Of a DNA stretch of 64,000 nt, positions 1-64,000 are shown piece after piece. The number at the start of each line of letters is the position of its first letter. The first letter of the stretch is position 1. The position numbers and the translations under genes are program-made. Source of the stretch: Yuukianura sp. NJ FZ-2021 (Eukaryota). Location of the stretch: positions 9,734,001-9,798,000 of the forward strand of contig CM102287.1 in the NCBI GenBank assembly GCA_046563655.1. Reading direction: 5' to 3'. The notes under the pieces were generated by a model that was given only the letters and a program-made list of their open reading frames with translations, did no database searches and was not told the DNA's origin.

Positions 1-85
1 GTTCTTTGGTTCTCAAAATTTTGGAAAAATTTGAAGTAAACCTTGGTTCGGGTTCATAATCGAATTTTGAAATTAATGTTTATAG

Positions 86-851
86 ATGGAGAGAATGTAT
101 TTGCGACATGTGCGAATTGGTAGCGGAGCGCCAGAGAATTATGGCTGCTCAAGTGGCTCTACGCAGGTTGGACTATTTTTTGTACAACTTAAAAAATTTA
201 AAACGAATTTGTTGTAATCAAATCTAAATTTTTAATCATATTTCTAATCCCAGGCAGCAAATAAATCTAAGGTCAGCGAAGGAGGTCAGAGGTCAATCCA
301 ACAAAAAATTGGTAGTCAATGAAAACAGGAAAGAAAAGTTTCAAAATTTTAATCATAGCGATGAAAATTCGGCCAAAAAAGTTACTTCTCTGCCGCAACA
401 AAATCAACTTGCGACTCTTCGAAAGCTCGCGACGCAAAAAAATCTTCGAGCGAAAGCTAACGCCAGAAAATCTTGCAGATTTGACGTCGCTACTTCCGGA
501 AACGCTGAAATCGGGACTGCAGAGTATTGGACAAGTGTCAGAACGCGTCTTCGCAAAACATTCGCTGATCCGAAACTAACTGAAAGTCATCATGAACCAT
601 TTTCAGCATCAGTAGTATCATCAGCATCATCAGCAACATCATCAGCAATATCAGCAACATCAGTATCTATGGCGTCCCTCTTAAGTTATTACTCACTCCT
701 TGCTTGTTCATATTTTCCCACCACTTTGACTGATTACGCAAAAACAAATTCGATCTTTTCAGCTCAAATTTCAAATTCAACGCAACTCCCTCCGCATTCA
801 AAAATTTCGTTTTCAATGGACGCCATTTTGAATAAATCAAGTCAAATTTAA
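86..851 (+). CDS. dmrt: DMRT (doublesex/mab-3 related) transcription factor, last two coding exons (86-166, 254-851); 5' part lies upstream of the window
   Basis: Spliced translation gives [29 protein letters not shown], the C-terminal half of a DM domain; GT-AG intron 167-253 joins in frame to the 309..851 ORF; ends [16 protein letters not shown]. Subfamily (Dmrt2/11E-like) is tentative. Confidence 0.92.
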
Positions 852-914
852 TATACCCTAGTTTTTTGAATTCAAAATTTTTCGAAATTTTTCAAAATGC
901 TGATTTTCGTTTTT

Positions 915-3007
915 CTAGAGTCCTTCAAAATATTTTTTGAGCTTGCCAAAAAGTTCTTTGGAGTCAGCATGATCCGGGTAGTTCGCCAGTGCTTTTTGGA
1001 CAATCAAATAAGAATTTTGCAAGTCTCCAACCTAAAAACACATTCTTTTCAATGAAAAGTGTCAAAATTTCATAAAATTTTGAATTTTTGGTTACGCTGT
1101 CAGCGATTTTGGCTTCGTTGAACAACGGTTCGAACATGTGAGGTGCCAAGGACGCTGCAGTTTGAAAATAAGCGATGGCCAGATCAGCTCGGCCTTTACG
1201 TGCTTCCAGAACGCCAAGATTGTTGTACGCTTCTGCGTGATTGTTGTCTGATGAAATGGCGAGTCGGAAACACTGTCCAGCCCAAATTGTATCACAAAGT
1301 CCCTTATACAAAAATACTTTTTTCGAATTTCAGTTTTCAAAATTTTGAATTTTGAATTTTGAAAACATACCAGAGCAATGTGTCCCAAGTTGTACCAAAT
1401 TTCGGCAATGTTTTCATTAGAAGAAATGGTAAAAGCACGTTGAAAACAAAGCAAAGTCATGTCATATTGCTGAGAAGCAAAACAGCACAGGCCCAGGTTC
1501 ACAAAAAGTTCTGCCGTGTACAGCCCCATTTGCAAAAGACGCCTACATTTAAAAAAAGGCATTTTTTTGAATTTTTTTTTTCAAAATTTTGAAAAAAGTT
1601 TACCTGTAGAAACGTAGGCTGACTTCTGGTTGGTCAGTGTAGAAATGATGCATGCCGATACAAGCAATTGCTTCAATATTGGACGAATCTTGACTCAAAA
1701 CTTCTCTGTAGTGTCGCACACTTTGACTCACGTTTTGCAATCCTTCGTGAACTCTAAAAAACAGAAATTTTGGGAACATAAAATTTTGAAAAAGTTAAAA
1801 TTTTCAAAATTTCAATACCTTCCCATTTCAGTAAGAAGTGTGACGTCACCGGGAAACTTTTCCAGCCCACGCTGACAAACGTCGAGCGCTGCAAGCGGTT
1901 GATCCAGTTTGACATAAACTTTGGCCAGCCCAATGTACGTCACCAGCATCGGCTCAACAATCAGCGCTTGACGAAAGTATTTTTCAGCGTTTCTGGGTTG
2001 ACCAAGTCGCAGCCTTCGAAATTCAAAAATTTGGTTCAAATTTTGAAAATTTTGAAATCCTCAAATTTTGAAAATGTCACCAGCAAAGCCCTATTTGGAC
2101 ACACCACCACCAGTCACCGTGAACCCGTCCAGTCTCCCGCTCAGTCACTTTTTGAGCCTGCGTTGCTAGTTCCAGGGCCTAAAATTATGAAAAGTTCAGA
2201 AAATATTAAAACTTGATTTTTTTTTTTTAAATTTTGGGTTGAAATGAATTTTTTGTGTTACGTGTTTCGTATCGTTGTCGACGTAGAAGAGATACTCAAA
2301 GAGTGCTTTGGCCACACCCTCATCTGCAGCATACTTGATAATGTTGAGTCTGGAAGTGTTGATGAACGGTCCATCTCCAGTGGCCATTGAAGCCGTTCCG
2401 AGCCGAACGTACCGACCACTTGAAGCCGAAATCGGCCGAGCAGAACCGACTCGAGATCGAAGTGCCTGGTCAATTGAAGTTCCTGGACGAGCAGAAGCAG
2501 TTGAGCCTGGTCGGTTGATTCCTGAAAGTGGACGACCGGATTGAGTCGTCGGCCGAATGGAAGGACTCGGCCCATCTCGGGTGGCCGTGGAACTGCGAGC
2601 GGTCGGTAAGCGCAGAGTCGTTCCTGGCCGAGCTGCAGTTGCAATTGTATCTTCTGCAATCAAAAAAAAAGATACGGTAAATTCTTATTATTATTTTAAT
2701 TATTATTATATTGAATTTTAATTGTACCTGAGAATACTGATTCTGCAATTCCATCATCGAAGATTTCCAGAAAATCGATTCTTACTTCCTCCGTAAGAGC
2801 TCGAGTCTTCAAACTCCAAACAGCCTGTAAAAATTCAAAAAATTTGAACTAAAAAGTATTTTTCAAAATTCGATTTTTTTAAAAATCCTGAACAGTTGAT
2901 CGTACCTTATCAAGTGGATTTTTCCTCAGAAGTTCAGTACAAATTGCAATGCATTCCGTTAGCTGACGTTGCCGAAACTTGACAATTGCGACGTATAACG
3001 GATCCAT
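915..3007 (-). CDS. TTC8: BBSome TPR subunit BBS8/TTC8, multi-exon
   Basis: Starts MDPLYVAIVKFRQRQLTECIAICTELLRKNPLDK; contains RPGTTLR, RPTTQSGRPLSG, SGRYVRLGTASM, GPFINTSRLN, YRRLLQMG-type segment, HAEAYNNLGVLE; ends DHADSKELFGKLKKYFEGL* (stop 915-917). Confidence 0.96.
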
Positions 3008-3120
3008 ATTTTTTGGAACTCCAGAATTCTGAGTTGCTACAAAAAAATATAAAATTCTAAAAGAAATTCACAATCTGGAACCAAATCTCAAACTCTAGTT
3101 TTTCATCTGCTTCAATTTAT

Positions 3121-3133
3121 GTTACCAGGCATC
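3121..3133 (-). promoter_or_regulatory. Candidate RFX X-box upstream of BBS8
   Basis: GTTACCAGGCATC (minus GATGCC-T-GGTAAC) ~115 bp upstream of the BBS8 ATG; one good half-site; BBS genes are known RFX targets. Confidence 0.4.
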
Positions 3134-3869
3134 AAAAAGTGTCAACAGAACAGAAACAAAAGCGCATGTGATTTGAAAATTGATCCGCTTCTGTTCAAAC
3201 TTTCAAAATTTCGAAAACCCAATTTCACAGAAAACTCAAATTCGACATAATTTTAATCTTGTTTAAAATAAATAACAACAAAAATCCCAAAATCCGAATC
3301 CCGATAGCCCGAACATGACTTTGGACAAAAATATTTAAAATTTCTAAAACACAAAACGTAAAATTTTCTAAAAACACAATTTTTCATAACTTTCTAAAAA
3401 CGTAGTTTTTCCTAAAAAAAAACGAAATAAGTTTACAATTCTACAGTCTTTTAGTCTATTTTAAAATTGAAATTTAAAATTTTTCTGAAGTTTACAAAGT
3501 TAAATGGCATCTTTTCCAGAGGATATTTTTGTGGGTCTTTAAAATTTCCTAAATCCACAAGTGATAAAGGTTTTTACAAGACTAAATTTTTTCTTCAACT
3601 AAATTTAGTGACCCTGGGAGTGAAGGTTAGGAAGACACTGAACTGATCAATTCTAAATCCCATTTTCAATTCAACTTTTCAAAAAATAGGAGTTTTCTAG
3701 CCATTCGCTTCTAAAATTTAGAATTTTCCTCCACCGATTATCTAACTTTTGGTCTAATTTTGATAATTTTGAAACATAATTTTGAGAGAATCTCTTAAAA
3801 TTTAGGATAAATTTTGCATTTGAAAGAATATAGGATTGGGTTTGGGAAGAAGACGAGTGGAGTTAGGTT

Positions 3870-6369
3870 TCAGTTGTGTCTAGGATATGGTATGTCCACT
3901 GCCCCACTGACTGGTGGCGTGTGGGAAGTGTTGGGTGATCCAAGTGGGTTCGGACTGGCCCCACCATCAGTCCCACCCAAAATGTAGTCATCCACGTTCA
4001 GTTTAGTCAAACTCTGACTTTTGCTGCTGTTTGAGGAACTGTAGTACGAGATGTAGCCAGTCGTTCCAGGTTGTCTCTGTTTCTCCATCAGTTTCCGAAG
4101 GAGCAAATCTGAGTCGATGGCATGAAGTACCCCCGGGGGCCCTTGATTCATGTCGCGTCCCACTCCGCGGAAGTGAGAATGAGACTAAACCAAAAACAGA
4201 ATTTCAAAATCTGCAAAACTTTCAAAATTTTAAATTGAGTTCAGAAATCTCACCTGTTCAAAAACTGCTTCCAAATTGCTCTCGACGTAACTATTTTTTG
4301 GAGTGAATGGATACGAAGATGGATTTGGTTTCAACTCATCGTCACTCCGTTCGTATCCTCTCAATTTCCCTCGCTTCATTTCAATCTTCTCAATCATTTC
4401 TCTTGAGTTGAATGACGGAAGAAAGTAGTTCTCCTGAGCATATCCATCAACTGGTTCTGCACATGAGTTTTGTGGTGTGTAGGGACATGAGTTGTATGCA
4501 GAATTTTGTGAACTTCCACTCAGACTAATGGGGTCACCAATTCCAAGAGACTGAACTGCCGTGTAGGAAATTGATGGAAGTGGAGAGGTCACGAATTTAG
4601 TTGGGCTGGAAGCAGGACCAGAGTCTCCGTTTGGTGGAAAAAGGAGAAGCTCGGAACCATTTGCAGCATCCGGATCGAACGGGCTCTCTAAACACACACA
4701 AAAAAACTTCAAAATTTTGAACTCATGAAAATTTTGAAATTTTGAAATTACGGCTGCTGCTTCGGTTGAAGTGCGTCACTAAAAAAGGAAGCACGAACTT
4801 CCTGGAGAGAACAAAGTTTCGCTGTTGATATGCGAACAGCGCCGTTTGACCTTCAACTGAACTCCGGATCAAGTGCAAATCCAATTCCGAATTTTCCAAT
4901 GGTGTACAAATCTGGGGCAAAAAATTTAGAAATATCGAATGAAAAATTTCGAAAAGTTCAAAATTGTGTTTGCTCAAAATTTTGAAATTACTTGTCTTGC
5001 TCTCTGCATGGAATCAGCAAAAACGATGATGTCTTTTTTCACTTCTCCGTTGATCTCTCCAATTCGAACGCAGAGGATCACAAGGGCCGTACAGTTGTGA
5101 GCACGCATGTGAGATTTCATACTGTCCAGCACATTCGGAAGTTCCAGAAATTGCTGTAAAATTGAAAATTGCAATGTAAAATGTTAAAACTAAAGTTGAT
5201 TTCATGGAATTTGAAGTCGTACTTGTGATAACATCGGAACAGCTGGTAGGGAGATTGCAAATTCCTGCAGAACTTTGCAATCTTTACGCAGAATTTGGTC
5301 TGGAGTGAGCTGAGAGACGTCACTGCGTGCTGCCACTAAAGTTTTGAACAGTTCTGTACTGTTTGGGCGAGTTGATGTGACTGCAAGTGCTTCTTCCAAG
5401 TCTTGAGCCATTTTCAAATCTTTGGGCGTCGTGCGTTGAGCAGCCGCTGAAAAATTGAATGTGTCCAGGACTATCGTACCTAAAAAGAAAAAAAAAGTAA
5501 TAATGAAACTACTCGGAAGGAAACCAAATTGACATTTAACGAATGGAGGCCTAGGATTAAAAGTTATCATGTGACATTTACCGTAAAGTAACCGACAAAC
5601 GACTGGATCGTTCTTGAAGTGTCCAAATACCAATTCAGTCACGAGCGTAGTACAAGAACCGACGGGTTCAATAATGTCACGACGATCCACTGGTCTCTCT
5701 CTTCTGTGATGATCAATGACACGGTGCACACTGGGACCAAGGTGAGCGTCACCTTGAGCCAGCAAGTTGTGGTCAACGAGTGTCAACTTTAGCTTCCCAC
5801 TGCGATGAAGTCCAGTCAGGTCAATCTCATCTCTGTCGGAAAGACCAAAGACGTTAATTGATTAATTAACTTTTAGTTACTTTTTTCATGTTAACCTTTG
5901 TTCCTGTGACTTACCGACAAATCAGCTGGTCGAGGCTTATCCCGTTGTCTTTGAGGAAATAAGTTGATTCCGTTCGCAGCGGCAAATCCTCTCGGTTGCA
6001 GTTGATCACCGAAAAGACAAGGGACTGTGCCGCCTTGTTGTTTTCCTGTTGCAAACAATCCAAAATTGGCAAAATAAAATGCAATTAGCACAATTACTAG
6101 AAACTCATTTACAGCAACTCTGTGTCTGACCTTCTCTTCCTTGCAAATGGAATGGGCCAGGAAGTATCCCGTGATTACAGAAGATACGACAGAGTCCAAA
6201 TCACATGATTCATTACACAGAACCACATGAACGTCAGCGTTCGATTCCTGAAACCAATCAATCTCCAAAGGTCAGAGGTCACACCAATTATAACTTGTGG
6301 ACTTACCAAAGCAGTGTCCACTTTCTGCTTCGAAGATGTCAGAAACGATGACAAGGAGCCGAGATCCAT
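3870..6369 (-). CDS. prune: Prune-family exopolyphosphatase (DHH/DHHA2) with long Ser/Pro-rich C-terminal extension, multi-exon
   Basis: Motifs VHVVLCNESCDLDSVVS, LVDHN, VIDHH, EPVGSCTTLV, GTIVLDTFNFS, ILRKDCK, YQQRNFVLSRKFVLP; splice acceptor just upstream of the ATG implies non-coding 5' exons. Confidence 0.92.
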
Positions 6370-7651
6370 GACGTCCTGAAAACGATTTCCTCATTTTAGA
6401 CTTATTTGATATATCATATTAGACCTTATTTGTAAAACAACAAGGTCAAAGGCACTGACGTCAATCGATTAATTGAAAATGTCATTCCTTAGGAACCACT
6501 TACCCTTTCCGTTAACAATTCAAGACTGCCAGTGTCCGTCCTCGCAAAAGTTCAAGTCGATCTTTGCTTACTAGTATTTCTTGATTGATACTCCAACAAA
6601 ATGGAACCTAAAAATAGACCAACAGGTAAAATGGCATGACAAGTGATAGACACTTTTGGCCTTGCCGTAAACAATTACTCAATTGAACGGATAACTGGAT
6701 ATTGATTACCGGTGGAGGTGGACAACAGGGTATACCAAAAGGAGAGGATACAGCACCCACCGTTTATAAGATTACTAATTCAGTAGGCAACCATCACATG
6801 AGAGGACCAACAAGGGAGCCAACGGTAATATACCGACTGACACTGAAGAGATAGCAATTTGACAAATAACAATCAATTGACAATTGACTCACCTTTTTAG
6901 TCCAAGAGTAGTTATGGATTCGTCCACTCTTCAAGTTGACAATGACACGGTAATCGGATAACCAATTGATAATTGAAGAGAAACAAAATTACTAGTATTT
7001 TTCTTGTCTATGTTCTCTATACTGTTGGTAAAAATGAAAATAGAGCAGGTTTTTTTTTCCTCTTGTTTTTTTTTCTTTTGTTTTGCTCCCGACTGTGCAA
7101 AAAATTCATGGAATGACGCAAGTCCTGTCTCGTTTATGCCTGTGCAAAAACTTCAAAATTGCAAACTCCAGCCAATCCTGTGCAAATAATTTGCAAAGTG
7201 GATGTGACATATGCCTTATATGTGTGAACATGCGGGGCATATGCCATCCTTATTGATTAATTGAATTGGCAGTTAATTGGGAGGCCAAATTTAGTACAAC
7301 TTGTTGTTTACATGATTGAAAATGTCGCATTTTGATATTTTAAATTTTAGCAAAACATTCCGGAAGATGGACACACCTCAAATGGCCCTTCTGGCTTCCA
7401 ATGTGTCAATTACTTAATTACTAAGCACATGGTATGGTTAAGCTGCTTTTGCGGCGACCTTGGAGCTTCTCTTTTGAAAGAAGACGTGACCTCGGTATTT
7501 CTCGGCAGCCGTGCCGTTCTATCCGACCGAAGACGTCACTTTTGCTTATTGGATTTTCAAACATCTTTTGCAACTTTTCGACACTCCTGTTGACATTTTA
7601 ACAATTAATTACAAAAGCGACTTTAAACTTAAGCAGTCCAGGATTTTCATC

Positions 7652-9003
7652 ATGTCACACTTGGTAGGTCAGAAGATTCAGAGCATGTCACGGATTGGAC
7701 TACGATTTGCCTCTTCTAGTACTCCTAGTAGTAGTAAGTAAAAAAAATACCCATTAACGATTAAATGTCGATTTTTAGCGATGATTAATCGATTACTTAT
7801 GGATTTAGGTCCAGTACGAGTAGGATTCATTGGTCTGGGGAACATGGGAGCCAACATGGCCATGAACCTAATCAAGAAAGGTCATCAATTGACAATCTAC
7901 GATGTCCAGTCTGCTTCGGCTGCCAAATTTGATAAACTAGGAGCAACGATTGTGTCAACTCCGGCAGAACTGGCGGAGAAATCGGATAGGATAATTACCA
8001 TGTTGCCGGCTAGTCCACATGTACGATCGGCCTTTACCAGTCCAGATGGAATTCTTAGGTGAGAGGTCACGCATGGTCACGCAAGGTCAAACATAATATC
8101 TATAATCCAACACAACAACTACAGAAAAACTGCATCTCAATTAACTTAAGTAACTAAAACAGTTTTTGTGTTAATTTTTAGCGGAATCAAGCCTGGAACG
8201 ATTGCAATTGACTGCTCAACGATAGATCCCGACGTATCCAAAGACTTGGCAGTTCTTACTAAGGAAAAGGAAGCTTCCTTCGCTGATGCTCCAGTATCCG
8301 GAGGTAAGGATTAATTAGTTCAATTAATTAAGATTACGATTACTTGACTCTTGACTGATCAATGTTTTGATATCATAATACTGAAGGTGTCGTGGCTGCT
8401 TCAGCTGGAACACTGACTTTCATGGTAGGAGCTTCAAAGCCAGTTTTCGACGAAGTGGAGCCACTTTTGTTAAAAATGGGGTCAAAGGTCGTCCTTTGCG
8501 GAAGTGTTGGATCTGGTGGTGCTGCCAAGATCTGCAACAACATGTTACTAGCCATCTCTATGATCGGAACAGCCGAAACCATGAATCTGGGTATTCGGAT
8601 GGGCCTGGATCCTAAACTACTGGCAAGTATTCTCAACTCTAGTTCCGGAAGATGCTGGTCATCTGAAATGTACAATCCAGTACCCGGCGTAACGCCCAGT
8701 ACGCCAGCTTCCAACGGTTACAAGGTGACACTCGCCATTTCCATTCAACATTACCCCTAATGTGCTAATTAATCATGAAAACTAATTGATCAAATACTGT
8801 TTTCTACGAAGGGTGGATTCGGCACAGCCCTTATGACGAAGGACCTTGGACTTGCACAGAACGCTGCTCAATTCACGGCTACTCCAACCCCACTCGGAAG
8901 TCTGTCTCACCAGTTGTATCGCATGATGTGCTTGCGTGGACTCGCTGATAAAGATTTCTCTTCCATCTTCCAGTTCCTCCAAGAAGGGAAAAATGGCGCC
9001 TGA
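7652..9003 (+). CDS. HIBADH: 3-hydroxyisobutyrate dehydrogenase, mitochondrial
   Basis: [14 protein letters not shown]ossmann motif, [61 protein letters not shown]; stop 9001-9003; alternative ATG at 7685. Confidence 0.97.
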
Positions 9004-9643
9004 CCTTTGGCCCCAGCCTCCCCCAAAGGTCAAGGTCAAGAGGATCCACCATCGTCATCATCCAGTCATGTACAAAAACCTAACAAATTGACTAACCAAT
9101 TACTAGAGGACAGTAAGAACAAATGACATTCTTAAAAAAATTCAGAAGAAACACTATATTTTAGTAGCGAAAACCGAAAACTTGCAAAAATTGGAAAAAG
9201 TGCAAATTGTTCCAAAAATTGCCAATTCTTTTAGAAATAAACGCAGAATCTCGGAACGATTGCTAGTTAATGACTCGTGAATTTATTTCTTGAAGTTGAC
9301 GTTACAAATGACTCGGACTTGGTTAATTAGTAATTACTTTAGTAATTACTTGAGTAGTAATTAATTAGTAATTACAATTGTTTTAAAAATAGTTATTACT
9401 GCTGAACAATTTGACAATTTTTCTAAAAACGGGATTTTCTAAATCATATTCAATGGAGATTGATATAATACTTGTCCATTTTTTCGACTTGGCTTTGACT
9501 CGAACGCAGACAGACAGACGGACACTCTAAACTTACAAAGTGTCTCAATAAATTAATCATTTGTTAATCGTTGAATTTAACACTAACGTTTTACGATTGA
9601 AATTCAGACTCAGGAGCAAAGTAGATGATATAAGTTGGGATTA

Positions 9644-11537
9644 CTAGGAAGATTTTTCAGCAGTGTCACTTGCTGCTTCCGATAAGAACTTGGCCACTTC
9701 GGGATCTTGACCTTTGACCTCCGGAGGTCCATCGGAGTCGATGAACTCAAACGGTTCATTTTCAGTACTCGAAATACTTTCAGCACTTCCTTCTCCCTCC
9801 AACTTCCCTTCCAGAGTAGCTTCTTGGTCCAGTGAAGTTAAAGTGTCATGGACTGCAGAATTTTCTGCAGTGTCCCCTTGACCTTGATCTTTTGGCATGA
9901 CCTCTTCCTTTTCTTTTTCGTCAGACTCGCAAGTATTGTCTGCCTTCTGAGTAATATCATCTCCCTCTTGACTCAATTTTGAGTCTTCGGCGCCACTTTC
10001 TTCCGACGGTTCGTCCTGGTCACGGCGCGGTGAGCCTGAAGAGACGTGGGACGCTGCTGGACTGGACACGATTCCACCGCCCTCCATTTCTTCAATTACG
10101 ACTGTATGTCTTGGCAAAGTCTCAGCTGCTGGCCGCACTTGTCGAGGCGGATTGTACTGACGACAGAAGACACAGCGGTAACCTAAATAAAAAAAAGTTC
10201 AAAATTTCGAATCTCGAAAAACTTTCATAAAAAGCATTTTGATAGTTTCACTTACCGATAAACGGAAAATCTTCTGGTATTGCCAAACCATTATGAGTTG
10301 CACAGTATCTGCAAATGAGAGCGTAACGATTGGCTGGACCGTCGCCTACCCAGTAATCCACTAACTTATCCACCCAGCCAGTACTACGGTTATGCAAAGT
10401 AGGATTTCCTGGAGGTTGTGGCATCATGTACGTCGGTGGAGGTGGTCCTTCTACAAAATTCCAAAATCGGAATTTCAAAATTTCAAAATTTTTCAAAATT
10501 TCATCACTCATTTTACTTTTTTGCAGAATCTTACGTGACATGAACTGTGGAGGAGGAGGCCGTGGAGGAGGCTGCCGCGGTCCAAGTTGTGCCGTTGCTG
10601 TTCTACTTGTTGAAGGTGACGGCATGATAGCAGGCCTGGACAGAGGCATATTCATCGTTTGTCGTAGAAATTGACCTTGAGGCCCCCCTGGGATCGGTCG
10701 CATAAAAGGAGTATTCGGTATTGCAGGGGGCGGTGCTTGATTAAATGCTAAATTCCGTCTACGAATAGTATCTTGCATATCAGATGAGAAGCGGGGTGTG
10801 ACGGGGGTAGATGAGGTAGGGGAAGTAGACGGAGAGGTGAGACGCTGTTCAGCCAAGTACTTCGGCAGTAGTCGATTGGGGTCGTACTTTTCTAGGATCT
10901 CTTTAGCATTATTGAAAGTTTCAAACTCCATCACATCTTCCAGGAGACGTTGACGTTCCATTTTGAGTTCTTTGTAATTATCAACGTTGTTTCCAATTTT
11001 ACGTTTGTAGTACCAGGCCATAAGGCGTCTGAGACCCCAAATTCTGAGGATAATCAAGAAAGTAGTTAGTTAATTTAGTTAAATCGAAGGTTATTTAAGT
11101 AACAATTAATCTAAAACGTACAAAAATGGGAAGACGAGGAAAGGCAAGAGGTAGAGCAGAGTTGTCTTCCATGTGGGTCCTCTTGGACCGAAAAAGTAAA
11201 ATGCCCCTGCAGCGAACAAGTAAAGTACTGACGAGATTAGTACAAGTCGACCCAGCCATCGTTTCTGTGCCAGTTCAGTATCGAATTGAAATCGTTGAAT
11301 GTTCCTCAGCTCCTGAAAGTTTCAAATCAATTATCAATTGACGGTGGACTAAATTCTGAACTTGGAGTTCTTGGTTGTAACCTTATCCACTTTTTCCAGT
11401 CTCTCTCTGAGGGTCACTTTGCTCCCCTGCAAACCAAAACAGGAAGATTAACATCATGATTCATGAAAGTGTCAAAGGTTAATCGTTAGCGTTTAATTTG
11501 AAAAACTTACCAACAATTTGGAGAAAACAGCCCCCAT
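9644..11537 (-). CDS. LNPK: Lunapark ER three-way-junction protein
   Basis: N-terminal MGAVFSKLL (myristoylation-type), hydrophobic hairpin exon, LLEDVMEFETFNNAKEILEKYDP, VGDGPANRYALICRYCATHNGLA and YRCVFCRQYNPPR C4 zinc finger; acidic tail. Confidence 0.95.
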
Positions 11538-11868
11538 CTTTGTACAAAAGTATTTTTAGAAAATCCAGACACCAAAACCTTGTGACTTCAATGATGATGC
11601 CAAAAGGGAGGAACAGCTGTGATGAAGGGGGAGTTAATTGATGATCCAGTGATTAGTAATTGACTAATCACTAGACAAATTTCAACAACTAAAGCAAACG
11701 AAGAGGAAAAATGACACGTAAACTAAAATTTTTTGCAAAACTCTTCGTAGAATTTAAGGCAAAAAAATTAGCGCGTTTTGGCAAAGTCCCGTTTTTTTTT
11801 TGCAACGCTCCAATGCCCAAAGAATTCGAGGAATTTGAAATTCTTCAAAAATCAAATGGGCGGAAAAC

Positions 11869-11885
11869 GGCGGGAAAAATTCAAA
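11869..11885 (+). promoter_or_regulatory. Candidate E2F + CHR/LIN54 (DREAM-type) composite element in the divergent LNPK / PI4KA-like promoter
   Basis: GGCGGGAAAAATTCAAA = E2F-like GGCGGGAA followed closely by TTYRAA; lies between two head-to-head genes. Confidence 0.4.
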
Positions 11886-12278
11886 CTGTCAATTGACAAA
11901 AACAACAATAAAAAAAATCACGAAAGTTGTTTCTGAAGCTGACTTTCACTTTCACTCATAAATATTTTAATAATTACCGAAAGCTTGGTTTCGATAGAGC
12001 AGAAGCATCATATCATGCGTAGATGGGCAGTCAGCTAATGTCTCCATTAATTCGCTGTTAATTAACTTGAATAATTGAATAAAAAACGATGAAGCTAGTT
12101 GATTTGTATTTTTGGAATGTATTTTTTAGTTGAAGCTTTTTATTTTAGTTGTCTAACCAACTAATTACTGTTCCGTTGGTTTATTTGGGAGAACGAAGAA
12201 GAGAAGAAAGAAAAGTGAATGACATCTGCCATGAAGGAACCAATTTTGCTTTGTCTCAACATTTAACGTTGCATCCAG

Positions 12279-12505
12279 CATTCCTTTCTGTCGTCGAGCA
12301 TCAACCTAACCAAATCGTCAATCGTTGTTGTCCTGATTCAATGAATACCTGAACTTCCGCCGGTAATCTTTAGTCGGTGATGTAACTTTATAAATTGTTT
12401 GAACTAAAAAGTGTTTACCTGCCTGCCATGTCATTCTACTCTGTCTTCGAGATCAACCTAACCAAATCGTCAATCGTTGTTGCCCTGATTCAGTGAATAC
12501 CTGAA
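12279..12505 (+). repeat. Direct duplication (~53 bp near-identical core, ~75 bp overall) upstream of the PI4KA-like ATG
   Basis: tcaacctaaccaaatcgtcaatcgttgttg(t/c)cctgattca(a/g)tgaatacctgaa at 12301-12353 and 12453-12505. Confidence 0.9.
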
Positions 12506-12575
12506 ATAGTACGACTTGCTGCAGGAATCGGAATCAATCGTCATCAAGAGAGCTTGAGCAACTGAAATACTGAAA

Positions 12576-15500
12576 ATGGTATGTAACTTGGATTCTGAAC
12601 ACTCAGTTTCGGATTATATCATTTTGAAGTGCGTAGTCGTTTCTATTGTGTAATCATTAACCTTCTGTCGTTATTTTTCAGTTCCAAACGCCGGATAATC
12701 GTTATGAGTTCTTCAAAAAGTCTCTTCGATCCTTATCGCTCGCACTCGCTAATGTTGAAGGTGGCGCTCCTTGGGAGAAGGCATGAACCATTCCCTGACC
12801 CCGACCTCTCCTCACCAAGCGTTTTTTAAAATTTGTTGCTAATTCAACTTTTATCGCTTCAGGTTGAGTTGCTATTGAAGTATTTCCCAAAGAAAGCCGA
12901 GGACGGCATTTATTTTCTTGATGTACGCGCATGTGATGGTGTCACGGCACTTGGGGCGTACTTCATCAACTCCAAAGTAAAGGGATTTTATATTTCGTAA
13001 CAATTGTAATCGTACTGACGATTTTTTTTTGTTTTATAGTTAAACCAAAAGGAGAAGCTATTTCCGTATTTTGCGGATTTGTTTGAGAGCATGGTATCGG
13101 CACACTGGCCGCCGTACAATCCAAAGGGTATGAAGAAATTGATGTCATGGAGCAACTTTGTTTTAGTTAATTCATCTTAACTAATTCCTTACAGAGAATC
13201 CACTATTTCCGGAAGTCTTCGCCACAACTCTGAGTCAGATCCTTGCTCATATTGGGCAGCTAGATGAAACTTTGCAATATGAAGTCCTTCGCCTTCGGCA
13301 AAAGGTTATCGACAATGTTGGAAGACTCATAGCGGACGCTGCTAAGGATGCCGATACACTGACTGCAGAGCAACGACGTAAGTTTTTCGTTTCAAAGTTC
13401 AATTCAATGATATTCAGTTTGGCATGTTAGTTAATTCAATTTCCTTTTGTATTAGTCGCTTTCGAGACCATCCACTTCCCAATTTTCCGTGGGCTGTCTC
13501 TGGTTTTTGGTGATCCGAAGTCCGACTTTTACAAAACAGTAAGGCAGAGTCCAGTTGGAGGGTGGGAGTTTGAGCTTACTAAGAACGTACAACACCCCGT
13601 TGTTAATACTGCAACTGAAGCGCAGAAGTCCAAGTCGTCGAAGAGACGGCCAAAGGCTGTCAGTAAACCAGTCATTCCTAATTCACTCTCGGCTGTGATT
13701 GGTTGTCCAGTTGGGGTAATTCCGGACCAATGGGAGTCGTACCTCAAGTGAGTTTTTGAAGTTTTTTAAAGCAAAATAATATTTATAATTTACTTTTGTT
13801 TTGTCTTTTTGCTTCAGAACAAAGAACGCACTTCCTTCGCCACTACGGAAGAGCTCATCTAAGTTAGAAGATGGGAACGAGGTAACTGTTCAAGTTAACA
13901 AAGTAATTATAACTATTGAGTACGACTAATTACTGTTACATTACTACCGAATGATTGATTTTAGGAGTTCTCTACTGACGACCTGATTCCGTCCTTGCTT
14001 TACCGTACATGGTACGATGGAAAATTACATGGTCTTCTAAAGTGTGGTTCCTTGGAGAGCGTTACTCAACGTCTGCTGAGCACTCTGAGAGAAGAGGATG
14101 CTCATATTGTACCTTTGGATGACTTCGAAGAAGCCCTCTGGACAGCTACTGCCCTTATCCTATCTGACGGTAATCTCCGACATTGATCTGGTCCAAACTA
14201 ATTACTTTAATATCTAACAACTGATTTTTTTTACACAACAGAATCACCTGAAGACAGAGTTATTGAAGCCGTCTGCTGTGCACCGGCAAAACGTTTTTCC
14301 CAATCCGTGATGTGTGTTGCAGCTAAGTGCTGGAACTGGATTCTGTCTAAACCCGAGTTGACTCTGACGTGTATGCACCATGTCATGGGAGGATTTTTTG
14401 TAAGATTTGGACTAATTGAGATTTAAATGTTATAATTAATAGTTATGGGGATTGGCTTAATACGTTTATGTGACGTTTTAGCTGAGTTTCGGGTTACGCC
14501 AAGGTATCTTCAGTCCACCGCCTTGTTCCAACCCTTGCTCATCTTCGCCACCACCACCACTTCTTGTAGCTCCTCACGACATTTGGATTCACTTCATCTG
14601 TGAAGTTGTGGAGAAGGATGGACCTTACCATGATGACCTGGTCGACTTGTTTTTGTACTTCATGCAACGCACCTTCCCAGCTACCATTGGAAGCAATGAC
14701 ATTATCCATTTGAATCGAAGTGTCAGAGCAATTCGGCCGCGATTTCGTCTAATGCGGTGTGCATTGTCGCTTCTGCAGAAGAACATCAAGATTTCGGATT
14801 TAGCTAAAGCAGCTCTTCGCACTCGAATCTACTCTGCATGCTTGGACTACTTTTGCCAAGGGTACGAGTGTCCTCCGCAGAAGGGAGATGAACTACGAAG
14901 GGGCATTGAGGAGGCGCTGAAGTTCTGGGACCTTGTGATGGCTGACCTAAGATACATCCGTGCATTTAGCGTGGCTGGTTACACCTTGGGTGATCTAAAT
15001 TCTCAAGGAACAAACAAATCTAAGAATCCGAACGGCATAATGAAGTGGATGGGGGTAAGGATTTTTTAGTAGAAATTGTTTTCTGGAGAATTGACATAAC
15101 TTTTTTGTTCATTAGAAGGGGGTAAAGCCTACGCCTAAGAAAAATGGAGGTGAAGTTCAAGAAGAATTGAAGTCAACGGTTGAAAAGAAAGAACTTGAAG
15201 CAGAACCACAGAAGAAACAAGACAAGTTGGGCGACATGATCGACGAGTGTATTTGGAAACGAAATATGATTCTGGAGTTGCTCGGACGGGAGGTAATCAG
15301 TATTATAGCCTTAAATGTATGTTTAAATAAAGAAAAATGTTATATTTTGTTACAAGATTTTGTTCCAGAATGTTTGATATTTTTTTGTAGATTGAAATGT
15401 GGCTGACGTGGTACAACTTGAGAGGGAGTAGTAAACTCAAGATAGAAGCTGCGTCAAAAATAAAGAAATGGCGTAAGAAGAACCCAAATCCCATGGTTTC

Positions 15501-18050
15501 ACCAGAAGCCGTTCCGAAGATTTGGGAAACGAGTCCAGTTCTTGCTATTCATCTTGCACGGCACATCAGACCAACGGAAAGATGTTCAGGTTTTTGTGAC
15601 CAACTTTCGACGTTGGTACGACGATCACCAGAGCCAGTAATGCATCTATCGGACGCAATTTCGTATTTCCTCACTCCAGACGCCGTTGTTATGGATGGTC
15701 CAGAGGTAAGGTTTCAATGTTGTCACTTTTCAAAACGTTTTGTCAACGTTTTCAAACGTCAAAACGTTTTGCGGTATTCGAACGTCAAAACGTTTTGCTA
15801 ACGTTTTAAAACGTCAAAAACGTTTTGTCATTTTTTTTACAGCTGGTAAACATTCTTACCTGGTCCACTTGCTCACCAATCCAAGCATTGTCGTTGTTCA
15901 ATCGTGACTTCCCAGCACATCCATATGCTTGTCAATACGCTATTCGTTCGATCAGAAGTTATCCGCCTGAGTCAATGTTCTTCTACATTCAGCAAATGGT
16001 CCAGGCTCTACGCAAGGACAAGGTTAGCTAACTTTCTGGTTTATCTTTAAGAGAAAAGTTCAATTTTGTTAACTTGTTTTTTTTTTTTTGTTTTAGCACT
16101 CGTACATGGCTGAATACATTCGAGGGTTTGCTAACTCGTCCCAACTTCTTGCTCACCAGTTGATATGGAACATGAATACGAGCGTTTACACAGATGAGCA
16201 GGGGAAGGAGCGTGATCGTATGGTTTTACTTTTCCAAAACTTCCAATATAAAATCTTATTGTTAAATAAACTATCCATTTTAAATTGAATGTTTTAGAAT
16301 ATTGATGGTTGGAATTTAATGAACATTGGGTTTTAATTTTTGTAGCGGAAATTGGGGAAATTTTGGAGGACTTGGTTGAGTCAATGGTGCGTTCGTTTCC
16401 TGGAGGTGCTAAGGAATTCTATCAAAAGGAGTTTGACTTCTTCAGACAAATCACTGGAGTGTCCGGAGCTATTCGAATGTTTCCGAAGGGACCGTTGCGT
16501 GACAAAGCATGTTTAGAGGAACTGGCCAAGATTGACATCAAGCAGGGGTGCTATCTACCATCAAATCCGGAGGTAAGCCAACACTTCTTTGTTGGATTTT
16601 TGAATTTTAAATGTACATGTGGTCCAGAGTCTTGTGGTTGACGTTGACAAGCAGAGCGGAACTCCCATGCAAAGGCAACGAACAGTATTTTCAATTCAAC
16701 ATTTCAAAATGTATTGTTCAAAGTAATTTCTCTTTTGCAGTGCGTCCAAAGCTCCTTATTTGGCCCGTTTTCGTGTCGTCCAGTGCGGATTTACGAGAGT
16801 TGAGTGTGAGGGCTTAGGATTGACCGTCAATTCCAATCCTGAACCGAAAGATATTGGGCCAGAAATGTGGCAAGCTGCTATCTTCAAGGTTAGTTAGAAA
16901 GATGAAGCTAAGTTAACTAAATTATTATTAATCATTGATTGATAATGAATTGGGACTGTGTAAGGTTGGAGATGATGTGAGACAGGATATGCTTGCTCTT
17001 CAGATCATTTCATTGTTCAAAGTGGCCTACGACAGGGCGTCTCTCCCTTTGTTTCTCTACTCCTACAGAGTTGTGGCTACTTCCCCGGGGGTAAGGAACC
17101 AACATGCTAAATTCTATAACATAATATTATATTTACTAATTTATTCAATTTATTGTAAACTTAATTTATTGTAAACCTGGTTGTTTTTGAAGACGGGCGT
17201 TATTGAGTGCGTCCCAAGCGCCATATCACGTGCTCAGCTTGGTAAAAAAACGAAGATGAGTCTATACCACTACTTCCTGGCCAAGTATGGACCTGAGGAC
17301 TCCAAGCCGTTCAAAGAGGCACGCAATAATTTCATGTCATCTCTGGCTTCTTACACAATCGTCTGCTTCATACTCCAAATAAAAGATCGGCATAATGGCA
17401 ATATCCTCATCGACGACGCGGGTCACATCATTCATATTGGTAACACAAAAATGGTCTTCAACGTTTAGTTTAATTACAAACTTTGGATTTACCGATTTCT
17501 CGGTCTTTTTCACTGGAATTCTGTAACTTTTTTTCCCGTTTGCAGATTTCGGTTTCATGTTTGAAAGTTCTCCTGGACGAAACATGGGTTTTGAGCCGAA
17601 CTTGAAACTAACTTCAGAGATGGTGACCTTCTAACGTTTTGCTTTAGAAACTTTTTTGTAAAGTTGTTTTACATCTACAGGTTCGGATTCTGGGAGGGAA
17701 GGCGGATTCACCATTTTTCAAAGAGTTCCTAGAACTATGTGTTCAGGGGTTTTTGGCCATTAGGTGGAGTGTAATTTAAAATGGAGTTAAGGAAAGTGAA
17801 GCTGATTTGATCGATTGGTTGCAGACCCTATCAGGAATCCGTCGTCACCTTAGTGTCGCTAATGCTTCACACAAAGTTGCCATGTTTCCGGGGTCAAACT
17901 ATTAAGCTCTTGCGGAAGCGGTTTCGTCCAGACGCTACAGACCGGGAAGCAGCCGATTACATCATGAAGGTCATCAAGAAGTCTTACAAGTCCTTTCGTA
18001 CAACAATGTATGATGCTGTCCAGTATTACCAAAACAAGATACCTTACTAA
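12576..18050 (+). CDS. PI4KA: Phosphatidylinositol 4-kinase III alpha-like, internally shortened (~1,245 aa, ~22 exons)
   Basis: N-terminal PI4KA-like segment ([38 protein letters not shown]) and C-terminal [93 protein letters not shown]. Start inferred as ATG followed directly by an intron. Confidence 0.93.
15727..15827. repeat. Intronic array of palindromic AACGTT / CAAAACGTTTTG units
   Basis: About nine AACGT cores in ~100 bp of a PI4KA-like intron, several within the palindrome AAAACGTTTT. Confidence 0.85.
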
Positions 18051-18508
18051 CCAGTGTTCAAAATTCCAAGTTTTCAACGTATTTCTTGCTAGTTGTGAAC
18101 TAACTCTATAACTAATTCATTAACTTAATCAACTGTGATTAACAAACAAATAATAAATAAATAATGCGTATGCAAATATGTATATAATAATAGTGTATTA
18201 TAATAAGTATATTATAATAATACATTACTCATATTAATGAAGTAATGATGTGTTTCATTAATTTTTGGGTGCCCATACGCGATTTACGACTCTTCGTCTA
18301 TGCTGTAACCTTCTTTTCGAAACCAAAGAGAAAGTTCCATAAGTTAACTCTAGTGAAAGTTATCACTAACTTTACAAACAAATAAAATCAAACCACTTGA
18401 GGAGAGGAGCTGTCACTTCAATTTGTTTAAATTTTGACATTAATTAAGTTAATTACAGTTTGATAATTATGCATTAGTTGATAGAAAACCTAAAGGAATT
18501 GACAATCA

Positions 18509-21500
18509 ATGGACAGTGTCAACATCTACAAGTCTTCACTTGTTATTGAAAATGTGGAGATATCCGGAGGCACTGGCTCTCGGGTAAGCTAATTCATATT
18601 CAAAATTTAAAATTTTTGAATTTTTAAATGTTAAAGGTTAAAAATCAAAGGTAAAATTGTAATTTAATGTTAGGTCACATGTATTGAATGCTGTGGAAGT
18701 CGCATGTTTGTCGGGACTGCGGAAGGGTAAGTTCAAGTTGTATTAAAATTAAACTGGAATCAAGGCCAGGTCAATGTGAAGTGTACGACAGGCATATCTG
18801 TTTTGTGATTGGTTTTTTACTAGGTTTTTAATTGAGTATTTTATGCCTGATGGCAAGGCTGACATCCATTTCACGCGAGTTCGTCACACCGATTTACACA
18901 ACAAAGTGAGTTGTACCAAAAACGTTTTGATGGAATTTAGTTCGCTAAACTTGTGGTTTTTTGAATTTTAGAATCAAGCTGTTCAATATCTCAGATCCGC
19001 CTCTGCTATCGACAGTTTGTTGATTCTTTCTGGAAACTACTTGGTTCTTTACGACATTGAAACGTTGGAACCCAAGAATCAAAATCAAGGACTTCGAAAT
19101 GTTGCTGCCATTTCTGTTGATGAGAATCCAGTGTCTGGTGATCCGTTTGTGATAGAAGTAAGGTCATCTTCATTCCATTTTACACTGAAAAGTTAATTCT
19201 AATCAACTGATTTGTGTCATTTTGTGATTACAGTTTTGCTTTAGTCGGAAAAGTTCCATTCACCTTGGCCAGGCCACTGAAAAAGGATTTTCAGTTACAC
19301 GTGAAATTGCCGTTGACGCTGTCGCCATGTCTATGAGCATGGAATCTGGACTAATTTGTGCAGCACTGGCCACTGGTTACTACATTATGCTCAACACTCT
19401 TGTCAAAAACTCCAAACCAATCCAACTTTGTACCTTTGATGTTCGTGACAAACCGCAAGCTGTTCATGTCAACAAGGTAAGGTCAAAGGTTACTCCAATT
19501 TTGACTCAAAAATTCGAAATTTTGACTTTCAACTAACAATTTTTTCCATTTCAGTCAGAATTTCTGGTTTTGGGTCCCGGTGGCCTGGGAGTGTTTGTCA
19601 CAAAAGATGGAAGTTCTGAGCGACCGCCGATAGCCTGGCCAGACAAAGTCAATCACATCAATGTCCACAACCAACTGAACGTTGTGGCCATGGGCCAAGA
19701 TGTCATCTATGTCCACAGTTTAGCAGACTACAACACTTGTCACAAGGTTCCGTTTGAAGGGCTCCTCAAGTGCCTAGCCCTTTGTGAAGGGAACTTGTAC
19801 GTCGTCTGTTCCAAAAGTTTGTTCAAGTTGATTCCAGTGTCAGTTGAAGAGCAGATTCAGGTAAAAGTGGACTCAGTTTCCATTTCCAGCTTTTCAAAAG
19901 TTCACTTCTTCTAAAAAGTTCAGTTTTTTCAGTTTTTCATTCTCTTTCTCTAGACTTTGTTATCGTCAGACGAAATTGAAAAGGCAATGAACTTACTGGA
20001 ATTGTCACATTTAAAAACAGAGGAACACAAGCGACTGGAACAAATTATTCAGCGAAAAGCCGTTTTCGTACATTTAGCGACGTTAGATTTAGATTCTGCT
20101 GCTGAAGCAATTCGACTTAGCAACATTGACTTGAGAGAGGTAAGGATAATTACCTTGAATTACAAAGTAATTACAATGTAATTACAATTTTTGCTTCTTT
20201 TGCAGATTTTGATCCTGTTTCCAACATTCCTCCCAGAAACTTCAACATTTTCAACAACTTTGCCGCCATGTCATAATTTTAAGGAAATTCGACACGTGAG
20301 TCTGCTGATAAAAAAGAAGTTTTTGACATTTATTTAGCAGGGTTTACATACTAAAAAAAAATTTCAAACAAACAGTTTTTTTTTTGAAAATTTTGGTGAA
20401 AAAATTCATTTTCATTAAAAATTTTTAGATGACCAGAGGAGATGAAGCCAAAGAGAAAGTCATTGGGACATACCTGGCTCGAAGCCTGGCTGACATGGAC
20501 CGAGTACGGGGGTCAAAGGTCACTGAACATTTTTTTTTTAAATCAGATTTCAGAATTTGAGATAGTTTTACCATGAATTCGTGTGATTTTTAGGATCTAT
20601 CGACAGCAGTGTTCAAATTGGCAGCAAAATACGACCAGAACTGTGCATTTGAGATACTTCTGACAATGGCCAATCAACTTCCCCTTGATTTTGGTGATTT
20701 GCTGCCATGGTTTGAATCTCACAGGTTCTACGGTTCCGCTGGAAGGATTTATGCCACGATTGATCAAATTCCAAAAGCAATTGATCTCTGGATATCCATT
20801 CTGGAAGGGAAACTCACTTCGGCTCCAGAAGATTCATTCCCTGGCATTACCATTGTAATCGACACACTCGTAAGGTGAATTTCAAAAATACTCTTCTTTT
20901 GTTTCGAAATGTATTTTTGGAAATCCAAAATTTTGAATTTTTAAAACACTTTTGCAGTGTCACGGATTCCAGCTTGGTTTGGGCCTCTTTTGAGAAGTTG
21001 GTGGCAATTGACGCTGAAGCGGCCGTGGGAATTTTCACGCGAAAACCAATTTCGTCCGCTTATCCGCCGTTGAGAGTCGCTGAAAAGCTGCGGAAATGGC
21101 CTCTAGTTTGCATTTCATACTTGGAACATTGTGTGAAGGAAAAGGACATTCAAGACGAGGACTGTCACACCTACTTGGCCACTCTGTACATTGACCTCAT
21201 CCTGGGTCAAGGTCAAGCAGAGGTCAAAGGTCAAGGTCACGCAGAGGTCAAAGGTCACGACAGTCAGGAACTGCGGCTCAAGCTAAGAAACTTCTTGATT
21301 GAGTCGGATTGTCTCAAACTCCAATTTCTGATTGGTCGCCTCACCAATACGAGTCTCCGTCTGGAACTGGCAATTCTTCATGGGAAAGTAAGTTTCAAAA
21401 AAAAATTTCAAAATTTTGTTGAAAAATGGTTCAAATTTTTGAAAATTTTGATTTTAGGCGGGCGACCACAAACCGGCCCTTCTAGTCTTTACTACGGAGT

Positions 21501-22089
21501 TGAACGACCACAAAATGGCGAGAGAGTATTGCACAAAGTTAAAAAGGAAAGAAGAGCGGAGGGAGGCTTACCTAATTCTACTGGGAATTTACTTGGAGTA
21601 AGTTAATTAATCTAACAATTAAGTTAATTAACTTTTTCTAAAATTTTAACACTTCCTAGGTCACGTGAGGTCAATCACGACAATGTGGTGCATCTACTCA
21701 CCGAATTCGGAGAGGAATTTGACTTGTCTTTGGTACTGGGAATGCTGCCTGACGATTGGTCCTTGCAGCTCGTGTCCAACGTCCTTTTTAGAGCTGTTCG
21801 GAACACAATTCACAAGGTTTACAAAATTTCAAAAACTAAAATTCAAAAAAGAAACTTTAAAAAAAAATTTTTTTTGAACTTTTTAAAATTTTTGCAGAGA
21901 CGAAGGGCGAAACTGCTAGCTGGTTTGAGTCGTCGGTTGCGCGTTGACGTGACTCTGAGATCGTATGCTGCCAACCAAGGTTTCATCGTTGACAGTGACA
22001 GTATCTGTACAGTTTGTCACAAACAGTTTGACCTCACTGACCCCATTTTTTGTAAACAAGGTTACGTTGTACATGAAAAGTGTAAGTAA
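18509..22089 (+). CDS. TGFBRAP1: TGFBRAP1/Vps3 (CORVET; Vps39 family) with CNH, clathrin-repeat-like region and C-terminal RING-like Zn finger
   Basis: VTCIECCGSRMFVGTAEG, SEFLVLGPGGLGVFVTKDGSSERPPIAW, SYLEHCVKEKDIQDEDCHTYLATLY, LELAILHGK, LPDDWSL, CTVCHKQF...HEKCK*. Confidence 0.9.
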
Positions 22090-22149
22090 ACCACTAATTA
22101 ACGTAGTTAATTAACTTAAAGGAACTGAATTCTTTACTTCCGGCCCAGG

Positions 22150-23387
22150 TTAGACTAGATTCCGGATGGAAGTGCTGAGGTCATTGAAGTACGGATGACC
22201 CATGGCTTCTTCAGAGGTCATTCGACACAGAGGATTGCACACGATGAGACGACTCAAAAGGTCACGACCTTTGGAGTTGATTTTGGGTGTGACCTGTGCA
22301 AGTGATGCTGTTGGATGGTAGATTGGGAATGGTTTGTAGTCTGGCAGTTGTGTGTGACCGTGCCAACTTTCTTCAGTTGGAGTTCCAAGCAGTTTGAAGA
22401 TTCGTTTCAGTTGATCGTCGACATCACTTCCAGGAAAAAGTGGGCGTCCAGCGTTAGCTAATTCGGCAAAGATGCATCCAGCCGACCACATATCGATTGA
22501 TGTGTTGTAGAGTTTGGCTCCAAAGAGAACGTCGGGAGGACGATACCAAAGAGTGACAACTTCGGCTGAGTAACACTTCACTGGAATGCCAAAGGAACGG
22601 GCCAATCCGAAGTCTGCGAGTTTCAGCTCCCCATTCTGCAACAAAACGAATAAATAACGTCTTCCCAATTACTAATTGAATTTCAGAATTACCTTGTTGA
22701 TGAGTAAGTTTTGCGGCTTCAAATCCCTGGAATAGGTGAATTACTTGAGTTAATTACCAGCTTTAGGCACGTAAGTTTAAGAATTACCTGTGCAAAACGT
22801 TATGGGCATGACAGAAAGCAAGTCCGCGTAGCAACTGGAACCTAAAAAGAGATGAAGATACAAATGATTATCTGCTTTTGGTGTGACACGATTAGTAATG
22901 GATTGGTTAGTGATTACATGAATGATTTGACCACTTCTGGATCGATGTCACCGTTGAGAGAATCGAAATACTTTTTCAGATCTTGGTCACAATGTTCAAA
23001 GACTAGGGTTAACTTCTTGTCTGAATGAAGGACATCGTGTAAGCTGACGATGTTCCTGTGCCGGAGTTCCTTCAGTAGACAAATCTCACGAAGGGCGGAT
23101 GACGGGACACCCTAAGTTAAGAAGATTAATTTTAACAGTTTGATTACTCTAAAGTTAATTAAGTCTTCGCTTATGCTTTACCTCGTCTTCATCGTCTAGC
23201 CGAACACGTTTCAGAGCAACAATTTCCATTGTTTCACGGTTCTTGGCTTTAAATACCGTTCCATAAGTTCCTGCATAAGTAAGGAAAGGAATTTAATTAG
23301 ACTAGGAAATCAACTGATTAACTACTAAAAACGATGAATGATTACTTTACCTTCACCAATCTTCTCCAGTTTTTCGTATTTTTGCAT
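22150..23387 (-). CDS. CDK5: Cyclin-dependent kinase 5
   Basis: [23 protein letters not shown] helix, [48 protein letters not shown]. Confidence 0.98.
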
Positions 23388-23751
23388 TTTAGTAATGTCT
23401 GAATGAGTTGGAATGTAAGACTACCACAGTCCTGGATAAGTCTAAGTCAATGAAAAGGTCAATCAGTAATTAATTGTTTAGTTAGAAGCAGCGTTTGTTT
23501 ACTTTTAAACAGCTGATTAGTGTGATTAACGGATATCTTCCGCTACTGTCACTTCTTATCTTAAAAGAGATAAGAAAAGTGAAATAAAAAATACCGTTAT
23601 TTTCTTTTCCCGCGAACTTTTGAAATCAAATTCAAAGTTTGAATTTGTTTTTTTTATTATTTTTTGTTTTTTGAACATTTTGAAAGAATTTGGAGATTGA
23701 ATTTAGAGAAAATCAAAGTTAATTAATTAGTAAATCAGTCGTAGATTTGAA

Positions 23752-25842
<2,091 letters not shown>

Positions 25843-26235
25843 AACCAAGTTAAAAGTGTCACTTTTTGTACAGAACTTGAACTTTACAAGTCGGTTAAAA
25901 GTTAATTTTCAATATTTTTTAGACTACATCTTTACTTTAGAGGTTCAACTTTACTAAACTGTAAAAGATTTTGTTAAAGTACACAGCCAATTAAACTATT
26001 CTGAAATTTTGATAAAAAGGAAATCCAAACCCACAGGTTTCATTGTTAGTAGAATAAAAAGCAAAAGGGAGGGCAGTAGAGATAGGTTTCTATAATTAAT
26101 TAAGCTAAGAAGCTAACAGTTATGGTAATTCTAATTGTTAATTGAGTTAATTAGGTTAGGTGAAATCAGAGACTCATAGTAGTGTCTTCATGTCTGTTCT
26201 GTAAACAGAGTTTAAAAACCTGGAGAAGTGGAAAC

Positions 26236-27319
26236 TTAGTTGCTGAACCAGGGAATCGGAGTTTTCGGGGTCAAAGGTTGTTCCTTGTCGTCGTCCTTGA
26301 CAAATCGCACGCGAACTTCAAGGTTCTCAAAATTTGAGCCAGAAATGCCTGGAGCGATCCGCGTAGGAGCTGAAGTTGGAATCATTTGCTGATACGCTGA
26401 GTCCACTGCATGCAGAAGCTTGTAAATGTCACCAAACAGTTCATTGAATCTGAAAACAATATAACAAAACTGTAAATTTTGAGCTAATCCATGAATTCTG
26501 GAAGATCAAGAACAGTGTGACCTTGAGGTCAGCTTACCTCTCAACTGTCATTGTCGTTGGATGTGGCTCGGAAATTACTTGCATTGGATTCCAGCAATGA
26601 GCACATTTCAAAACGAATCTTTGGTACCTGTCATTGGTAGGACAAGAATGCTGATGGATGTGCAGAATGCTGACTCGTTGTTGGCTGCAGAACGGATTGT
26701 CGCATTTGAGGTAACTGTTGACCGGAGTCCACTTGCGCTGTTTCATGACATTCTTCTCTTCCTGGACAACTTTGGCTCTAATTGTGTCCAGAATATAAGC
26801 GATGTTGTTCCGCTGAATGGAGAAGTTGATGAAAATGTGGTCTTTCCCCACTCCATAGTCATTGACGTCTCCTGGAACCCGAGTCTGGACAATCTTGGCC
26901 TTGGCTAAACGTTGGACCGAAATCCGCAGAACTTGGATGTCCATCTTCAGCGTCGCTTTGAGCTCTTCCTCTGTCATTGCTAAAAACCAAAAAGAAAAAT
27001 CAGTCTCAGGAAACGTTACGAAAACGATTCTATACGAAGCAGTAATCCTCCATTGATAATTGTCGATTAATGAGCAACACATGAACATTGCCAAAGGTGA
27101 TTTCATTTAGAATAAAAGTGGAAGGTCATAGGTCAACTTACACTCGTAATACAGAAGTGTCTTGACAATTGTAAACTCAGTAGGGGAGAATCTCCAGGCG
27201 ACGACTCTTAGCAACAGTTCCTCCAGGGCTGGCGTTCGGTCGAAGTTCCAGGACGAAGACACAGGTCGGGAAGTTCGTTGCAATGCTGTGAGTTCTGCAA
27301 CCTTCGATTTCGATGACAT
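26236..27319 (-). CDS. Divergent TFIIE-alpha (GTF2E1)-like protein, 3 exons (27319-27142, 26979-26538, 26449-26236), 277 aa
   Basis: Spliced ORF is open (834 nt). By eye it is colinear with TFIIE-alpha: winged helix PALEELLLRVVAWRF...MTEEELKATLKMDIQVLRISVQRLAKAKIVQTR, FINFSIQRNNIAYILDTIRAKVVQEE, Zn ribbon CDNPFC...CAHC, RFNELFGDIYKLL, terminal KTPIPWF. Confidence 0.8.
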
Positions 27320-28253
27320 GACGATGACCTTGATTAATTTCAAAATGAAATTTTCAATTACCGAACACAATCAGAGCCCGAGTTAATAAGGAATTAGCAG
27401 TGTAACAGTGTAAACCAATTCAACAAATCCTATTTTCACAAATCACAAGTGAAAAACAAAGCAAAACAAGTGACCAAGTGACCAGTGACCACTTCCTGTC
27501 CCAAAATGTCCAGAAACGGCGTGAAAACGATTTGAAAACTCCCGGTTTTAAAAAAACGTGGTGCGAAAATCTCCGCTACACTCCATAAGTCGCTAGTTGC
27601 GCGCGTGTTCCAATTTTAGCATTTTTCAGTACAAGTTTTCACGGCGTATATATTTAACAAAAAAATTTCTCTTTTTCTCTCAACTCTCAATTCCCATTTT
27701 CCAAGAAAATTTCATAAGAAAGCCATGAAATGAAAACAGTACAAACCAAAATCTTGATGGAATACAAATCGAAAAAAAAAACGTTTCTGTCCCTGCGTTT
27801 CGTGTTTTGTCTTTTTCTTCCAGTGAAAACTGAAAAAGAGAAGGGAAAAGTGAAAATTTTGAAAGCTGAGAGCGAAGTGACTCTCCCTGTGCACATTCCG
27901 AGAGACACATGAAACATGTTTAAATCTTTAGGGATCTACATGGAGAAAATGGAGGCCAAATGGATCCTACGTTACAAAAAAGAATAGCCTAACAAAAAGT
28001 ATAACCTAACCTTGTACCTAATGGATATGTAAAAATCTAACAATTTTTTGTACGTTCTGGAAAAAACCCGGGAGACGGACGACAATGGCCTTTACACCAT
28101 CCTAAAAGAAATTCCAAACTATTTTTTCAGTTTAAAAAAAATTCAAAGTGAAAGTTATGGCCCGCGCGTCCTTTCTCCATGTCATTTCCTAAAAGCTTTT
28201 CATCCTCCCCTCTCTCTTCTATTCATAGCCCAACAACGACCATAACCCATGAC

Positions 28254-28340
28254 ATGTCACTTCATGGACACTTTGGCCCCACCCAATGGCCCCACCATGT
28301 CACTTCATATATACTTTGCCCCACCAGATAGCCCCACCGT
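28254..28340 (+). repeat. Short tandem duplication with GCCCCACC motifs
   Basis: atgtcacttcat...acttt(g)gccccacc twice, plus two more gccccacc; the motif recurs near 29085, 55960 and 56449-56483. Confidence 0.6.
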
Positions 28341-31300
28341 CCCACTTTTCTGAATTTTTGAGCCACCATCCACTCATACTGGAAATCTCAACATGAAAGT
28401 AAAAAAATACGAGGCTCACGCTCTAAAACCGAACTTTTCAAAAGTTACTCAAAATTTCATAATTTCAAAAAAAAAAAAATTGAGGTCAAAGGTCGCTTTT
28501 TAAAACTTATCACGTGCCTCCATTTGGCAAATTTTGCCTAATCCTTATAAGTTTTGTGCAAAATCCCGCCATTTTGGACAAAAACGAAGTTTTGTAACAA
28601 AATCTCTCCGTTTTTGGACAAAAGCGGACTTTTCCCGGAGGATTTGGGGCTAAAATGTGCTAAAACTCGGAAAAGCGGGCATTTTCGGGGAATTGCGGTT
28701 TTTTGACGGTTCAAATTCAAAATGGAAAATTAATTTGAAATGGAAATCTGGAGAAGCAGAGCGAGGTTTAAAGCGGATTAGGAGAAACATAAACAGGTCG
28801 CGTTGAGCGGAAGCGGCTGCTGCTAACGTTTGTGGCCAGCAGCTGAGGAAGCTTTTTGGAAAGTGGTTGTTTATTCCAAAATCCCAAAATTTTGAAAAGC
28901 GAGCTCGTTTTTTTGAAAGTGTCCAGAAAGTGGAAAGTGGATGTTGGATTTAATGGAATTCTGGGAATCTGGGGGAGATGGACAAGAGGCTGGAAATATT
29001 TCATGAGGAGAAAGCAAATGCGCACAAAGTCATGTCACTTTTCCTCCAGCCTGTCAAAGTTGTATCTTCTGCTGGAATGGAATGGTGGGGCTAAGAGCCA
29101 CCGTGGTGGCTCCATACGAAAAAGTATGAAACTTGGTGGCTCCAAATAAATGGTGGACTTATGCTAAATGATGCAAGAGGAGATTCTGTGTCTCTTTTGG
29201 TTAAAACTTTTGGACAAGCTCAAAAGATTTTCCAAAACTGTCATCCGCCGCCTCTAAACTTCTTTGTTGCAATAAAAACTGACAAAAAGATACACATTTT
29301 TTTTTAAAAAAAAAAGGAAAGTTGACATTCACAATTAATCTGTCCCAGGCTTCAAAATTTCAAATTTAAAAAAAAAACGAACATTAAAAGCTTTGCAAAA
29401 AGAAAGTTCGAACGAACCGTCGCAGGTGAACGTCTTTTGTAATTTCCATTTTTTGTATTTCTAATTTCTAGTATTGTGTGGGTTTAGTTAACATGTTGAA
29501 ATTTGAACCGAGGTTTTCGAAATTTTGAACAAAAACGAGAATAATAATTAATAATTTTCTTTGTAGATTTTCTCGAAATTTCGAAATTACTTTTATATGT
29601 TTAGTTTTTGAGCCAGTTCATTTTTATTTCATCAATGACACAGCTGTAATGAAGAGCTTTAGTTTTAGCAATGAAGAAAGCTTCTTATTTCGGTTCTGCA
29701 AAAAGTTGCAATTTTTTTTTCAAAATTTTGTTTCGAAAAGTTTGAGCTTTAGTAGAGTTTCTGTTTTAGAAATCAGCGCTCGTTCAAACACAAAGTAGCT
29801 TGGGCAGCATATTGATGTGAGTGTGCAAAATTGCAAAAAGTTGTCCTCTTTCACCCTACTGCCCTGCTGCTTCTTAGGTGTTAGCTTCACGCTTTAAAAA
29901 AAAACGAAAAAGTAAGTTCAAAAAAAAATTTCAAAATCAAAATTCAGACAAAGTCTCAATTTGTGTCTTTTCCTTCCGTCCGCTTGAGCTTCGACTAAAC
30001 CCAGTCAAGCGGATCATGTTTTTTCTAAAGCCCCGCTATTGGACCACCCTCTGACCTCTTTTTTTTAAAATGTCACCAAAAAAACATAAAATTTCGAAAG
30101 TTGCAAAAAAAAAATATGAAATTTTAGCACACCATCACGAAAAGTAAACTAATTTTTTGTTTTGAACAATGCAGCATATTTTGCCTAGGATTTTCCTGTT
30201 CGACGTTAAAGTTCTGCTGGATTTTAAACTTTCCTAGAATTTTCTTTATATAAAAAAATCGTTCTAAAATCACATCTAAAAAATGTGCTAAATTTTTTGT
30301 CTAAATTGACTGTTTTTTTTTGAATCTCTGAGCGCCGTTTAGAATGAATCAATTTCACTTTCTCTTTTATATTCTTCATCACTTTCACTCCAACTTTCAC
30401 TTTCCAAAAAGTTAGTCTCGCCTTCCCAATGCTCCATTTGCTCTGCCTTCACAATCTTTTCATTTCCAACAAACTTTTTTAAAAAGTGCTAAAAAAGCTG
30501 AGCAAAAGTGCTAGGCTGCTCCTGCCGCTTCACAAACTGCTCAAAAGTGCTCGTCTTCTCCTCCAATTCATTTCTGTAGGGCACTCGGAAAGTGTGGCAA
30601 CTTTTTTAACTTTTTCAAAAAAAAGTCTTCTCCTTGCCAAAATTTTTCTCCTTTTCAATTTATACGAGGCGTTTAGGAGAAGAAAAAAGTTTGAAAAAGC
30701 GAATTTCGTTTTTTGTGCTCTCGATGCTCTTCCGTCCTCTTCAATCTGTTTCCATGTTTGTCACTTGTCTTTTGGAATAAATCCATTTTAGTGACTCTCT
30801 TTCCAAATTTTTCCTACTTTTTTGAAAAGGTTGTGAAAAAAGTGAAAGTGTCATGAGAAACCTATCAGAATTTAGTGGTCCCCTTCACTTTCACTTGCAA
30901 ATATCTCACACTCAAATCTGCAAGGCAAAGAGACAATAACTTTCACTCAACCCAAGGCCAAACGCCCAAAAGGCATTTTTTATCAAAAGCGAGTCAAATT
31001 TTATGACATTTTCGGAACGACCAGAATTTGAACAAAAAAAGAAGAGAAAAAATTCAAGAAAATCAAAAGAAAATCCTGCTTGTACAATTTAAAAAATTCC
31101 AAATTTGGTTCCCACGCAACTTTAAAGCCTAAACTTTCATGTTTAAAAATCTTGTTTGTATAAATTTTCTTAACAAGAAGGCGTTTTTCTACTGAATCTA
31201 AAAAGTTTGTCTTCATTTTTTGTACCATTTTTTGAAAATCTTAGCGACTTCAATTTCGTCAAAAACGCACTTCACTTCTTCCATATTTCCACTTTTTGTA

Positions 31301-31423
31301 GTAAATTTTTCAGCTTCACTTTAGTTTTGTTTTGAACAAGGTTCGTTAATTAACTTAAAGTTAAATTAACTTTAAATCTGTAAGTTAATTGTAATTCACT
31401 TTAATTTTTTTTGCAGTTGCATC

Positions 31424-33620
31424 ATGGGTGGGGAGAAACGTCGGAAAAAGAGGCGTGGCCAGTCGACCAAGCAGCGAAAAAAGCTGGAAGAGCCAAATAT
31501 GAGTAACATTGAACAGCAAGAGGGAGAAATTGACTTTGAAAAGCTCGTCAAAACGGAATACTTGAAGCTCCAGCGCGAATACCGTCTCATGGAAGACAGT
31601 CGGCATCGATTGGCCGGAGCTGGTTAGCCTAAAAACTAACCTAATTAGCCTAACTATGCTAAAAGTTAGCCTAACTTAACATTTTTTAACAGGAAAAGCT
31701 CTGTCGAAACAAGCTCGGCTGGTGGAACTTCTTCGGAACGAATCGGAAAACCTTGAAACCGATCTGTACAATGCCGACAGCCGAACTTGGCACGCAGTAG
31801 ACCGTGAATCGGTAGTCACGATTCTAGCAATTCTGGAACTTCTGGAGCGTGCTTTAGCCGATTCAGCTTACTGCCACAAAAACATGACCGAAATGGTGTC
31901 ACATGTGGACCGGATCACGAAACACTTAGTCGATCACAAACTGAAAGTTCAAGCAATCTACGGTCGGTCCATGACGGTACCGCACGCGGAACGGAGGAAA
32001 CGGATTCTTGAAAACCGGTTGTATCTGGCCACGACACGACTCGATACGAAACTTTGGTCGAACAAAGGACTACGAGAAGAGATCAACATGATGCTCAAAC
32101 TGCGGGCGCTTTTTTATCAGCGTCATCTTGCCATGAAGCGCCAATTGGCACGAATCCGAAACAAAATGACTGAAGTTGTGTTCACAGCGACGCAGGCGTA
32201 TGAACAACGTGATGAATTGGTTGCGTCGATTCATAACATTCGGGACAAAAATGACAAGGATACACGCCAACATGTTCTGGAAATCAAGGTTTCAAAATTT
32301 CAAAATCAAAATTTTGAACTTTTTTCATAATTTTGAATTTTCAGGAATTCTATCGCATCTTGAACAATGATGCAAAAGCAAGAGAATTCAACACTTTGAA
32401 GAACAAGGAACGTCAAATGTTGGAATCCGCGAAACAGCGTGACGTCCGACGAAATTTGGCACGAAGAGACGAAATGGACAACACACTTTTAGCGTACTCC
32501 TCAAGTTTTAAACAAATTCTGGCAATTTCGAGTGAAGGTTCGCTGGAGAGCCTTACCAAGCACTATAACGAACTTCAGCAAGAAAATTTTGCTCGCTTTG
32601 TTGCAATTTCTGATGTCAATGAAGAAGTAAGGACACTTGACCTTGAAATTTGACCTTTGACCTTGACCTTTGACCTTTGGCCTCAGGTGACCTTGCTAAA
32701 AGATGAGAACCAGGAAATGGCATCGGAGATTGAGGAGATGTTCGATCGCTGGAAGGAAGGTCAAGTGGCTGAAGCTGCGTCGCTTGAGGACGCTCAGCAT
32801 GCCGTCGAAAAAAAAGGCGACGACCTTGCACAGTTGACACGCCAACTTCAAATCGGCGAACAACAAATGACCGAAATGCTGGAACTGCTGCAAGTACTTT
32901 TCGACTACATCGGCTGCTCACCGAATGCAATCATGCGCCTTTTGGGTAAAACTGCCAATTTCCTATGTTTTGACCCTTGATTGACCTTTGACCTTCGATT
33001 GACCTTTGACCTCCGATTGACCCTTCATTGACCTTTGACCTTCAATTGATCTTTGATTGACCTTTGACCTTTGATTGACTTTTGAGCTTTGATTGACCTT
33101 TGACCTTTGATTGACCTTTGACCTTCTTGACCCAGGCGCTGAGGAGAAGCTGACCCCTTCACGAGCCATGTTCACAATGCAAGCGGTGGAGTTGCGTGGT
33201 CGCGAGCTCGTTCTGAATCGTCAAGCGCTAGAATTGCAAAAAGTTGTTGAGGTAGAGGGCGTTAGTGTCGCCAGAGCCACCACGGGCAAACAGCCCACTA
33301 AAACGGCTGCCTGTGGTGGGCCCTTCGTCCCTGATATCCTGGTGGCAGGTCGCATCGAAGGGTACCACTCAAATTTCAAAAACAAAATCAAAATTTAAAA
33401 AAAATAAGATTTGTGACCTCTCTTGACCTTTGACCTTTGCAGTGAGGATGAAGACGAAGAGGAAGATCGTGGTTCTCGCGTTCTGTCGGCTCCGGAATAT
33501 CGTCTCAAAATTTCCGAAAAGATGCAGGTTCAGCGTGAACTGGCTGGACGGCCAAGTGCTCTTCCGACTGACAGAGAGTCATTCATGTCCTCAACCGGAT
33601 CAGTCTTCGTTCCAAACTAA
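31424..33620 (+). CDS. Outer dynein arm docking complex coiled-coil protein, CCDC63/CCDC114 (ODAD1/ODA-DC2) family
   Basis: KLQREYRLMEDSR, RILENRLYLATTRLD...NKGLREEINMM, ATQAYEQRDE, EFNTLKNKER, ENFARFVAISDVNEEV, LFDYIGCS; ~6 coding exons. Confidence 0.85.
32637..32680 (+). repeat. TGACCTT array filling a short intron
   Basis: ttgaccttgaaatttgacctttgaccttgacctttgacctttgg between donor ~32627 and acceptor 32687. Confidence 0.9.
32969..33132 (+). repeat. Intronic minisatellite, unit ~18 bp (ttgacctttgacctttga-like)
   Basis: Repeated TGACCTTTGA/TTGATTGACC units; accounts for the spurious (SKVNQR)n ORF on the minus strand. Confidence 0.92.
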
Positions 33621-34282
33621 ACTAAAAACTTACAAACAAGATCAATCAATTTTCAAATTTAAAATTTTTAAGACTTTTTCAAAAAGTCCCACTTAAAAAA
33701 CTTGTTCACACAAAGAAACAAAATAAAAGTTCTCAGAGTTCTAAAAACTTTTTGCTTCAAAACCTCCATACTTCAAAAAACTGAATTTTCCAAATTCAAA
33801 ATTTTGAATTTTGGTGGTAGCAGTCGTGTTGAAATTTTTTGTTAGGTTGAAGACTAGCCTAATCAATCATGTAATTACAAAGGGATAATTGGCGGGAGAA
33901 AGTTTTGATTGGATCATTTTGACACAAATTCAAAAGAATAATAGAGAAAATGTGCGTAGCCATTAAGAGAAAGTTTCAACTTTTTCCAACTTAGATTACG
34001 TTTTCTGAAAAGGTTGAGTGAGTTACTTTAGTCTTTTTTGAAAAGCTCATCATTGGTTGAATGAAAAGAAAATTTCCATGGCTCATCATTCATCAATCAA
34101 AGAAAAAGTGAAAGCCGACTTTCTCTTTTCAACGAAAACTTTCCCCAGGAAGGTTCAATTTGAGAAGCTAACCATGTCGGCAATTTTTATTTGAGAATTT
34201 TGAAAAATGATTTTACAACTTTCACAAAAACTTGAAAATTTTGAGTTTTCTGAAAAAGTTAATTTTTGAAAACATGCAGTGA

Positions 34283-36132
34283 TTAGGTCGGGTGCAGAAT
34301 GTATGCAGCGAGTACCGCTAGCGCAAAAATAATCAGCAGCAGGATGAGGAAGCACCAGCAAACGCAACACCAAGCGTTCAGAGCGTCCCGCCTGTCACGC
34401 CAAATGTCTCCGTAGTACTTCCAATACTATAAATAATAATATAATATATAAAATAATATAATATATAATGTATAATAAATAGTATATAAAACTGGCTTGC
34501 TATTTGGTGACAATGCACTCATGCATATAAACCAGTAATCCATGGGTACACCGGATACATTTGTATTTCCTTACTTCAACCAAACAGAGAAATTTTTACT
34601 TACGATCAAAACGACTGCACCAAGTAGTAGAGCCTGGAAATTTAGAAAAACCAGTTTGAATTCTTCATTTTTTGGAAATTTTGAAATTAGATTTGACCTT
34701 TGACCTTTTCGTTTGGAGTTAAGTCCTTGGGGAAGTTGATTCCGAAGGAATGCGAGAGATCAACTGCTGACTCCGGAAGATTTCCCCAGAACTTCCCGAT
34801 GTGTCCGATCCGAATCATGTCGTTTCCGTAGAGATCAAATTCCGGAGAGGTCGTTGCCCTGTCTCTCATGATTTTGAAAAGCACTTGACCCTGGTTGTTC
34901 CGAACAACGTAGTTGGACAAGGGAGGCAGCCAGGCTGCCACTTCAGAAGTAATTCCGAGCACACCAGTTGAACTCTCACGAACTGCTACATACTGAAACA
35001 ACACACAATTTCAGTCAAAGGTCAAATTTCAAGGTCAAAGGTCAAAGGTCACTTAACCATTGTACTTCCAGCGATTGACATGCACTCGGTACCGTCCGGA
35101 GCAAAAATGGCCAACTGAATTGGCGGTGTTGGTTTGCATTCACACTTGCAACATCCGCGTTTCGGTTTTTTTCGCTTCTTTTCAAGGCCGCAAAAAAGAC
35201 GATTTCCAAAACTGTCTAATAAGTTGAATGGCTGGGAAGATACGAAGGTAGCTAAAAACAAAAAATTCAAAAATATTTCAAAAATGTGTTTTTTAAGTTT
35301 TTCAAAAACCTTCAGAAAATTCGTTCGGAGCAGGTTCAATGAAAATGTGTTCCACTTTTTCCAAGATTGCAAAAGCGTTGGTCCCAGTGCTATCGTCGTT
35401 ATTTATGACTCCAGTGCCACTGAGCATCTGAATGTCCAGCACAACTTCCTCCAGCGTCATTGTGAACTGATTTGGATTTGATTGTTGAATCGCTGCAGGA
35501 TCGCTGGACAAAAGTTCTGGAAGGGCTCCAGTGGCCGGGACACTTCTTAGCCCTGGAAGCGGGTTCTGCTGACTCTGGTAGCTGTAGGGAGAAGCCGAGC
35601 GGGCATTGACCTTTGACCCTGACGCTGGAACTGTCTTGACCTGATTTAGATTTGACATTGCCGGGTCAATTTGACCTTGAGCCGTGTCACCCTGATCTGG
35701 GGCTACTTGAGAAGCAGTGATTGGTCGAGGAGAAGCGACGGAAGCTGTGATTGGCTGAGGAGAAGCGACGGAAGCTGTGATTGGCTGAGGAGAAGAGACG
35801 AGAGCAGTGATTGGTTGAGGAGAAGCGGCAGTGATTGGTGGAGAAGCAACGGGAGCAGTGATTGGTGGAGGAGAAGTAACGAGAGCGCTGATTGGTCCTT
35901 GTGTTGGAACTGGATTAGTTACGGCAGGGGGAGGTGAAGCGACAGAGATTTTGAGCCAATCGGGATCATTCGACGTTGGAACTCTGAAAACCCGGGTTTT
36001 TCCGGCAGAATTCGGATCGTCTACGACAGCAGGTCGAATGATGACCTCCGTAGTGGTGCCAGGAGAAGGTTGAATGATTGTTGTCGTCAGTTGATCTGGT
36101 TTCGTTTTCTTAGCATCCTGTTTACTACCCAT
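34283..36132 (-). CDS. Phospholipid scramblase (PLSCR/LURP)-like protein with Pro-rich N-terminus and an extra C-terminal hydrophobic helix
   Basis: Exons give LEKVEHIFIE, FNLLDSFGNRLFCGLE, RGCCKCEC, YVVRNNQGQVLFKI, IGHIGKFWG, SFGINFPKDLTPNEK|ALLLGAVVLI (PLSCR FGIQFPLDL..KA...GA.FLI signature), then YWKYYG...WCCVCWCFLILLLIIFALAVLAAYILHPT*. Confidence 0.82.
35710..35897 (-). repeat. Coding tandem repeat (~6 x 27-30 bp) encoding PITASVASPQ-like units
   Basis: Plus-strand gtgattggNNgaggagaagcgacggaagct units; translation PISALVTSPP-PITAPVASP-PITAASPQ-PITALVSSPQ-PITASVASPQ-PITASVASPR. Confidence 0.92.
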
Positions 36133-36874
36133 GTTTAGACTATGTTATTCATTTTCTAGAACTAAGTTGACCTAAGATGAAAAAAAAGTTTAACAAAGGT
36201 CAAGGTCACAGTAAAATCAAATAAACAACGTAAGGAAATTCAGGCGAAACACAAGAATTTGTTGTAACAACGGTTTCCAAATTTACATAAAACGACATAA
36301 TAAAAAGAAAGCAAAAATGAAATTTTGTGTGGTTCGATGCCGAACGGAAAAAACCTGAAATTTAACACCGACGATATTTGAGAAAAACAGGTTTGCTTGG
36401 AACATCTCACTTTCGTTTTCAAAATTTTGAAACACTTTTTTTCAAAAACGAAGAAAATGGGGGTAAGAGAGAAAGTTGGCGGAAGACGATTCAATTGGTG
36501 GAGAATAATAAAATTAAAGTGCAATTACGAGAGAGGAAGGTGACAGCACGGGAAAGTGCGGTTTTGGAGAAAGGAAGATTTGAAATGAGAACGCGCCTGG
36601 TTCATAATGACATCTTTTCAAATCTGGACCATCAAAAACAAGCGGGCTCTTTCCTCATTTGCATAATCAAATTTAATCAAAATTTTGAAATTATTTCAAC
36701 TTCCACAAACCAACCTAATTTTATTTCCAGCATTTCAAATTACCCTTTTCAACAGACTTTTCATTTCAATTTTTAAACTTTCTCTTTTTCTAATTTTTTT
36801 TCTTCTCACCTGAGCTGCAGAAACGTAATTTTTTAAATCCAAAATTTCATGAAATTTCCAATTTTTTCTTGAGT

Positions 36875-37875
36875 TTACGTTAAGCTAAAGCCACCATCGA
36901 CTGGAATTGCAACTCCAGTGATCATGCTGCTGTCGGAACTCGACAGAAAGAGAATGAGGCCACAGAGGTCACTGGGGTCAACCAGTCTTTTAATAACAGA
37001 TCGCTCTATATTGTAGTTGATGAGCTTCTGCATTCCCTCGGGGTTAGTGACTTCTTGACGTGTGACCATTCCTGTAGGCATTAGGTCAGGTCGCACGACG
37101 TTTGACCTTATGTTGAGGTCACCCAGCTCAGCAGCCAAGGAACGCGAAAGACTGGACAGAGCAGCTTTCGTACTGGAGTAGGCCGAATAATTTGGAGCAG
37201 TACATTGATCAATCTTATTTGAAAAATTCAATTTTTCGAAAAAAAATGAATCAGTTAACGGCTTTAGTTTTTCCAAAAATTTGAAATTTAAAACCTACCA
37301 CAGACGAAATATGGACGATAGTTCCTCCGCCGAGGTTTTGTGATTTGACATTTCTTGCAAAAATTTGGCTCAAATTGAACGCCGCTTTGTAATTCACTGC
37401 AACCATTCTGGGGATTCAAAATTTCAAAAAGTTAAGAAATTGTCCAGATCTGTTTTTTTTTCAATTTTAAAATGCATTTACGAATCGATGTCTTGTTCCG
37501 TGACGTCCAGAACGTGTTTGGGAATGACAATTCCAGCGTTGTTGATGAGATGATGAATTGGGAAGACTTGTGTGATGACCTCTTGAGTGACCTTCCAATT
37601 GCTCAGGTCAAGGGTCAATGTGACCAGTGTTTCTTCTGGAAACTCTTGTTTCAGGATTTCTAGTCCCTTTGAATCCACATCAACAGCTATAACTGTTGCT
37701 CCACTTTTCAAAAAACTTTTTACAATTGTTTTCCCCACACCTTCAAAAAACCGAAATTTTGAGATTTAAAGAAACTTGATGTAAAATTAAAAACCCATCT
37801 TTTTAAAATTTTACTGTTACCATTTGCACCGCCCGTGACTAAAACACGTCTTCCAGAAAACGAGTAAGTTGCCAT
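36875..37875 (-). CDS. Classical short-chain dehydrogenase/reductase (DCXR/L-xylulose reductase-like), 4 exons
   Basis: MATYSFSGRRVLVTGGANG|VG, LINNAG, GTIVHISS, YSSTK catalytic motif, ELGDLNIRSNVVRP, MITGVAIPVDGG. Confidence 0.9.
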
Positions 37876-40800
37876 CACTGAAATCTGGATCTGAAATTTT
37901 GAAAGTTAGTTAAGAATTGTGTCGACAAAAGTAAAACATACACTCAAAATGTTATGTGTTATGAGGAGCTTCGTGTTTTGCAAAGAGTATTCCACTTAAG
38001 ATTGTAATTGCACTCGATTAAGCTGGTTAACCACAAGGTCATCAGAGGTCACCACACCCTCTACTCGTCTAAAAAGTTGCTACACGTTTCGTGATTCAAA
38101 ATCACTTATTGCGTAAGTATTACACATCAAAAATTCCGCACAGCTTTTCTCCAAATTTTACCATAAAATTTTGATTTAATTTTTGAGTTTTTGAAACCTG
38201 TTTTGGAAGTTTTCAGTTGAAGAATCAGTTTCCAATTGAAATCTACGTTTTAAGTTCCTCTACCACTAGAGTAAAATTTTTGAAAATTTGGAAAATACTG
38301 TTACTGAGGGCCTGTAATTGCTATTTTTAAGTTCAAAAAATGTAAAAGTACTGTACTTTCTGTACACTTTTTCTTCTAAATTCCACAAAAGGGACACATT
38401 TATCACTTGTCTCATTTTCCTTAGTAGTTCCATTTCTGAAGTATTTGCATGGGCCCTTGAAGGGGTCATGGACCCTTAATGGTCCCAACTTATCCAATAA
38501 CTTAGGCTTTGAAGGGTCAGATATTTTTCACTTGAGGAACTTTGTTCTGCTGAGTTCAATGCTTTAATGGACTCCGATTTCTCCCCTCTTCAAACTCAAC
38601 TTTTTTCTTAGAAAATGGAAAGTTTCGCTCCATTTTATACAAAATTGGGGATCACTTTTCAATGAAAAGAAAGTGAGGGATTTTGGAGAAAAGTCAAAGG
38701 CGAGGGAAAGTTTGAAAGAGGAAAGACGCCATTTGCAAAACTTTGCAATTCCAGAGTGAGAGACACTTCTCAAGTGTCTGTCTCCGACTTGGGGGCCCTT
38801 CTGAAAAAGCGCGGGATTTCTGATTTCAATTTTACAGGGATTAGGGCCCTTGATCTACCACCAAGGGACGCCTAAACTGACAGCAGACAGACAAGGGGAC
38901 TTTAATTTTAAAACTTTTCAAAACACTAAACATCAAATTTAATTTTAAAACAAACATTTTCTAAAACAATGTTCAGAGAAAGTAGTAAAAAGGAAAAAAT
39001 CTGCTCAAAATTCGCAAAAATTTGAAATAACATTCTCATCTCAAAATTTTCGTTTTTGGAAAAACACGTTTTGTTCCTGCTGCAGTTTGAGTGGAGCCTT
39101 TTTAATTTTAGATGATTAAGCCGAAAAGGAGAAGTTTTTAGAAATTTTCTCTTTTCGAAACTTTCTCTTTTCGAAACTTTCTTTTTAAAACTGTTGTTTT
39201 TCTTGGCTCGAAGCCTGATTGAATTGTTTTCGAACTTTTTTTTACTTTCACTTTTTTTTTTCGTTTTTCCAAAATGTTGAAGTGAAGAGGGGTCATTTTC
39301 TGGCGTGTCCTCAGAGAGCGAGAAAGTGCAATAAATCAGGTGGAGCAGGAGAGAGCGGAATTGACTTTCACTACGTTCTAACATCAATTCAAAACTAACA
39401 CTTTTTTCAAACTTTCCCGCACCGAACGTCCATTTCCAAAGAAGAGTCGGGAGAGTAACAAGTTTGAGAGTGGACGGTGATTGGTGAAAAGTTTATTGGC
39501 ACGTTCTCTCCCGCTCAATTTTAAATGATGTTCTGAACAGCCTCTGCTTTCTCCTCCTCATTTACTTAATGATGCTCGTCTCTTCTTCTGCCGACTACTT
39601 TAAAATTTCCAAAGAAAGTTTTCTGGTGAACATAACCGTTTCCTTGATGGCTGCCCCGCCGCGGTGGTGGCTCTAGTAGCCCCGCCGTCTGAAGATAATC
39701 TTTTTGGATTTTATGTTCTGAACGTGCAGAACTAAAGGAGAAGAAGGGGAGCATTAATTCATTACATATTTAATTACGAGATATAAATTCTGCTTTTAAT
39801 TACATCTCCACCCATTGTTCCCGCCAAAAACTGGAATTTCTCCTGTCATCTCATGCTATCACGCCGCCAAAAAGACTTTCACCAACTCCTCACTCTTTTC
39901 TCTCAACTTTCAAAGATTATTCATCTCTTGAAGCGTTGGCAATTTTCAATGTTGGCTGACCCGTCCACTGTTTTGAATTTTCAAAATTTTGAAAAAAGAG
40001 AAAACAAAATTTTGCAACTTTTTTTTGCAATGATTTTACAAGCTCAACACATTTGTCATACACTTTTTGTTAGAGTTTGAGTTGCAGTTTTTTGGGAACA
40101 GATTTTGTGACATTTTGATTTAAACTTTTGTGCTTTGTGTGCATTTTTGTGACGTTTGGATGCACATTTTGTGACTGTTTGGTGCACATTTCACTAAAAG
40201 CGAAGGATTTTCTAAGTTTGGATGAACTTTTTGGTTGAGCTGGTTTGGATTTGTGTAAGCTTTGTGCGTGCGGGGTTTGGTTGACGTTGACGAGAGTGGT
40301 GCATTTGTGCCCATGCTGGGCCCCGTGCGTGTCTGGAGTGAATTCTTGTGAAAATGACACTTTCTGTTGCACGGGAAAAAGTGAAAGTTTTGTAATGCAC
40401 GAGAGTGCGGCGGAAATGCATCTCCGGGAATCCTTCCTTTGATCTTCTCTGCCCATTAAATGAAGATCACATCGGATCAACCCTGCCCAACCCTCACCTT
40501 CAAAAACACACCGAAATAACACACTTTACACACCAAAAATACACATAACATTCCACACACACAAAAATATACACATTCCAAACACTAAAAATTGCACAAG
40601 TTACACTCCATCCAAAAATTAAACCTCTCAAGAAATGTCATCAAAACACAAAACTAAAAACAGTTATTTCTCTTCACCGCTTGCTTTGGCAAAAATGTGT
40701 CGATTGAAAAGACTTGAATAGAACTTGACGCTAACGTTATTTTTTTTTGTTTTTGAAAAAGCTTTCCAGAAAGTGTTTCAGTTGAAAAGTGGAGGATGAT

Positions 40801-41922
40801 TTGGACGATATGAGATTGACCTAGACGATAGACGTTCATTTATTTCCATGAATTGGAAGCGCAGTGCGAAGATCGCTTCTGCTTTTGCTAAATTACGCTT
40901 CTGTCACTTCTCCACTTCCCCAGCCACATCAATCATGTCCCCAAATGATCTTCCTTTCATCTCCAGAAACTCACAAAGACTCAAAGTAAGCAAAAAGTCA
41001 AAAACCAAAACTCCAACCTTTTAAAACGACCAACTTTTCCGGAAGGAAGGCCGTACAACCCATCGAAGTGGACGTTTTTTCGCAAGAAAAAAGCTGGAAA
41101 ACGGAGGTTGTCCAAGGAGGCGCACTTCCGCTTCTTTCACTGGCGCTCCGGACACAATAGACGGAAGGAAGGAAAGCAGACGGTTCGCCTCATCACTGCT
41201 CTCTCAGAAAAGCATTGGAAGATAAGTGTATCTGAGTAGTAGTGTGGTGATGTCCACGGTGCAGTTGACAGTGTAATTTGAAAGTAGTTCCAGAAGACGC
41301 TGGAAGGAGAAGATTGAGTGTTCTGTGACTGGAAATTGACAAATATGAGTCTTAAGGGAGGAGGGGAAGGGAGAAAGTCATTTGAGACTTTGAGGAAAAT
41401 GAAGTGGAGGGAGGATTGGCTTTTTCCAGGGAAGATGGATTAAATTACAAATGTCAAAATCACATTGTGCTGCTCCTACGGAGGAGAACGATGACTTTGT
41501 TCGATGTTTTTCAAAGTAAAAAGAACCGATTTTTTAGAACCAAGAAACAAGAGGTTTTCATTTAGAAAAATGATGTTGAACATTATTTAAAAAAGAGAAA
41601 GTTGGGGAAAGATTTCTCCCGCCGATCAACTTTTCTGTCAGACAAAAGCTTGGGGGTACCTCAGCCAAAAAAGTTTTAAAACTAAGTCAAATTTGTTACT
41701 GATATTGTTATATATTATCAATTAGTTTGATATATGTATTAATTTATAGTAAAAGTTAAATTAAATTATAATTGATAATTATTGAATTAATTAAAAACAA
41801 AATACTTGAAATTTCACTATTGTTTCAAACATTTGTCGTTGCGGTCTCACCGTAAGACAGCATTTTCACAATTCAAAAAATTGGCGCCAATCAAAAATAC
41901 CGGGATGGCTTTGTTGTTGTTT

Positions 41923-42232
41923 TTAATTTTTTGAGTTGTACCAACAGCTACTGCGAGATGCCGACATTATTGATTAAATCATCATACTTGGGCATCCTGA
42001 ATTAATTAATTATTAACTAACTTAAGTAAACTGCTTATGTATTCATGCAAGCAAAATTTATATAATTAACGTAATTAAAATTTGATGATTTAATATAATT
42101 TTTAGTTTAAATTATATTCAGTTTTAATTAATTCTGTAATTAGATAATTAATTAATTTGAAGTGCCCAGCTCTGCATGTCGGGCACCACGGTAGTGACTG
42201 TGGGTAGCTGTTACACCAATTTGAAAAAATAA
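41923..42232. mobile_element. Degenerate fold-back / MITE-like element
   Basis: Colinear inverted blocks: left AACAGCTAC, TGCCGACAT, TGGGCA, AATTAATTAATTAT vs right ATAATTAAATTAATT, TGCCCA, ATGTCGGGCA, GTAGCTGTT around an AT-rich core; no clear TSD. Confidence 0.45.
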
Positions 42233-43063
42233 TTTCCACTTCGGCTGACCGCCAGCAACAGGTGATTGGAATTTGGAGTATCGAATATCGATTGGCTGTG
42301 TTGTCCGGTAATTGTCATTTGTCAATCAATCAATTAACGACTAATTACATTGTCAGTCATCAATCAATCAATTAACGACTAATTTGAGTGTCAGTCATCA
42401 ATCAACCATTACTCAGTGTTTGTGTTTCATCCAGAACATCGCTGTGCCTGAACCCTCTTTATCCTCTGCCTTTTGTATACTGGATCTCCTCTTCATCTTC
42501 AAAAGCAGGTTCTTTCATTTTCAAAACATTGGCCATTCTTGTACAAATATTGAAATTGGGTTGCTGTAGTCTCGTAGTGTGTTGGAAATTCGAATGTGGT
42601 TCGCTGAGGATAATGTAGTCTGTTTCAACTTTCAGGAATATGGTGTAATTTGAAGAGGGAGACTGAACGACTGAAGAACGTTGGGAAGCGTCAACTGTTG
42701 GAACTGCAGAAGAGGGACAAGGACTCCAGTGAAGGAACAGAGGAACACAATTTAATTTAACACCCCAAAAAGTCAAGCAGAACGTGGACAGAGTACGAAT
42801 ACCCTCTTTTGTTCTACACTTTATTTTGAAAGTCCGTAAGCTCTCTCCCTTTTTCAAAATATGAGGCTTTTTGAAACCGTCGCGTAGAAATGTCTCCTCG
42901 TTTGAACACTTTGAACACACTTTCTCCAGGTTCCATTCGGTTTTTTCTGGAAGGGAGGGATAAGGAACATACATTAGGCAGAAGGCAAGCTTTTACGTCT
43001 TACGTGGTGGGGGAAACGAATTCTCATGTTCATTTCAATTCCAAATTCAACCTTGGCATTCCG

Positions 43064-43195
43064 TAGGCAAAATGACAATTCAACCTTGTCATTTTGCCTA
43101 AACTTGATACTTTGTACTCTTCCACCCACCCGTTTTTTGATTCATTTGAATTTGTTCACTGTGCATGATGTTACTACGTCAAATTCAAATGAATC
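43064..43195. repeat. Two adjacent perfect inverted repeats (15-bp and 16-bp stems)
   Basis: taggcaaaatgacaa 43064-43078 / ttgtcattttgccta 43086-43100; gattcatttgaatttg 43139-43154 / caaattcaaatgaatc 43180-43195. Confidence 0.9.
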
Positions 43196-45111
43196 GCTGG
43201 AGAGCTGGACCGGGCTGATTTGAAAATCAAGCTTTCACTACCGCAGGGGGAGACGGGAAGTAACTTTGAATAGCGAATTAAGCCAATTTTGGAATTGGAG
43301 GATTTGTGGAAAACGGGAAAAGTGCATTAGGTTGTACGTTTTAAGGTTTCTAGTTTTGTTTTGCGCTTGAGGGACTTTTGGGTTTAGTTGATGGAAAATT
43401 AGGTTCTGGGAGGAAATGGTTAGGTTATGTTGCAGTTAGGTTGCAGTTAGTGTGGTTTTACAGTGTAAAATTTACACTCTACTCAGGTAGAGAGTGTAAC
43501 GAAAGTGAAAGTGAGGATGCAAAGTGGCAGGGGAAATTAGGCGGAGCGGGAAAGCGAGAAGCCAAAAATAGAATTTATGATTCAATTCTTCACACCTTTT
43601 GCATATTGTAGCCGCGAGAAGCGCTTTTTACTATGGTTAGCAAGGAGCAGCGATAGATTCAGCGTCGTTCCAGCGTTTAAGCGAAGGTTTCAGGAAGCAA
43701 CTAAGCTGCAAGTTCAACAACTGGAACTTTACGAGGCCAAAATGGATTTAAATTACTTTTTGATATGATACACTACTGTTCACTTTCGCTCTTTGAGCTT
43801 AAATTCCAAAAAACGTTGTAAATTTTACTACAAAATTTACAACTTTCGATGCTGAAAATTTTGTTTAGCAAAATTCTGAATTTTCAAACTGTTATGAGAT
43901 TTTGTTGCCGAAAAAATTTCACTACCGGTTGTCCGTCGTTCAACTTTTTCTTTCGAATTTGGATAATCTAATTACATGATATTGTGAAAGTTTCCGCTCT
44001 CAAAATTGTACAATTTTTATAGATGATTTGCGTCGTTCTTCCAAAATTTTGGATTTCAGAATTAGAATTTTCAAAATTCAAAACAAAATGTCTTTTCTCG
44101 TTTCAAAGAGTTTTAAGGCCTGCACGGAGTTTAGGTTGATATTTTCAAAATTTGAAAACTTTTTTTTTAAATTTTCTTTTGATTACACTCTCTCAAACAT
44201 AAAATTTTTCTTTTAAAGAAATAAAAACAGAAAGAAGCATCTGCTGGATTTTTCAGCTTTTCTTCGCAATGAAAGCAAGAAGCAGATGGAGAAAATGAAA
44301 ACTTTCTCTGCTGCTTTCCTTTGTTCCCAAAAATCATAATCTTTTTTTCCGTGTTCTTAAAAAATCCTCTCTTTTTTTAAAAACACTTTCTTTCTTTTTG
44401 CTTGAGCACTTAAATCTTAGAGTTTTGTAGCTCTGCATTTTAATTACAGCAGAGTAAATCATTTCGGAGGAGGAGGGTGGTGGGAGAGCATTCAAATTAC
44501 TTCATTACTTCAGCATGAGAGCAGATTTGGAGGGAGTAACTACTGGGATGGTAGCATTAGGCTCTTCTCCACAACGCACATTCATAATTCATTCTATAAT
44601 TTCCAGATTAAGAATTCTAAATCAACTTTTGTTCCAATTGGAATTCAGAACTAGGCTTCTCCAGCCCACTTTTTTTCAACTCAACTGACAAAACGATGGA
44701 ACTTTTAGCACAACGAGCGCTGAACGCTTGACTTAGGAACAGGATGAGAGGCGTGTAAATTAAGACGTGCTTTAAATGTCTATAAAATTGGCACTAAATT
44801 GGCACGAAACTTTGCAGAGACGCTGCCTGCGTTTCTCCTTTATGTTTTACGTGGTTCGTTGAACAAGAATCCTAAAGTGAAAAGTTTTTTTTTCTTGATG
44901 GTTTTGGCACTTTTAGTGAAAGCGGAAATGAATTTGAATTTGATTTCGTATGAATTTTTGTCTCTTTCTGATTCTTTTTTCATTTCCGGCACGATTTTTT
45001 CCCTCAAAAATTTTATAGAACTTTCCCAGTTATGCTTTTTTTTTTCAATTTTTTTTTGAAACTTGATGTTTGATTTTTTGATGTATTTTTTAAATTTCAG
45101 GTGATAAAAAG

Positions 45112-48100
45112 ATGAACAACATCTCGGAGTCGCGGTTGACGGCGGACATTTTGGCAGTTTGTGACACTCTTGGCGTGTCGAATGGAGAAACGTATTTGAG
45201 AGATCCACAATGTTTGAGTGAGTTTTATGAAAATTGTGAATTTTGAAATTTTGAAGTTATGTAAATGTAAGGTGATGCCACTAATTGTTGTTATTTTTGA
45301 AACAGGTAGTACAAAGGATTTAATTTTGTACTTGCGGCGAGACAAGGCAGACCATACGACACGTCGTCTGTTGGGTGAATCTCAGATTGTTCAAAGGGAT
45401 TTGATTCCCATTTACAAAGCAGAAGACTGTAGTGAAGAACTGGCTGAAGTTGTTTTGCGGTAAGCAACCGCCGAATTCCTTCTTTGTTCACTTTAATTAC
45501 ACAAAAAGAAACTAACGTAAAATTATGTTGGAGACGCTTATATGCTAAAATGTTAGGGTTTTGAATATGGTTAATAGAAAGTGAATGAGGGGAGGAAGAT
45601 GATAATGGTGGCGTTAGTGTCATATGGTGGTGATCCTTTAATGTCCCTATTTCTGGATTGTCTTTGGCCGGAGTAGGATGTTGTGGAAGATGAGAAGATG
45701 TTCCATATGAGGAATGAATTGATGTCGTGGGAAATATATTTAGGCGGAAGGAGGAATAGATCCCAGGACCCCTTTGAGGGAATTGACACTTTGGACCACC
45801 GCTCCGCTTGTCTCAACTTGTGAGAAGGCACAAAGCGCCTTTCTCCCTTTTTATTACGGCTAACATAAAAAGAGACGCTTTCTCTTCTTCATCTCTCTGC
45901 ACGTCCGCTTCTTTTTGGGAAATATTGGCCTTTACCGCGGTTACCGCAGTTGAGCGGTAAGGCGGTAAAGGAAGGCCGATACCGGAAATTCTCAATAACA
46001 ATTTTTATTGTCGTCTGTTATGATTGCGTGGGAAAATGAAAGTGGGTGAAAACTTTGTTGGTTTTGTGGATTGTCGAAGAGAATATTAGTTTTTCTTTTG
46101 TTTTCTTTCCGTTTTTTGGAGAAATGTCTTCATCTGGAATTGGAACTTGTGGGATTGGAGCCAAACATAAACAGAATGTTGGTTCCCGCAGTTTCTAAAA
46201 AGATGCTGCATCTTCCAGGTCCTCGCACGGGCTGATTATCTTCCGTTTTTTGGACAAAGTCAACAAAAAGGAACAGTGGGACGACAAAAGTTTTGTTTTG
46301 TTATGAAAAACGGAGCGTGCGGGATGAGTTTTTGGGAAAACGTGGTTGTGGTTGCAGCGTGCCAAGAAACAGAACAACTTTTCAAAAAGACTAAAAGACC
46401 AAGTTTTTTGAAAAGTTGGAAAAGTTTTGTTGCTTTTTGAGACAGATGGTTTTTGAATTCTCGCAGCTTAAGGACAGGAAGGGGGAGAAAATGGGGGTGA
46501 AAATGATTTTGAACACAAAATTTGAACGACTAAAAATGCTTTTTTCTTCATTTTTTTTTTGTAAAATGTGTTAAAATGGATGATGTTTTGAATGATAATG
46601 GAAGAGAGAGAGCGTATTTTCAGTTGGGTGGATTCAATTGAAGGAACGGAGGGACTTTGCATGACGTTAATCGGAGTGTAAGTAGAGTCATAAAACTTTT
46701 CCTGGATTCCTTCTTTTCTTTAGTATGACGGAGCTATGAACCGGAATTTATGACCTCGAGCGAATTTCTTATGACCTCCGTTCTTCCAGTGCACAAAGCT
46801 CCTCCGTCTGCCAAAAAACATCACTTTCCGTCGGTACGCTCCGAGGCTCCTTAATGGCTCTTCTTCAGCCTTCTTTCTCCAGAAACGATAGAAGTTGGGG
46901 TAGAGATCGTTTGGTTAACTTGTGTCTTTTGAGATTGTTAACCTAACATAACTTAGGCTAAAATAATCTTAGGTTAGCCTAACATGTCAAACCTAATGTT
47001 AAAAATGTCTTTTGAAATGTTGTTTTAGGTTGATGGTAAACTTGACAACGCCAGCACTTTTGCTCTATGAACAAGGAGTTCCCAAGGACAAAATTGTGCA
47101 GAATCATGTGATAGAGATGACAAGACATTTGCAGGCATACAAAGTAGCGTTTGCTGACGAAGAGTTCTGGACAGTCGTGTCGGGCCGACTCGGAAAACTA
47201 CTGGAGGTGAATTTTGATTTTTGAAAAAAATTTTCACTATTTTTTGAAAATTGAATTTTGGTTTTTGATATTTTTGTATTCTGTTTTTTTCAGAATATGG
47301 AGCTGATTCTGGAAGTGCAAAAATTGACGCTCGAGAGGATTTTGATTTTGATTCGGAACGTGTTGCACGTTCCAGCGGACCCAGCAGAGGAAATGCGAAA
47401 TGATGACGATGCAAATGTGCACGACCAGGTAAGGGAGCAGCACCGTGGAAAAAACCGTGGAAATGGCACCGTGGGATGATTTTTGTGTGTGTGCATGTCT
47501 AACAGTCTTTTGTTGTTTGGTTTTGTAGATCCTTTGGGTGATGCAGAAGGCGGGTATTTTGGATTTGCTCCTGTTCATTGCGTCCTCGGATTCCACGAGA
47601 GAGTTTTGCATGCATGTTGTTGAGGTGAGAGAAAATGGAAAACGGAAAGGAGAAAAGGAATTTTCAAAATCCGGAAAATCCTTCAAAGTGTGAAAGTGAT
47701 TTTGATTTTTTTGGATTTTTAGACGTTGACATTGATTTTTCGAGAGCAGAGTGGTGAGCAACTGGCAAAAACGAAGTTGGAACAAACTCGGGAAGATATT
47801 CTGAGAGATTCACAAGAACTGGCGGCAACAATGAGAGCAGAAATGGCTAAGAGACGTCAGCAACCAATGGCGACAAGGTGACAAGAAAAAAAATTTGAGC
47901 AAAAAAGTTTTGAATTTTTGAAATAAGAGGTTCGAAATGGAGGTTGTCAACTTTTTGAAAATTTTTGCATTTCAGGAATTTTGGTGGAACTTTTGTCATT
48001 CGGGGTTTAAAATCTGCAAGTGGAAATGATCAAATTTGTCACAAACCGGTGGAATCTCTGGCCGATCTGAGTTTGGATTATCACAAAGTACTAAAAATGT

Positions 48101-51100
48101 GAATTTTTTAAAAACTTCAAGCGAAAAGGAAAATTTTTTAAAATTTCATTTTTTTAGAAATCTAAGAAAACTGCGAAGAATAAGTGTCAAGTTGTTGAGA
48201 AGAAAGTAACCAGGAGATCCACTCTGAGCATGCGTCTACTCCTGAAAGAATTCTGTACGGAATTTCTAAATGGATCCTACAATCATCTGATGCGGATTGT
48301 TAAGGTTTTTGTACTTTCACTTCCACTTTCACTTTTTAATTTGATTTCCAAAGTCAATCTGATTTTGAGATTGACTGTTCAAATTAACTTTTTTTGTATT
48401 TTTTTTTACTCTCTTCCACTTGCTCTTTTAGGATCGACTGACTCGTGAGAGAGGCCAAGAGAATGATGAGATTTACTATCTGGGTGCAATGAGATTTTTC
48501 ATGGAATTCAATCGATACGCCGATTCGGAGTTCACAGTGGCTCGTGTCAGGTAATTTAACAAAATAATTTATGTTTCCCTGAACACAACTCTACTTCTTT
48601 CTGTGCTCAAATAGTTCAAACACAAAACCTAACCTTAACCTAATGTTAGCCTAACGTTAGCCTGAAGAAAAACAGACGAAGAGTTGTAAAAGACCAACAC
48701 AGTTTGTGTGATGCTTCCCTACAGAATTCCAAAGTGAGAAGAATTTTGTAGAGTTGGAGAGAATAGGAGAAAAGTTGAAAAGTTTTGGTCTCACGTTCTT
48801 GTCAAAGTGTGAAATGTGTTCATTTGTACTTTTTAGGGTTAGTTTAACCTTGGTTAAAACTTAGTTTTAACATCAGATTTTAACTTTCAACTTTTGTTTT
48901 TAGTGAAACTGTGAGCATCGTGTCTTTTCACTACGTGCAAGGGCTGATTTCAAATTTCCATGACCTCATGAGCACGGACAAGGACAATTTGACTTTATGG
49001 AGTAAGCGGGCTCACATGGCGCTGCGAGCCTACCAAGTAAGATTTCGAAATTTTGAACAAAATTTTGAAAAATTGTTTTTGAAAAAAGAAAAATCAAACT
49101 TTTTGATAAATTTTTGATGTTTGTTTCTTAGGAACTTCTGACTACTGTATTCGTCATGGACAAAACTCCGGAAACTGCCGAAGCAGCTCGAGTAATTCAG
49201 TCTTCAATTTTTTATTTGCCGGAATACCGAGAACTTTGTGTCGGTCTACTCACAAACTACGAAGGACGAAAACTCTCAAGAAATTATTTGTGTGACCTTG
49301 TCGAAACTAATCACAGTTTTCTCAAAATGTTGGAAGAATTTACCCGGGAGAGGAAAATTTTAGTCCGAGGCAAAAAACGAGGATCAAGTAAGAAAACTTT
49401 CTCTTTTTTAAAAAACGAACTTTGTTCTACTTTTTTTCTTAGAACGGGGTCTTGTTCTTGTCCTGGGGTGATTTACTCTTGTTCAGCTATTTAGATTAAG
49501 CGGTTTTTCAAACAAGGGAGCTTCATTTTAAAGTAGGATTTTAATTTGAAATTCAAATAGGTCCGCCAGATCGTATCGTTTCCAAACGACACTTTTTAAC
49601 TTTTTGCCTCTGAGCTAAAGTCGGGAGTTGAGCATGACCTGGTAACTGCTTCCTTTTTGTTCGAACTCTGAAACACTTTTTTGTCATTGTCATGATGAAA
49701 AAGAGGAAAGTCAAGAAAGTGGAACAAGGAGAAGGGAGTTCCCTGGAGAAAGTTGCTTCTTTCTCTTCCTCTGTTTCTGCTTGACGACAAAGTCTTATTA
49801 GACTACAAAATCCTTTTGTGATTATTGTCAATACGCTCTTTGCAAAGAAAAACTTAAAAGAGACAAAGAGAAAGGAAATCCAGAGGTTGCTGGCCACGGT
49901 GTACAGTGACGATTTACAAAAACTCTAAAACGGAAAAGATTTGTTTAATTTCGAGGTTTCTTAGAAACTATAGGGAAACCTACAGGGACAATTTTCAAAA
50001 ACTCGAAAACGGTTTTATTTGAAACTTCGGTTTTTAATTGAAACAGAACTGAAATCGGATTTGGGTTGATCTATTGATGCGAATTTGACTTCGGCTTTAC
50101 GAAATAAGCAGCTTTGGTTGCAAAATACAGTTTAGGTAGGCAAATATTGAATTTTTGAAATTGACAGTTCAGGTAGGAAAATACATACAGAAATTTCGAA
50201 ATTAAAGGCTTTCGTAGGAAAATACTGAAATTGTGAAATTAACAGACATTTTAGGAAAACGGTGAATTTTTGAGATTGGCAGGTTTTGGCAAGAAAATAT
50301 TGAAATTAACAGGTTAGTTATATAATTCTGAAATTTTGAAATTAATAATAATAACATGTTTGGTAGGAAAATATTGAATTATGTTGGGCTTTTTTTTTAA
50401 TTAAAAATGTGAAATTGGGGGTTATGGTGTTGAGAGTGATGAAAATTGTCACTGTAGTTGTATTTTGAATTTGGAGAATTAGAATTTCATGGTTGGTGGA
50501 GTCGTGTGTCGCTTTTGAAGTTCCCGGGAGAAAAGTGCGTCAATTCTGTTTTCCTTTTAACCTATTGTTTTCTTTGTTTTTCCAGGAAAAAGTCATGGAA
50601 AGAGAGGAAAGAAGGCGAAGACTGAGACGAAGAAAGTGAAGACAGAGAAAGAGTGGAAGGGAGTAGAGGAGTCGCTGGTTCAATTCCTGGAAGCGGGATC
50701 AGTGGAGGCAGTGGAGATGATCCCATTTGACGCTGCGAGTGAGGTGGCTGTTGATGAGCAACGGTAAATTACTCTTCCCTTCAGACGCAGTACTACCTCA
50801 TGATCATGTCTTTGTCTCTTCGTATCCTGTCTCTGTCAATGAGGAAATTACAAGGGATTAGTCACAGGGAAACAAAGAACTCCTTTTTCCTTACAAAAAA
50901 GAGCGGGAGACGCTGAACAAGTTGTTTTCGAAAAAAAAGTTTTTCGAAATCGCTTTTCCCGCTTGGTCCAAAGCTTCTTAATTTTTTTGGAAGCTTTTTT
51001 TTGTAGTGTTCCTCTGAGACAGGAGAAAGTCGTGTTCTAATTGGGAATTATTTTCTGTTTTTTTTTTCTCGTACTTATTTTTTTTTCTTGTGTTTCTGTA

Positions 51101-51182
51101 GGGGAGTAGCGATGAGTCGAATTGCAGCGTACCTTGGAAAACAGGAATTTAATGAAGCTGTGTCTCTCCTTCGAGCGGCAAA
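45112..51182 (+). CDS. timeout: timeout / timeless2 (mammalian TIMELESS type), first 13 coding exons; gene continues beyond the window
   Basis: Exons ~45112-45217, 45306-45459, 47029-47206, 47294-47428, 47529-47624, 47723-47877, 47976-48087, 48158-48304, 48432-48550, 48904-49036, 49132-49387, 50586-50762, 51102-51182. Motifs KDLILYLRRD, LMVNLTTPALL, LERILILIRNVLHVPAD...DDDANVHDQ, RNFGGTF, FFMEFNR, IFYLPEYREL, PFDAASEVAVDEQR fit TIMELESS/tim2 rather than fly tim1. Confidence 0.95.
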
Positions 51183-52422
51183 GTAAGTTTTAAACTTGAA
51201 ACTAATGAAAACTTTTTGTTTTAAAAATTACACTTTTCTAAAACTGAATTACTAAGTCCTTACTAAATTTAATTATTACGGACTCGAATTTTCAGTTTTT
51301 TCTTGTTAGTTTCTAATTACAAGTCTCGTGAAAGTGGGAGAAATGAGAGCTTAAAAAATTTTTAGGAAAGAAAACTTACTGGGGGTTTTAAAAAATCTGG
51401 TTCAACGGAAAAAGAAATTCTTTTCTAATTTCAAAGAATGAAGATTTTTAAGCTGAGAATTACAATTGAAAGTTTAAAAAAATTGAAAACAAGAGAAAAC
51501 TGCGAGTTTGACTAATTTTTCGCAATTGCGAAGAAGTGCGTGTGAATTTGGCATTTTGCCGAGATGAACTTAGAGTTGGAAAGCTTTTTAATTAGTACAA
51601 AAACTTTTTTTTCTCAGTTTTTTCAGTTTGTTAGCCAAAAATGGCAAAGTTAACTGCTGTACATGTTGTAAATTTAAGTTTGCGAAAACGGCGTGTCGTT
51701 TGGTAGCTGTTGTTTGGACAAATGGGTTTTGTGGATGTGTTTTGACGTGTCATAATTTAGTACCCAGTGGTTGTGAGTACTCATGAAAGTAATTAGTACT
51801 GTTGAGGAGGAGGAGGGAGGAGGAGGAGTGGAGAAATGTTGGTGAAAGTCACGGTAGAAACCTGATGTATTATGCAGTCAAGGAAGGCACTTCCACTGAG
51901 CCTTCTTTTTTTCATTCGTTTTGTTCTGTGTTCTTTCCAGGGAAGTTTGGCCTGATGATGATCAAGTCTCAAAGGAGACGGAAATTTCATCTCTTAAATC
52001 GATTTTCCTTTCAGCCGCACCTCTCCATGAAGCACAACCGCCAAACGGTAAGTAAAAAAGAGACTCCTTCCTTTTTTTAAACTAACTGTAAGGAAAAAAT
52101 TAGAAAAAGACGTGCTTCTTTTGAAATTTCAAAATTTCGAGGAGATGGAATTTGAATTTTGGTTGTGGAGAAAGCAGTTTTTTTGAAGTTTTGAAACAAA
52201 GTTTAATTACATTTTTGAATGTGGGGGGAATTAAGTTTTTATGCTATGAATAATTATAAGTTTCTCTCTGTGGGGAAATGTGGTTATGCTTTTTTCGGAA
52301 GAAGAAAAATAACCTGTTGATTTTTTTGAAAATGTTTTTCGGTTTTTTGTTTGGAAGAGATTGAATGGTTTTTTGGAAAAAGAGTTAGCACCGACGGAAC
52401 TTTTTTGACAGTTTATGTACTA

Positions 52423-55400
52423 CTAACTGATGGTAAAAACTTGCGGAGTATTTTCGCTACTGCTGCTGCTGTTGCTGTTGCTAGTAAAGTAAATTCGGTT
52501 GCTAATTCCAAGTTCCACTTCTTGCTTGTCATCTAGTCTCTGGTAGGCCTTGTGTCGAGCAGTCTAAAACAAAACCAAAATTTCGAAATTTAAAAATTCT
52601 GAAATTTTGAACAATTTTTTAAACCTCATATCTGACACTAACTTGAAAGCCCTACGAGGAAAACGAACTTTGAAGTTTCTGATTCCTCAGCAGAACAGAT
52701 TTTAGTGAAATTTTTAACTGGCGATTTCGTCAATCCATTTCTTAAAGTGAATTTTTGTAAATTAAATTTTTCAAAATGTGGATTTCACTTTTGGGAGATT
52801 TTCTGTGAATTTCACTTTTAACGATTTTTTGTCGATTTCTTTGTATTTCTGTAGTTTGTTTTCTAAAATCTTTTGAAAATTTTTGTTTACCTCAATTCTG
52901 GTGGTTGTTGTGCAAATGCGTCCACCGTTGATTCTGAATAGGGCGAGAGCGAGTCCCAGAAGGAGGACTACCGACAGGAGACAAGTGAGGGCTGAAATGA
53001 GGATTGTTCTCAGAATGAGGTTTTCCTCATTTGGTGAGGGCTGACGATTTACTTGGAGACGCAGTGGACTTTCAGGAATGCGGGCACTGGCTGGTGCAGA
53101 TTGAAGCAGCATCTTCTGGGGTAGATGCTGCACAAAATGAAATCGAAATTGGATTTCTATTGTTTTGAGAACAAAAGACAGGAATTTGGAACATTTGAAT
53201 TAAGACGGACCAAACAGACAGACATTAAGGAAAGTTCTTTTCATTGTCCTTAGAATAAAAGGAAATATTAAGGACGAGGAATTTTACTTTCTCCGTTCAA
53301 AATTAAGCGTGAAAGTGACCGAAACTGGCGTTTGGGTTTGACGTGCGAGAAAATGTGAAAGTTTAAGACGGTTTTTGCCTTTGAGGGACTAAAAAAAATG
53401 TCAGAGTCAAAAACTAGTGTTTTTCCTTTGAGTAAACATTGGTTCAATGGAATCAATTTTCTGAATTTTTTTCATTTTTTGAACTTTTTTCTTTGTTTTT
53501 GAGAAAGAAGCCGGAAAGTAGGAAAATGGAATTGGAAGAAGGAAGGTAAATATGGACGATTGATTTTGAATTTGGCAAAATGAGAAAGTAAATTTTTCCG
53601 TTTTGCTAAAGAGAGTTGTTTTGTGTGCCGCGGGGAAAGTGTAGGATGCAAAATGGAGGGAAAGTAGTAGTAAAATGGCGCCGTTTTTTTGAAATATGTT
53701 GAAACTACACAGGTATCTTGTTTTTGATTAAGGATATCAAATTTTATTAGGATTGGAGAGCTACTTTGTAAAAGGAGAGAAACTGGATTTCTTTTTCCTC
53801 AGGGCCAAGAGAAGAAGATGAGATTTTTTGGAAGGATTTTTTATCTGTTTCGGGAGAGAAGAAAGTAGTTTTTCCCTCTTAACTTATAAATGGACTCAAT
53901 TTTCTTTTTTTCATTCCTTCTTTTTGAATTAAGAAGGGAAGAGAGGAACTCACTCCTTTTCTTGTTGCGAATTTGAAAAGTACAGAGCGGTACAAGAGAG
54001 GAGTTGAAAAGGGAAAAGTTAGGGACTGTCATGGGTTGAAAAATTGGCAATCAGTTGGTTATTGTTCTTGAGAGTTACATCTTTTCTTGTTCTTCGTAAA
54101 GCGGAACGCCAGTGCGTGATGGGGCGTGTACAGAGCGTTTTTAGAAAATGAGAAAGTTTTTTTAAGAAAAGGAAAAATTAAATAAAATTAAGTGAGGAGT
54201 AAAATAAAATCATCGATATCCAGTGGGAGGTTGTGATTTTGGAGAAGTTTTGTTAGGGTTTTTGAATTTGATTGGTTTTGAATTTTTAGTTTTTAAAAAT
54301 CTAGTGCGGGAAAAAATTACATTTTTGGTTTTGAAGTTTTTAATTGAGCGACTCTGTACTTTTGAGATGTAGGGGAACAGTTGGAGTGAATTGAAGAGAA
54401 AGTAAAAGTCAGCGGAGGTTGATGAGGCATTTCAGTTTAGATTTGAGAGAAAGTGGGGGTGGGGAGGGGTTGCTATGGGAAATTCAGGTTAGGTTGTGGG
54501 GTGAGGGGTAGTGATGTGCCTTACGTGAGCGTGGAGTGGGTGGTGATCTGGGAGTGTCGTCAGGGCCGGAAATCCATCAATCGATCCTTGTTCATCTCGA
54601 TCTTCATTTGCTACTCCAAGGTTGCTCCGCTTCACACCGCCCCCACCCTCCCCTCCTCCGATGTCTCCATTTATGTCGGCTGACAGGAAGTACGAGGAAG
54701 TTGGGGCTTGAGCCACTTGAGACGGATTTGGACTCTGTCAAAAAGTGGAGTAAAACTTGTCAAAAAATATTTAGAAAGTTTTAGGTTTCAACTTTTCCGT
54801 CGGGAGAAACATTTTTGAGCAACTCTGTACATTTTAATTTTGATTTAATTTGAAAATTTTAGGTCTTTACTTGAGCCCTTAGTCAAACAAACGGAAATTT
54901 GAGCATTGTGTCGTAAGGTTTTTTTTTATTATTTCGAAATTTGTAATCTTGAATATGAAATTGCGAAATGAGGTCAGAGGTTATTTGTTTTTGGTGTTTG
55001 GAAAAGGGCTTTTACTTTCATGTAACTCTTCTCTGCTGGCTATGTTACAAGGAGGGGGAAAAAGTTAATTGAATGTGAGCGCTGAATTGAGCCAAACACT
55101 AATTGGACGGAGACTTTCTCCTTGCTTTCACCTCCACAAAACCTCCTTCCTCCATCATGGTTTTGTCTTTCTCCGCCAAAATTTCAAATCCTGGAATTTT
55201 CCCGCCCTTTTCCTTCCAGAAATTATGGAGAGAAGGAGAGAAATTCCGGACTTTGTCTCTCTTGTTTTGGAATCTTAAAGTTTTAATAATGTAATTTAAG
55301 CTCTCAGGCTTAAATTCTACATTTTCCGTTTTAAGCTCCTTCAGACTTGCTCTTGTTCTACCACTTTATGTTCTAAAAATTTCTGTTTAGAAATGGGATA

Positions 55401-58400
55401 CTTTTTAAGAAAAAAGTGGAGCTTTTGAAAAAATCGAACTAAAATGGTTATTGATTTGGTCTGTTTTTTGTTAAGGGAGGAGAGGATCGAAGCTTTCTCT
55501 CTTTTTTTCTGTACTTTGTAGCATTTTCTTTTATTTAAAGGATTGAGATAGATATCAGTTTCCATTAGTGTCACTCGCCCGCCCTTTGTCGGGTGCGGCC
55601 GTAGAAGGGAGCAGGTCAAGGGGCACTTAAGGACCCCCTCAAGACTGATGGCGTAATTAGATTTGGCAAAAGCTCTTCTCTCTCCCTCTTTGCAAATTGG
55701 CATTCCGGCCACGCAGAACGGGGGCGGGCAGAACAGATTTTTTTTTGCGGGATTTTCAAAAAAAAAATCTGCAGGATTTTGTTGCTGCTTTTTTTGGTAG
55801 GAATTGAAGTGAAAGTGAAGGGAAGTCTTTTAACAAGGCCATAAAGTAAAGTGACACGTCCATTTCACTTTGGATGGGAAAAGCTTAAGGTTCCCATTGG
55901 AGAAAATGGGAATGCTTTGTTCTGGTCCCACCATAACATGGTGGAGTGTAAATAGTAATGGTGGGGCTCTGGATGTGGGAACTGTAATTTAATTGTATCC
56001 TATTTGATGTAATTTTATGACAATGGAAGTTCCAGAGGGTTTTGAAATTAATTTAAACAAGGGAAATGAGCATGATCTGTTTTAGAGAAGAGAAAGTGGA
56101 ATTGACAGTAATGGGTGGGAACTGCCAAGAACTCGTCTCAAATGTGTCACTTTTCAAATGGTTTCTCCCGCTTCAAAGTTAAATGGAGCCTAATAATGTT
56201 TGGAAGCTGGAAACTGTCTGGTGTTGTTTAATTTAGAGAAACAAATTGTTTAATTTTATATTGTTTTCGTGGTGGTTCACTTTGTGGAGTGAGTGGAAAG
56301 TAATTTCGGAGAAAGCGCAAGCGCTTAAGCGATCTTAAAGGGCTCTGGGAAAGAAAATTTATGAAAATAGGTTTTTAAAAAGAGCGCCAATTTTGTGAAT
56401 TGGTACTTTCTTAAAGTAAAAAGCTGTCTCTAATGTGTAGAAACTGTGGCCCCACCATGAATTTAATTTGATCAGGCCCCACCAAAATTCTGAGGATTTT
56501 GAGATTTTGAGTGAGAATTTTGATATTTTGAGCTGGAAATGTTTGAATTTTGAGATTTTGCGTTGGAAATGTTGGAATTTTGAGATTTTGTTGGAAATTT
56601 TAGTATTTTTAGAATTTTGAGTTTGAACTTACAGTTTGACGTGGAGTAGTGGACGAAGGGCCACCGCTTGAACTTGGCGTAGAACTTAAGGACACTTTAG
56701 TGGACGTGACCCCACCAGAGGTCAAAGATGTCGAGGTCATTGACCTTTGTGGTGGCGGGGTCATGGTGGTAGAGGACGACGATGTAGTAATAGCTGGACA
56801 GATATTTGCTGGAATGAGGATGGAGAGCCCCGTCAAGTGGGTCAGAGTCGTTGTAAACGGATTTCCCGCTCCCTTGATGATTTTGAGCGTCTCGATATCC
56901 AGAACTTGGTCACACAGGACCCTTAAGTGCCCCACCGAGAGGTCACAGGCATCCACATTGAGTTCTCTGAGGGACTTGAACCAAGAGAGCCCTTGAAGGG
57001 CCTTTTGGCACAAAGCGGGAGAGTAGCTCATGTCCAGAATCTGGAGGCCCTTGAAGGGAGCAAAGAGTTGGGCAGGGTCAAACTGTAGATCGGAAGTTCC
57101 GAATCGAGAGAGGTGGAGGACGTTGAGGTGTGATCCAACCGAGTCAAAAGCTCCGTTCACAATGACCTTGAGGGGGTTTTGACTGAGGTCAAGTATTTGG
57201 AGGGAGGTCAAGTTGGTAAAAGTGGAAGGGAGGAGGGAATCGAGGGCGTTTGACCGTAGCATGAGTGTTCTTAGGCGGGTCAAGGGAGCAAAAACTTCGG
57301 GGTCAAGCGTCTGGAGCTGATTGGCGTTTAGATTCAAAGTTTCTAGGGAACGGAGTGTAGTGAAATCCGACTGTGCTAGAATTTGGATTTGATTTTCTTC
57401 AAGTTGCAGCGATTTGAGGGACGATGGAAGATTTTGAGGAATTCGAGTCAATCTGAAAAACAAAAATTAAAAAGTTAGCGTTTTATGAAAAATGTTTTGA
57501 AATTGAACTATTCTACTCCTGCCTAACTTTCAGGGTTTTTGTGTTTTTATTCAGGGAAAAAGTAAATTATTTTTCACTGGCATGTTGACGAACTACTTTT
57601 TTAGTTTCATTTCATTTTCATCGAAATTGCAAGATTTTTGTTTTGCTTGAAATAGCTTTTTTTTTCTTTGAAATTGGGACTCGTTTTTTTTGTGAAATTG
57701 TTCTTGTTTGGGACAGTTTTTTTTTGAAATTGTGCCATTCGAGATAGTAATTTTCCTCTTTTTTTTTGAAATTGCGAAAAGTGGTTTTATATTTTGTGCG
57801 AGGGAAAGTTGAAAAAAGGTTGTGCTGCGGTTGGATGGCTGTTAAGTTGAAAGTTTGTGGAGAAAGTTGTAGAGGAAACGGAGAAAGTTTTGATTGTTTA
57901 TGACCCCAGAGTGGTTAGGTTTTGAGTTCTTATCAGGCCAGAGCAGCTACAAAGGCCTCCATTCCTACTTTCTTATTTCAAAATTTTGACCTAAACTTTC
58001 AACAATCAAAAATGAATTGTGAGAAACGGACAAAATAAAATATCTTACAACTTTTCTTGTAAGGACGGTTTTTGTGGGGGATGCGGACAATGGAGACTTT
58101 TTTCTACAAGGAATGACTCACTTGAGTGTAATAAAATGGTGACATGAGGTCAAAGGTCATTGACCTCAGACGTTGACAAATATTGGTAACAAATGACGGG
58201 TAATTCGGAGGGAGGGAAGAGAAATTGTGGAGTGTAATTGGACATTAGAAGAGTGGGAAACTTTCTTTTCGCTTTTTTTTGTACTAGCAGAAGCGCGGGA
58301 AACTTTTTCTTCGTTTTTTTTCTTGGTTGTTGCGTTTTTGAATTCCTGCGGGTGCTTTTTTCCAGTGATGCGGAGGAAATGAACGGGAGGGAGCGGGAGG

Positions 58401-61400
58401 AAATGATTATTGAGGAAATTATAATTGGAGAAAGGAGGGAAAGTTTGAAGAAAGTTTTTGGAAGGGGGAAGCAATGTGACAATCAATTTTAATTGAACTT
58501 TGAAAAGCTCGCGCCAAAACACCATGGATGTGGTGTGGTTGTTATCAAAAATCAAATTCCGCTTTCTCCCAATTTCTGGTGTAGACTTTCTCCCAATTTC
58601 GAAACATTTTTGTTCTCTTTTTTTCTTGGAAACTGAGGTCTCAATTTCATATTTTTTGGCGGCGATATGGAGGGAGTAACTATCAGGTATCAGAAACCGT
58701 ATCATTATTTTTTGTACTGAAAAAAGAAATTGGAGCGCGAAGTTTCGATTTCTTTTTGATGATTGTTTTCCGTTTTATGTCTTTGTGTGTAGAGAATTCC
58801 TTTGAGGAGGAAAAAACCACGGGTTTTGGCTTTTACTTTTTGGTGAAATTGTACAATTTTTTTTCGGTTTTCACTATTTTTTTGTTGTGATATTGGAACG
58901 AGTTGAAATGTTAAAAGAAAGTGTAGAGAAGTTTGGTACTGGGATTGAGAGGATGTTCTGACACGTTGTCACATTAAAGCTAAAATGTCTTGTGTACTGA
59001 ATACAAATCTGAGAATCGATTTGAAAAAGTAAAAAAACGAAACCTTTTCCCGCTTTTTTTCTGTACTACACTCCTGTGGAGAGAAAGTGTCTAATTCTGC
59101 TAACTTCCAACTTGATAACGTCAACGCCGGGTCGGAGAGAGCGGGAAACTGAAAGGCAGGATTTTTTTTGAAAATTGAAGTTTTTTTTTTCGGAAAATCA
59201 ATTTTGAATGGAATTCTAAAGGAAGTTTTTGGGGTTTTGCGGCTGGGAGATTTGCATGAACGGCGGATGGACATTTTGGAAAGTTCCTGGAGGAAATGAA
59301 TTGTGTGTAGACTTTCACCAAATTTGATTTTTGGGAGGGGAGAGATTTTGAATTTGACCCGCCACAAATCAAAATGTGAATTTAAACGAAAGTCGCTCTA
59401 AAAGTCAAAATGTGAGGGAAAGTCTGTCCAGAAGCCAAATGACTTTGAAATTGTAAATAAACGAACCTGTTTCCATTGATCCAAAGTCCAGAGAGAAACT
59501 CGAGTCGTCCAAGTGCATCGTCTTCGATGACTTCAATTTGATTTTCATCTAGAACCAGAAGTCCTAGGTTTGGAAAGCTCTCAAAGTCCGTTTGAGCGAT
59601 GACCTTGAGGTTGTTGTTGTTGAGTCGAAGGTCACGGACATTGGTAGTGAGTGAAGGGGGGATGAGAGTGAGACTAAGATGGGAGAGGTCGATGAACTGA
59701 GAGCGGGAGTTGAGTATGAAGTGCGGGGGGAGGAGGAGGGGGTTGTTGGAGAGGATCAAGTGTGCGAGGGAGGGGAGGGGGGAGAAGAGGTGCGGGGCAA
59801 GCGTCTGGAGGTGGTTGGAGTCCAGGTTGATGTAGTGGAGGGATTGGAGACTCTGAAACAAGAAAGTAAGAGAAATGAATAAATCCGGACTTTCTCTCCC
59901 GGAGAAAGTGAAATGAATCACTTTCTGTTAGGTTAGGTGGGAGAGAGAAAGGAGAGGTAGCAGTCCAAATATTTGTCATCCCGGGAGAAAGGAATCTTTT
60001 TGGAGAGGAAGATAAGAGAAAGAGAGAGATGAAAGTGGTCCTTCAAGATGAACTTTGTCTCAAGCCGAATCAACACTGGAAGTACAGGGAATGTTGGATG
60101 TGGGATATGTTAGGTGAAACCTAATGTTAGTGGCTTTTGTTTGTTAGGTTACATTTCAAAATTGGGTTTTTAGACAATCTTTCTTGTGGAAAAGCCAAAG
60201 TATAAATCTGGCTTTACTCTCAACCAATTCCTCTTCTCAACCTTGAAAACCATTTTTTAGTTTCAGTTTTTAGTCTGCTAGGAGAGCATTTTCAAAATCC
60301 AGTTTCTGCTAAATTTCTGTCTCTAGTCTACATTTTATAGCTTTTTTTAAACTGAAGATTAATTTTCAGTAAATTCTTCAACAAAGTGGAAACCTTTATT
60401 TTTAGAATTAAAAATTGAATGTGTTTGTGCTATTTTAAGCTTGAATTTGATGAAAACTTTCATGTAATTTGATTGACGATTTTTGATGATTGGCGGTTTT
60501 ATACAACAACAAAATTTTTATTTCCTTCGACGATTTTCGTTTTTTGTTTGTTTGTAAAAAGAATTCCAGAAAAGTTCATTTTGATGAAAGTTTCAGCGAG
60601 AGAGTTTTACTTTCTGTGCTTCTCTTGCTTGCTTTTGGGCTTAGTTTTTTTTTCTACCGTTTTCTCTTCTTTTTTTTCCGTTTCGCGCCTTTTCCTTTTG
60701 AGTAAATTTTTTGATGAAGGGAGAGTGGGAATTTTCATTTATTTGAAAGATGAAGATGACCAATTGACTTAATCCAAAAGGGAGAAAGTGAAGAAGACTT
60801 TCAGTTTCCTCTTGAATGAAAAACCTCTCTTCAAAGCAAAAACTGTTTTTTGCCGCCTTTCAGTTTTCTTCGTAGTACTTGGAATAGAAACGCGAAGTTT
60901 TCTTCGTTCGCATCTTCGACTTTAGTTTTTCCTTCCACTCTCCCAGACAACGGCGGCACAAGTGGATTTAATCTCTTCTGCCGCTCGCTCCTTTCTCTCT
61001 TTTGCTTTTCTGTCAATTTTCTTTTCTGAGAAGAAAGAAAAGTGGCGCAAGACTCATAAGCTTCTTAAATGAAGACTTTGGAAAGTAAACCTTTCTCACT
61101 TCCAAAGGCACACGCTTCACTGCACTGCTTTTCGCGGGAAAAGCGCGGGAGACTTCTTTTATTCAAAATCCTATTAGAGAGATGAGAGTCTTTATGAATT
61201 GTAATTGGTAGAGGAAGGTGTGATGGAGAAATGGCAGGAATTCCGGGAATTGTTGGTGTGGAAAGTGTAAGTTTGGAAATGGCGGGAAAAAGTTGGTCTG
61301 CGAGCGGGAGATTTTGAAAAGTTTATTGTAAATTTTTTGAATTGTGATTGAAAAGTTGAGCTGGTTTAGTGTGGAAGAGGAGAGAGAAGAGAGAAAGTTG

Positions 61401-63258
61401 ATGATGAGGGTTTGATGAGGAAAAGGAGCGGGAAAAGTTTAAAGTTTGAATTGAAACTTTTTGGGGAGGGAAAGTTTTGAAAAGAGAAAGAAGATAAAGA
61501 TCACGGATGGATGGAGTATGGAAAATGGTGATTTGTGAGATGGTGGTGGTAGTGGCGGTTAATTTTGAAAATAGAAAATAAAGAGTCTACGGACCACCAG
61601 AGTTTTTGGAAATTTTGTTTTTTGAACAGAGTTTTTGGAAATTTGGGTTTCACAAAAGAGAGAAAAGGAGAAAGTTTACTTTTAATTCAAAACTCTTGTA
61701 AAATTTGAGAGAGATGAAAGTAATGGACAACTTTTGCATTTAGGAAATTGGAAGTCTAGAAAGTCCCTGTTTTTGAAAATTTTGATTTTGAAAAAGCGAA
61801 AGCGCCAACTTTTCAAAAAGCTCATGAATTTCAGAGAGCCAATTATCACAAGTGACGGTGACTCGAAAAGATGGAGAAAGCGAGACAATTTTTGGAAAGA
61901 GCGGGAAAATCATGAATATGTATGATGCATTTCTCGCACTGCAAAACTGCACTTCGAAATTACTTTTTTTCCTTTTAACTAATTTACTAAGCAAACAAGT
62001 GGTATTGGGAACGTCGAAAGACAAAATCCGCGCCGCGAAAATTTTCACGTCCAGAACTTTTCCTGTTTTCGTGGTTTTAGAAATAGTGGTTAGGAACGAA
62101 TTAAGTTTTAATTGCCGGAAATGGTTCTTTTAGGGGAAAGTTTTAAAATTTTGACGAGTTGAAGGTTAAATTTCCGGATTTTGCGAAAATTTTGGCAAAA
62201 GAGCGTCAGCATAGTCCAAAATTCAATTTTGAGCGAGAATGGCCTTTTGCAAATTAGATTTTGCACTGTTCGAAATTCAATTAAAGGAGAAGGGTTATAA
62301 TTCAATTTTGAAGAAGAGAGACTTTTCAGAACAAATTGGCAAAATGGAGTTTTCGCGAAAAAGGGAGAAAATTTGCGGAAAATTGAGTTAGACGAAATAC
62401 TTTACGTCTAAAGTCCTTTTGCACACTGTGATAAATTGGGCAAAATTTGGCAGAAGCCAGCAGCTTTTGAGCATCTGTTTCAAAAAACGAAAAAAAATTG
62501 TGCTGCTTTTAAGTTAAGTCGAGAAAATTTCACAGTAGATCTTTGACCTGTAAAACTAAAACAAGAAAAGAATTGACCGTGAGTAGGAAAATTTTGAAAA
62601 CTAGACCAGGAAAAGTAAAATTTTGTATTTCTGAAATGTCATTAGTGTTATTGTGGTTTGTTGTTTTAATTAACTTGTCAGTTTTACGAAAACCGCAAGA
62701 ATTGTAAAAAGTTACCTCAAACGTATTTTCTGGTAAAATCTGAATAACATTTCCACGTAGATTCAAACTCTCTAATTTGCTCATTCCACTCAACGTTAGA
62801 TTCACTAAAAAGTTGTGACTCAAGTCAAGACTTTTACAGTTTTCCAAATCGGACCAACTGACGAATGTCGTGAGATTGTTGTTGCTGAGGTCAAGGAAGG
62901 TCAATGACCTCTCTGCAAGGTCATTCTCGTTAGGTTGGACAAAAATTGTGCCAATTTGGTTATGGGCCAATACGAGTTCTGTCACTCCTTGTCCAAACAG
63001 TAGATCATGCTCTCTTATTCCAATGAACAATGTAGGTAAAACGTAGTCACGCAGTTCCAATCGGTGACCTCTGGAATCAAGGTCGTGACCTCCAAAACTT
63101 AAATTTAGCGCTGGAAGAACTGTGAGGAGACGATCTCCGATGCATGTAGTAGTTGCTGTCGTTTCAGGACAAAAGCACTCTGTAGGGCATTCTCCGCTTG
63201 TAGTTGACCTGATGAGGGTCACAACCACAAAGGTCACAAGCGTGACCTCTGAGGCCAT
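52423..63258 (-). CDS. 2mit: Type I transmembrane LRR protein nested antisense in the timeout intron (2mit-like), 6 exons: 63258-62716, 59852-59467, 57452-56633, 54734-54525, ~53127-52891, ~52563-52423
   Basis: Signal peptide MASEVTLVTFVVVTLIRSTTSG, LRRNT CPTECFC, many LxxLxLxxN repeats (ESFPNLGLLVLDENQIEVIEDDALGRLEFLSGLWINGNRLTRIPQNLPSSL), Ser/Thr-rich stalk, TM TILISALTCLLSVVLLLGLALALF, short tail with YQRL; splice phases are consistent. Confidence 0.85.
56535..56598 (+). repeat. Short intronic tandem repeat (~30-bp unit)
   Basis: tggaaatgtt(t/g)gaattttgagattttg repeated about twice. Confidence 0.7.
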
Positions 63259-64000
63259 TTTGGTCACTTCACAATCCTGCTCACAACTGTTTCACAAATG
63301 TTGTGAACAATGAGAAGCAACAGGCTCGAACAGTAACAATAACAGTTTGAAGTAGAAATCTGTTCCTTTGTTGAGAGGCGGAAGGGGAGAAAGCAATTAG
63401 TGTTTGAAGAGAAAACAAAAGGTGAAAGTTCTATTGTTCTTTCGCAGCGTTTCTCTTTTGTTTGATTTTGAAATTCCCGCGGGGCTGGAACTGAAACAAA
63501 GTGAACTTGGCTGCAGCGTTTTCCCTTTCCAACTGAGAGCGAAGTTCTAAGCTGCAGCGTCTGAGTTGAGTTTTTGGCCAAACCAGCGCCGGCGTTGTTC
63601 TTACTTTTTGTGCAGAGGGATTTTTGGAGGCAGTGTGCGAGTGAAGTTGTGGAACTGGAGACTGGAGAGTCAGAAACCGGAAGTTTATAGGCACACTGGA
63701 TCGCTGGAAGGGCTGGAAGGATTGGGAGGATTAGACTTTAGTGTTTACTCAACTTACATTTGAAGTCTCCCTGTGTTAGGCTAGGCCTTAAGTCTCTAAT
63801 TATCAATTATCCACTCTCTTCTGCTCAACAAAATAAGACTAAAGTACGCAGTCTACAAAAACCTAAGCTTAAACTCTGGTTTTCCAAAATCTAAAATCTG
63901 GGCAGAGATCATTAGCTCCAAAAAGACGAACAGAATTTTTAAAAGTGTCTAGTTTTTTGTAAACTGAAAAAAAAAACAAGTCTTTGTTGCTTTAAAAGTA

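Follow-up and report, generated by a model that had tools for sequence, protein, structure and literature searches.

A minus-strand gene of the window (the whole 64-kb stretch of DNA analysed here) encodes a short TFIIE-alpha-family protein of 277 aa that evolves unusually fast but is maintained by selection. We suggest that it acts as an additional, specialised alpha subunit, a reading to which we give a probability of roughly 0.6. The gene has an intact three-exon structure, its sequence relationships place it in the TFIIE-alpha family, its short architecture and its chromosomal neighbourhood are conserved in a second species, and its non-synonymous rate is 20–40 times that of the two genes next to it.

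Gene structure and protein layout

The reading frame runs over 277 codons without a single internal stop and closes with TAA. The original prediction of an intact three-exon, 277-aa ORF with canonical splice sites was confirmed when the exon coordinates were verified and both introns were found to be of the GT-AG type (Table 1). The motifs named in it are all located in the sequence as well: FINF (residues 109–112, of which the FIN part aligns with human GTF2E1), the CX4C and CX2C knuckles of the zinc ribbon, the RFNELFGDIYKLL stretch (residues 207–219, lying across the junction of exons 2 and 3) and PIPWF. Exon 1 presumably encodes the initial helices of the winged-helix domain, preceded by an N-terminal segment of poor conservation.

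The TFIIH-docking C-terminal half of TFIIE-alpha (the STDE region or the acidic domain that binds the PH domain of p62/Tfb1, PF11521) is absent, the protein ending at residue 277. Pfam searches gave no match to PF11521 for the exons of the window gene or for those of its ortholog in a second species, and the final 70 residues hold nine D+E against seven K+R, so that the tail is not acidic. The loss of the acidic tail had been claimed from the outset, and it holds in both directions in which we looked: there is no acidic minus-strand ORF in the ~390 nt that separate the stop of the gene from the convergent BAP60 stop at 25842, and the tail is missing from the ortholog of the second species too.

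Table 1. Coordinates of the TFIIE-alpha-like gene and of its parts in the window
Feature	Position	Strand	Description
TFIIE-alpha-like gene	26236..27319	-	3 exons, 277 aa; ATG at 27319, TAA at 26236-26238
Exon 1	27142..27319	-	178 nt; 59 codons + 1 base
Intron 1	26980..27141	-	162 nt, GTAAGT...TTTTAG, phase 1
Exon 2	26538..26979	-	442 nt; remainder of extended winged helix, long helix, zinc ribbon
Intron 2	26450..26537	-	88 nt, GTAAGC...TTTCAG, phase 2
Exon 3	26236..26449	-	214 nt; 70 codons + TAA stop
Winged-helix core	26765..26977	-	residues 61-131; Pfam TFIIE_alpha positions 28-93, human GTF2E1 44-124
Zinc ribbon	26594..26704	-	placed by Cys positions and alignments
First zinc knuckle, CX4C	26687-26704	-	residues 152-157
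Second zinc knuckle, CX2C	26594-26605	-	residues 185-188
FNxxFGxxYKxL block	26413-26448	-	exon 3; conserved, followed by a variable linker
PIPWF motif	26245-26259	-	residues 271-275; stop 2 residues later; PWF conserved

A syntenic ortholog in a second species

An exhaustive search of 1.84 billion representative proteins with exon 2 returned one credible match, P0001, a 61-aa gene call (44% identical, E = 1.3e-4) which derives from the metagenome contig L001. The second match of the same search, P0002, is a tandem-repeat protein of 1270 aa in which 14 stretches matched, and was judged spurious. An exact-sequence look-up showed P0001 to be a singleton and did not find the exon-2 ORFs of the window in the collection. 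Word-based protein searches, with exon 2 among proteins of longer or of near length and with a profile among longer ones, gave no match. In all the data searched the gene is carried by two species only, the second being represented by this one 61-aa gene call on one contig.

On L001 the gene comprises four exons and 285 codons. The spliced proteins of the window and of L001 align from end to end (blastp E = 1.1e-37), and the two introns of the window recur in L001 at identical positions and in identical phases. An additional 68-nt phase-1 intron (L001 5176–5243) divides the counterpart of window exon 2 and represents an intron gain or loss between both species. The contig is colinear with the window: BAP60 converges on the 3' end of the gene, CDK5 comes next, and beyond it lies the C-terminal end of a further gene. 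The order of a Vps39-like C-terminus, CDK5 (-) and BAP60 (+) is common to window positions 14482–25842 and L001 positions 6071–10183, with 86–100% amino-acid identity per exon. Upstream of the TFIIE-alpha-like gene no similarity between window and L001 was detectable.

Several blocks are common to the two proteins: TEEELK at the start of exon 2, a PGDxNxxxVGxDHI block in the wing, a four-cysteine zinc ribbon (CX4C...CX2C) which directly follows the winged helix, and the FNxxFGxxYKxL block immediately past the ribbon. The CX4C form of the first knuckle appears from the aligned sequences to be clade-specific. The distance from PWF to the stop is 2 residues in one protein and 12 in the other, and neither tail is acidic. 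Because the gene occupies the same syntenic place in the second species, and both of its introns recur there in position and phase, we conclude that it is not a product of chance, and because the short architecture is conserved in both species, that it is not an accident of assembly or annotation either.

Membership of the TFIIE-alpha family

The gene had originally been assigned to the TFIIE-alpha family, and searches in Pfam, the PDB and the ESM Atlas agree with this, although they do so with very different strength for the window and for its ortholog. When exon 2 of the window alone (146 aa) was used as the Pfam query, a match necessarily cut off at the exon boundary, its top match was PF02002 at E = 9.2e-4 and 19.5 bits, under the curated cut-off of 22.9. 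This match begins at position 28 of the 105 positions of the profile, exactly where exon 2 itself begins, so that positions 1–27 would be expected in exon 1. The corresponding exon 2 of L001 matched the same family at E = 2.5e-4 and 21.3 bits. Against all PDB sequences, four out of four matches of window exon 2 at E ≤ 10 were human GTF2E1 (E 0.27–1.2), in a colinear alignment. In the ESM Atlas the top match of exon 2 was a TFIIE-alpha cluster at 0.94, and the ten best family-bearing matches all belonged to the TFIIE-alpha family or clan. From the window alone, family membership would be suggested but not proven.

Significance comes only via the ortholog. Exon 3 of L001, which encodes the long helix and the ribbon, matched residues 103–162 of GTF2E1 at E = 1e-6 (24 of the 60 aligned residues identical, as counted from the printed alignment) and 1VD4, the NMR structure of the TFIIE-alpha zinc ribbon, at E = 2.4e-5; five of its seven PDB matches were TFIIE-alpha entries. 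A two-species profile built from window exon 2 together with exons 2 and 3 of L001 reached E = 2.7e-8 against GTF2E1 residues 45–163, E = 1.1e-3 against 1VD4 and E = 0.25 against yeast Tfa1, with TFIIE-alpha entries making up 6/7 of its PDB matches. Membership in the TFIIE-alpha family is therefore supported at the level of sequence comparison.

Structural prediction adds little to this. AlphaFold2 models of exon 2 attained a pLDDT of 48.7 (with two alignment rows) and 59.2 (with three), and were rejected as proof of the fold because these values are too low. In a Foldseek search with the low-confidence exon 2 model the top row was the crystal structure of human TFIIE (E = 6.3e-3), and rows 1–12 were all TFIIE, pre-initiation-complex or archaeal polymerase entries. 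No Foldseek row lay at E ≤ 0.001, and we therefore count the structural agreement with TFIIE only as weak.

The remaining parts of the protein gave no comparable signal. Exon 1 alone had no match in Pfam, NCBIfam or the PDB, and exon 3 of the window, whether alone or as a two-species profile, had no TFIIE-alpha match and nothing else detectable in Pfam, the PDB or the ESM Atlas. The PDB rows returned for exons 1 and 3, as single sequences or two-species profiles, were at chance level (NF-YC at E 0.3–0.5; the 5-HT6 receptor and BLM at E 1–2), as were the rows returned by NCBIfam.

Rate of change and remaining constraint

Strong divergence beside conserved neighbours, as first proposed from the window, is borne out by the comparison of the two species. 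Identity between the two TFIIE-alpha-like copies is only 31.6% (83 of 263 aligned positions), and their dN is 0.776, against a dN of 0.018 for BAP60 (97.1% identical over 412 codons) and 0.039 for CDK5 (95.7% identical over 253 codons). Both neighbours also match their human counterparts strongly: the CDK5 exon matches human CDK5 at E = 2.5e-83 (119/154 identical) and the BAP60 exon matches human SMARCD1 at E = 4.1e-46 (80/99 identical; both counted from the printed alignments). At ~77–81% identity to human, these two genes indicate that the lineage as a whole does not evolve fast.

All three genes are saturated at synonymous sites (pS 0.78–0.83), and since pS lies above the Jukes-Cantor limit, dN/dS is not computable. 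For the TFIIE-alpha-like gene itself, pN (0.48) lies well below pS (0.83) and both frames are intact, which shows that some constraint remains. The saturation also bears on the age of the gene. Since it occurs at one syntenic place in two species that are saturated at synonymous sites, it is not a young, species-specific copy. The original prediction of a lineage-specific copy is corrected in this respect; its other part, a divergent relative of TFIIE-alpha, stood.

The loop of the zinc ribbon in the window is six residues longer than in L001 and in human (the spacing between the knuckles is 27 residues in the window vs. 21 in L001), and it has lost a resemblance to the human loop which L001 has kept. 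Judged by these sequences, the window copy is more derived than that of L001. In the human complex it is this zinc-ribbon loop that contacts RPB7, according to the available text of the structural report (PMC7111264), and its heavy change in the window means that binding to the Pol II stalk may be altered or lost.

Additional copy, sole copy or decaying duplicate

We consider it most likely that a canonical TFIIE-alpha gene exists elsewhere in the genome and that the gene described here is a further copy. The only argument for a paralog is that neither such fast change nor the loss of the TFIIH-docking half would be expected of an essential factor present as a single copy. When all six-frame ORFs of the window (64 kb) and of L001 (10 kb), 1949 in total, were searched with a profile, the gene itself was the only match, from which it follows that there is no tandem second copy.

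The same result would also be expected if the gene were the sole TFIIE-alpha of its lineage, a shortened and fast-evolving form of the canonical gene, with TFIIH recruited via other contacts. We hold this to be unlikely, but it has several points in its favor. The gene is syntenic, and old enough to be common to two species that are saturated at synonymous sites. Yeast is viable without the C-terminal part of Tfa1. In vitro, recruitment of TFIIH without the acidic domain can be supported by other general factors, as far as the available text of that study goes (PMC2275666). What speaks against a sole copy is the elevated non-synonymous divergence relative to the neighbours in a lineage that is otherwise not fast, and the remodelling of the RPB7-contacting ribbon loop in one of the two species, which is hard to reconcile with conserved partners.

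Loss of function offers a different account of the same divergence. A functionless duplicate drifting to loss under relaxed constraint, and still intact by chance, would agree with the very low identity of the two copies, with the disappearance of the ribbon-loop motifs from the window copy and with the fact that an annotated counterpart was not found. Such a duplicate, however, would have had to keep frames of 277 and 285 codons, its splice sites and phases, four out of four zinc ligands and several motif blocks while synonymous sites became saturated. A neutral frame of such length would not be expected to remain open, and we regard decay as improbable.

Membership in some other family with a winged helix and a zinc ribbon (RPC3/RPC62 of Pol III, the N-terminal domains of MCM proteins, or a gene-specific regulator) is hardly credible: the window's own scores are weak and the low Foldseek rows do include MCM N-terminal domains and rubrerythrin, but all significant sequence matches are to TFIIE-alpha, the only others at E ≤ 10 are chance matches to GntR and Ogr_Delta in Pfam and to CTCF (E = 3, profile), and no family or chain of the RPC3/RPC62 type appeared at E ≤ 10 in Pfam or the PDB for the window, L001 or the profile.

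Surroundings of the gene in the window

Upstream of the gene, at 27469–27491 on the plus strand (150–172 nt from the ATG at 27319), lie three head-to-tail or overlapping copies of AGTGACCA. These are three of only four matches in the entire window, where 1.86 would be expected by chance, and on the strand of the gene they read as three TGGTCACT sites. The TGGTCACT triplet is a possible cluster of transcription-factor sites in the promoter, judged by its repeated sequence and its position. The cluster was not seen upstream of the L001 gene, where a different 18-nt direct repeat occurs twice (~4468–4485 and ~4546–4563).

A plus-strand gene at 31425–33400 resembles ODAD1/CCDC114, which serves in outer dynein arm docking (ODAD1_CC in Pfam at E = 2.9e-22). 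It is transcribed divergently from the TFIIE-alpha-like gene and separated from it by an AT-rich gap of ~4.1 kb with no clear ORF. Further along, a 280-aa ORF at 35305–36144 on the minus strand contains tandem proline-rich 'SPQPITAS/VASP' repeats and has no Pfam match. Between 44000 and 64000 the GC skew of the plus strand is strongly positive (0.18–0.33) over a run of minus-strand ORFs, several of which contain leucine-rich repeats (LRR_8 at up to E = 1.8e-23). A search of the entire 64-kb window against Rfam gave no matches.

Proposed mode of action

The N terminus of TFIIE-alpha binds TFIIE-beta and its acidic domain (residues 378–439) binds the PH domain of p62, with the STDE region located at residues 352–365, as given in the available text of the cited study (PMC2275666); further contacts with p62 are made by the E-dock, E-bridge and E-floater helices, as far as the corresponding text describes them (PMC7111264). 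Applied to the gene described here, this division of labor suggests that the short protein would pair with TFIIE-beta via its N-terminal part and would sit on the Pol II clamp and stalk, as TFIIE-alpha or archaeal TFE do. It would be unable to make the acidic-tail contact with TFIIH: with the TFIIH-docking elements absent and the polymerase-side elements kept, no tether to TFIIH through the acidic tail is predicted. The protein could then take the place of the alpha subunit in a specialised initiation complex, probably one confined to certain cell types. Alternatively, it could compete for the TFIIE site and, once bound there, not dock TFIIH in the normal manner.

A bolder extension of this reading, which we put forward tentatively and consider doubtful in its full form, is that some animals possess an old, syntenically fixed 'mini-TFIIE-alpha' which evolves at the speed of reproductive proteins. 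Its layout would be TFE-like (winged helix, CX4C zinc ribbon and short conserved tail, but no TFIIH-docking elements), and it might either support, in particular cells, Pol II initiation that is uncoupled from TFIIH, or differently coupled to it, or tune promoter opening by competing with canonical TFIIE. Fast evolutionary rates are typical of reproductive genes. A role of the short protein in the germline is only an analogy with the testis-specific duplicates of stalk-eyed flies discussed below.

Significance

TFIIE is usually regarded as an invariant, single-copy component of the Pol II initiation machinery. What is new here is a truncated, TFE-like and fast-evolving gene of the TFIIE-alpha family that holds a fixed syntenic place in at least two species. 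In the literature covered by our search, outside of which subscription journals lie, a transcriptome survey of stalk-eyed flies, available in part, was the only report of animal TFIIE duplicates found, and nothing related was found on the 'RFNEQ' motif. A gene that retains just the half of TFIIE-alpha on the side of the polymerase, and is maintained across a deep divergence while changing very fast, would amount to a natural separation-of-function allele. Such an allele could reveal the function that TFIIE has without the acidic tether to TFIIH, and could show whether alternative initiation complexes reach beyond paralogs of TBP, TAFs and TFIIA. Should it instead be the sole TFIIE-alpha of its genome, this would be no less surprising.

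Comparison with known systems

The closest point of reference is human GTF2E1 (5GPY, 1VD4, 7NVX), with which the protein shares an extended winged helix, a long helix and a four-cysteine ribbon, colinear with human residues 45–163. The human protein, however, is 439 aa long rather than 277, carries the STDE region and the acidic p62-binding domain that are absent here, and has CX2C instead of CX4C in its first knuckle. In the winged helix the two are ~25% identical (20/79 by our own count), compared with ~80% for the neighbouring genes.

The minimal combination of a winged helix and a zinc ribbon, without a TFIIH-docking tail, is similar to that of archaeal TFE-alpha. Archaeal TFE clusters are found among the ESM Atlas matches and an archaeal polymerase entry among the Foldseek rows. 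Unlike archaeal TFE-alpha, the gene resides in an animal genome, has spliceosomal introns and encodes an extra conserved C-terminal segment of 70 residues, and its sequence is nearer to eukaryotic TFIIE-alpha than to archaeal TFE-alpha.

Duplicated general factors are also on record in animals. Diopsid stalk-eyed flies possess testis-specific duplicates of TFIIB, TFIIE and TFIIF, with two copies of TFIIE-alpha in one diopsid species and two to four copies of TFIIE-beta in three out of three diopsids, as reported in the available part of that survey (PMC4824122). In contrast to these duplicates and to testis-specific TAFs, as far as the available sources describe them, the gene studied here bears introns, is truncated and is syntenic in two deeply diverged species. 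Should it prove to be an extra copy, it would rank as a diverged paralog of a general transcription factor of the same kind as the tTAFs of Drosophila and the diopsid duplicates.
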